A DNA stretch of 64,000 nucleotides. Source: Eledone cirrhosa. Lineage: Eukaryota. The notes under the pieces were generated by a model. The model searched no databases. It had not been told where the DNA came from and saw nothing but the letters and a program-made list of their open reading frames with translations. The DNA is taken from positions 4,898,001-4,962,000 of the forward strand of contig OZ024763.1 of NCBI GenBank assembly GCA_964016885.1, given 5' to 3'. Each line of letters begins with the position of its first letter. Within the stretch, counting starts at the first letter, position 1. Shown here in pieces: positions 1 through 64,000 of this stretch. A program made the position numbers and the translations under genes.

Positions 1-187
1 TACTCGTTCCTATTACCCACTCTACTACCCTAAGTATTGAGTACTTTGGTGCGTTATGGTCCACCTGGTTCCTTACCACATTTCCTTCATTATATATATA
101 TGTATATATGTGTGTGTGTATATATATATATATGTGTGTGTGTCACACACACTGCCACCACCACCACCACCACCAGATGTGTGTGTA

Positions 188-220
<33 letters not shown>

Positions 221-323
221 GTGTGTGTATATATATATGTGTCTGTGTGTGTATATATATATATATGTGTCTGTGTGTGTGTATATATATATATGTGTCT
301 GTGTGTGTGTGTATATATGTATG

Positions 324-372
<49 letters not shown>

Positions 373-715
373 CTGTGTGTGTGTATATATATATGTGTCT
401 GTGTGTGTGTATATATATATATATGTGTGTCTGTGTGTGTGTGTATATATGTATGTATATATATATAAATGAAGTTGTATATACTTCATTTATACAGCTC
501 CAACTGAGATTGATATATATATATATATATATATGAAATATATATATATATATATATATATATTTCATATAACTGCTCTGTAAATCATCTGATGTTTTTA
601 CATTGAGCTACTTAACTTACTGGTAATAAGGTAGTAATATATTACTGCCTACCACTATTTAGGGTTTGTATAAAAAAATATATATAACTGCAAAAGGTTT
701 TTGTATTTACATAAC

Positions 716-990
716 GGGTGATGTGTTGTTTCCTTGAGCAAGACACTTTATTTCACATTGCTCCAGTTTACTCAGCTGTAGAAATGAGATGATAGGGACT
801 GGGGTCCCTATCATTCCACTGCAAAGTGGTCGTGGAGGTGCCACGGCAAAAAAGCACCCAGCACTCACTGTAAATGAGGTTGGTGTTAGGAAGGGCATCC
901 AGCTGTAGAAATCAAGCCAGAATCAGTTCCCGTCCCACCCTTGCAAGCAGGGAAAAGCGGACGTAAAATGATGATGATGATGATGATGAT
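716..990 (+). mobile_element. tRNA-derived SINE with RTE 3' tail, 5'-truncated
   Basis: Near-identical to the copy at 30361 from GGGTGATGTG onward; (GAT)n tail. Confidence 0.9.
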
Positions 991-1155
991 AACCATAAAT
1001 AGTATAATTAATACTAATTAATGCTATAATTAATACTATATATATATATATATATATATAATCTCAGGGAAAATAGAGATGTCGGAGAGAGAAGTGTGTT
1101 CAAGATGACAATGGTGGTCTTGCAAATAGACAGATAGATAGATAGATAGACATAC

Positions 1156-1277
1156 CTGTTCTCTAGTATTATGGTATCTTGGTAGAGCCGGTCATAAAGA
1201 CAGATCTTCAATTCCATTGATGTTTGTAAAATTCGAACCGGGATGTCATATGCAACTCCGACCAGTTTCACACGAAT
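1156..1277 (-). CDS. CFAP74: CFAP74 coding exon 18 (gene continues beyond position 1)
   Basis: tatcag acceptor, gtatgt donor; IRVKLVGVAYDIPVRILQTSMELKICLYDRLYQDTIILEN matches the recalled CFAP74 motif LKICMYDRLYQD. Confidence 0.95.
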
Positions 1278-1297
1278 CTGATAAATAAACCACAATT

Positions 1298-1878
1298 GAG
1301 AGAGATGAGAACTGACTGGGTATTGAACTGTGACTGAGAGAGATGAGAAATAACTGACTGGGTATTGAACTGTGACTGAGGGAGATGAGAAATAACTGAC
1401 TGGGTATTGAACTGTGACTAAGAGAGATGAGAAATAACTGACTGGGTATTGAACTGTGACTGAGAGAGATGAGAAATAACTGACTGGGTATTGAACTGTG
1501 ACTGAGGGAGATGAGAAATAACTGACTGGGTATTGAACTGTGACCGAGAGAGATGAGAAATAACTGACTGGGTATTGAACTGTGACTGAGAGAGATGAGA
1601 AATAACTGACTGGGTATTGAACTGTGACTGAGAGAGATGAGAAATAACTGACTGGGTATTGAACTGTGACTGAGAGAGATGAGAAATAACTGACTGGGTA
1701 TTGAACTGTGACTAAGAGAGATGAGAAATAACTGACTGGGTATTGAACTGTGACTGAGAGAGATGAGAAATAACTGACTGGGTATTGAACTGTGACTAAG
1801 AGAGATGAGAAATAACTGACTGGGTATTGAACTGTGACTGAGAGAGATGAGAAATAACTGACTGGGTATTGAACTGTG
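1298..1878. repeat. 42-bp minisatellite, about 14 copies
   Basis: Unit GAGAGAGATGAGAAATAACTGACTGGGTATTGAACTGTGACT. Confidence 0.97.
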
Positions 1879-2214
1879 ATGAAAGGCATATATATGGCTA
1901 TATATATATACTGATGTACCCCTTCCATACACATGCACACATGTGTGTATCATGACTCGTGCACTGTTCATTTTACTGATGTTTGTGCATTGCCCTATGT
2001 ACTGTACATGCACTTTTTTTATGCACCTGGGCACTGTACCCAATATTTCATTGTTGTTATTATTATTATATCATGACTCATACACTGTTCATTTTCCTGA
2101 CATTTGTACATTATTCTATGTACTATACATGCACCTTTGATGAGTTGTAGTGCACCTGAGCACTGTACACAATAATTTCATTATTATATATATATATTGA
2201 ATGGTTCTGTTTAC

Positions 2215-2411
2215 CTTTTCTAAGTCGGAATAAGAGAAACTAAAATTGTAGTAACTTCTGAGAGGACCTGGTCGTTTTGGGCGCCACTGAATTTCCAACT
2301 TGACAGAAGAATAAGGGTTTATATATCCAGAACTATGTTTACTAATGGAAATATCAACATCTTCTTGATCCTTCTCATCTAAGGTGGGGTCAGCTGGTTT
2401 CACATCAGAAC
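2215..2411 (-). CDS. CFAP74: CFAP74 coding exon 17 (after a 21.6-kb intron)
   Basis: ttccatag acceptor, gtaaac donor; ...SSGYINPYSSVKLEIQWRPKRPG...FSFSYSDLEK; phase 1-0 fits both neighbours. Confidence 0.85.
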
Positions 2412-2841
2412 CTATGGAAAGAAAATACAACATATATATATATATATATTTGTGTGTGTGTATGTATGAATTTTAGGAGGAGGAAAACTCTGATATAGCA
2501 CCTGCAACCCTGATGGTATCCAATGATGTTGACTTGTTCTTCTTTTTGGTAAATATAATCTTGGTTAAGAGAGTGGGACTGGCTTTGTGCAGTGCCTTTG
2601 CTCACTATAAAAGCTTAACGGCACAGGCATTGCTTTATATCTGGAGATCTCTCTGCACTTGTCGTCACATGGTACCATGGGCCCAGCACTATGTGTCAAT
2701 AATTGTCACAAGTGTAGTGTTTGTACCAGAGTTTTCAAGTCGCTGGCTGGACTAAAAAGTCACACTCGTTCAGCGCATCGGTAGGGGTTCTCCTACATGG
2801 ATATAAAGTAGTGGCCGTACTCGAAAAGGAGTTGGCAGCCA

Positions 2842-2888
<47 letters not shown>

Positions 2889-2939
2889 TATATATATATA
2901 TATATGTATATATAACTATGTATATATATAGATATATAA

Positions 2940-2994
<55 letters not shown>

Positions 2995-3490
2995 TGTAAA
3001 TGTATATATATACGTATTTATATGAGTGTGTGTGTATTATGTGGGTCTCAATATGTAAACTAAACGACTAACACCGACTTCAGAAAAATCATCAACTTCT
3101 GAAGACCTTAAAGTATCCCTACGAAATCTCAATTAATAATTTGTAGAATTGTGAAAGTTATCAAGAAAGCAAGTTAGTAAACTGAAAGGTATGATTTTAC
3201 AAAATAGTAAGTTGAATGAGTTGTTTCCCGTAGATGAAAGACAACAAAACGAAGAGTCTACTGAATGCTAGAAATGGCAGCCACTGATATATTATAAATA
3301 ATGATAGTTTTAGTGGTTAAACAGCCCTCAAATATATGCCATATTCAACAGTTTACCCTACAATACCTTACAAAACTGATGAAAACGCTCTTCAGCGGTT
3401 AAAAATACTAGAAATGACGACTAAATATCCCTCAAATCACAGAGTAGTGACACTGGAATATTTAGAACAAATTCAATGATATATATAATA

Positions 3491-3708
3491 TACGAGGGTA
3501 GGCTGACCAACATACTCTCATGGAATGACCAAATAAGGTTTATTTTTCAACATGCAAGATTTCACAGCTCTAGCATCACTCCTTCATAGGCTGACCAAGA
3601 TACTCTTATGGAATGACCAAATGAGGTTTATTTTTCAACATGCAAGATTTCACACCCTAGCATCACTCCTTCATAGTGAGCCTATGAACTTTTAAGCCTA
3701 CCTTCGTA
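3491..3708 (-). mobile_element. MITE-like element with 2 internal 88-bp monomers (4 monomers at 9426-9819, 5 at 16433-16914)
   Basis: TACGAGGGTAGGCTGA...AGCCTACCTTCGTA termini with TA ends; lengths differ by multiples of 88. Confidence 0.8.
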
Positions 3709-3824
3709 TATGTAAACAATGTATTTATTTAATATACAAATAATTACTATTGCTAAAGTTAAAAAATGTACAAAAAATACTTTAAGTTCAGTTTTTAATT
3801 CATGCAACAATTGTGTCAATAGTT

Positions 3825-4277
3825 AAAGAAATTCGAAATCATTTTTGCACCCATTTTTGCGATTAAGTAAAGACGGAGTTATCGTTCTTGAGATTTCGGC
3901 CCGGAGAAATTTAAGGAACTGATGTCGCTAAATCGCCAAATCATTTACCTGCCCCATTGCACCATGGGAGGGTAATGGCTGCCTTTTATTTTTTAAACGA
4001 TGGCAGATTCTTTAGTTTCTTTCGTAACATCTTGTTCCTTGTTTCATATAAGTAAATAATTAAAACATTTTGGCGAGAAAGATATTAAAGAAACTGCCAT
4101 GGTTTTTAAAAAATAAAAGGCAGCCATTACCCTCCCATGATGCAACGGGGCAGGTAAATGATTTGGCGATTTAGCGACATCAGTTCCTTAAATTTCTCCG
4201 AGCCGAAATCTCAAGAACGATAACTCCGTCTTTACTTAATCGCAAAAATGGGTGCAAAAATTATTTCGAATTTCTTA
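3825..4277. repeat. Palindrome core, about 190-bp arms and about 75-bp spacer (also about 9937-10389 and 17032-17484)
   Basis: AAGAAATTCG...GATGGCAG is mirrored by CTGCCATG...CGAATTTCTT. Confidence 0.93.
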
Positions 4278-4303
4278 GTAATTATACTTACATTGTTTAC
4301 ATA

Positions 4304-7300
4304 TACGAAGGTAGGCTTAAAAGTTCATAGGCTCACTATGAAGGAGTGATGCTAGAGCTGTGCAATCTTGCATGTTGAAAAATAAACCTCATTTGGACAT
4401 TCCATGAGAGTATCTTGGTCAGCCTATGAAGGAGTGATGCTAGAGCTGTGAAATCTTGCATGTTGAAAAATAAACCTCATTTGGTCATTCCATGAGAGTA
4501 TCTTGGTCAGCCTATGAAGGAGTGATGCTAGAGCTGTGAAATCTTGCATGTTGAAAAATAAACCTAATTTGGTCATTCCATGAGAGTATCTTGGTCAACC
4601 TATGAAGGAGTGATGCTAGAGCTGTGAAGTCTTGCATGTTGAAAAATAAACCTCATTTGGTCATTCCATGAGAGTATATTGGTCAGCCTATGAAGGAGTG
4701 ATGCTAGAGCTGTAAAATCTTGCATGTTAAAAAATAAACCTTATTTGGTCATTCCATGAGAGTATCTTGGTTAGCCTATGAAGGAGTGATGCTAGAGCTG
4801 TGAAATCTTGCATGTTGAAAAATAAACCTCATTTGGTCATTCCATGAGAGTATCTTGGTCAGCCTATGAAGGAGTGATGCTAGAGCTGTGAAATCTTGCA
4901 TGTTGAAAAATAAACCTTATTTGGTCATTCCATGAGAGTATCTTGGTCAGCCTATGAAGGAGTGTTGCTAGAGCTGTGAAATCTTGCATGTTGAAAAATA
5001 AACCTCATTTGGTCATTCCATGTGAGTATCTTGGTCAGCCTATGAAGGAGTGATGCTAGAGCTGTAAAATCTTGCATGTTGAAAAATAAACCTCATTTGG
5101 TCATTCCATGAGAGTTTCTTGATCAGCCTATGAAGGAGTGATGTTAGAGCTGTGAAATATTGCATGTTGAAAAATAAACCTCATTTGGTCATTCCATGAG
5201 AGTATCTTGGTCAGCCTATGAAGGAGTGATGCTAGAGCTGTGAAATCTTGCATGTTAAAAAATAAACCTCATTTGGTCATTCCATGACAGTATCTTGGTC
5301 AGCCTATGAAGGAGTGATGCTAGAGCTGTGAAATCTTGCATGTTGAAAAATAAACCTCATTTGGTCATTCCATGAGATTATCTTTGTCAGCCTATGAAGG
5401 AATGATGCTAGGGCTGTGAAATCTTGCATGTTGAAAAATAAACGTCATTTGGTCATTCCATGAGAGTATATTGGTCAGCCTATGAAGGAGTGATGCTAGA
5501 GCTGTGAAATCTTGCATGTTGAAAAATAAACCTCAGTTGGCCATTCCATGAGAGTAGCTTCGTCAGCCTATGAAGGAGTGATGCTAGAGCTGTGAAATCT
5601 TGGATGTTGAAAAATAAACCTCATTTGGTCATTCCATGAGAGTATCTTGGTCAGCCTATGAAGGAGTGATGCTAGAGCTGTGAAATCTTGCATGTTGAAA
5701 AATAAACCTCATTTGGTCATTTCATGAGAGTATCTTGGTCAGCCTATGAAGGAGTGATGCTAGAGCTGTGAAATCTTGCATGTTGAAAAATAAACCCCAT
5801 TTGGTCATTCCATGAGAGTATCTTGGTCCGCCTATGAAGGAGTGATGCTAGAGCTGTGAAATCTTGCATGTTAAAAAATAAACCTCATTTGGTCATTCCA
5901 TGAGAGTATCTTGGTCAGCCTATGAAGGAGTGATGCTAGGGCTGTGAAATCTTGCATGTTGAAAAATAAACCCCATTTGCTCATTCCATAGAGTATATTG
6001 GTCAGCCTATGAAGGAATGATGCTAGAGCTGTGAAATCTTTTATGTTGAAAAATAAACCTCATTTGGTCATTCCATGAGAGTATCTTGGTTAGCCTAAGA
6101 AGGAGTGATGCTAGAGCTGTGAAATCTTGCATGTTGATAAATAAACCTCATGTGGTCATTCAACGAGAGTTTCTTGGTCAGCCTATGAAGGAGTGATGCT
6201 AGAGCTGTGAAATCTTGCATGTTGAAAAATATACCTCATTTCGTCATTCCATGAGTGTATCTTGGTTAGCCTATGAAGGAGTGATGCTAGAGCTGTGAAA
6301 TCTTGCATGTTGAAAAATAAACCTCATTTGGTCATTCCATGAGAGTTTCTTGGTCAGCCTATGAAGGAGTGATGCTAGAGCTGTGAAATCTTGCATGTTG
6401 AAAAATAAACCTCATTTGGTCATTCCATGAGAGTAGCTTGGTCAGCCTATGAAGAGGTGATGCTAGAGCTGTGAAACCTTGGATGTTGAAAAATAAACCT
6501 CATTTGGTCATTCCATGAGAGTATCTTGGTCAGCCTATGAAGGAGTGATGCTAGAGCTGTGAAATCTTGCATGTTGAAAAATAAAGCTCATTTGGTCATT
6601 CCATGAGAGTATCTTGGTCAGCCTATGAAGGAGTGATGCTAGAGCTGTGAAATCTTGCATGTTGAAAAATACACCTCATTTGGTCATTCCATGAGAGTAT
6701 CTTGGTCAGCCTATGAAGGAGTGATGCTAGAGCTGTGAAATCTTGTATGTTGAAAAATAAACCTAATTTGGTCATTCCATGAGAGTATCTTGGTCAGCCT
6801 ATGAAGGAGTGACGCTAGAGCTGTGAAATCTTGCATGTTGAAAAATAAACCTCATGTGGTCATTCCATGGGAGTATCTTGGTCAGCCTATGAAGGAGTGA
6901 TGCTAGGGCTGTGAAATCTTGCATGTTGAAAAATAAACCCCATTTGGTCATTCCATGAGAATATCTTAGTCAGCCTATGAAGGAGTGATACTAGAGCTGT
7001 GAAATCTTGCATGTTAAAAAATAAACCCCATTTGGTCATTCCATAGAGTATATTGGTCAGCCTATGAAGGAATGATGCTAGAGCTGTGAAATCTTGCATG
7101 TTGAAAAATAAACCTCATTTGGTCATTCCATGAGAGTATCTTGGTTAGCCTATGAAGGAGTGATGCTAGAGATGTGAAATCTTACATGTTGATAAATAAA
7201 CCTCATTTGGTCATTCCACGAGAGTTTCTTGGTCAGCCTATGAAGGAGTGATGCTAGAGCTGTGAAACCTTGCATGTTGAAAAATAAACCTCAATTGGTC

Positions 7301-7857
7301 ATTACATGAGAGTAGCTTGGTCAGCCTATGAAGGAGTGATGCTAGAGCTGTGAAACCTTGCATGTTAAAAAATAAACCTCATTTGGTCATTCCATGAGAG
7401 TATCTTGGTCAGCCTATGAAGGAGTGATGCTAGAGCTGTGAAATCTTGCATGTTGAAAAATAACCCTCATTTGGTCATTCCATGAGATTATCTTGGTCAG
7501 CCTATGAAGGAGTGATGCTAGAGCTGTGAAATCTTGCATGTTGAAAAATAAAAGTCATTTGGTCATTCGATGAGAGTATATTGGTCAGCCTATGAATGAG
7601 TGATGCTAGAGCTGTGAAATCTTGCATGTTGAAAAATAAACCTCATTTGGTCATTCCATGAGAGTATCTTGGTCAGCCTATGAAGGAGTGATGCTAGAGC
7701 TGTGAAATCTTGCATATTGACAAATAAACCTCCTTTGGTCATTCCATGAGAGTATCTTGGTCAGCCTATGAAGGAATGATGCTAGAGCTGTGAAATCTTG
7801 TATGTTGACAAATAAGCCTCATTTGGTCATTCCTTGAGAGTATCTTGGTCAGCCTAT
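4304..7857 (+). repeat. 88-bp satellite array 1 (about 40 copies), headed by a mariner-type TIR
   Basis: Monomer CTATGAAGGAGTGATGCTAGAGCTGTGAAATCTTGCATGTTGAAAAATAAACCTCATTTGGTCATTCCATGAGAGTATCTTGGTCAGC; period 4336 to 4424. Confidence 0.97.
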
Positions 7858-7858
7858 T

Positions 7859-8003
<145 letters not shown>

Positions 8004-8072
8004 CTATCTATCTATATATATATATATATGTATGTATATCTATATATATATATATGTATGTATATATATATA

Positions 8073-8680
8073 TGGATGTCAGGTCACCAGTTGGTGCTAC
8101 TGGTAACATGTATCCCAGTACAACCTGTCTCATGGTCGGGTCGTTGGCGACTAAACTGGCAACCCCACCAAGGTTTCTTGGTGAGGAGGGTGACTTTGGA
8201 CATCCTGCAGGACTAAAAAAAAAACTGTTAAAGGGCAAAGGAGCTCTTAAGAGTCAATGGCCATCCAAAATCACCGGGAGAGATGACCCCTTAGCCTTTG
8301 TCAAGGCAGAATTGTAGGCGAAGGAAAACTCTGATATAACACCTGCAACCCTGATGGTATCCAATGATGTTGACCTGTTCTTCATTTTGGTAAATATCAT
8401 CTTGGTTAAGAGAGTGGGACTGGCTTTGTACAGTGCCTTTTCTCACTATAAAAGCTTCACGGCACAGGCATTGCTTTATATCTGGAGATCTCGCTGCACT
8501 TGTCACATGGTACCATGGGCCCAGCACTATGTGTCAATAATTGTCACAAGTGTAGTGTTTCTACCAGAGTTTTCAAGTCGCTGGCTGGACTAAATAGTCA
8601 CATTCGTTCAGCGCATCGGTAGGAGTTCTCCTTCATGGATATAAAGTAGTGGCCGTACTCGAAAGCGAGTTGGCAGCCAC

Positions 8681-8682
<2 letters not shown>
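8073..8682 (+). mobile_element. Roughly 610-bp non-autonomous RTE-derived element; further copies 15068-15677, 2475-2843 (5'-truncated), 21236-21376 (3' end only), diverged relative 30120-30806
   Basis: Ends in a C2H2 remnant [24 protein letters not shown] (read from the 2475 copy) followed by (TA)n; GAAGGAAAACTCTGA motif recalled from RTE 5' regions. Confidence 0.65.
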
Positions 8683-8714
<32 letters not shown>

Positions 8715-10424
8715 AAAAACGATTCTATATACATGTTTTATGGTATATAGCTCTGATTATTTAATTTATTAATTCTTCATTGAGCCAGAAAGTGACACGT
8801 TGCAAAGCACATATATATTTATTACTTTATATATATATATTTATATACGTATATATAACTATGTATATATATATAGATATATAAGTGTATATATATATAT
8901 ATGTAAATGTATATATATACGTATTTATATGTGTGTGTGTGCGTGTGTATTATGTGGGTCTCAATATGTAAACTAAACGACTAACACCGACTTCAGAAAA
9001 ATCAGTGTTAGTCGATTAGAAAAATCATCAACTTCTGCGACCTTAACGTATCCCTACAAAATCTCAATTAATAATCTGTAGAATCGTGAAAGTTATCAAG
9101 AAAGCAAGTTAGTAAATTGAAAGGTATGATTTTACAAAATAGTAAGTTGAATGAGTTGTTTCCCTTAGATGAAAAACACGAAAACGAAGAGTCTACTGAA
9201 TGCTAGAAATGGCAGCCACTGAAATATTATAAATAATGATTGTTTTAGGGGTTAAACAACCCTCAAATATATGCCATATTCAACAGTTTACCCTACAATA
9301 CCTTACAAAACTGATGAAAACGCTCTTCAGCGGTTAAAAATACTAGAAATGGCGACTAAATATCCCTCAAATCACAGAGTAGTGACACTGGAATATTTAG
9401 AACAAATTCAATGATATATATAATATACGAGGGTAGGCTGACCAACATACTCTCATGGAATGACCAAATGAGGTTTATTTTTCAACATGCAAGATTTCAC
9501 AGCTCTAGCATCACTCCTTCATAGGCTGACCGATATACTCTCATGGAATGACCAAATGAGGTTTATTTGTCAACATGCAAGATTTCACAGCTCTAGCATC
9601 AGTCCTTCATAGGCTAACCAAGATACTCTCATGGAATGACCAAATGAGGTTTATTTTTCAACATGCAAGATTTCACAGCTCTAGCATCACTCCTTCATAG
9701 GCTGACTAAGAAACTCTCATGGAATGACCAAACGAGGTTTATTTTTCAAGATGCAAGATTTCACACCCTAGCATCACTCCTTCATAGTGAGCCTATGAAC
9801 TTTTAAGCCTACCTTCGTATATGTAAACAATGTATTTATTTAATATACAAATAATTACTATTGCTACAGTTAAAAAATGTACAAAAAATACTTTAAATTC
9901 AGTTTTTAATTCATGCAACCATTGTGTCAATAGTTAAAGAAATTCGAACTAAATTTTTGCACCCATTTTTGCGATTAAGTAAAGACGGAGTTATCGTTCT
10001 TGAGATTTCGGCTCGGAGAAATTTAAGGAACTGATGTCGCTAAATCGCCAAATCATTTACCTGCCCCGTTGCCTCATGGGAGGGTAATGGCTGCCTTTTA
10101 TTTTTTAAACGATGGCAGGTTCTTTAGTTTCTTTCGCAGTATCTTGTTCCTTGTTTCATATAAGTAAATAATTAAAACATTTTGGCGAGAAAGATATTAA
10201 AAAGACTGCCATGGTTTTTAAAAAATAAAAGGCAGCCATTACCCTCCCATGATGCAACGGGGCAGGTAAATGATTTGGCGATTTAGCGACATCAGTTCCT
10301 TAAATTTCTCCGAGCCGAAATCTCAAGAACGATAACTCCGTCTTTACTTAATCGCAAAAATGGGTGCAAAAATTATTTCGAATTTCTTAGTAACTATTTG
10401 TACATTAAATATATTGTTTACATA

Positions 10425-13400
10425 TACGAAGGTAGGCTTAAAAGTTCATAGGCTCACTATGAAGGAGTGATGCTAGGGCTGTGCAATCTTGCAGGTTGAA
10501 AAATAAACCTCATTTGGTCATTCCATGAGAGTATCTTGGTCAGCCTATGAAGGAGTGATGCTAGAGCTGTGAAATCTTGCATGTTAAAAAATAAACCTCA
10601 TTTGGTCATTCCATGAGAGTATCTTGGTCAGCCTATGAAGGAGTGATGCTAGAGCTGTGAAATCTTGCATATTGACAAATAAACCTCATTTGGTCATTCC
10701 ATGAGAGGATCTTGGTCAGCCTATGAAGGAGTGATGCTAGAGCTGTGGAATCTTGCATGTTGAAAAATAAACCCCATCTGGTCATTCCATGATAGTATCT
10801 TGGTCAGCCTATGTAGGAGTGATGCTAGAGCTGTGAAATCTTGCATGTTAAAAAATAAACCTCATTTGGTCATTCCATGACAGTATCTTGGTCAGCCTAT
10901 GAAGGAGTGATGCTAGAGCTGTGAAATCTTGCAAGTTGAAAAATAAACCTCATTTGGTCATTCCATGAGAGTATCTTGGTCAGCCTATGAAGGAGTGATG
11001 CTAGAGCTGTGCAATCTTGCAGCTTGAAAAATAAACCTCATTTGGTCATTCCATGAGAGTATCTTGGTCAGCCTATGAAGGAGTGATGCTAGAGCTGTGA
11101 AATCTTGCATGTTAAAAAATAAACCTCATTTGGTCATTCCATGAGAGTATCTTGGTCAGCCTATGAAGGAGTGATGCTAGAGCTGTGAAATCTTGCATAT
11201 TGACAAATAAACCTCATTTGGTCATTCCATGACAGTATCTTGGTCAGCCTATGAAGGAGTGATGCTAGAGCTGTGAAATCTTGCATGTTGAAAAATAAAC
11301 CTCATTTGGTCATTCCATGAGAGTAGCTTGGTCAGCCTATGAAGGAGTGATGCTAGAGCTGTGAAATCTTGCATGTTGAAAAATAAACCTCATTTGGTCA
11401 TTCCATGAGATTATCTTGGTCAGCCTATGAAGAAGTGATGCTAGGGCTGTGAAATCTTGCATGTTGAATAATAAACGTCATTTGGTCATTCCATGAGAGT
11501 ATATTGGTCAGCCTATGAAGGAGTGATGCTAGAGCTGTGAAATCTTGCATGTTGAAAATTAAACCTCAGTTGGTCATTCCATGAGAGTATCTTGGTCAGC
11601 CTATGAAGGAGTGATGCTAGAGCTGTGAAATCTTGCATGTTGAAAAATAAACCTCATTTGGTCATTCCATGAGAGTATCTTGGTCAACCTATGAAGGAGT
11701 GATGCTAGAGCTGTGATATCTTGCATGTTGAAAAATAAACCTCATTTGGTCATTCCATGAGAGTATCTTGGTCAGCCTATGAAGGAGTGATGCTAGAGCT
11801 GTGAAATCTTGCATGTTGAAAAATAAACCTCATTTGGTCATTCCATGAGAGTATCTTGGTCAGCCTATGAAGGAGTGATGCTAGAGCTGTGAAATCTTGC
11901 ATGTTGAAAAATAACCCTAATTTGGTCATTCCATGAGAATATCTTGGTTAACCTATGAAGGCGTGATGCTAGAGCTGTGAAATCTTGCATGTTGAAAAAT
12001 AAACCTCATTTGGTCATTCCATGAGAGTATCTTGGTTAGCCTATGAAGGAGTGATGCTAGAGCTGTGAAATCTTGCATGTTGAAAAATAAACCTCATTTG
12101 GTCATTCCATGAGAGTATCTTGGTCAGCCTATGAAGGAGTGATGCTAGAGCTTTGAAATCTTGCATGTTGAAAAATAAACCTCATTTGGTCATTCCATGA
12201 GAGTATCTTGGTCAGCCTATGAAGGAGTGATGCTAGAGCTGTGAAATCTTGCATGTTGAAAAATAAACCTCATTTGGTCATTCCATGAGAGTATCTTGGT
12301 CAGCCTATGAAGGAGTGATGCTAGAGCTGTGAAATCTTGCATGTTGAAAAATAAACCTCATTTGGTCATTCCATGAGAGTATCTTGGTCAGCCTATGAAG
12401 GGGTGATACTAGACTGTGAAATCTTGCATGTTAAAAAATAAACCCCATTTGGTCATTCCATGAGAGTTTATTGGTCAGCCTATGAAGGAGTGATGCTAGA
12501 GCTGTGAAATCTTGCATGTTGAAAAATAAACCTCATTTGGTCATTCCATGAGAGTAGCTTGGTCAGCATATGAAGGAGTGATGCTAGAGCTGTGAAATCT
12601 TGCATGTTAAAAAAATAAACCTCATTTGGTCATTCCATGACAGTATCTTGGTCAGCCTATGAAGGAGTGATGCTAGAGCTGTGAAATCTTGCATGCTGAA
12701 AAATAAACCTCATTTGGTCATTCCATAAGATTATTTTGGTCAGCCTATGAAGAAGTGATGCTAGGGCTGTGAAATCTTGCATGTTGAAAAATAAACGTCA
12801 TTTGGTCATTCAATGAGTGTATATTGGTCAGCCTATGAAGGAGTGGTGCTAGGGCTGTGAAATCTTGCATGTTGAAAATTAAACCTCAGTTGGTCATTCC
12901 ATGAGAGTAGCTTGGTCAGCCTATGAAGGAGTGATGCTAGAGCTGTGCAATCTTGCATGTTAAAAAATAAACGTCATTTGGTCATTCCATGAGAGTATCT
13001 TGGTCAGCCTTTGAAGGAGTGATGCTAGAGCTCTGATATCTTGCATGTTGAAAAATAAACCTCATTTAGTCATTCCATGAGAGTATCTTGGTCAGCCTAT
13101 GAAGGAGTGATGCTAGAGCTGTGAAATCTTGCATGTTGAAAAATAAACCTCATTTGGTCATTCCATGAGAGTATCTTGGTCAGCCTATGAAGGAGTGATG
13201 CTAGAGCTGTGAAATCTTGCATGTTGAAAAATAAACCTAATTTAGTCATTCCATGAGAGTATCTTGGTTAACCTATGAAGGCGTGATGCTAGAGCTGTGA
13301 AATCTTGCATGTTGAAAAATAACCCTAATTTGGTCATTACATGAGAGTAGCTTGGTCAGCCTATGAAGGAGTGATGCTAGAGCTGTGCAATCTTGCATGT

Positions 13401-14508
13401 TAAAAAATAAACGTCATTTGGTCATTCCATGAGAGTATCTTGGTCAGCCTATGAAGGAGTGATGCTAGAGCTGTGATATCTTGCATGTTGAAAAATAAAC
13501 CTCATTTGGTCATTCCATGAGAGTATCTTGGTCAGCCTATGAAGGAGTGATGCTAGAGCTGTGAAATCTTGCATGTTGAAAAATAACCCTAATTTGGTCA
13601 TTCCATGAGAGTATCTTGGTTAACCTATGAAGGCATGATGCTAGAGCTGTGAAATCTTGCATGTTGAAAAATAAACCTCATTTGGTCATTCCATGAGAGT
13701 AGCTTGGTCAGCCTATGAAGGAGTGATGCTAGAGCTGTGAAATCTTGCATGTTAAAAAAATAAACCTCATCTGGTCATTCCATGACAGTATCTTGGTCAG
13801 CCTATGAAGGCGTGATGCTAGAGCTGTGAAATCTTGCATGTTGAAAATTAAACGTCATTTGGTCATTCCATGAGATTATCTTGGTCAGCCTATGAAGAAG
13901 TGATGCTAGGGCTGTGAAATCTTGCATGTTGAAAAATAAACCTCAGTTGGTCATTCCATGAGAGTAGCTTGGTCAGCCTATGAAGGAGTGATGCTAGAGC
14001 TGTGCAATCTTGCATGTTAAAAAATAAACGTCATTTGGTCATTCCATGAGAGTATCTTGGTCAGCCTTTGAAGGAGTGATGCTAGAGCTGTGATATCTTG
14101 CATGTTGAAAAATAAACCTCATTTAGTCATTCCATGAGAGTATCTTGGTCAGCCTATGAAGGAGTGATGCTAGAGCTGTGAAATCTTGCATGTTGAAAAA
14201 TAAACCTCATTTGGTCATTCCATGAGAGTATCTTGGTCAGCCTATGAAGGAGTGATGCTAGAGCTGTGAAATCTTGCATGTTGAAAAATAAACCTAATTT
14301 GGTCATTCCATGAGAGTATCTTGGTTAACCTATGAAGGCGTGATGCTAGAGCTGTGAAATCTTGCATGGTGAAAAATAAACCTCATTTGGTCATTCCATG
14401 AGAGTATCTTGGTCAGCCTATGAAGGAGTGATGCTAGAGCTGTGAAATCTTGCATGTGACAAATAAGCCTCATCTGGTCATTCCTTGAGAGTATTTTGGT
14501 CAGCCTAT
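10425..14508 (+). repeat. 88-bp satellite array 2 (about 46 copies)
   Basis: Same monomer and same TIR head. Confidence 0.97.
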
Positions 14509-14616
14509 TCACACACACACACACATATATATATGTATATATATATATATGTAATTGCATGTATATATGTATATATATATGTATGTATATATATGTATAT
14601 ATATATGTATATATGT

Positions 14617-14669
<53 letters not shown>

Positions 14670-14744
14670 CATATTTATATATATATATATACATATGTAT
14701 ATATATATATATATATATATACATATTTATATATATATATATAC

Positions 14745-14802
<58 letters not shown>

Positions 14803-14819
14803 ATATATATATATATGTG

Positions 14820-14911
<92 letters not shown>

Positions 14912-14929
14912 AATGTATATATATTTATG

Positions 14930-15002
<73 letters not shown>

Positions 15003-15813
15003 ATCTATATATATATATATATATGTATATCTATATATATATATATGTATGTATATATATATATATATGGATGTCAGCTCACCAGTTGGTGCTACTGGTA
15101 ACATGTATCCCAGTACAACCTGTCTCATGGTCGGGCATGTTGGCGACTAAACTGGCAACCCCACCAAGTTTTCTTGGTGAGGAGGGCGACTTTGGACATC
15201 CTGCAGGACTAAAAAAAAAACCTGTTAAAGGGCAAAGGAGCTCTTAAGAGTCAATGGCCATCCAAAATCACCGGGAGAGATGACCCCTTAGCCTTTGTCA
15301 AGGCAGAATTCTAGGAGAAGGAAAACTCTGATATAACACCTGCAACCCTGATGGTATCCAATGATGTTGACCTGTTCTTCATTTTGGTAAATATCATCTT
15401 GGTTAAGAGAGTGGGACTGGCTTTGTACAGTGCCTTTGCTCACTATAAAAGCTTCACGGCACAGGCATTGCTTTATATCTGGAGATAACTCTGCACTTGT
15501 CACATGGTACCATGGGCCCAGCACTATGTGTCAATATTTGTCACAAGTGTAGTGTTTGTACCAGAGTTTTCAAGTCGCTGGCTGGACTAAATAGTCACAC
15601 TCGTTCAGCGCATCGGTAGGAGTTCTCCTACATGGATATAAAGTAGTGGCCGTACTCGAAAGCGAGTTGGCAGCCACTATATATATATATATATATATAT
15701 ATGTAAAAAACGATTCTTTATACATGTTTTATGGTATATAGCTCTGATTATTTAATTTATTAATTCTTCATTGAGCCAGAAAGTGACCCGTTGCAAAACA
15801 CATATATATTTAT

Positions 15814-15852
<39 letters not shown>

Positions 15853-17510
15853 CGTATATATAACTATGTATATATATAGATATATAAGTGTATATATATA
15901 TATATGTAAATGTATATATATGCGTATTTATATATGTGTGTGTGTGTGCGTGTGTATTATGTGGGTCTCAATATGTAAACTAAACGACTAACACCGACTT
16001 CAGAAAAATCAGTGTTAGTCGATTAGAAAAATCATCAACTTCTGCGACCTTAAAGTATTCCTATAAAATCTCAATTAATAATCTGTACCATTGTGAAAGT
16101 TATCAAGAAAGCAAGTTAGGAAATTGAAAGGTATGATTTTACCAAATAGTAAGTTGAATGAGTTGTTTCCCTTAGATGAAAGACAAGAAAACGAAGAGTC
16201 TACTGAATGCTAGAAATGGCAGGCACTGAAATATTATAAATAATGATTGTTTTAGGGGTTAAACAACCCTCAAATATATGCCATATTCAACAGTTTACAC
16301 TACAATACCTTACAAAACTGATGAAAACGCTCTTCAGCGGTTAAAAATACTAGAAATGGCAACTAAATATCCCTCAAATCACAGAGTAGTGACACTGGAA
16401 TATTTAGAACAAATTCAATGATATATATAATATACGAGGGTAGGCTGACCAACATACTCTCATGGAATGACCAAATGAGGTTTATTTTTCAACATGCAAG
16501 ATTTCACAGCTCTAGCATCACTCCTTCATAGGCTGACCGATATACTCTCATGGAATGACCAAATGAGGTTTATTTGTCAACATGCAAGATTTCACAGCTC
16601 TAGCATCAGTCCTTCATAGGCTAACCAAGATACTCTCATGGAATGACCAAATGAGGTTTATTTTTCAACATGCAAGATTTCACAGCTCTAGCATCACTCC
16701 TTCATAGGCTGACTAAGAAACTCTCATGGAATGACCAAATGAGGTTTATTTTTCAACATGCAAGATTTCACAGCTCTAGCATTACTCCTTCATAGGCTGA
16801 CCAAGAAACTCTCATTGAATGACCAAACGAGGTTTATTTTTCAACATGCAAGATTTCACACCCTAGCATCACTCCTTCATAGTGAGCCTATGAACTTTTA
16901 AGCCTACCTTCGATTATGTAAACAATGTAAGTATTTAATATACAAATAATTACTATTGCTACAGTTAAAAAATGTACAAAAAATACTTTAAATTCAGTTT
17001 TTAATTCATGCAACGATTGTGTCAATAGTTAAAGAAATTCGAACTAAATTTTTGCACCCATTTTTGCGATTAAGTAAAGACGGAGTTATCGTTCTTGAGA
17101 TTTCGTCTCGGAGAAATTTAAGGAACTGATGTCGCTAAATCGCCAAATCATTTACCTGCCCCGTTGCATCATGGGAGGGTAATGGCTGCCTTTTATTTTT
17201 TAAACGATGGCAGGTTCTTTAGTTTCTTTCGCAGTATCTTGTTCCTTGTTTCATATAAGTAAATAATTAAAACATTTTGGCGAGAAAGATATTAAAAAGA
17301 CTGCCATGGTTTTAAAAAAATAAAAGGCAGCCATTACCCTCCCATGATGCAACGGGGCAGGTAAATGATTTGGCGATTTAGCGACATCAGTTCCTTAAAT
17401 ATCTCCGAGCCGAAATGTCAAGAACGATAACTCCGTCTTTACTTAATCGCAAAAATGGGTGCAAAAATTATTTCGAATTTCTTAGTAATTATACTTACAT
17501 TGTTTGCATA

Positions 17511-20500
17511 TACGAAGGTAGGCTTAAAGGTTCATAGGCTCACTATGAAGGAGTGATGCTAGAGCTGTGCAATCTTGCATGTTAAAAAATAAACCTCATT
17601 TGGTCATTCCATGAGAGTATCTTGGTCTGCCTATGAAGGAGTGATGCTAGAGCTGGGAAATCTTGCATGTTGAAAAATAAACCCCATTTGGTCATTCCAT
17701 GAAAGTAACTTGGTCAGCTTATGTAGGAGTGATGCTAGAGCGGTGAAATCTTGCATGTTAAAAAATAAACCTCATTTGGTCATTCCATGACAGTATCTTG
17801 GTCAGCCTATGAAGGAGTGATGCTAGGGCTGTGCAATCTTGCATGTTAAAAAATAAACCTCATTTGGTCAGCCTATGAAGGAGTGATGCTAGAGCTGTGA
17901 AATCTTGCATATTGACAAATAAACCTCATTTGGTCATTCCATGAGAGTATCTTGGTCAGCCTATGAAGGAGTGATGCTAGAGCTGTGGAATCTTGCATGT
18001 TGAAAAATAAACCCCATTTGGTCATTCCATGATAGTATCTTGGTCAGCCTATGTAGGAGTGATGCTAGAGCGGTGAAATCTTGCATGTTAAAAATTAAAC
18101 CTCATTTGGTCATACCATGACAGTATCTTGGTCAGCCTATGAAGGAGTGATGCTAGAGCTGTGAAATCTTGCATGTTGAAAAATAAATCTCATTTGATCA
18201 TTCCATGAGAGTATATTGGTCAGCCTATGAAGGAGTGATGCTAGAGCTGTGAAATCTTGCATGTTGACAAATAAGCCTCATTTGGTCATTCCATGAGAGT
18301 ATCTTGGTCAGCCTATGAAGGAGTGATGCTAGAGCTGTGAAATCTTGCATGTTGAAAAATAAACCTCATTTGGTCTTTCCATGAGAGTATCTTGGTCAGC
18401 CTATGAAGGAGTGATGCTCGAGCTGTGAAATCTTGCATGTTGAAAAATAAACCTCATTTGGTCATTCCATGAGATTTTCTTGGTCAGCCTATGAAGGAGT
18501 GATGCTAGAGCTGTGAAATCTTGCATGTTGAAAAATAAACCTCATTTGGTCATTCCTTGAGAGTATATTGGTCAGCATTTGAGGGAGTGATGCTAGAGCT
18601 GTGCAATCTTGCATGTGGAAAAATAAACCTCATTTGGTCATTCCATGAGAGTATCTTGGTTAGCCTATGAAGGAGTGATGCTAGAGCTGTGAAATCTTGC
18701 ATGTTAAAAAATAAACCTCATTTGGTCATTCCATGAGAGTATCTTGGTCAATCTATGAAGGAGTGATGCTAGAGCTGTGAAATCTTGCATGTTGAAAAAT
18801 AAACCTCATTTGGTCATTCCATGAGAGTATCTTGGTCAGCCTATGAAGGAGTGATGCTAGAGCTGTGAAATCTTGCATGTTAAAAAATAAACCTCATTTG
18901 GTCATTCCATGAGAGTATCTTGGTCAACCTATGAAGGAGTGATGCTAGAGCTGTGAAATCTTGCATGTTGAAAAATAAACCTCATTTGGTCATTCCATGA
19001 GAGTATATTGGTCAGCCTATGAAGGAGTGATGCTAGAGCTGTGAAATCTTGCATGTTAAAAAATAAACCTCATTTGGTCATTCCATGAGAGTATCTTGGT
19101 CAACCTATGAAGGAGTGATGCTAGAGCTGTGAACTCTTGCATGTTGAAAAATAAACCTCATTTGGTCATTCCATGAGAGTATCTTGGTTAGCCTATGAAG
19201 GAGTGATGCTAGAGCTATGAAATCTTGCATGTTGAAAAATAAACCTCATTTGGTCATTCCATGAGAGTATCTTGGTCAGCCTATGAAGGAGTGATGCTAG
19301 AGCTGTGAAATCTTGCATGTTAAAAAATAAACCTCATTTGGTCATTCCATGAGAGTATCTTGGTCAACCTATGAAGGAGTGATGCTAGAGCTGTGAAATC
19401 TTGCATGTTGAAAAATAAACCTCATTTGGTCATTCCATGAGAGTATCTTGGTCAGCATATGAAAGAGTGATGCTAGAGCTGTGAAATCTTGCATGTTGAA
19501 AAATAAACCTCATTTGGTCATTCCTTGAGAGTATCTTGGTCAGCATTTGAGGGAGTGATGCTAGAGCTGTGCAATCTTGCATGTGGAAAAATAAACCTCA
19601 TTTGGTCATTCCATGAGAGTATCTTGGTCAGCCTATGAAGGAGTGATGCTAGAGCTGTGAAATCTTGCATGTTGAAAAATAAACCTCATTTGGTCTTTCC
19701 ATGAGAGTATCTTGGTCAGCCTATGAAGGAGTGATGCTCGAGCTGTGAAATCTTGCATGTTGAAAAATAAACCTCATTTGGTCATTCCTTGAGAGTATCT
19801 TGGTCAGCATTTGAGGGAGTGATGCTAGAGCTGTGCAATCTTGCATGTGGAAAAATAAACCTCATTTGGTCATTCCATGAGAGTATCTTGGTCAGCCTAT
19901 GAAGGAGTGATGCTAGAGCTGTGAAATCTTGCATGTTGAAAAATAAACCTCATTTGGTCTTTCCATGAGAGTATCTTGGTCAGCCTATGAAGGAGTGATG
20001 CTCGAGCTGTGAAATCTTGCATGTTGAAAAATAAACCTCATTTGGTCATTCCATGAGATTTTCTTGGTCAGCCTATGAAGGAGTGATGCTAGAGCTGTGA
20101 AATCTTGCATGTTGAAAAATAAACCTCATTTGGTCATTCCTTGAGAGTATATTGGTCAGCATTTGAGGGAGTGATGCTAGAGCTGTGCAATCTTGCATGT
20201 GGAAAAATAAACCTCATTTGGTCATTCCATGAGAGTATCTTGGTTAGCCTATGAAGGAGTGATGCTAGAGCTGTGAAATCTTGCATGTTAAAAAATAAAC
20301 CTCATTTGGTCATTCCATGAGAGTATCTTGGTCAATCTATGAAGGAGTGATGCTAGAGCTGTGAAATCTTGCATGTTGAAAAATAAACCTCATTTGGTCA
20401 TTCCATGAGAGTATCTTGGTCAGCCTATGAAGGAGTGATGCTAGAGCTGTGAAATCTTGCATGTTAAAAAATAAACCTCATTTGGTCATTCCATGAGAGT

Positions 20501-21235
20501 ATCTTGGTCAACCTATGAAGGAGTGATGCTAGAGCTGTGAAATCTTGCATGTTGAAAAATAAACCTCATTTGGTCATTCCATGAGAGTATATTGGTCAGC
20601 CTATGAAGGAGTGATGCTAGAGCTGTGAAATCTTGCATGTTAAAAAATAAACCTCATTTGGTCATTCCATGAGAGTATCTTGGTCAACCTATGAAGGAGT
20701 GATGCTAGAGCTGTGAACTCTTGCATGTTGAAAAATAAACCTCATTTGGTCATTCCATGAGAGTATCTTGGTTAGCCTATGAAGGAGTGATGCTAGAGCT
20801 ATGAAATCTTGCATGTTGAAAAATAAACCTCATTTGGTCATTCCATGAGAGTATCTTGGTCAGCCTATGAAGGAGTGATGCTAGAGCTGTGAAATCTTGC
20901 ATGTTAAAAAATAAACCTCATTTGGTCATTCCATGAGAGTATCTTGGTCAACCTATGAAGGAGTGATGCTAGAGCTGTGAAATCTTGCATGTTGAAAAAT
21001 AAACCTCATTTGGTCATTCCATGAGAGTATATTGGTCAGCCTATGAAAGAGTGATGCTAGAGCTGTGAAATCTTGCATGTTAAAAAATAAACCTCATTTG
21101 GTCATTCCATGAGAGTATCTTGGTCAGCCTATGAAGGAGTGATGCTAGAGCTGTGAAATCTTGCATGTTGAAAAATAAACCTCATTTGGTCATTCCATGA
21201 GAGTATCTTGGTCAGCCTATGAAGGAGTGATGCTA
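17511..21235 (+). repeat. 88-bp satellite array 3 (about 42 copies)
   Basis: Same monomer; higher-order duplications visible from shared variants. Confidence 0.97.
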
Positions 21236-21664
21236 TAATTGTCACAAGTGTTGTGTTTGTACCAGAGTTTTCAAGTCGCTGGCTGGACTAAAAAGTCACA
21301 CTCGTTCAGCGCATCGGTAGGAGTTCTACATGGATATAAAGTAGTAGCCGTACTCGAAAACGAGTTGGCAGCCACTATATGTATGTATATATATATATGT
21401 GTATGTGTGTATGTATGTACATCTATATGGTTTTATAAATATAGTTTCCATTCATTTAATATCATTGAATATTATACTCCAGAAAACCTGTCAGGTGCTT
21501 TGAATCAGTTATAAACATTTATATTTGTTGAATTACCAACAAATTAAATATCCCTTTTGCTTATGTATATATATATATATTTCAATGTTATACAAGTCTT
21601 TTGTTCAGGGTTAAATAATATGTGAAAATCAATTAATGAGGTTTATAAATTTGTCTAACCCGTA

Positions 21665-23297
21665 TGGAATGGGTACTTTTTGTTGTGACACCTACATGAC
21701 CACTTTACAGTGTGGACTGGGTACTTTTTGTTGTGACACCTACATGACCACTTTACAGTGTAGAATGGGTACTTTTTGTCGCGACACCTACATGACGACT
21801 TTACAGTGTAGAATGGGTACATTTTGTTGTGACACCTACATGACCACTTTACAGTGTGGAATGGGTACTTTTTGTTGTGACACCTACATGACCACTTTAC
21901 AGTGTGGACTGGGTACTTTTTGTTGTGACACCTACATGACCACTTTACAGTGTGGACTGGGTACTTTTTGTTGTGACACCTACATGACCACTTTACAGTG
22001 TGGACTGGGTACTTTTTGTTGTGACACCTACATGACCACTTTACAGTGTGGAATGGGTACTTTTTGTTGTGACACCTACATGACCACTTTACAGTGTGGA
22101 CTGGGTACTTTTTGTTGTGACACCTACATGACCACTTTACAGTGTGGACTGGGTACTTTTTGTTGTGACACCTACATGACCACTTTACAGTGTGGACTGG
22201 GTACTTTTTGTTGTGACACCTACATGACCACTTTACAGTGTGGACTGGGTACTTTTTCTTGTGACACCTACATGACCACTTTACAGTGTGGAATGGGTAC
22301 TTTTTGTTGTGACACCTACATGACCACTTTACAGTGTGGAATGGGTACTTTTTGTTGTGACACCTACATGACCACTTTACAGTGTGGACTGGGTACTTTT
22401 TGTTGTGACACCTACATGACCACTTTACAGTGTGGAATGGGTACTTTTTGTTGTGACACCTACATGACCACTTTACAGTGTGGAATGGGTACTTTTTGTT
22501 GTGACACCTACATGACCACTTTACAGTGTAGAATGGGTACTTTTTGTTGTGACACCTACATGACCACTTTACAGTGTAGAATGGGTACTTTTTGTCGTGA
22601 CACCTACAAGACCACTTTACAGTGTGGACTGGGTGCTTTTTGTCGTGACACCTACATGACCACTTTACAGTGTGGACTGGGTACTTTTTGTCGTGACACC
22701 TACATGACCACTTTACAGTGTGGACTGGGTACTTTTTGTTGTGACACCTACATGACCACTTTACAGTGTAGAATGGGTACATTTTGTTGTGACACCTACA
22801 TGACCACTTTACAGTGTGGACTGGGTACTTTTTGTTGTGACACCTACATGACCACTTTACAGTGTAGAATGGGTACATTTTGTCGCGACACCTACATGAC
22901 CACTTTACAGTGTAGAATGGGTACATTTTGTTGTGACACCTACATGACCACTTTACAGTGTGGACTGGGTACTTTTTGTTGTGACACCTACATGACCACT
23001 TTACAGTGTGGACTGGGTACTTTTTGTTGTGACACCTACATGACCACTTTACAGTGTGGACTGGGTACTTTTTGTTGTGACACCTACATGACCACTTTAC
23101 AGTGTGGAATGGGTACTTTTTGTTGTGACACCTACATGACCACTTTACAGTGTGGAATGGGTACTTTTTGTTGCGACACCTACATGACCACTTTACAGTG
23201 TGGACTGGGTACTTTTTGTTGTGACACCTACATGACCACTTTACAGTGTGGACTGGGTACTTTTTGTTGTGACACCTACATGACCACTTTACAGTGT
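21665..23297. repeat. 48-bp minisatellite, about 34 copies, derived from an RTE 3' UTR motif
   Basis: Unit GGACTGGGTACTTTTTGTTGTGACACCTACATGACCACTTTACAGTGT. Confidence 0.97.
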
Positions 23298-23359
23298 ATA
23301 TATAAAGGGTAGTATAGAGGAGTTGATAATACAATCATATATATATATATATATATAAT

Positions 23360-23798
23360 ATATAAGATCAAAAGATGGTTAAAAGAGTTCCATGTATTTT
23401 ATTATGCGCATTTCAAAAACAAATATCATCATGCAATAACATTTGCGTTTTCGTCAGATAAAATAGGGAGACATGATATGAAGGTTAAAACACACTTGTG
23501 AATAGTGCAGTTTTAAATCAACATATACACAGATACACATACATACATACACAGACACACACTATTCACAAGTGTGTTTTAACCTTCATATCATGCCTCC
23601 CTATTTTATCTGACGAAAACGCAAATGTTATTGCATGATGATATTTGTTTTTGAAATGCGCATAATAAAATACATGGAACTCTTTTAACCATCTTTTGAT
23701 CTTATATATTATTTATACTCCAGTCCTACAAACTGTAGAGTGCTTCTTATCCGATATCTGCATTGCTTTATTGTACTACAATAAAACTCACCTCCTAC

Positions 23799-23800
<2 letters not shown>
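23360..23800. mobile_element. Hammerhead-bearing fold-back element, family A, locus 1 (Penelope-like pLTR derivative)
   Basis: Inverted arms between (TA)n tracts; hammerhead motifs at 23395-23465 (-) and 23602-23672 (+). Confidence 0.8.
23602..23672 (+). ncRNA. Minimal type I hammerhead ribozyme, family A (representative copy)
   Basis: Stem I UAUUUUAU/AUAAAAUA; CUGACGA; 16-bp stem II with one mismatch; GAAA-UGCGCA-UA with palindromic stem III. Confidence 0.8.
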
Positions 23801-23845
<45 letters not shown>

Positions 23846-24020
23846 ATATATAACTTATATAACATTTAAAATGTCATGTTGACTTTTAATCTTGGTGGTT
23901 GAATCTAATGAAAGTGTGGAATTTCCACATAGAGAGGAGGGGGGTGGGGGTGTATCAGTGAGTTATGATATAAATAATTCCTATATTCCAGAATGTTCTA
24001 ACATAGGTGGCGATACTTAC

Positions 24021-24135
24021 AGGTAAAATTGTAATCTGTCCCCAAAGCTCCATCGTTCTGCAGGTAGATAAATTTCTTGAGCACCTCGTCAATGACAGTA
24101 TGACCAAAGTCAACAGTCGACGTACTAATCTTCAG
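24021..24135 (-). CDS. CFAP74: CFAP74 coding exon 16
   Basis: ctgtag acceptor, gtaagt donor; LKISTSTVDFGHTVIDEVLKKFIYLQNDGALGTDYNFT has the DFG...L-x-N-x-G pattern of ASH-type domains. Confidence 0.93.
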
Positions 24136-24296
24136 CTACAGAGAAAATGACAATAACAACAATAACAACAACACAATGTAAAATATAATAGATAATATAA
24201 TAAAATAAAATTGTAAAAAGTCACAAATTATTACAAACAAAGCCCAATAAAAACAAAAAAAAAACATACATCATGACCACCAGCATCCCCACCACC

Positions 24297-25133
24297 ACAA
24301 ACACACACACACATACATGTACACACACAGACACACACATACATACACATACACACACATACACACACATACATACATGTACACACACACACATACATAC
24401 ACAGACACACACATACACATACATACATACATACACAGACACACACATACATACATACACAGATACATACATACACATGCACACATACATACATACATAC
24501 ATACACAGACACACACATACATACATGTACACACACAGACACATACATACATACAGACACACACATACATACACAGATACATACATACACAGACACACAT
24601 ACATACATACACAGACACACACATACATACATACACAGATACATACATACACAGGCACACATACATACATACACAGACACACATACATACATGCACACAC
24701 ACAGATACACATACATACACAGACACACACATACATACATGTACACACACAGACACACATACATACATACATACATACAGACACACACATACACAGACAC
24801 AGACACACATACATACATACACAGACACACACATACACATATACATACATACATACACAGACACACATACATACATACACAGACACACATACAGACACAT
24901 ATACATACATACACAGACACACATACATACATAGACACACACATACACAGACACACATACATACATACAGACACACACATACACAGACACACATACATAC
25001 ACAGACATACACACATACATACACATACATACATACACAGACACACACACACACATACATACATACATACAGACACACACACACACACACACACACATAC
25101 ATACAGACACACACACATATACAGACACACACA
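24297..25133. repeat. (CA)/(CATA)/(CAGA) compound microsatellite; similar tracts at 90-565, 14510-15067, 34960-35322, 35800-36030, 36897-37420, 45175-45855, 49695-50495, 50628-52030, 54075-54338
   Basis: Simple-sequence composition. Confidence 0.95.
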
Positions 25134-25372
25134 TGAATTAGAGAAGGATATTTTTTTATTATTTATTATTGTTGGATATAGTTTCAAATCAAAGAAATAA
25201 TAATAATAATAATAATTATATATATATATATATTTATTTATTTTATTTTTTTACTGGTTTCAGTAACTGGACTGGGGCCATGCTGGGGCATCATATTCAG
25301 GGGTTTTGTGAATCACACAAATACACACACTAAAAACAAGCAAAAAAAAAAATTAAAAAAAAGACAACTTAC

Positions 25373-25462
25373 GTCACATTTTTTTATGGAAGACTTTAAT
25401 AATATTTTAAAAGCTCCACTTTTGGTTAAGAAATTCACCTCACCTGTCATGCATTCATTTAT
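25373..25462 (-). CDS. CFAP74: CFAP74 coding exon 15
   Basis: tatcag acceptor, gtaagt donor; INECMTGEVNFLTKSGAFKILLKSSIKKCD. Confidence 0.93.
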
Positions 25463-26122
25463 CTGATAAGTAAAATATATATATATATTTATCTTTATAC
25501 ATCATCATCATCATTATTACTGTTCAACCCTTTAGCATTTACATTACTCATTACTCTATATATACTATTGTATTTTTGTGGTAAAGGCTTTATCTTACAT
25601 AATTATCTCACATAATATTAAATCTATGAGATTTTGATATTATTTATTTTGAGAACAATACCTTAACGTCAGTATGAGTGGCCAGTTATGACCAGTTTCA
25701 ACAGAAAGAGGTGAGAGAATTCTGGCAGGATATGGCCAGTTTAAATGCTAAAGGGTTAATGTATTTACCATGCTAATATGGGTTAGACAGATAGTCACGT
25801 TATGAGACAAGTCAGGTCTGGAGACCACATCTTGCTCATACAGATCTATAATTTGGCTTCATTTCTATGACTGGATGTCGTTCCTAATGCCAACAACATT
25901 TACACGAGGGGCAATCGATCGACAAGGTCCCAGACCTCACTCACTTACCAAGAGGGGTGGAACTCCTCAAATGAGACCAATTGCTGATGCTATTACTCCT
26001 GACTGAAGGAGCAATGTGAAATAAAGTGTCATGCTGAAGGACATAACACATCACCCGATCAAGTAATCAAACTCTCAAACCAGCCACTAAGCCGCATGGG
26101 TGAGAAGTATAAAACTGTGACC

Positions 26123-26309
26123 TACAAGGGTAGGCCGAAAAGTTCATAAACTAACTATGAAGGAGCGATGCTAGAGCTGTGAAATCCTGCATGCATTAAT
26201 TTCAACTCTTCTTATTAACAACTGCATTGTTTCTTTGAAAATAAATCTCATTTGGTCACTCCATGAGAGTATCTTGGTCAGCCTATGAACATTTCAGCCA
26301 ACCTTCATA
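26123..26309 (+). mobile_element. Tc1/mariner-type MITE, unexpanded relative of the 88-bp satellite
   Basis: Imperfect TIRs TACAAGGGTAGGCCGAAAAGTTCATA / TATGAACATTTCAGCCAACCTTCATA; interior contains both halves of the monomer plus about 40 extra bp. Confidence 0.8.
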
Positions 26310-26333
26310 TATAAAGTTGCATAAAGATCTTAC

Positions 26334-26400
26334 CATGGGTTTAAAGTTGATAAACAGCTCACAGGTCATTCCGGGAGACAAGAATCCTGGTGGGTGGAAT
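26334..26400 (-). CDS. CFAP74: CFAP74 coding exon 14
   Basis: ctttag acceptor, gtaaga donor; FHPPGFLSPGMTCELFINFKPM matches recalled CFAP74 FDPPGPLSAGMSCEVLVTFKPM. Confidence 0.95.
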
Positions 26401-26439
26401 CTAAAGGAAACAAACAAACTCTTAAATTAAACCCTTATT

Positions 26440-26710
26440 ATCTAAAGTCTGTCTCGAGTCCAGAGGTTCATCAGGTCAGTGCTTATCCCGGTTTCCATGG
26501 CATTAAGCAAATGAGAGTGCAAGACTTCACCCCGGACGAGATGCCAGTCCATTGCAGGGTTAAACTCCCAGCTACTGCTGGTACTCATTTTCAGTTGAGT
26601 ATACTGAAACAATGTGATAAAAAGTGTTTTGCAAGGAACATGCAAGGAATTGAACCCACCACATCATGATCATAAGTCCAGCATCCTTACCACTAGACCA
26701 CACACCTCCT
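26440..26710 (-). mobile_element. Old tRNA-derived SINE
   Basis: Minus-strand GGTCTAGTGGTAAG and GGGTTCAATTCC boxes followed by a SINE-like core. Confidence 0.6.
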
Positions 26711-27150
26711 CACAAACACTTATTATATTAAACCCTTCTTCTTTTTTGCCTACTTATCCCTGAGAGAGTCGTGGGGGCAGAGTCCTCAAACACTCCCTCC
26801 AGCGAGTCCTGTCAGAAGCAACCATCTCCAACTGATCCAGCTGGATCCTCAAGTGAGACCAGCCAAGCTCATGGTTGTTATCCAACAATCTTGCCCAGGG
26901 TCAACCCCTGGCTCGCCTGCTGGTTGATTTTGCTCATGAAATCTGTCCAACAATTTTTTTTTCCTGAAACATTTGAACCACATGCTTGTAGTATCAGAGC
27001 TGTGATCTCTCAATTTGGAGAAACAGCAGCTCTACATGGAGTGTCTCCCTGATCCCCAAGCTATGCGCTCTATTGAGCAAACCTTTACTATATTAAATAT
27101 TAAGGCAGTGATTCAGTAGATTGAATGTGACAAGAATGAAGGCCACTTAC

Positions 27151-27269
27151 TCAACTTCGACAAAGTCTCTCATCCTCAATGAGACATGGCTGTATCTGAT
27201 GAAGTTGGCCTTGCTGGATACATTGGTGATCACAGATTTCTTTCTGTAGAGTTTACGAAGTTCAATATC
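27151..27269 (-). CDS. CFAP74: CFAP74 coding exon 13
   Basis: ctacag acceptor, gtaagt donor; DIELRKLYRKKSVITNVSSKANFIRYSHVSLRMRDFVEV. Confidence 0.92.
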
Positions 27270-27320
27270 CTGTAGAGGAAGATAGAATCAGGTATGTGTG
27301 CATAATATATATATATATAT

Positions 27321-27755
27321 ATGTAGGAGGTGAGTTTTATTGTAGTACAATAAAGCAATGCAGATGTCGGATAAGAAGCACTCTACAGTTTGTAGGACTG
27401 GAGTATGCATAATATAAGATCAAAAGATGGTTAAAGGAGTTCCATGTATTTTATTATGCGCATTTCAAAAACAAACATCATCATGCAATAATATTTGTGT
27501 TTTCATCAGATAAAACAGGAGAACATGATATGAAGGCTAAAAAAACACTTGTGGATAGTGCAGTTGATTTAAAACTGTTGATTTAAAAATGTTGATTTAA
27601 AACTGCACTATCCACAAGTGTTTTTTTAGCCTTCATATCATGTTCTCCTGTTTTATTTGATGAAAACACAAATATTATTGCATGATGATGTTTGTTTTTG
27701 AAATGCGCATAATAAAATACATGGAACTCCTTTAACCATCTTTTGATCTTATATT
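27321..27755. mobile_element. Hammerhead-bearing fold-back element, family A, locus 2
   Basis: Motif at 27447-27517 (-) intact; 27649-27719 (+) has a C3-to-U core change. Confidence 0.8.
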
Positions 27756-27910
27756 ATATATATATATATATATATAAAGGTAGAACACTGGAAGGTAATA
27801 TCCATAGTGGTAGAGCACTCGGTCCATGGGATGAGTTTGGTAGAAGCAGTTCCACAACAGTTAGTTCACCATACCGAGAAACAATTGTTTCACCTTATGT
27901 GGATCTTCAG

Positions 27911-27953
27911 ACTGAGCTGAAGATCCACATAAGGTGAAACATTTGTTCTCGGT
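27911..27953 (+). ncRNA. Hammerhead-like motif, family D, within a fold-back (about 27857-27970)
   Basis: ACUGAG CUGAAGA UCCACAUAAGGU GAAA CAUUUG UU CUCGGU; stem I pairs, stem II is weak. Confidence 0.55.
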
Positions 27954-28196
27954 ATGGTGAACTAACTGTTTTGTTACTATATATATATATATATAATTTT
28001 CCTGAGTCGGTTTTTTCGTTGTTCTGGTCCTAGTGGCTTGCATTTCGGTCGCTGTCTTCAATTTGCACAGGTGTCTAAACGTAATGTTATAACTCTAAGG
28101 TAAAATTCCTTATTGAGTGCTTTTGGCTGCACTTTCCGACTGCATTCGTTAGCTTGCCCACAACCAGAGCTTCGATTATGCTGTACTACCTTCTTG

Positions 28197-28270
<74 letters not shown>

Positions 28271-28361
28271 GTATGTAAAAGGTAAACAGAAATAACAACA
28301 CAATCGGTACAGTATATGGAAGGGATATATTAGGTTAATGCTTGATACAGCAGGAAGAGGG

Positions 28362-28397
28362 TCTTAACGTTTCGGACGCTAGTCCTTCATCAGAAGA
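28362..28397 (-). ncRNA. Minimal hammerhead ribozyme, family B
   Basis: UCUU CUGAUGA A GGAC UAGC GUCC GAAACGUU AAGA. Confidence 0.8.
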
Positions 28398-28565
28398 ATA
28401 TATGGTATAGTCCGAAGAGAGGACCATTTCTGTTTCCTGAGGGACCATCCATTCATCGTGTACTAACCTGATTTGAGGTCTTCCTGGTCTTCAAACTATG
28501 AATGCTACACACACAGGATGTATATACAGGTATCTTTACAACATAAATAAACACCAAACACTTAC

Positions 28566-28670
28566 CTTAAATTGAATACAGTCTGGTTTACCTTGAAAGG
28601 CATTAGTGATTGTTTCTGGAATGTTGTCACTTGAAGTATCTGGCTTTAAAAGATTCTTCTTTCTGTTTTC
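28566..28670 (-). CDS. CFAP74: CFAP74 coding exon 12
   Basis: ttgcag acceptor, gtaagt donor; ...NAFQGKPDCIQFK marks entry to the first Ig-like (ASH/PapD-type) domain. Confidence 0.88.
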
Positions 28671-29752
28671 CTGCAACTAAAATATACAATATTCTAGAAA
28701 TAACTAATCACAATTTATGTAATAGATATATAATCAATATGAAATATTCAAAAGAATCACTCCCACAGTTCCTTGTAGAAGGGCCAGTGCAAGGTCCCTG
28801 GATCTTCTTACATAGCACCTCACCATCTCAACTCTCTTCTCTTCACTATTGTGAAAAGGTCATCTTAATGGGAACCATTGTGGTGTTGGATTGATTAGCA
28901 GACCCTCACTTCTCTCTCTATACCTCTGCTTTACTCTCTTACCCCTCTCTATGCACCTCATCTTTACTCTCTTACTCCTCTCTCAATAGAGAGTAAAGCA
29001 GAGCTATATAGAGAGGGGGAGAGAGTAAAGCAGAGCTATATAGAGAGGGGGAGAGAGTAAAGCAGAGCTATATAGAGACGGGGAGAGAGTAAAGCAGAGC
29101 TATTGAGAGGTTCATCACTATGAAAGGCCTAAGATATTGCAGTAGTAACATCTCTTATTGTTATCACTGTGACAGGCCTAAGATATTGTAGCATCTCTTA
29201 TTGTGATCCCCTGCATCCATCTCTGTTTCTCTTAGGGTCCAAGTCTCATGTGATATAATTGATATATGTTAGACTTAACATATTGTGGTAGTATCTTATT
29301 TCTAACGCCTGCACCTATCTCTGCAGTGAGGGTCCATCACCACCACCACCACCACTGTCAACAACACCACCATCACCACCCCCATCAATACCACCACCAC
29401 AGAACCAGTGGGGCAGTCTTCATGTAGTTTGCTAGGTATCAAAAGAGCTAATGTATTTCTCAGTGCAATATAGACGTACATTTCCCTCCCCCACCACACA
29501 CACAACCCAACCATGGCTGTCCACACTGATAAAAAAAAAAAAGGGGGGAAACACCTTCTCTATTCTGTCTGCCGGGGCTGTGGGGAGGCCACCAATATGA
29601 TGGACCGACTTGTCACTGTGTGAAGCTGTATTTAACCACACGCCTAGTCCTTACTCCAAATGAAAGACACATGTGTAAGTTTTGCTAACACACAGTTGAT
29701 AACTTTTCCCCAGGAGAGCCAATAAGGGACATAACCCATTCCAAAATCTTAC

Positions 29753-29859
29753 CTTTGACAATTTATTTTCACTTGGTGCATTGGTTTTCTTGAGGAAGTC
29801 ACATTCTTTCCAGAGACCATCAAACTCTGGAACAGCGAAGCTCGTCTCATCCACCTCCT
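29753..29859 (-). CDS. CFAP74: CFAP74 coding exon 11
   Basis: ttctgtag acceptor, gtaaga donor; EVDETSFAVPEFDGLWKE carries the PE-x-x-GLW motif recalled for CFAP74. Confidence 0.88.
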
Positions 29860-30046
29860 CTACAGAAATAGAAATAGGGAGAATAATGGTTGCTTTTCAC
29901 TAAGAAAGAGAGCAATTCTAGTTGTGCTTTTGTGTGTATGCATGTATATGTATGTATATATGCATGTATGTATGATGTGTATATATATATATATATATAT
30001 GTATGTAGGATGTATGTATATATATATATGTATGCATGTATGTATG

Positions 30047-30089
<43 letters not shown>

Positions 30090-30360
30090 ATCTATGTATA
30101 TATTTTTTCTTTTTCGTGGAATGAGAGACTCCTAGTCTCCATTAAGACATCTCTCTAGGAGAAGGTAACTGTGACATAAAACCTACGACTTTGTTTGTAT
30201 CCAATGATGGAGACCAGTTCTGCATTTGGGGCAAATGTATTCGATGTTCAGAGAGTGGGATTGGCCCCGTGCAAAGCCTTTCCTCGCTTAAAAATGCTTC
30301 AAGTTCAGGCATCGCTTAATATGCGACATTTTCTTGCGATTCATGGTATTGCTGGCCATA

Positions 30361-30715
30361 AGGCACATGGCTTAGTGGTTAGAGCATTGGCCTTGCAATC
30401 GAAAGGTTGTCAGTTCAATTCTCAGACCGGGTGATGTGTTGTTTCCTTGAGCAAGACACTTTATTTCACATTGCTCCAGTTTACTCAGCTGTAGAAATGA
30501 GATGATAGGGACTGGGGTCCCTATCATTCCACTGCAAAGTGGTCGTGGAGGTGCCACGGCAAAAAAGCACCCAGCACTCACTGTAAATGAGGTTGGTGTT
30601 AGGAAGGGCATCCAGCTGTAGAAATCAAGCCAGAATCAGTTCCCGTCCCACCCTTGCAAGCAGGGAAAAGCGGACGTAAAATGATGATGATGATGATGAT
30701 GTTGATGATGATGAT
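30361..30715 (+). mobile_element. tRNA-derived SINE with RTE 3' tail, full length
   Basis: A box TGGCTTAGTGG, B box GTTCAATTC, 3' part matches the LINE UTR at 57257-57395; ATAAGG on both sides as a probable TSD. Confidence 0.92.
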
Positions 30716-30867
30716 AAGGAAGCCCCTAGCAGGACTAAAAAGCCACACTCGTGATGCTCCTGTTTATCAAGTGATGGCATTACATGAAATATAGTTGCAG
30801 CCACCATGTATGTATGTCCCTATATATGTATGTATGTATTTAAATATGTATGTATGTATGTAAGCAC

Positions 30868-31277
30868 CACATACATTTAATGGAGTGTCACTTATATTTA
30901 ATGGAGTGTCACATACATTTAATGGAGTGTCACTTATATTTAATGGAGTGTCACATATATTTAATGGAGTGTCACTTATATTTAATGGAGTGTCACTTAT
31001 ATTTAATGGAGTGTCACATATATTTAATGGAGTGTCACTTATATTTAATGGAGTGTCACATACATTTAATGGAGTGTCACTTATATTTAATGGAGTGTCA
31101 CATACATTTAATGGAGTGTCACTTATATTTAATGGAGTGTCACTTATATTTAATGGAGTGTCACTTATATTTAATGGAGTGTCACATATATTTAATTGAG
31201 TGTCACTTATATTTAATGGAGTGTCACTTATATTTAATGGAGTGTCACATATATTTAATGGAGTGTCACTTATATTT
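30868..31277. repeat. 21-bp minisatellite, about 19 copies
   Basis: Unit ATTTAATGGAGTGTCACTTAT and variants. Confidence 0.95.
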
Positions 31278-31431
31278 ATGAACACAGAAGATAAGTTACC
31301 AATGAAATGCCGTCTACAACAGATAGAGAGGGAGGGAGAGCGAGAGAAAGAGGCAAAGAGAGGAGGGGGAGGGGCAGAAAGAAAGAGAGAGAGATAGAAA
31401 GAACTGGTGTTACCAGCAGAATACAACTTAC

Positions 31432-31546
31432 CGAAAGACCGTGATCGTTTAGCCTCTAACTTTGGAAGATGCGGTGAATGTTTGTCGCTGTCGATGGTGC
31501 CCAGAAAACTGACTTTCTCTAACAGGGGAATGGTGGCCTTCCGATG
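31432..31546 (-). CDS. CFAP74: CFAP74 coding exon 10
   Basis: ttctctcag acceptor, gtaagt donor; HRKATIPLLEKVSFLG...KRSRSF; phase 0-1. Confidence 0.75.
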
Positions 31547-31761
31547 CTGAGAGAACAACAGATAGATATAGAAAAGAACAAAAAAAAAAGAGGATCAGCA
31601 TCACCATCATCATCCCACCACTATCACTAATCCTCACAACAACAACAACAACAACAACGCCTGATTTCTCTGCTAGCAAGGGGGGGGGGGAAGTTCGATG
31701 GTTTCTTTTAGGAAACAACAAGAACAACAACAGTAACAACAACAGAAGCACTGTCCTCTTC

Positions 31762-31962
31762 ACAACAACAACAACAGCAACAACAACAACAGCAACAACA
31801 ACAACAACAACAGCAACAACAGCAACAGCAACAACAGCAACAACAACAACAGCAACAACAACAACAGCAACAACAACAGCAACAACAGCAACAACAGCAA
31901 CAGCAACATCAGCAACAACAACAACAACAACAGCAGCAACAACAACAGCAACAACAACAACA

Positions 31963-31993
<31 letters not shown>

Positions 31994-32078
31994 CAACAAC
32001 AGCAACAACAGCAACAGCAACAACAATAACAACAACAACAACAGCAACAGCAACAACAACAACAACAACAACAACAAC
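31762..32078. repeat. (CAA/CAG)n trinucleotide tract
   Basis: Intronic, just downstream of the exon 9 donor. Confidence 0.95.
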
Positions 32079-32087
32079 GTCATGTAC

Positions 32088-32211
32088 CTTGAGAGAGAAA
32101 GAATTATTTGGTGGACTCTTCATTTTCATGGTTTTCTTTCTTAGTTTTTCCTCGATTAAAATCTTCTTGATGATCTGGCACGTGTTCTGCTCTTGTCTCT
32201 TCTTCATTTCT
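32088..32211 (-). CDS. CFAP74: CFAP74 coding exon 9
   Basis: caacag acceptor, gtacat donor; EMKKRQEQNTCQIIKKILIEEKLRKK...; phase 2-0. Confidence 0.8.
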
Positions 32212-33056
32212 CTGTTGGCCACAGAACATGGATACTTTAACACATTTCCTTTGCAATCATTAACCGTAATAATATTCTACGTGTGCTAATGTAGTTATAT
32301 ACCACAGTAGGAGACCCAGAGGCAGACCCCGAGAAAGATGGATGGATAACATCCTTGGGCTCAGCTGGTCTCGCTTGGGGGAACCAGCTGGATTAACTGG
32401 AGACTGTTGCTTCTGGCAGGACCCACTGGAAGAGAGTGCTTGAGGACAATACTCCCATGACCCTCTCACGAATTTCCATCTGTGACCCTTTAAAATTTTC
32501 ACACACATATACACACTCGCTATCTTCAATTCAGTATTTGTGCCAACCCTTACCTATGATCATGAATCTTGGGTAATGACTGAAAGAATCTGATCACGAA
32601 TACAAACGGCAGAAAGGGGGTTCCTCTGAAGGGCTCTTGGAGTAATGTTACTCGATAAAGTGCGTAGCTCAGAGAACAGAAAGTCACTCCAGGTAGAGCC
32701 GCTACTTCTCCGAATTGAGGGATCACGGCTCTGACATTATGGTCATGGGGCCAGGATGTCTCAGGAAGGAATCGCTGGACAGATTTTACAGGCAAAACCA
32801 GCCGGGGCAAGAGACCCTGGGGTAGACCCCCCCCCCCCCCGAGCAAGATGGTTGGATAACATCCATGAGCTTGGCTGGTCTCGCTTGGGGGATCCAGCTG
32901 GATCAGTTGGAGATGGTCACCTCTGACAGGACCTGGCTGGAAGGAGTGTTTGAGGACTCTCCCCACACGACCATCCCAGGAATATATAGGTGAAGAAGAA
33001 CCACCACCACCACCATCCCCCCATCTCCACTACTATACCCCCCCCCCCTCACTCAC

Positions 33057-33169
33057 CTTTCTAGTTTCTCTGCTGCTTCCTTCTTTGCCATTATGAGGTC
33101 CACAAACGAGGTAGGAGCACTCTTCTCTGGCACCAATGGTTGCTTCCTCTTGTTCGTTTGAAGGGTTTT
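33057..33169 (-). CDS. CFAP74: CFAP74 coding exon 8
   Basis: ttctgtag acceptor, gtgagt donor; KTLQTNKRKQPLVPEKSAPTSFVDLIMAKKEAAEKLE; phase 0-2. Confidence 0.8.
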
Positions 33170-33590
33170 CTACAGAAAAACAATAATAAGGGACTTAGGC
33201 ACAAGGTCAGCAATTTCTTTTTTTTTTTTTTGGAGGGGGTGGTGGTGGTGAGGGGATCTATTAAATCCACTCCAGGGCATTACTGGTACTTTATTTTATT
33301 TTGCAGAATAATGATAAAGACAACATTGAAATGACCAAGGGTTTGCCTCTGTGGGAGACGAGGAGCACTAAAATCTAGTAACAGTTATGTAATAGAGGTG
33401 GTAGTAATAGTAGCAGTAATAGTAGTAGTAGTAGTAATAGTAGTAGTAGCAGTAGCAACACCAGTAGTAGTAGTAGTAGTAGTGGTAGTAGCGGCAGCAG
33501 CAGTAGTACTAGTAGCAGCAGCAGTAGTACTAGTAGTAGTAGCAGTAGTAGTACTACTAGTAGTATCAGTAGTGGTGGTTGTATACTTAC

Positions 33591-33690
33591 ATTAGTATCA
33601 ATAGATTCCTTCAGTTTCAGAACTGCCTCCATTCTTTGTTTCATGTAAGTGGTATATTCTTCCTTGGTTTTCTGTTCATTTTCTTGGATC
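33591..33690 (-). CDS. CFAP74: CFAP74 coding exon 7
   Basis: ttttcag acceptor, gtaagt donor; IQENEQKTKEEYTTYMKQRMEAVLKLKESIDTN resembles the recalled vertebrate CFAP74 segment YMRRRMDAVVALKGSI. Confidence 0.9.
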
Positions 33691-33900
33691 CTGAAAATAT
33701 ACTTTTCTTGTTAGGAAGGGCCTCCAGCTGTAGGAACGAAGCCGAAATACAGATCTGTATGAGCAAGACACAGCCATCTTATCTGGCTTGGCTCACAACA
33801 GGACAACCCTTCTAAGCCATGATAGCATGGAAAAATAGACATTACATGATGATGATAAAGATTATAGAAGATTTACATTTTGGATGCGGCTATAACTTAC

Positions 33901-34011
33901 TTTGATAAAGTTTCTTTCAAAAATACGTTTGCCTTCTTGTAAGCCTCCTTTGAATGTCCAATAGTCTCTTTGATTCTCAATTGCTCTTGCTTTATTTTTT
34001 CCATGTCTTCA
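33901..34011 (-). CDS. CFAP74: CFAP74 coding exon 6
   Basis: ttctcag acceptor, gtaagt donor; EDMEKIKQEQLRIKETIGHSKEAYKKANVFLKETLS; 111 nt. Confidence 0.85.
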
Positions 34012-34295
34012 CTGAGAATAAGAGAAAGTTGATACATGTATGGTATGAACACTATACAGACAATGCATATAAAATTGAAAAATTATATATATACACACAC
34101 GCATTTATATATATATATATATGTGTGTGTGTGAGAAGGCTCTGGATTGGATTGGGGTTGATACAATCAACTAAAATCCATGAAAAGGTAGCCCCAACAA
34201 CGCATGCAGGGAGATGAATGAAACCTGGGATAAAAAAATAAAGACATCAGGAAAGTAAAACAAAAAAAGAAATGCCAAACCCCACCAAAACTTAC

Positions 34296-34466
34296 TGTAG
34301 TTTTTTCTCTTTTGCTTTCTTTTTTCTCAGTGCTTTTTCCTCTTCAATGAAGAGATTGACTTGCGTTGTCTTAGCTTGTTGTTTTACTACTTCATTTTCT
34401 TCAAGCAAAAACTGTTTGTCAAGTAAAAACTCGTTTCTTTTCAATTCTGCTGAAACCACAGACTTT
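34296..34466 (-). CDS. CFAP74: CFAP74 coding exon 5
   Basis: tttttcag acceptor, gtaagt donor; KSVVSAELKRNEFLLDKQ...EKALRKKKAKEKKL; 171 nt. Confidence 0.85.
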
Positions 34467-34684
34467 CTGAAAAATACCAATTATTTCACACATTATAAAT
34501 ATACACAGAGTATGTATGGTCCCGTAACTGCTGATAGAGTCGTAGGGGTGCAGTATTGACATACAGCTTTCCAAGGGCATTTTTATGCCTGGCAGAGCCA
34601 ATCCCTCCCCAGGTCTGATTACAGCAGATTTCTTCCAGAGAAAGATAGAAAGTGAGAGAGGAAATAAGAAAGAGATATAGAGGA

Positions 34685-34832
34685 AGAATCAACCCCAGTA
34701 CTTGACTGGTACTTTTTATATCCACCGCAAAAGGATGAAAGGCAAAGTTGACCTCAGCGGGATTTGAAGACAGAGAGCAGAGAGCGGTGAAGACTACCAT
34801 AGAGCATTCTATCTGATGTTCTAAAAACTCAT
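34685..34832 (-). mobile_element. Second, older tRNA-related SINE family (relatives about 42420-42570, 47280-47382, 39897-39965)
   Basis: Shared core GGATGAAAGGCAAAGTTGACCTC..CGGGATTTGAA and ACTGGTACTTT. Confidence 0.65.
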
Positions 34833-35439
34833 ACACAGGATATGCCCATAAAATATATACACTTCTTCAGGAAAAGAAACATTTGTATAAATATTTTAAT
34901 ATTAATTTTTCTACAGTACACTGTGTTATTGTAATTTGATCAAACTTTCAAAATAGCTATTTATATATATATTTATAGAGATATTTATATATATATTTAT
35001 ATATATATTTATAGATATATTTATAGATATATTTATAGATATATTTATAGATATTTATATATATTTATATATATATTTATATATATATTTATAGAGATAT
35101 TTATATATATATTTATATATATATTTATATATATATTTATATATATATTTATATATATATTTATATATATATTTATATATATATTTATAGAGATATTTAT
35201 ATATATATTTATATATATATTTATATATATATTTATAGATATTTATATATATATTTATATAGATATTTATATATATATTTATATATATATTTACAGAGAT
35301 ATTTATATATATATTTATATATCTTACACCTCTCCAAGACAATGTCACTGGACCGAGACCTTTGGCGGTACTCAGTAACAGAGAAGACCCGCCTTACCTA
35401 AATATATAGTAAAACCTACTCCAGCCAGTAGGCATCTCT

Positions 35440-35800
35440 AACAAAATACACCCCGTCCCACCACCACCACTCCCACCTCCATCCACACCACCCCGTTCTA
35501 TGTAAAGTTATGTTGGTGCCGCGCCATCGAGGCCGAAACAAATGAGATCGTGTAGGTGTCACGACAAAAAAACACAGTCCACGCTGTAATGTGGCCGTGT
35601 AGGCAACACAGTAAAAACCTCCCAGACCCACACTGTAAATGTGGTTGGTGTTAGGAAGGGCATCCAACTGTAGAAAACCTGCCAGACAGTCCTATGCGAG
35701 CAAGACAATCACTCTTGCCTCAAGTGGGACTACCCCCGTCCAAACCCATGCAAGCGTGGAACACGGACGTTAAACGTTGATGATGATGATGATGATGATA
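35440..35800 (+). mobile_element. RTE 3' UTR fragment with (GAT)n tail (relatives 62895-63157, 33711-33857)
   Basis: GTTAGGAAGGGCATCCA...CCCATGC..GCGTGGAA...GGACGTTAAACG(ATG)n, as in the LINE at 57.4 kb. Confidence 0.8.
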
Positions 35801-36422
35801 TATATTTATAGATATTTATATATATATTTATAGAGACATTTATATATATATTTATATATATATTTATATATATATTTATATATATATTTATATATATATT
35901 TATAGAGGTATTTATATATATATTTATATATATATTTATAGAGATATTTATATATATATTTAGAGATATTTATATATATATTTGTATATATATTTTTATA
36001 TATATTTATATATATATTTATAGAGATATTTAAACAACTTAAATATTTATACAAGTTTGTTTCTTTTCTTGAAGTGTGTATACATTTCTTGGCAGACTGT
36101 ATATACAGTGTGTAATGACAAGTGTAAAAAAAGTTTGGTTCTTATTAAGTTTTCTTGACATTCTTATGTTTCACATGTTATAAATAAGTTAAGGGCTGAC
36201 ACACTTTGCATATAAGGTGGTGGTGGTGTTGATGTTGATAATGATGTTGAGTGGGGTTCTTCTCTGAAGACCTTCTGCTGTCCAGCTCTCCTGAGAGTTT
36301 CTTACCACTATATACAACGGGAGAGTCCATCATATATGTGTGTTACATATATAATCATCATCATCAGCATCTTCGTTTAACGTCCATTTTCCACGCTAGC
36401 ATGGATATATACATACATATAC

Positions 36423-36469
<47 letters not shown>

Positions 36470-36559
36470 CACATATATATATATACATATATATATATAT
36501 ACATATATATACATATACATATATATACATACATACATATATATACATACATACATCAT

Positions 36560-36896
36560 CATTCATCATTTCATTTTACGTCCGCTTTTCCCTGCTTGCA
36601 AGGGTGGGACGGGAACTGATTTTGGCTTGATTTCTACAGCTGGATGCCCTTCCTAACACCAACCTCATTTACAGTGAGTGCTGGGTGCTTTTTTGCCGTG
36701 GCACCTCCACGACCACTTTGCAGTGGAATGATAGGGACCCCAGTCCCTATCATCTCATTTCTACAGCTGAGTAAACTGGAGCAATGTGAAATAAAGTGTC
36801 TTGCTCAAGGAAACAACACATCACCCGGTCTGAGAATTGAACTCACAACCTTTCGATTGCAAGGCCAATGCTCTAACCACTAAGCCATGTGCCTCC
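36560..36896 (-). mobile_element. Same SINE family, full length
   Basis: Reverse complement of the 30361 copy. Confidence 0.92.
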
Positions 36897-36928
36897 ACAT
36901 ATATATATATATACATACATACATATAT

Positions 36929-36974
<46 letters not shown>

Positions 36975-37210
36975 ACATACATACATATATATATATATAC
37001 ATATATATACATACATACATATATATATATATACATATATATACATACATACATATATATATATATACATATATATACATACATACATATATATATATAC
37101 ATATATATACATACATACATATATATATATATATACATATATATACATACATACATATATATATATATACATATATATACATACATACATATATATATAT
37201 ATACATATAT

Positions 37211-37282
<72 letters not shown>

Positions 37283-37869
37283 GTGTATTTTTTTTTGTGT
37301 CTCTGTTTGCGCATGTGTATCTGTATATGTGTACATATATATATGCATATATATATAATTATATATATATGCATATATACATGTACACATATACAGATAC
37401 ACATGCGCAAACAGTGACGCAAAAAAAAATAGAACAGACATTATAATATAATGGGAGGAAACATAATAGTACTACTGATGATGTTACAGATGTGTGATGA
37501 AAGAACTTTGGTAGACTATATATATATATTTATATCTATATTTTTTAACCATTGGTCAATCAATGATAAACATTGATTTCCAGATAAATTAACTGTGCAG
37601 ATATAAAAGATACAGAAGTGAAAACCAACCCAAACCAAACAGTGAGTGTGTCTTGTTATTATTTCTGGCAATATTATAACAATATGACCCTCCCCAAATA
37701 TAACAATATATATATATGTGTGTACATTTCTATATATGTGTGTGTGTGGGTGTTCTTGAGTTGTTGATGGGAAAATATGTACACTATAGCATATGTGTAC
37801 ACACAGACCATGACAAATTAGGTATATGAATGACTGCAGTAGCGTTCTGTATATGTATGTATGCTCTAG

Positions 37870-39460
37870 TATTAAACTGCGTATGTATATGTCTATGTAT
37901 GTGTGCCAGTGTGTGTATGTAGAAGTACTAAACTGTGTATGTGTGTGTGCCAGTGTGTGTGTAGAAGTACTAAACTGTGTATGTGTGTGTGTACAGTAGT
38001 ACTAAACTGTGTGTGTTTGTGTGTTTGTGTGCCAGTGTGTATGTAGTAGTACTAAACTGTGTATGTGTGTGTGTGTGTGTGCAGTAGTACTCAACTGTGT
38101 GTGTGTGTGTGCCAGTGTGTGTGTAGAAGTACTAAACTGTGTATGTGTGTGTGTGCAGTAGTACTAAACTGTGTGTTTGTGTGTTTGTGTGCCAGTGTGT
38201 ATGTAGAAGTACTAAACTGTGTATGTGTGTGTGTACAGTAGTACTAAACTGTGTGTGTTTGTGTGTTTGTGTGCCAGTGTGTATGTAGTAGTACTAAACT
38301 GTGTATGTGTGTGTGTGTGTGCAGTAGTACTCAACTGTGTGTGTGTGTGTGCCAGTGTGTGTGTAGAAGTACTAAACTGTGTATGTGTGTGTGTACAGTA
38401 GTACTAAACTGTGTGTGTTTGTGTGTTTGTGTGCCAGTGTGTATGTAGTATTACTAAACTGTGTATGTGTGTGTGTGTGTGTGCAGTAGTACTCAACTGT
38501 GTGTGTTTGTGTGCCAGTGTGTATGTAGTAGTACTAAACTGTGTATGTGTGTGTGTGTGTGTGCAGTAGTTCTCAACTGTGTGTGTGTGTGTGCCAGTGT
38601 GTGTGTAGAAGTACTAAACTGTGTATGTGTGTGTGTACAGTAGTACTAAACTGTGTGTGTTTGTGTGTTTGTGTGCCAGTGTGTATGTAGTAGTACTAAA
38701 CTGTGTATCTGTGTGTGCCAGTGTGTGTGTAGAAGTACTAAACTGTGTATGTGTGTGTGTGCAGTAGTACTAAACTGTGTGTTTGTGTGTTTGTGTGCCA
38801 GTGTGTATGTAGTAGTACTAAACTGTGTATGTGTGTGTGTGTGTGCAGTAGTACTCAACTGTGTGTGTTTGTGTGCCAGTGTGTATGTAGTAGTACTAAA
38901 CTGTGTATGTGTGTGTGTGCAGTAGTACTCAACTGTGTGTGTGTGTGTGCCAGTGTGTGTGTAGAAGTACTAAACTGTGTATGTGTGTGTGTACAGTAGT
39001 ACTAAACTGTGTGTGTTTGTGTGTTTGTGTGCCAGTGTGTATGTAGTAGTACTAAACTGTGTATCTGTGTGTGCCAGTGTGTGTGTAGAAGTACTAAACT
39101 GTGTATGTGTGTGTGTGCAGTAGTACTAAACTGTGTGTTTGTGTGCCAGTGTGTATGTAGTAGTACTAAACTGTGTATGTGTGTGTGTGTGTGCAGTAGT
39201 ACTCAACTGTGTGTGTTTGTGTGCCAGTGTGTATGTAGAAGTACTAAACTGTGTATGTGTCTCAGTGTGTGTGTGCAGTAGTACTAAACTGTGTGTGTTT
39301 GTGTGCCAGTGTGTATGTAGAAGTACTAAACTGTGTATGTGTCTCAGTGTGTGTGTGTGCAGTAGTACTAAACTGTGTGTGTTTGTGTGCCAGTGTGTAT
39401 GTAGAAGTACTAAACTGTGTATGTGTCTCAGTGTGTGTGTGTGAAGTAGTATTAAGCTGT
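37870..39460. repeat. Compound (GT)n satellite punctuated by AGTAGTACTAAACT
   Basis: Variable units of about 30-45 bp with recurring higher-order blocks. Confidence 0.92.
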
Positions 39461-40358
39461 ATGTATGTGTATATGTGTCAGTGACGTCACCATATATTCC
39501 TGACATATGTTTCAATTGAAACACAATCACAGCTTTGATGCAGAGTTTGTTGACCAGAACCTGTGTGAAGAAGCTGAGAAGAAAGCTGAGAAAAGCTGAC
39601 TTAAGATAAATAACCAAGACATTCGGTTCCTCTTACCAAAAGAAAAATAAAACACTACAAAATGACTAAAAAAAAAAACACAAAAAAAATCTAAAAAATA
39701 AAAAACCATGTTCCCACAAATTATTATTATTATGTTTATCATCATCATCATCATCATATTATTATTATTATTATTGAATAAATAAATAGAGACAGAACAT
39801 TATTAGAGAACATTGTGAAATGATAATTCTGCCTTTCTCATTGGCGTATGTCATATAATCTAGATTATATATATATATATAAACATATATATATAATTGT
39901 TTCTACTTTTGGCACAAGGCCAGCAATTACCCAGTGCATTACTGGTACTTTATTTTATCTATCTGACACTGAGTGTGTTGAGACTAAAGTGTGTAAGAAT
40001 CATTTTAGCCAGAGTTGTACATGTCTGGCAGGTGACTTGATCTGAGACCAAAGAATTAAAAATACCAAAAAGACTTTTAAAAACTGTTATTTTCATTTTT
40101 GATTTATCTTATGGTGTAAAAATTTGTGTCAGACTCTTAATGATCTGGTCATTTAGTGACCACTCCACTTGTAATGGAATTCTGTTAGTGCTCAGGTCAC
40201 AAGGAGAGTGACGAAAATTGCAACACCACAGGATAAATGAATAAATGAATAAATGAACAGGAAATTTATAGCATTGTACATACACAATTAAGTAAGAGAG
40301 ATATAAGAATATTTACTTTCTCTCTGTCTCTCTCTCTCTCCAAAGACACCTCACTCAC

Positions 40359-40463
40359 CTGGAATCCTCCAGCATCTCACTGATCTTCTTGTTCAGATTA
40401 TTCTCCAACTCTATTTCTTCACAGATACGTTTCAGTTTCATCTGAAGTCTGCTGGTCAAAGGT
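40359..40463 (-). CDS. CFAP74: CFAP74 coding exon 4
   Basis: ctgccag acceptor, gtgagt donor; PLTSRLQMKLKRICEEIELENNLNKKISEMLEDS; 105 nt. Confidence 0.85.
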
Positions 40464-40740
40464 CTGGCAGGGAGGAAAGAAAAGAAAAAGCATCAATTTT
40501 AATTAATCCAGTGGTCAAATGACTCTACCAAGTTCATACATGACATGATGAAAAGTACCAAGTCCACTCGGGTAAAGTGGTCATGTTGGTGGCACGATGA
40601 AACACTACCCAGTCAAACCAGTAAGGGGGTTATGTTGGTGACATATGTGTGTTTATGTTTGTGTATGTATATATAATGGACCTGTTATTTTTATCTAAAG
40701 ACATTTTTTCCAATTCCAACCCACCCGTCCCCTCATTCTT

Positions 40741-40776
40741 TCTTCTGATGAAGGACTAACGTCCGAAATGTTAAGA
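40741..40776 (+). ncRNA. Minimal hammerhead ribozyme, family B, second copy
   Basis: UCUU CUGAUGA A GGAC UAAC GUCC GAAAUGUU AAGA; downstream sequence homologous to 28270-28360. Confidence 0.7.
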
Positions 40777-40860
40777 CTCTCTTCCTGCTATATCAAGCGT
40801 TAACCTAATATATCCCTTCCATATACTGTACTGATTGTGTTGTTATTTCTGTTTAACTTT

Positions 40861-40909
<49 letters not shown>

Positions 40910-40912
<3 letters not shown>

Positions 40913-41315
40913 GTAGGAGGTGAGTTTTATTGTAGTACAATAAAGCAATGCAGATATCGGATAAGAAGCACTCTACAGTTTGTAGGACTGGAGTATACAT
41001 AATATAAGATCAAAAGATGGTTAAAGGAGTTCCATGTATTTTATTATGCGCATTTCAAAAACAAACATCATCATGTAATAATATTTGTGTTTTCATCAGA
41101 TAAAACAGGAGGACATGATATGAAGGCTAAAAAACACTTGTGGATAGTGCAGGATATGTTGATTTAAAACTGCACTATCCACAAGTGTTTTTTAGCCTTC
41201 ATATCATGTTCTCCTGTTTTATCTGATGAAAACACAAATATTATTACATGATGATGTTTGTTTTTGAAATGCGCATAATAAAATACATGGAACTCCTTTA
41301 ACCATCTTTTGATCT

Positions 41316-41322
<7 letters not shown>
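40910..41322. mobile_element. Hammerhead-bearing fold-back element, family A, locus 3
   Basis: Motifs at 41037-41107 (-) and 41215-41285 (+), both intact. Confidence 0.8.
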
Positions 41323-41366
<44 letters not shown>

Positions 41367-41451
41367 TATATATATATATATATATATAGATATATATATA
41401 TATATAGTGACGAAACATAAGTCAATTGCATGAACTCATAATCCTTTATTT

Positions 41452-41507
41452 ACTGCTATATATATTTCGATGATAGCCATTGAATGGCTATGACCTCATC
41501 AGGCAGT
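41452..41507 (-). ncRNA. Minimal hammerhead ribozyme, family C
   Basis: ACUGC CUGAUGA GGUC AUAGCCAU UCA AUGGCUAU CAUC GAAA UAUAUA UA GCAGU. Confidence 0.78.
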
Positions 41508-41568
41508 TAGTCAGTTCTTAGATATATCAGCCCTGTGTGTATAGTGTTGATGGTATCAGAGCCTTGGG

Positions 41569-41631
<63 letters not shown>

Positions 41632-41936
41632 TTATTATAGAAAAAAAACGAGATTATGTGAGTAACTTGTGGTTACTAGCAGCGACGCTGGTCGAAGTAC
41701 TCAATGCTGATTTGGGGTCTGTCTCTCGTTGGGTTGTGCTCATCGAAACAAGTTTCATAACAAGCTAAAAATCTGACTTCCTATTGTCTCTATCTCTCTC
41801 TCTATATATATAGGAAAAGAATCAGGACCCCGACAGCTGAGCTCTGGCTGTTTTGACTCTACTTACCCCAAGTATCAAGTACTCTGGGGCGTTAAGGTCC
41901 ATCTGGTACCTTACCACACTTCCTTCGTTATCTCTC

Positions 41937-41971
<35 letters not shown>

Positions 41972-42298
41972 CATCATTTTACGTCCGCTTTTCCCTGCTT
42001 GCAAGGGTGGGACGGGAACTGATTCTGGCTTGATTTCTACAGCTGGATGCCCTTCCTAACACCAACCTCTTTTACAGTGAGTGCTGGGTGCTTTTTTGCC
42101 GTGGCACCTCCACGACCACTTTGCAGTGGAATGATAGGGACCCCAGTCCATATCATCTCATTTCTACAGCTGAGTAAACTGGAGCAATGTGAAATAAAGT
42201 GTCTTGCTCAAGGAAACAACACATCACCTGGTCTGAGAATTGAACTCACAACCTTTCGATTGCAAGGCTAATGCTCTAACCACTAAGCCAGGTGCCTC

Positions 42299-42299
<1 letters not shown>
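41972..42299 (-). mobile_element. Same SINE family, full length
   Basis: Reverse complement of the 30361 copy with a few substitutions. Confidence 0.92.
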
Positions 42300-42365
<66 letters not shown>

Positions 42366-42901
42366 TGTGTGTGTGTGATAGAGAGGGAGAAGTGAGAAAG
42401 AGATATATAGAATCAGAATCGGACCCCAGTAATAAACTGGTACTTTTTTTTATCCACCTCAAATAGATGAAAGGCAAAATTGACCTCAATAGGATTTGAA
42501 CTCAGAGAAGAGAAAGCTGAAATGATCAGTGCAAGCCTTCTACCCAACACTCTAACAACTCAGCCAACTCCCCACCAAATATTTGTAAATAAAGGGCTAT
42601 AATTTCCTTTAATTTAGGGCAACTAATTGTATTCTTTGGCCTACTTCTCCTTCTCTTCAAGGTTCACTTGTTTTTTTTTTATCTTCTGCCAGAATGTTGT
42701 CAGCTTTCCATTATATGATACACTACAGTCTTCTACTGTACACTGTTTAATATTCTCACCTCCTCTTCTTCCCCATCTCACTCTCTCATTATATATATAT
42801 GATGATGATGATGATATATATATATATATATATGTATGTGGGTGTGTGTGTTAATGTTTCTGTGTGTGTATATATATATATATATATAATATTCGTTTCG
42901 T

Positions 42902-42950
<49 letters not shown>

Positions 42951-42952
<2 letters not shown>

Positions 42953-44093
42953 GACCCAGGAAGTGTTCTACGACTCGGAAGGTGTTCTATGACCCAGGAG
43001 GTGTTCTACGACTCAGAAGGTGTTTTATGACCCAGGAGGTGTTCTACGACTCAGAAGGTGTTCTATGACCCAGGAGGTGTTCTACGACTCGGAAGGTGTT
43101 CTCCGACCCAGAAGGTGTTCTCCGACCCAGGAGGTGTTGTACGACTCAGGAGGTGTTCTACGACTCAGAAGGTGTTCTACGACCCAGGAGGTGTTCTCCG
43201 ACCCAGGAGGTGTTCTACGACTCAGGAGGTGTTCTACGACTCAGGAGGTGTTCTCCGACTCAGGAGGTGTTCTACGACCCAGGAGGTGTTCTCCGACCCA
43301 GGAGGTGTTCTACGACTCAGGAGGTGTTCTACAACCCAGAAGGTGTTCTCCGACTCAGGAGGTGTTCTACGACCCAGAAGGTGTTCTACGACTCAGGAGG
43401 TGTTCTACAACCCAGAAGGTGTTCTCCGACTCAGGAGGTGTTCTACGACCCAGAAGGTGTTCTACGACTCAGGAGGTGTTCTACGACCCAGGAGGTGTTC
43501 TACGACTCAGGAGGTGTTCTACAACCCAGGAGGTGTTCTCCGACCCAGGAGGTGTTCTACGACTCAGAAGGTGTTCTACAACCCAGAAGGTGTTCTACGA
43601 CCCAGAAGGTGTTCTCCGACCCAGGAGGTGTTCTACGACTCAGGAGGTGTTCTACAACCCAGGAGGTGTTCTACGACTCAGGAGGTGTTCTCCGACTCAG
43701 GAGGTGTTCTACGACCCAGAAGGTGTTCTACGACTCAGGAGGTGTTCTACAACCCAGGAGGTGTTCTCCGACCCAGGAGGTATTCTCCGACCCAGAAGGT
43801 GTTCTCCGACCCAGGAGGTGTTCTCCGACCCAGGAGGTGTTCTCCGACTCAGGAGGTGTTCTACGACCCAGGAGGTGTTCTACGACCAAGGAGGTGTTCT
43901 ACGACCCAGGAGGTGTTCTACAACCCAGAAGGTGTTCTACGACCCAGGAGGTGTTCTACGATCCAGGAGGTGTTCTACAACCCAGGAGGTGTTCTACGAC
44001 CCAGGAGGTGTTCTACGACCCAGGAGGTGTTCTACGACCCAGGAGGTGTTCTACGACTCAGAAGGTGTTCTACGACCCAGGAGGTGTTCTACG
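42951..44093. repeat. 19-bp minisatellite, about 60 copies
   Basis: Unit ACGACCCAGGAGGTGTTCT. Confidence 0.97.
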
Positions 44094-44109
44094 GCTAAAC
44101 ACAACTTAC

Positions 44110-44211
44110 ATGTTACCACCGCCGGCGCCAGCTTGCTTCAACTGCGAACGTGTTTCCTCTTCTTCTTCCTTTAACTGGAAAACTCTTTCGAGACAATCTT
44201 TAAACTCCTCC
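44110..44211 (-). CDS. CFAP74: CFAP74 coding exon 3
   Basis: tttttag acceptor, gtaagt donor; EEFKDCLERVFQLKEEEEETRSQLKQAGAGGGN; 102 nt coiled-coil exon. Confidence 0.85.
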
Positions 44212-44248
44212 CTAAAAATTATTCAAACCATTATAAGGATGGTGATGG

Positions 44249-44279
<31 letters not shown>

Positions 44280-44539
44280 GATGATGGCAATGATGATGAT
44301 GTGTGTTTATATATATGTGTGTGTGAGTTCAACTCTCAGGCCAGGTGATGCATTATGTCCTTGAGCAAGACACTTTATTTCACGTTGCTTCTTTTCTGCC
44401 AGTAGATAGTATCGGCAATGGAAAATACTAATGGAAACATTGTTTCCTTGGTCCAATTTGACCAGTTCCACCACACTCGGTAAGTGAACGAGGCCTGGGA
44501 ACTGCCGATTGATTCAGTTGATCAATCAATTGAATTCAA

Positions 44540-44968
44540 TAGGTGCCCCAGCATGGCCACATTCTCAGGGGTTGCTACAATTGACACTAAATCCCTTCAA
44601 AGGTGGTGCCCCAGCATGGCCACAGTCTCAGAGGACAGTATGAGTGACCATATCCCTTCAAAGACATGCCCCAGCATGGCCAGTCTCAATAAGGCGTTGC
44701 TACAATTGACACTAAACACCTTCAAATGTGGTGCCCCAGCATGGCCACAGTTCCAACGGGCAGTATGATTGTCCATATCGCCCCAAATGTGGTGCCCCAG
44801 CATGGCCACAGTCCCAACGGACAGTATGATACAATTGTCCATTACCGCCCCAAATGTGGTGCCCCAGCCTGGCCACAGTTCCAACAGACAGTATGATACG
44901 ATTGTCCATATCGCTCCAAATGTGGTGCCCCAGCCTGGCCACAGTCTCATGACTGAAACCAGTAAAAA
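44540..44968 (+). repeat. Degenerate tandem repeat built on GGTGCCCCAGCATGGCCACAGT, about 8 copies
   Basis: Same motif and ACTGAAACCAGTAAAA end occur once, inverted, at about 25250-25292. Confidence 0.8.
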
Positions 44969-45010
44969 GCAGTAAAAGAACAAAGAGTGTATTTGTAATG
45001 AAAGACCCAC

Positions 45011-45151
45011 CATAATTGATTGAGGTTTGACTGGGACTTGTGTAAGTTGTTGTTGAGGAGTGTGAGATAGCGCTGCAGTTGGTAATACTGGTGAAGGTTT
45101 GGTTGGGGCTCCTCAGTCGTTTGGTGCTTAGTAATCTCTTCTTCAATAGTT
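45011..45151 (-). CDS. CFAP74: CFAP74 coding exon 2
   Basis: ctgcag acceptor, gtgggt donor; [10 protein letters not shown]...[25 protein letters not shown]; 141 nt, phase 2-2. Confidence 0.8.
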
Positions 45152-45173
45152 CTGCAGATAGAAGAAATACATA

Positions 45174-45238
<65 letters not shown>

Positions 45239-45255
45239 TGAGTGTGGTGAGTGTT

Positions 45256-45302
<47 letters not shown>

Positions 45303-45350
45303 GTATATATGTACATATGTATATATACATATGTATATATGTACATATAC

Positions 45351-45417
<67 letters not shown>

Positions 45418-45635
45418 TATATATATATATATGTACATATGTACATATATATATATATATATATATATGTACATATGTACATATATATATATATATGTAC
45501 ATATGTACATACATATATATATATGTATGTACATATGTATATATATATATGTACATATGTACATATATATATTTATGTACATATATACATATATATATAT
45601 GTACATATATACATATATATATATATACATATATG

Positions 45636-45671
<36 letters not shown>

Positions 45672-45677
45672 CGTATA

Positions 45678-45723
<46 letters not shown>

Positions 45724-45775
45724 CCATATACTGTACCGATTTTGTTGTTATTTCTGTTTACCTTTTACATATATT

Positions 45776-45854
<79 letters not shown>

Positions 45855-46064
45855 GAGTCCTGGGTTCAATCAGGGGTAATCAAAGTTAGTAAGGTACTCA
45901 ATACATTAGTAGAGTGTAAACAACAAATTTAGTATAGAAATGGCTTCTACAGGACTAGAACTGTTTCATCTGCAAACTGGACAAAACAATGGAGTGACAG
46001 TTTTACTTGAAATAGAAGATGTGTGAGAGAGAGGGAGGAGTGAGAGAGAGTGATAGACAAACCA

Positions 46065-46096
<32 letters not shown>

Positions 46097-46195
46097 GGAG
46101 AGAGAGAAAGAGAGAATGAAATAATGTAAGAGTTGGTTTTCAAACATTTTAAACTTTGTGACCAATCAGTTATACTTATTTCTGAAGAAACTTAC

Positions 46196-46503
46196 GTTTC
46201 ATTTGGGCTCAAGTTCATCAACAACGTTTCATCCTCCGACTCAGGGTCCCACTTCTCAAAATCACTCAACCCTTCTTCTCTTGCGCCCTGGGGCTCCATC
46301 GTTGTATCATCAGCATTGTTATTAGTATAGTTGACTTCACTGTGAATATCTGGGTACTCCATATCATCACCGAGGAGGTCACTTGACCCCTCTTGACTGA
46401 GATAATCAAGGTTAAGTTCTTCTTCAACATCTTCTTCTCCTAGTTCAGCAGACGTGCATATGGTTTCATTCCATTCTTCATCGGAACTCTCATTGCATTC
46501 CAT
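46196..46503 (-). CDS. CFAP74: CFAP74 coding exon 1 (ATG at 46503; acceptor AG at 46531-46530, so exon starts 46529)
   Basis: Acidic N-terminus MECNESSDEEWNET...; GTAAG donor at 46195; phase 2 fits the next exon. Confidence 0.75.
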
Positions 46504-46858
46504 AATGGATGCTTTTTTTTATTATTTGTCTGAATTTAATTACAAAACAAATTTTACATCAAACTTTTAATAAACACCAAAAATAGAAAAGACTCAAATT
46601 TTGAGTCGGAACATTTCAAAGATAAAATAGACATGAAGCGGGTAACACTTCTGATATGAAACTGCCTGAAATTATCCCCGGGTTTTATGGTATATAACCG
46701 TTTGTTTCAACACTTTTGATAGTAACAGACCCCCAAAACTGCCCCAATTCAATGATGACAAACCTCTTGTTTGTGTCTATGTAGCAACGAAGATATATAA
46801 TAAATACAATTAACTATTGTTAGGAACCCCACAAATATAACACATCAAAATATGTGAC

Positions 46859-46896
<38 letters not shown>

Positions 46897-47243
46897 AAGG
46901 AACAAAAAGAAAAAGGGAAACGACAAAAACAAAAAGGACCATCAATTAATCTCCAAGTGTATAAGGTGTAAGTTACGTTGAGAACTGTCAGAGGGACTCG
47001 TGTGTGTCACATTTGTAAAACAGTGCTGGGGTGAGTCATTAGCGGGCATATGGCCGTTCAGGACAACGTTGAAGAGATGAACCTCTTCTGTAAAGAAGTG
47101 ACAGTTAATATATACATAACTGCCACATCTTTACGGATATATATATATATATATATACCCATGATCGTTTGGTAAATCACTGATGAGGGACTCATTTTAT
47201 AACATGTTATCCATGTGCAACCAGCAGTATTCTTCTCACCCTA

Positions 47244-47276
<33 letters not shown>

Positions 47277-47511
47277 ATTGTTTCTACTTTTGGCACAAGG
47301 CTAGCAACTATCCAGTGCATTACTGGTACTTTATTTTATCGACACCGTAAGGATGAAAGGCAAAGTTAACCTCGGCGGGATTTATATATATATATATTAT
47401 TTATTTATGTTTATACACGGAACAAAAGCACTACAGAAGATTTCAACCCCCAGAAAAAACAAGAGGCATCTGAACAGTGACCTTTCTTCCGGCGCCGATA
47501 CAAGTTTATTT

Positions 47512-47556
<45 letters not shown>

Positions 47557-47738
47557 CAATAAGAATACAGTAAAAACCTGTTTAGATCATTACTCAACAC
47601 AGTACTCGATAGTAGAGTATGGTTATATGATAGAGTCAAGACCCCAACGGCTGAGCTCTTTCCGTTTCAACAGCGAGTTCCCGTCTGGAACTAGCTGTTG
47701 AAACAACAAGAGCTCAGCCGTTGGGGCTCCCACTCTTT

Positions 47739-47773
<35 letters not shown>

Positions 47774-47925
47774 CAATAATAAATCTGAGGCCATAGTCAT
47801 TTGGTTCAGGTGTATCAAAATACGTTCAGCAAAGCCAGCGGTCAACGTATTCGGAGCTATAATTCTAGTAAGAGGTCAACCGAACCGGGATATCTGGACT
47901 ACACATCCCTGTTTGGTTAACCCCT

Positions 47926-47970
<45 letters not shown>

Positions 47971-47979
47971 TAAACACAA

Positions 47980-48038
<59 letters not shown>

Positions 48039-48117
48039 TTCCTAGCCATAGTATATTGTACCAATATCTCCCAGCAATACATTAAACTATATCTGACCCT
48101 ATATAGTAAATACTCAC

Positions 48118-48194
48118 CCAACAAACACCGAATACTCTGTTGTTTAATTCCCAGTAATTCCCTCACTGCAATTAACAACGCTTGGTGGTTGTTT
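48118..48194 (-). other. CFAP74: Probable non-coding first exon of CFAP74 (5' end uncertain)
   Basis: Consensus donor GG|GTGAGTA at 48117 in unique sequence just downstream of an X-box; the ATG exon has its own acceptor, so an upstream exon is expected. Confidence 0.55.
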
Positions 48195-48208
48195 GTTACC
48201 AAGACAAC
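48195..48208. promoter_or_regulatory. RFX X-box (GTTACC AA GACAAC)
   Basis: Close match to the X-box inverted-repeat consensus typical of ciliary-gene promoters, at the predicted TSS of a ciliary gene. Confidence 0.7.
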
Positions 48209-48621
48209 CTAAATCAATAATGACGCCACAGTTCTCTCCCTTTGTGCAGCGTTATCGCCCTTTGATACGGACACTTTTATTTCTTAACTATAAACAGGAG
48301 AACTTGCGATGTTTAATGGAAGTGAATGTATTGTATAGTTATATATGTTTTGTTGTTTAGTCTGGGGAGGGGGAAGGAAAGGAAATGTTTCTGACGCCAC
48401 CCACCCCACTCCACCTCTACTCCCATTCCACCCCACCCCGAAAATAATGGGAGGGAGGGAGGGAGAAAGGAAAGTATTCCAGAGGGCAATAAAATAAAGT
48501 AACAGTAAAGTACTGAGCCAAGCAGAAGGTGCCACGTGGCCTAGTGATAAATATGTTGCACTTAAGATCATAATGTCGCGGGTTCGATTCCTGGGCTGGG
48601 TTGTGTGTTGTGTTCTTGTTG

Positions 48622-48674
<53 letters not shown>

Positions 48675-48778
48675 GTGTGTATGTATGTAAAAGGTAAACA
48701 GAAATAACAACACAATCGGTACAGTATATGGAATGGATTTCCATATACTGTACCGATTGTGTTGTTATTTCTGTTTAC

Positions 48779-48815
<37 letters not shown>

Positions 48816-49690
48816 CAAAGGAATTGTGGTAAGGAACCAGATGGACCATAACGCACTAGAGTACTTGAGTACTCAATACTTAGGGTAGTAGAGTGGGAAA
48901 TAGGAAAAAGTATGACCCCGACGGCAGAGCTCAAGCCGTTTCGACGGCTATTTCGAAACGGCTTAAGCTCTGCCGTCGGGGTTATCCTTTTTCCTATATA
49001 TATATATTATTTATTCTTTATCATTAAAAGTAATATAAAAAAAAAACCATATAGAATTATTTAAGATCTTTTAATCTGAATTTATTTAGAGATGAGTCTA
49101 AGTTTCAGATATGTTAGTTGGAGCCTCAGTGAAAGACTGGCTCTTCAGAGATTGAAGAGAGATTGTAGATATGAAAGTTATCCAACTTCCCATGCTTAGC
49201 TCTGATAAACATATTTTATGATTTATGTTATATATGATAAATTGATTTATGTAGATTTTTATCTATATTATCATCTTGTTTCGTGACTCTTCACCTCGAT
49301 ATTTGCTGGTATTTTACGCTCGTTTGTGCATGTGTATGTATACATACACACACGTGCATACATACATATATACATACATGCACATATATATACGTACATT
49401 CATAAATATAGACACACACACATACATACACACATATATACATACATTCATACATTCTAAGTATATATTATACAATCTAAGTGTATATCATACATTATAT
49501 ATTATACATTCTGACAGTATATATTATATATTCTGTGTGTATATATTTTACATGAACTTTATAGTCAAATTTGATCATAGAAATAGGGCCAAAACACTTG
49601 CTTAAGGAGTGGTGGTGGTTCTTCTTTGATGACTTTCTGCTGTCCAGATTTCCCGAGTGTTTCTTACTATTATATATATGACAGAAGAGT

Positions 49691-49814
<124 letters not shown>

Positions 49815-49825
49815 CATATATATAT

Positions 49826-50037
<212 letters not shown>

Positions 50038-50116
50038 TTAATGAGATATCGTTTAAGGCAATCCAAGTCGAGGTTATGAGTACTCAGTATCAAGAAGTTT
50101 CCTTAGTTGTCATAAC

Positions 50117-50175
<59 letters not shown>

Positions 50176-52231
50176 ATATAAATAAGGTATATATAAAGAA
50201 GGTATATATAAAGAAGGTATATATATATATATAAGGTATATATATAAGGTATATATATACGGTATATATATATACGGTATATATATATACGGTATATATA
50301 TAAGGTATATATATACGGTATATATATATATACGGTATATATATATACGGTATATATATATAAGGTATATATATATATATAAGGTATATATATAAGGTAT
50401 ATATATATATATATAAGATATTTATATATAAGGTATATATATAAGGTATATATATAAGGTATATATATATATAAGGTATATATAAGGTATATATGTACGG
50501 TAGATATGTGTAAACACAGTAACAATATATTCAGTCAACACAGCATAAAACAGAGATTCTCTCATTTGATATTTCTGTGTAATCTCAACACTGGAAGATG
50601 TATGAAGAACATGCAAATAGTCCTCACGTCTCTATGTGATGTATGTGTCTCTATGTCTCTATGTGATGTATGTGTCTCTATGTGATGTATGTGTCTCTAT
50701 ATGTCTATATGTGTCTCTATGTCTCTATATGTCTCTATGTGTCTCTATGTGATGTATGTGTCTCTATATGTCTCTATGTGTCTCTATGTGTCTATATGTG
50801 TCTATATGTGTCTATATGTGTCTCTATATGTCTCTATGTGTCTCTATGTGTCTATATGTGTCTCTATATGTCTCTATGTGATGCATGCGTCTCTATATGT
50901 CTCTATGTGATGTATGTGTCTATATATGTCTCTATGTGTCTCTATGTGATGTATGTGTCTCTATATATGTCTCTATGTGTCTCTATGTGATGTATGTGTC
51001 TCTATATATGTCTCTATGTGTCTCTATATCTCTATATGTCTCTATATGTGTCTATGTGATGTATGTGTCTCTATATGTCTCTATGTGTCTCTATGTGATG
51101 TATGTGTCTATATGTGTCTCTATGTGATATATGTGTCTCTATGTGCGTATCTATCTGTATGCGTCTGTGTGTCTTTGTGAGTGTGTCTGTGTGTCTGCGT
51201 GTCTGTATCTGTTTGTATCTGTGTGTGTCTGTGTGTGTGTATCTGTGTGTGTGTATCTGTGAGTGTCTGTATCTGTGTGTCTGTGTATGTGTGTCTGTGT
51301 ATCTGTGTGTGTCTGTGTGTTTGTATCTGTGTGTCTGTGTATCTGTGAGTCTGTGTGTGTCTGTGTATGTGTCTGTGTGTATCTGTGTGTGTATCTGTGT
51401 GTGTGTCTGTGTGTGTGTATCTGTGAGTGTATGTGTGTGTCTGTGTGTCTGTGTATCTGTGTGTCTGTGTATCTGTGTGTCTGTGTATCTATGTGTATGT
51501 GTCTGTGTGTGTGTGTGTCTGTGTGTATCTGTGTATCTGTGTATCTGTGTGTCTGTGTATCTGTGTGTCTGTGTGTGTGTATCTGTGTGTCTGTGTGTGT
51601 GTATATGTGTGTGTGTCTGTGTGTGTGTATCTGTGTGTCTGTGTGTGTGTATATGTGTGTGTGTCTGTGTGTGTGTATATGTGTGTGTGTCTGTGTGTGT
51701 GTATCTGTGTGTCTGTGTGTGTGTATATGTGTGTGTGTCTGTGTGTGTGTATCTGTGAGTGTCTGTGTGTGTCTGTGTGTCTGTATCTCTGTGTGTGTGT
51801 GTATCTGTGTGTCTGTGTATGTGTCTGTGTGTGTCTGTCTGTGTGTATCTGTGTGTGTGTCTCTGTGTGTGTATCTGTGTGTCTGTATCTGTGTATGTGT
51901 CTGTGTATGTGCCTGTGTGTATCTGTGAGTGTCTGTGTATGTCTGTATGTCCGTGTGTGTCTGTGTGTGTGTATCTGTGTGTGTCTGTGTATGTCTGTGT
52001 ATGTCTGTGTATGTCCGTGTATGTCTGTGAGTGTTTACTCCCACACATTGTCCTCCTCACCCCTCCCACCCCTCACTACAACACATGGAATTATCTCCAT
52101 TATAAATTAAGATAGTCATCACCGTTAATTTCATACAAAGTGGCAGACCTTAATTATGTGGCCATGTGAAAATCTAAATACTATTTTTTTTGGTTGTAAA
52201 GGGGGAAAGGCCCAGCTCTACAGGGAACTTG

Positions 52232-52790
52232 TTCTCTGTTTAATCTCATGGTTCTAGCTATGATACTACTGTGTTAAAGGAGGTTAGGCCCATCTCTGGG
52301 GATAAGATATTGCCTCTTTTCTCTGTTTAATCTCATGGTTCTAGCTATGATACTACTGTGTTAAAGGAGGTTAGGCCCATCTCTGGGGATAAGATATTGC
52401 CTCTTTTCTCTGTTTAATCTCATGGTTCTAGCTATGATACTACTGTGTTAAAGGAGGTTAGGCCCATCTCTGGGGATAAGATATTACCTCTTTTCTCTGT
52501 TTAATCTCATGGTTCTAGCTATGATACTACTGTGTTAAAGGAGGTTAGGCCCATCTCTGGGGATAAGATATTACCTCTTTTCTCTGTTCAATCTCATGGT
52601 TCTAGCTATGATGCTACTGTGTTAAAGGAGGTTAGGCCCATCTCTGGGGATAAGATATTGCCTCTTTTCTCTGTTCAATCTCATGGTTCTAGCTATGATA
52701 CTACTGTGTTAAAGGAGGTTAGGCCCATCTCTGGGGATAAGATATTACCTCTTTTCTCTGTTCAATCTCATGGTTCTAGCTATGATATTA
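52232..52790. repeat. 87-bp tandem repeat, about 6.4 copies
   Basis: Period 52241, 52328, 52415. Confidence 0.96.
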
Positions 52791-52869
52791 CTGAACAGAA
52801 CCTAGCCAGGAACCTCCAAGAGAACTTTTGCAAAGCCAAACAAAACTTCTTTCGGGCCCAGTAGTTGGG

Positions 52870-54072
52870 AAACTCCTCTCACAATTCATGAGGGTTCATA
52901 AGTTAATCCTGGGAGGGTTGTGGGCGCAGAGTCCTCAAACACTCCTTCCAGCAGGTCCTGTCAAAGCTCACAGATTTTATCCAACCATCTTGCTCAGGGT
53001 GTAGCCCTGGGTCTTCTGCCAGTTGGTTTTGCCCATAAAATCTGTCCAGTGATTCTTTCCTGAGACATTCTAACCCCATGTCCATAGTATCAGATCTGTG
53101 ATCTCTCAAATCTGTCCAGTGATTCTTTCCTGAGACATTCTAACCCCATGTCCATAGTATCAGATCTGTGATCTCTCAAATCTGTCCAGTGATTCTTTCC
53201 TGAGACATTCTAACCCCATGTCCATAGTATCAGATCTGTGATCTCTCAAATCTGAGCAGTGATTCTTTCCTGAGACATTCTAACCCCATGTCCATAGTAT
53301 CAGATCTGTGATCTCTCAAATCTGAGCAGTGATTCTTTCCTGAGACATTCTAACCCCATGTCCATAGTATCAGATCTGTGATCTCTCAAATCTGAGCAGT
53401 GATTCTTTCCTGAGACATTCTAACCCCATGTCCATAGTATCAGATCTGTGATCTCTCAAATCTGTCCAGTGATTCTTTCCTGAGACATTCTAACCCCATG
53501 TCCATAGTATCAGATCTGTGATCTCTCAAATCTGAGCAGTGATTCTTTCCTGAGACATTCTAACCCCATGTCCATAGTATCAGATCTGTGATCTCTTAAA
53601 TCTGAGCAGTGATTCTTTCCTGAGACATTCTAACCCCATGTCCATAGTATCAGAGCTGTGATCTCTCAAATCTGAGCAGTGATTCTTTCCTGAGACATTC
53701 TAACCCCATGTCCATAGTATCAGATATGTGATCTCTCAAATCTGAGCAGTGATTCTTTCCTGAGACATTCTAACCCCATGTCCATAGTATCAGATCTGTG
53801 ATCTCTCAAATCTGAGCAGTGATTCTTTCCTGAGACATTCTAACCCCATGTCCTTAGTATCAGAGCTGTGATCTCTCAATACAGAGAAGTAGCAGCTCCA
53901 CCTGGAGTCACTCTCTGATCTCCGAGCTATACACTCTATTGAGTAACATTACTCCAAAGACCTTTCGGAGGAATCCCATTTTAGCTGCTTGTATTCCCAA
54001 ATGTATTCTTTCAGTCATTACCCAAGATTCATGACCATAGGTAAGGCTTGGCACAAATACTAAATTGAAGAT
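52870..54072 (-). pseudogene. Degenerate RTE LINE 3' fragment (second family); relatives at 26745-27085 (-), 32300-32480 (+), 32549-32970 (+)
   Basis: FVPSLTYGHESWVMTERI...IQAAKMGFLRKVFGV...SSEIRE is the post-RT region of RTE ORFs. Confidence 0.85.
53038..53880. repeat. 70-bp tandem repeat, about 12 copies, inside an RTE fragment
   Basis: Period 53041, 53111; flanks are colinear LINE sequence. Confidence 0.96.
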
Positions 54073-54950
54073 TTTGTGTATGTGTGTGTGCGTGTGTGTG
54101 TGTGCATATGTGCATGTATGTGTGTGTGTGTGTCTCTGTGTGTGTGTCTCTATGTGTGTGTGTGTATGTATGTGTGTGCATGTGTGTGTGTGTGTGTGTG
54201 TATGTATGTGTGTGCATATGTGTGTGTGCATGTGTGTGAGTGCATGTGTGTGTGTATGTGTCCATATGTGTGTGTGTGTGTGTGTGTGTGTGTCTGTGTG
54301 CATGTGTGTGTGTGCATGTGTGTGTGTGTGTGTGTGTGAAAATGTTAAAAATGGACAGACAGAAATATAATATATAAATATAGTAAGAGACAGATTCGTG
54401 GATGTTATCCCACCATCTTGCTTGGGGTCAACCTATGGGTTAACCTCTGGGTCACCTGCTGGTTGGTTTTGCCCATAAAATCTGTCCAATATATAAAAGA
54501 ATCTTAGAAGATTAGCGTGGGAAATCCTGTAATGAGTATAACTTAGTATGGGGGCAGGACTCCGCAGAGATGAACCATATTAGATAACCTATAAATAGAT
54601 ACGGGGCTAGTGGGATATGGGCCACACCATAGGGGAGACTGTAAGCTATTCCACATTCACATGCATGGACATATACACACAGACATAAGTACACACATAT
54701 GTACACACACACATATGTACACACACACATACACTAACACACATATATATATATATAGACATACACATACGCACATAGGTCTACATGCACACACACACAC
54801 ACAGACAGACACATGCACACACACACACACAGACACATGCACACACACACACACAGACACATGCACACACATGTACATACATAGATACATGTACATATAT
54901 AGACATACATATATACATATACACACATAGGCATATATACACATACACAC

Positions 54951-57221
54951 TGGAGAAGAAAGATCTGGAAGCTGAAAGTCCCCTCAACCAGTAACAGATT
55001 TAAAGATATTTTACTCAACGCCTACGACAGTAAAGAAGAACAGATAGAGACATTTAACGTAGAAGAGAACTGGGAGTTCCTAAAAAATAACTTACTAGAG
55101 GCGACGGATGAGGTTTGTGGCTGGAGTAAGACCTCAAGCAGGAGGAGAGTGACTTGGTGGTGGAACAATAAGGTAGATGAAGCAGTCAAGGCCAAGAGAC
55201 AGGCATGGAAAGAATGGAAGAACGGGGGGAGCAGGGTACATTACATAGAGACCAAGAGGGAAGCTAGGCGACAAGTATACTTAGCTAGGAGGGAAGCAGA
55301 GGATAGAAAATTCAAGCATGTTTTACAACGTGAGGACCAGAAACAGGAGGTATTCAAGATTGCGAGGCAGTGTGTCAGAGATAGTTGTGATGTCATTGGA
55401 GAGAAGTGTATCCGGAATGATAAAGGTGAGCTTGCCCTCACAAGTGCTGAGAAGAAAGATGCATGGAAGAGTCATTATGATAGATTACTAAATGAGGAGA
55501 ATGCATGGGAAGAAGAGACCCTACCCCACGTAGACCCTATAGAGGGACCAGCAGTACAAGTCAGCGGCAGCGTAGTAAGTAAGGCAATCAGAGATATGAA
55601 GATAGGGAAGGCAACCGGTCCATCGGGTATAGCTGCCGAGATGCTGAAGGCATCTGGGTCTGTAGGTCACACTATAACCACACGTATCGTTAACCAGGTA
55701 ATACTAGAGGGGGCCATACCAAAAGATTGGTGCAGTAGCATCATTGTCAACTGCTACAAAGGTAAAGGCGATGCACTAGATAGAGGAAACTATAGAGGTA
55801 TAAAGTTGATGGACCAGGTCATGAAAGTAACAGAAAGAGTTATAGCACAGCTGATTAGGGACCGGGTGAATATAGACGAGATGCAATTTGGGTTTGTACC
55901 AGGGAAAGGCACCGCTGATGCGCTCTTCCTTGTGAGGCAATTACAGGAAAAGTACCTAGCTAAAAGTAAGCCACTCTACTTGGCATTTGTCGACCTTGAG
56001 AAAGCCTTTGACAGAGTTCCACGTGCAGTAATCTGGTGGGCTCTTAGAAAACTAGGAGTAGATGAATGGCTTGTGAAAGCGGTACAAGCCATGTATAGGG
56101 GAGCAGTCAGCAAAGTTAGGATTGGCAATGAGTATAGCGAGGAATTTAGCGTACAGGTTGGGGTCCACCAGGGCTCTGTTCTTAGCCCTCTCCTGTTCAT
56201 CATAGTCCTGCAGGCAATAACGGAGGAGTTTAAGACCGGATGCCCATGGGAACTCCTGTATGCTGATGACCTCGCACTCATAGCTGAATCTATGGTAGAA
56301 CTAGAGAATAAATTCCAAACCTGGAAGCAGGGACTAGAGAGAAAGGGCCTCAAAGTCAACATGACAAAGACTAAGGTCCTTATAAGTAGACGAGAAAACA
56401 GAACCCAGATCCCCTCAGGGAAATGGCCTTGCTCAGTATGTAGGAAAGGTGTAGGTAGGAACTCCATTCTTTGCCCCAAATGCAAACAATGGGTACACAA
56501 GAGATGTAGCGGGATCTCAGGAAGCTTAATTAAGAATGTAGGATTCACATGCAGCAGCTGTGCTGAAACAGCAAGCAAACAGCCACAGGAAACAAGTACC
56601 ACCAATCTCTGGGAGGGCCCTGTAGAAACAGTAGACAGCTTCTGCTACCTAGGTGACCGAATTAGCAACGGAGGTGGGTGCTCAGAAAGTACAATAACTA
56701 GGGTAAGAACGGGATGGAAGAAGTTTAGGGAACTACTACCACTGCTAGCTGCAAAAGGCTTCTCCCTCAGAATGAAAGGCAGACTGTATGATGCGTGTAT
56801 CCGAACAGCGATGTTGCATGGTAGTGAGACCTGGGCGCTGAAGGTGGAAGACTTACCTAGATTAGAGAGAAACGAAGCCTGCATGCTCCGATGGATGTGT
56901 AACAGTAATATACGTGAACGACAAAGCATAAATGAATTGAGAGAGAGACTGAGCATAAGAGGAATCAAATGCTGCGTGCAGGAGAGGCGGTTACGCTGGT
57001 ATGGACATGTGATGCGTATGAAGGATGACAGCTGCATAAAAAGGTGCAGAGCACTAGAAGTTGATGGAAACCGCGGAGTGGGGAGACCCAAGATGACTTG
57101 GGATGAGGTGATAAAAGCCGACCTTACCCAACTACACCTCTCAAAGTCAATGACACACGACCGTGACTTCTGGCGTCACGCAGTAATACAGGGTACCCGA
57201 CCTCCCATGGGTACATGCTGA
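54951..57221 (+). CDS. LINE ORF remnant: reverse transcriptase plus PHD-type finger; APE endonuclease missing
   Basis: Open from the truncation point; motifs NYRGIKL, QFGF, FVDLEKAFDRV, GVHQGSVLSPLLF, YADD, C4HC3 cluster, RRLRWYGHV. Confidence 0.93.
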   Translation, partial: WRRKIWKLKVPSTSNRFKDILLNAYDSKEEQIETFNVEENWEFLKNNLLEATDEVCGWSKTSSRRRVTWWWNNKVDEAVKAKRQAWKEWKNGGSRVHYIETKREARRQVYLARREAEDRKFKHVLQREDQKQEVFKIARQCVRDSCDVIGEKCIRNDKGELALTSAEKKDAWKSHYDRLLNEENAWEEETLPHVDPIEGPAVQVSGSVVSKAIRDMKIGKATGPSGIAAEMLKASGSVGHTITTRIVNQVILEGAIPKDWCSSIIVNCYKGKGDALDRGNYRGIKLMDQVMKVTERVIAQLIRDRVNIDEMQFGFVPGKGTADALFLVRQLQEKYLAKSKPLYLAFVDLEKAFDRVPRAVIWWALRKLGVDEWLVKAVQAMYRGAVSKVRIGNEYSEEFSVQVGVHQGSVLSPLLFIIVLQAITEEFKTGCPWELLYADDLALIAESMVELENKFQTWKQGLERKGLKVNMTKTKVLISRRENRTQIPSGKWPCSVCRKGVGRNSILCPKCKQWVHKRCSGISGSLIKNVGFTCSSCAETASKQPQETSTTNLWEGPVETVDSFCYLGDRISNGGGCSESTITRVRTGWKKFRELLPLLAAKGFSLRMKGRLYDACIRTAMLHGSETWALKVEDLPRLERNEACMLRWMCNSNIRERQSINELRERLSIRGIKCCVQERRLRWYGHVMRMKDDSCIKRCRALEVDGNRGVGRPKMTWDEVIKADLTQLHLSKSMTHDRDFWRHAVIQGTRPPMGTC

Positions 57222-57520
57222 AGCATATAAACAATATGCCCCCCCCCCACCGCAAGGTGGTCGTGGAGGTGCCACGGCAAAAAAGCACCCAGCCCACACT
57301 GTAAAGTGGACGTGTAGGCGCCACGAAAAAGCACCCAGCACTCACTGTAAATGAGGTTGGTGTTAGGAAGGGCATCCAGCTGTAGAAATCAAGCCAGATC
57401 AGTTCCTGTATGAGCAAGGCATGGTCAGCCGACCAGACACTGCCCACAACAGGACAACCCGTCTAACCCATGCTAGCGTGGAAGAACGGACGTAAAACGG
57501 TGATGATGATGATGATGATG
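54951..57520 (+). mobile_element. RTE-clade LINE, 5'-truncated, with 3' UTR and (GAT)n tail
   Basis: RT ORF, 3' UTR shared with local SINEs, (GAT)n tail; possible TSD ACACACT at 54945-54951 and 57521-57527. Confidence 0.95.
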
Positions 57521-57570
57521 ACACACTACTTTAACAACATCTGGTGACCAGTTGAAGAATTTAAAAGATA

Positions 57571-57648
<78 letters not shown>

Positions 57649-57715
57649 AACCCATTAACAAAATTAGAATCAAATTTACGGTAGAGAGGTTAAAGTTTTT
57701 GTCTCCAAGACAACG

Positions 57716-60447
57716 ACATTGGTGTCACTAAAACCACCACTGGTGTCACTAAAACCACCACTGGTGCCACTAAAACCACCACTGGTGCCACTAAAACCAC
57801 CACTGGTGTCACTAAAACCACCACTGGTGTCACTAAAACCACCACTGGTGTCACTAAAACCACTACTGGTGTCACTAAAACCACCACTGGTGTCACTAAA
57901 ACCACCACTGGTGTCACTAAAACCACCACTGATGTCACCAAAACTACCACTGATGTCACTAAAACCTCCACTGATGTCACTAAAACCACCACTGATGTCA
58001 CTAAAACCACCACTGATGTTACCAAAACCTCCACTGATGTCACTAAAACCACCAATGATGTCACTAAAACCACCACTGGTGTCACTAAAACCACCAATGA
58101 TGTCACTAAAACCACCACTGATGTCACTAAAACCACCAATGATGTCACTAAAACCACCACTGATGTCACTAAAACCACCACTGATGTCACTAAAACCACC
58201 AATGATGTCACTAAAACCACCACTGGTGTCACTAAAACCACCACTGATGTCACTAAAACCACCACTGGTGTCACTAAAACCACCACTGGTGTCACTAAAA
58301 CCACCACTGATGTCACTAAAACCACCAATGGTGTCACTAAAACCACCACTGATGTCACTAAAACCACCATTGGTGTCACTAAAACCACCACTGGTGTCAC
58401 TAAAACCACCACTGATGTCACTAAAACCACCAATGGTGTCACTAAAACCACCACTGATGTCACTAAAACCACCACTGATGTCACTAAAACCACCACTGAT
58501 GTCACTAAAACCACCACTGGTGTCACTAAAACCACCACTGATGTCACTAAAACCACCACTGGTGTCACTAAAACCACCAATGATGTTACCAAAACCTCCA
58601 CTGATGTCACTAAAACCACCAATGATGTCACTAAAACCACCAATGATGTCACTAAAACCACCACTGATGTCACTAAAACCACCAATGATGTCACTAAAAC
58701 CACCACTGATGTCACTAAAACCACCACTGATGTCACTAAAACCACCAATGATGTCACTAAAACCACCACTGGTGTCACTAAAACCACCACTGATGTCACT
58801 AAAACCACCACTGGTGTCACTAAAACCACCACTGGTGTCACTAAAACCACCACTGATGTCACTAAAACCACCAATGGTGTCACTAAAACCACCACTGATG
58901 TCACTAAAACCACCATTGGTGTCACTAAAACCACCACTGGTGTCACTAAAACCACCACTGATGTCACTAAAACCACCAATGGTGTCACTAAAACCACCAC
59001 TGATGTCACTAAAACCACCACTGATGTCACTAAAACCACCACTGATGTCACTAAAACCACCACTGGTGTCACTAAAACCACCACTGATGTCACTAAAACC
59101 ACCACTGGTGTCACTAAAACAACCAATGATGTTACCAAAACCTCCACTGATGTCACTAAAACCACCAATGATGTCACTAAAACCACCAATGATGTCACTA
59201 AAACCACCACTGATGTCACTAAAACCACCAATGATGTCACTAAAACCACCACTGATGTCACTAAAACCACCACTGGTGTCACTAAAACCACCACTGGTGT
59301 CACTAAAACCACCAATGATGTCACTAAAACCACCACTGGTGTTACCAAAACCTCCACTGATGTCACTAAAACCACCAATGATGTCACTAAAACCACCAAT
59401 GATGTCACTAAAACCACCACTGATGTCACTAAAACCACCAATGATGTCACTAAAACCACCACTGATGTCACTAAAACCACCAATGATGTCACTAAAACCA
59501 CCACTGATGTCACTAAAACCACCACTGGTGTCACTAAAACCACCACTGGTGTCACTAAAACCACCACTGATGTCACTAAAACCACCACTGGTGTCACCAA
59601 AACCACCACTGATGTCACTAAAACCACCACTGATGTCACCAAAACCACCACTGATGTCCCTAAAACCACCACTGATGTCACCAAAACCACCAATGGTGTC
59701 ACTAAAACCACCACTGATGTCACTAAAACCACCACTGGTGTCACTAAAACCACCACTGGTGTCACTAAAACCACCACTGGTGTCACTAAAACCACCACTG
59801 ATGTCACTAAAACCACCACTGATGTCACTAAAACCACCACTGGTGTCCCTAAAAGCACCAATCATGTCACTAAAACCACCAATGGTGTCACTAAAACCAC
59901 CACTGGTATCACTAAAACCACCACTGGTGTCACTAAAACCACCAATGATGTCACTAAAACCACTAAATATGTCCCTAAAACCACCACTGGTGTCACTAAA
60001 AACACCATTGATGTCACCAAAACCACCAATGGTGTCACTAAAACCACCACTGGTGTCACTAAAACCACCACTGGTGTCACTAAAACCACCACTGGTGTCA
60101 CTAAAACCACCACTGGTGTCACTAAAACCACCACTGGTGTCACTAATACCACCACTGATGTCACTAAAACTACCACTGGTGTCACTAAAACCACCAATGA
60201 TGTCACTAAAACCACTAAATATGTCCCTAAAACCACCACTGGTGTCACTAAAAACACCATTGATGTCACCAAAACCACCACTGGTGTCACTAAAACCACC
60301 ACTGATGTCACTAAAACCACCAATGGTGTCACTAAAACCACCACTGGTGTCACTAAAACCACCAATGGTGTCACTAAAACCACCACTGGTGTCACTAAAA
60401 CCACCAATGATGTCACTAAAACCACTAAATATGTCCCTAAAACCACG
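57716..60447. repeat. 21-bp minisatellite, about 130 copies
   Basis: Unit GGTGTCACTAAAACCACCACT and variants. Confidence 0.97.
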
Positions 60448-60754
60448 ACTAGTGTTATTTAAGAAACACCATTAATGTTGTTATAAAATCATTGATGTTT
60501 TAAATTCCTAAAAATAGTTTTCACCCCCAAATGATAACAACCCAGGCTGTTTTTTTGTCCAATTACTAATTTAGATATGGGCTGTTGCAGTGTAAGTAGG
60601 TGGGTAAGTTTAGGTGTGTGGGTAGGTTTGTAGGAGGATGGGTAGGCTTGTAGGTGGGTGAGTAGGTTTTATTAAGCGGGCGTTATTACTATATGATTAA
60701 TTTATTTAAGTGCATAATTGGAAACAGAACATTATTGTTATCATTGTTGTTGTT

Positions 60755-60796
<42 letters not shown>

Positions 60797-60877
60797 TTTA
60801 TTATTATTATTATCATTATTAATATGTGGCGTCTCTGTGATTTTACTTCCAAGGTTTGTGAATTCGTCAACATTTTT

Positions 60878-61085
60878 CAAGGATGTACAACGTGGACTCG
60901 AACAAAGTCTCTTGAAAAGAAAATTGACAGAACTTACACAAGAGTGCTACGAGCTGCTCTGGAAATCTCCCGGAGACAACACCATATATGGAAGAACTTC
61001 TCTGTGGAAAATTTACCCTCGATATTTTACAAATGTCATCAGAGAAAGAAGAACCAGATTTGGTGACATTGTTGGCGAGCATGAG
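60878..61085 (+). pseudogene. Degenerate RTE-group LINE fragment (third family)
   Basis: GCTTWTRTKSLEKKIDRTYTRVLRAALEISRRQH.../VIRERRTRFG across frameshifts. Confidence 0.75.
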
Positions 61086-61363
61086 GGCAGTGGGTTGACA
61101 GTTATTGCTTCCCCCAAAATTGTTGGCCTTGTGGCTAAATCAGAAACCATCATTCCAATGTCAATAAAATAAAGGGCCAGAAATGAGAATGCGTCTCTAT
61201 ATAAGAAATCTACAAAGTTTCTTGACAAATGTTTCATACAAGGTTTGTCCTCGTCTCTAATTAAAATATGTTTGATTACACAATGGTTCATGAGGAGACA
61301 TGTATGTACCACTGGTGGTGAAATCTCAAACAAATATATACCATCGAAACATGTATGTGTTTA

Positions 61364-61411
<48 letters not shown>

Positions 61412-61653
61412 AACCAAAGTATCGTCTTCAATGTCTTCCTCCGGTTACAACGTTTTTTGAAATATTTACTTCTGCGTTCACAGATTGATTTTTTTAGTTT
61501 CAGAAGATCCCGTTAAGGGTGAAAGCAGTGATTCTTTGCTTAAACCTTAATCTGTTATTTTAATAAATATTTGCTTTACGGTTCTTATATATTTGATATA
61601 TATTTATCCTTATCGAGCCCTCTTTTAATTTTAGTCTTCAAATTTATTATTAT

Positions 61654-61719
<66 letters not shown>

Positions 61720-61810
61720 TCATTTTCTTAAGGCTAAATAGTGAGTCTTGTTACTCTGGAGTTTTGTCTGCTTCTCATAGGGTCATCAGACGAGAACATA
61801 CAAGATGACT

Positions 61811-61875
<65 letters not shown>

Positions 61876-62423
61876 TATATACACATGTATATACACACTA
61901 CAGACAGACAAACATGTATGTATGCATGTATATATGCATGTGTGTGCATATATATATATAGTAATAATAATAAATTTGAAGACTAAAATCCAAAGAGGGC
62001 TCGATAAGGATAAATATATATCAAATATATAAGAACCGTAGAGCAAATATTATATATATAAATGTATATATACATGTATGTATACATACATGTATATAGT
62101 CACCAACATGCAGTCATATCTCTGCACTGTATATCTACACAGACGCCATATCAGCTACTCAGGTGTCAATGTCTACATGAGATACATATATGTCTGCTTA
62201 GAGACCCTACAAAATTCCTTTTATAGTAATGATAAAATATTTAAATGCGAGCTGCATATTGTAATGTATATGGAGTGGAGTTGAGCTTCACTTGATCACA
62301 TGACACAACAGACACCCACATAAATAGAAACACATACACACATACATATATATACAAACAACAGACACACAAACACACAACTAACACATGCAGACAAAAT
62401 TAAGTTCAGGCTGAAACCCTCCA

Positions 62424-62486
<63 letters not shown>

Positions 62487-62542
62487 CATACATACATATA
62501 TATATACATACATATATATATATATATATCATCATCATTTTT

Positions 62543-62883
62543 TCATCATCATCATCATCCTTTTACCTCCGCTTTTCCCTGCTTGCAAGGGTGGGACGGG
62601 AACTGATTCTGGCTTGATTTCTACAGCTGGATGCCCTTCCTAACACCAACCTCATTTACAGTGAGTGCTGGGTGTTTTTCTGCCGTGGCACCTCCACGAC
62701 CACTTTGCAGTGGAATGATAGGGACCCCAGTCCTATCATCTCATTTCTACAGCTGAGTAAACTGGAGCAATGTGAAATAAAGTGTCTTGCTCAAGGAAAC
62801 AACACATCACCCGGTCTGAGAATTGAACTCACAACCTTTCGATTGCAAGGCCAATGCTCTAACCACTAAGCCATGTGCCTCCA
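62543..62883 (-). mobile_element. Same SINE family, full length
   Basis: Reverse complement of the 30361 copy. Confidence 0.92.
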
Positions 62884-64000
62884 TATATATATTAGGTGCC
62901 TCGACAAAAAATAAAAAAAAATACTCACAGTCCACGCTGTAATGTGGCCGTGTAGGTAACACGGTAAAAACCTCCCAGCTCCACACTGTAAATGTGGTTG
63001 GTGTTAGGAAGGGCATCCAGCCGTAGAAAGGCTGCCAGACAGTCCTATACGAGCGAGACACAGTCGCCTGACCAACCTTGCCTCAAGTGGCACAACTCCC
63101 ATCGAACCCATGCTAGTGTGGAAGATGGATGTTAAACGATGATGATGATGATGATGATACACATACATGCATATATATATATAGATAATATATACATATA
63201 TGCATAATTATAAAACCTATGTATATATATGCATATATATATGAATGTATGTATGTATATACATACATACATGCATATATACATACACATACATACACAA
63301 TTTTTGGGACATTGGTCTATGCTTTGTTGTATTCTACAACAATTTCCATATTTTAGTTCCAATCCTGACGATGGTGTACTTTAACCTAATGCACCAGATA
63401 AGTATTCTGTTAAGACCCCAATGGAAATCAACACTGATTTCTTCACCAAAAGCCTAATACAGGATTTATTTATGGACCGCAGCCTATGATTTTGTTTTTC
63501 AACCTAGATAGATTGCGTCCGTTTATTACAAACCAGATCAGAATAAAAGTTTGTTGTCGACAACAAACTTTTGAACCACTTTGATTAAATTTTAGCACTT
63601 AGATAGAAAAATATATCAAAATATATCACAAAACAACGTTTTTCCTCTGCCTGGTAGATAAATAGCTAAATATATAAATATATAAATATATAAATGTATA
63701 AACAGGCATACAAACAGAGAGACTTGTTTGATAGATAAGTAATTATGTTGGAATTGGAATGTATGGGCAGTGGGGTGGGGCAGAAATGGAGGGGAAGCTA
63801 AGATTAGTGAAATTTATGTGTCAGTATCTTAACAAACCAGATGGAGTTTTGCAGTCAGAAGTTATATCATTGCTTTCACCACTCTCAGAATCTTTCTACT
63901 GCATAATATATATTACACACACTCAGAGGCATAGCTAGGGAAGATAGCACCTATAGCAAGCAGTTAAATTGTGTACCTTCCCAAACATTTGACACTCATC

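What the first reader, a model, noticed from the sequence alone, without database searches (positions are those of the whole stretch)
3491..26309. Birth of an 88-bp satellite from a mariner-type MITE, with several stages present in one gene
Seen: the roughly 187-bp MITE at 26123 contains the monomer split by about 40 extra bp bounded by repeated TGCAT; deleting that gives the 88-mer. CTATGAA occurs just inside the left end and within the right TIR and is the monomer junction, pointing to microhomology-driven amplification. Stages: 1 unit (26123); 2, 4 and 5 units between termini (3491, 9426, 16433); 40-46 units behind one TIR (4304, 10425, 17511).
Basis: partly seen in the sequence, partly recalled or inferred. 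Interest (0 to 1): 0.72.

Follow-up and report, generated by a model that had tools for sequence, protein, structure and literature searches.

The report
Transposon-born satellite recolonising its parent copies
This 88-base repeat is the trimmed middle of a small dead mariner transposon; the arrays in this gene are three duplicated copies of one mirror-symmetric block, not separate growth stages, and the repeat also sits inside six unrelated old copies of the transposon, likely copied into them by recombination.

Summary
The origin claim holds; the staging does not. The 88-mer equals the core of a ~201-bp MITE (CTATGAA to CTATGAA, 143 bp) minus 55 bp between ATG repeats. It is not the 26123 copy minus a TGCAT-bounded piece, which gives 93 bp. 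The MITE is an internal deletion of a decayed 1.25-kb mariner found here. The window's 2/4/5 and 40/46/42-unit arrays are the two arms of one palindromic cassette, tandemly triplicated between two CFAP74 exons. The cassette recurs at about 32 sites on C22-C26, likely by segmental duplication. A real series exists at independent loci with the 143-bp unit: 2, 5, ~6 and 12 units between both TIRs, and a ~54-kb array. The CTATGAA junction occurs 1,679 times; an equally long internal repeat gives 0. Six old MITE copies without cassette DNA hold 88-mers, three with a cassette-specific variant, which points to interlocus import. MITE-to-satellite birth is known (miDNA4, Xstir, Tetris), and this scan noted it for other families in this genome. 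Import resembles Drosophila Rsp-like entering 1.688 arrays. Modestly novel.

The parts
2215..2412 (-). CFAP74 coding segment (second Ig-like domain, profile positions 120-168), downstream of the arrays in gene direction
   Evidence: Pfam PF24770, E 2.8e-7, above cut-off
3040..3490 (+). Cassette copy 1: fixed left flank (LF), ending in the TA run that took the MITE
3491..3708 (-). Copy 1 short arm: MITE derivative with 2 x 88 bp, full left TIR at the 3708 end, right TIR short of 16 bp at the 3491 end
3709..4303 (.). Copy 1 palindromic spacer (172-nt arms 98% complementary, 107 nt between)
4304..7857 (+). Copy 1 long arm: left TIR + 40 x 88 bp, ending in a CA/TA microsatellite without a right TIR
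8075..9425 (+). Copy 2 carried flank: dispersed repeat RF, TA runs, LF (LF starts 8953)
9426..9819 (-). Copy 2 short arm, 4 x 88 bp
9820..10424 (.). Copy 2 palindromic spacer
10425..14508 (+). Copy 2 long arm, left TIR + 46 units
15069..16432 (+). Copy 3 carried flank (RF, TA runs, LF from 15960)
16433..16914 (-). Copy 3 short arm, 5 x 88 bp (copy 2's four units plus one)
16915..17510 (.). Copy 3 palindromic spacer
17511..21235 (+). Copy 3 long arm, left TIR + 42 units (one of 66 bp) + 19 bp, broken off into RF sequence
24001..24135 (-). CFAP74 coding segment (second Ig-like domain, profile positions 3-39)
   Evidence: Pfam PF24770, E 7.6e-7
26123..26309 (+). Ordinary old single copy of the MITE family with a private 15-bp deletion; not the parent of the arrays
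27150..27287 (-). CFAP74 coding segment (first Ig-like domain)
   Evidence: Pfam PF24771, E 3.2e-7

Best explanation
The 88-bp satellite is the 143-bp core of a mariner-derived MITE minus 55 bp; it occupies both arms of one palindromic cassette that likely spread by segmental duplication, and its units were likely copied by interlocus recombination into unrelated old MITE copies. Steps. (1, shown) A 1.25-kb mariner gave a ~201-bp MITE: its first ~117 bp joined to its last ~84 bp. (2, shown) Across the genome the core is repeated head to tail at CTATGAA, giving 2 to about 380 units of 143 bp at separate loci. (2b, inferred) The cause is strand slippage during replication or gap repair, helped by TIR pairing and a local hairpin that involve this 7-mer. 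(3, shown) One insertion, in a TA run of the LF sequence, has a right TIR short of 16 bp and a core short of 55 bp. (3b, inferred) This lineage arose once, probably on C26. (4, shown) LF-MITE-spacer stands mirrored. (4b, inferred) The arms grew by unequal exchange, and the cassette was copied with variable flanks through TA microsatellites and inverted-repeat instability; three copies lie in tandem in CFAP74. (5, inferred) 88-mers entered resident old MITEs by template switching in the shared 3' segment.
For: Majority A+B equals the 88-mer at 88 of 88 positions. Four full-length and one internally deleted parent carry both MITE ends; PF01359 E 2e-15 and 7e-12 in 2 of the 3 segments scanned. 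CTATGAA junction: 1,679 exact hits, the 100 listed falling into 62 loci on C1-C12 (hand count), against 0 for the junction of the other long-period 7-mer, GACTATG. Arrays of 2, 5, ~6 and 12 units lie between both TIRs; the C1 array spans ~54 kb. The three window units differ by 2-5% substitutions and share monomer variant strings. The 88-junction has 1,200 hits, and the contig-ordered list starts at C20, so none lies on C1-C19. All 67 exact TIR-flank junctions are on C23/24/26. Distant cassettes share passenger flanks and have ragged distal ends. Six hybrid loci lack cassette DNA in the ~3 kb fetched. At C20 the shell differs from the majority at 20 of 151 sites and the tract at 2 of 225 (p 5e-7). 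Variant 28C: 13 of 22 hybrid 88-mers (3 of 6 loci), 192 of 790 cassette 88-mers, 0 of 54 dispersed 143-type units, 0 of 18 in small 143 arrays, 1 of 177 in the C1 array.
Against: The terminal unit in the cassette keeps only CTA of the right CTATGAA, so how the first 88-88 junction formed is open. No empty LF site was found, so the insertion is inferred from the TA flanks alone. Only 3 of 6 hybrids carry 28C; 21G is not diagnostic (3 of 54 dispersed units). Over the A segment alone, hybrid 143-type units (1.71 substitutions per 39 bp, n=7) are barely more diverged than hybrid 88-mers (1.36, n=22), so the old-shell/young-tract contrast is strong only at C20 and C23:19.37. The direction of transfer is not proven. 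The control junction spans a more variable part of the MITE, so its search is less sensitive. Only 100 of 1,200 and 100 of 1,679 matches were listed. One assembly; no RNA data.
Confidence: 0.75

Rival explanations
1. One reading: the satellite was born in this gene from a 26123-like copy and grew through 2, 4, 5 and 40-46 units at separate insertions.
For: The arrays and the MITE lie in one gene; the monomer matches the MITE.
Against: The 26123 deletion gives 93 bp. All six arrays share one insertion-site flank and monomer variant strings. Simpler, single-unit forms of the cassette lie on C26.
Confidence: 0.03
2. The cassette is a foldback transposon (Tetris-like) that moves by cut-and-paste and carries the satellite in its arms.
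For: Long inverted arms with internal tandem repeats. One fixed end with 33 exact copies. Some clusters have LF inverted at both outer ends. L116 has ~340-bp inverted LF ends.
Against: Distal ends are ragged and lie in microsatellites. Passenger flanks beyond the fixed end are shared among distant sites. No target-site duplication was seen at the C26:4.02 cluster. Listed copies fall only on C22, C23, C24 and C26.
Confidence: 0.12
3. The 88-mer was born inside a hybrid [143][88]n MITE with intact TIRs, which transposed to the six hybrid sites and to the cassette site, or the 55-bp deletion recurs locally during duplication; no import is needed.
For: All 6 hybrids begin with a 143-type unit and keep the right CTATGAA, which would explain how the 7-bp junction arose before the TIR loss. 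L117 has the same order inside LF.
Against: At C20 and C23:19.37 the 88-mers lack the private changes of the local first unit and are near-consensus inside decayed shells. 28C segregates in both hybrids and cassettes. Recurrent deletion predicts hits on C1-C19, and none is listed.
Confidence: 0.15
4. The triplication or the palindrome is an assembly artefact.
For: Palindromes and satellites are error-prone in assemblies (general knowledge). No listed contig spans the whole stretch.
Against: Copies differ by 2-5% substitutions and by their own higher-order patterns. About 32 diverged sites exist. Raw reads of another study with the same species label cover the spacer (X21).
Confidence: 0.03

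Closest known systems
miDNA4, Tc1/mariner MITE of Xenopus tropicalis (Scalvenzi and Pollet 2014; seen only through part 2 of 5 of review PMC12628747, and passages of PMC9659126)
   Same: Mariner MITE holding a unit as single monomer or array; short direct repeats proposed to drive it; arrays lose their TIRs.
   Different: There the MITE is proposed to have captured a pre-existing repeat. Here the unit is the MITE's own core, including the last transposase codons and the inner TIR, the parent mariner is identified, and two unit lengths (143, 88) exist.
Xstir / Xmix of Xenopus (Hikosaka and Kawahara 2004; seen only through PMC12628747 text and the PMC9659126 table)
   Same: Tandem repeat derived from internal MITE sequence; MITE, array and composite forms coexist.
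   Different: The proposed mechanism is excision of a loop between two nearby elements. Here junctions fall at one 7-mer in many separate loci.
Tetris foldback element, Drosophila virilis (PMC4079207; abstract and first part of the Discussion read)
   Same: Inverted arms with variable numbers of internal tandem repeats that swell to kb arrays.
   Different: Tetris has defined ends and 8-10-bp TSDs. This cassette has one fixed and one ragged end, no TSD seen, and its repeats come from a nested mariner MITE.
Rsp-like satellite invading 1.688 clusters in D. simulans and D. mauritiana (PMC7403614; abstract and passages)
   Same: A rare repeat spreads to sites pre-seeded by an abundant repeat, by proposed interlocus gene conversion or eccDNA.
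   Different: There the two satellites are unrelated and joined by microhomology. Here the landing sites are dispersed copies of the transposon that gave rise to the satellite, with about 50 bp of true homology.

Membership tests
Tc1/mariner-derived MITE | TA target-site duplication | tested here: met
   TA on the left in 23 of 30 copies, on the right in 25 of 30, on both in 19 of 30
Tc1/mariner-derived MITE | Terminal inverted repeats | tested here: met
   31 bp inside the TA in the 30-copy majority
Tc1/mariner-derived MITE | Short, non-coding, dispersed, high copy | tested here: met
   ~201 bp; 3,079 candidates, 40 scored, on many chromosomes
Tc1/mariner-derived MITE | Transposase-coding parent with the same ends | tested here: met
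   L204, L210, L215, L221 (~1.25 kb) and L216 (950 bp) of 20 loci examined; PF01359 over cut-off in L204 and L215; all copies have stops or frameshifts
mariner (D,D34D) clade | 34 residues between the second and third catalytic aspartates; YSPDLAPSD-type motif (motif name recalled) | tested here: inconclusive
   L216 reads YSPDLAPSDYHLF with 34 residues after the QNNAPAH position, but that first D is mutated in this copy; counted by eye
MITE-derived satellite DNA (miDNA4/Xstir kind) | Monomer is part of a MITE; forms from single unit to long arrays | tested here: met
MITE-derived satellite DNA (miDNA4/Xstir kind) | Heterochromatic or centromeric location of large arrays | not testable with these tools
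   No cytology or chromatin data
Foldback transposon (Tetris/FB/Galileo kind) | Long inverted arms with internal tandem repeats | tested here: met
Foldback transposon (Tetris/FB/Galileo kind) | Two defined termini with target-site duplication | tested here: not met
   Left end fixed. Right end variable, in microsatellite; flanks shared between sites; no TSD at the one cluster checked on both sides
Helitron/Helentron-borne satellite | Array bounded by Helitron ends | tested here: not met
   A hairpin-CTAG Helitron-like end (recognised from memory) lies ~280 bp outside LF in one C26 lineage only, and homology between those loci runs past it

The most novel reading that the evidence does not exclude
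A satellite born from a transposon uses the thousands of dead dispersed copies of its own parent as homology landing pads: 88-mers are pasted into old MITEs, always behind the resident unit (6 of 6), and then expand (1 to 14 units seen). Together with junctions confined to one TIR-linked 7-mer, this would make the family a countable natural experiment on how new satellite loci are seeded without transposition.
Probability: 0.6. Interest if true: 0.62.

Novelty: new variant of a known kind. Interest (0 to 1): 0.46.

Why it matters
How satellites start and how they reach new sites is usually argued from end products. Here the parent transposase element, the MITE, dimers, mid-size arrays, a ~54-kb array and a derived 88-bp lineage all lie in one genome with base-level junctions. 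A diagnostic deletion and one variant mark the derived lineage, so its spread can be traced. If import into old parent copies is confirmed, any TE-born satellite comes with ready-made seeding sites, which makes the interlocus-conversion model testable by presence/absence at six named loci. It also shows that apparent stages within one locus can be duplicates.

Tried and rejected
TGCAT-bounded deletion of 26123: gives 93 bp. Parent among the 30 best PF01359 loci: none had the MITE's ends; it was found instead through the 3' end motif. Empty LF site: 0 matches, which does not show absence. Pfam on the L216 C-terminus: only a weak DDE_3 match below cut-off. Regional clustering of dimers: single MITEs fall in similar regions, so no claim is made. 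Helitron carrier: rejected. An exon for CFAP74 profile positions 40-119: none recognised in the four stretches scanned on the minus strand, so a single intron is likely but not shown. Sequencing runs: no RNA holder listed. Contigs of other organisms covered the cassette patchily or not at all, which is uninformative. 16-bp TIR duplications: none matched my pattern in the fetched loci. Look-ups of earlier findings by sequence returned nothing. Literature: 8 searches listed no cephalopod report of this family and no paper on satellites entering their parent TE copies. Most subscription journals are not searched, the miDNA4 and Xstir originals were not read, and Repbase/Dfam could not be checked, so the MITE may already be named. 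No supplements were read.
Full report
Setting. The window is G000:C24:4,898,001-4,962,000 in a 3.0-Gb animal genome. Earlier scan notes call it octopus-type (not tested by me). Three minus-strand segments match CFAP74 Ig-like domains above the Pfam cut-off (3 of 5 segments scanned). The arrays lie between the segments at 24001-24135 and 2215-2412, and the 26123 element lies between 27150-27287 and 24001-24135. So 'one gene' holds. No RNA was available to confirm the splicing.

Observation. Tandem Repeats Finder gives 88-bp arrays at 3499, 4336, 9434, 10457, 16441 and 17543. Splitting them gives 2, 4, 5 and 40, 46, 42 units plus a partial one. The 26123 element is 187 bp with TA at both ends and has relatives on many chromosomes. 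Thirty copies align with sharp ends, 31-bp TIRs and TA flanks, and differ from their majority by 6.9% on average (these 30 were the best matches, so the family may be older).

The monomer. The majority has CTATGAA at positions 33 and 176, a period of 143. Removing the 55 bp between TTGCATG and GACTATG gives the window's 88-mer at 88 of 88 positions. It is a cousin, not the parent.

The parent. The 30 best transposase loci did not carry these ends. The MITE reads RDYVEK-stop across its middle, so I searched for the 3' end of a transposase followed by the MITE's 3' part: 157 matches. Of 20 loci examined, four are ~1.25-kb elements with both MITE ends and one is a 950-bp deletion form. PF01359 scores E 2e-15 and 7e-12 in L204 and L215. 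The copies are 68-77% identical over their length and all are broken. The MITE is their first ~117 bp joined to their last ~84 bp.

The stages in the window are duplicates. With arrays masked, flank and spacer blocks recur three times with 13-21 substitutions per 370-610 bp. In each unit the short minus-strand array and the long plus-strand array face away from a palindromic spacer and share the same TIR and TIR flank. The 5-unit array is the 4-unit array plus one monomer, variant for variant, and long arrays share first or last monomers. The short arm's right TIR has lost 16 bp between repeats of period 16. So the window holds one insertion, mirrored, then triplicated.

The cassette elsewhere. 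All 30 spacer loci fetched carry 88-type units behind the same TIR. The exact TIR-flank junction occurs 67 times, all on C23, C24 and C26, mostly as inverted pairs. Pooled positions give about 32 clusters more than 200 kb apart on C22, C23, C24 and C26 (a lower bound). C26 holds the simplest forms: single-unit arms and a sister form with the same truncated TIR but a different internal deletion (L116). One end is fixed (33 exact copies). The other end is ragged and lies in CA/TA runs, and passenger flanks are shared between distant sites. Chains of up to five mirrored cassettes occur. This fits segmental duplication better than cut-and-paste (inference). No empty site was found.

The real series. 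The head-to-tail junction occurs 1,679 times; the 100 listed matches fall into 62 loci on C1-C12 (hand count), of which I examined 11. L031, L033, L058 and L060 are dimers of the 143-bp core, with both ends present or nearly so. L169, L168 and L167 have 5, ~6 and 12 units between both TIRs. L032, L057 and L059 are irregular or interrupted. An array on C1 runs from about 27,456,780 to 27,511,230, about 380 units, with no TIR at either end (ends mapped, interior sampled). Three of four dimers share 0-1 substitutions between their units against 8-13 per unit, so they likely formed early. Longer arrays share 3-6, so they likely grew in place; the between-locus mean is 0.58.

Why this junction. The MITE has ten direct repeats of 6 bp or more. 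The junction predicted from GACTATG (7 bp, period 89) has 0 matches, though that pattern spans a more variable region. CTATGAA differs in being part of the right TIR, and its left copy folds with the TIR into a 7-bp hairpin (-4.5 kcal/mol, DNA parameters). I infer TIR-assisted slippage during replication or gap repair; this is untested. For the 88-bp cassette the terminal 7-mer is cut to CTA. Its first junction therefore either predates the TIR loss, used 3 bp, or was copied from a 143-bp dimer. I cannot order these events.

88-mers inside unrelated MITEs. The 88-type junction has 1,200 matches and none before C20 in the contig-ordered list, which suggests one origin. Three searches for mixed arrangements gave 3, 4 and 1 matches, six distinct loci on C20, C23 (four) and C26. 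Each begins with a 143-type unit, holds 1-14 88-mers, keeps the right CTATGAA, and has no spacer or LF within the ~3 kb fetched. Their flanks share only other dispersed repeats. At C20 the shell differs from the majority at 20 of 151 sites and the tract at 2 of 225. At C23:19.37 the first unit has 10 changes that the 88-mers lack. Variant 28C is in 13 of 22 hybrid 88-mers and 192 of 790 cassette 88-mers, but in 0 of 54 dispersed 143-type units (units within an array are not independent, and 3 of 6 loci carry it). Against this reading: 21G is not diagnostic, the pooled A-segment divergence differs little (1.71 against 1.36), and the direction of transfer is unproven. Import by ectopic recombination in the shared 3' segment is the best reading; a mobile hybrid MITE is the main rival.

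Known systems and verdict. MITE-to-satellite birth is described for miDNA4 and Xstir (through reviews), foldback-borne arrays for Tetris, and seeding into pre-existing repeats for Rsp-like/1.688. This scan has noted similar series for other MITE families in the same genome. The element meets the mariner-MITE tests, and the cassette works like a foldback but fails its end and TSD test. What is added here is a fully traced pedigree, a junction control, and likely recolonisation of parent copies. My eight literature searches listed no report of the last point, but they cover open-access text only. New variant of a known kind; interest 0.46.

Noticed in passing
L226-L227, G000:C26:19,921,000-19,927,400: Cassette arrays here mix 88-bp and 63-bp units; the 63-mer is a further 25-bp deletion, so a third unit length is arising.
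   Followed up: partly
window 17543-21235: Array 3 has a higher-order repeat: monomers 10-22 recur as 28-40. Array 2 has repeated blocks too. Array 3 also has one 66-bp unit, matching the TTGGTCA repeat of period 22 in the MITE.
   Followed up: partly
L229-L230, G000:C24:5,923,600-5,937,300: Five palindromic cassettes chained with opposed arrays and bounded by inverted LF: a ~13.6-kb nested mirror structure.
   Followed up: partly
L202, L203, L206-L209, L211, L212, L214: A near-identical, apparently young repeat family carries a ~90-bp fragment of this mariner's 3' end with a truncated TIR; it makes up about half of the 100 matches listed. Its nature was not determined.
   Followed up: no
MITE positions 9/25 and 171/187: The TIR has an internal repeat of period 16. 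An earlier scan note describes a 16-bp satellite grown from a mariner TIR in this genome; whether it is this family was not established.
   Followed up: partly
window 3491-4600 and the two other copies: The mirrored arms can fold back (87% of bases paired in the predicted DNA fold), so CFAP74 pre-mRNA would likely contain long double-stranded stretches.
   Followed up: no
L116, L118, L119, L120, L158, L162 (C26): A Helitron-like hairpin-CTAG end lies ~280 bp outside the cassette's fixed end in one lineage.
   Followed up: partly
window 23338-23857, 27305-27776, 40854-41343: Three copies of another ~480-bp palindromic element (87-93% identical), unrelated to the cassette.
   Followed up: no
window 1310-1879, 21665-23297, 30868-31278, 42950-44093, 52232-52793, 53038-53879, 57723-60450: Further minisatellites (42, 48, 21, 19, 87, 70 and 21 bp). 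The 48-, 87- and 70-bp units have BLAST matches to dispersed single-copy pieces in the window, so they too may be repeat-derived.
   Followed up: no
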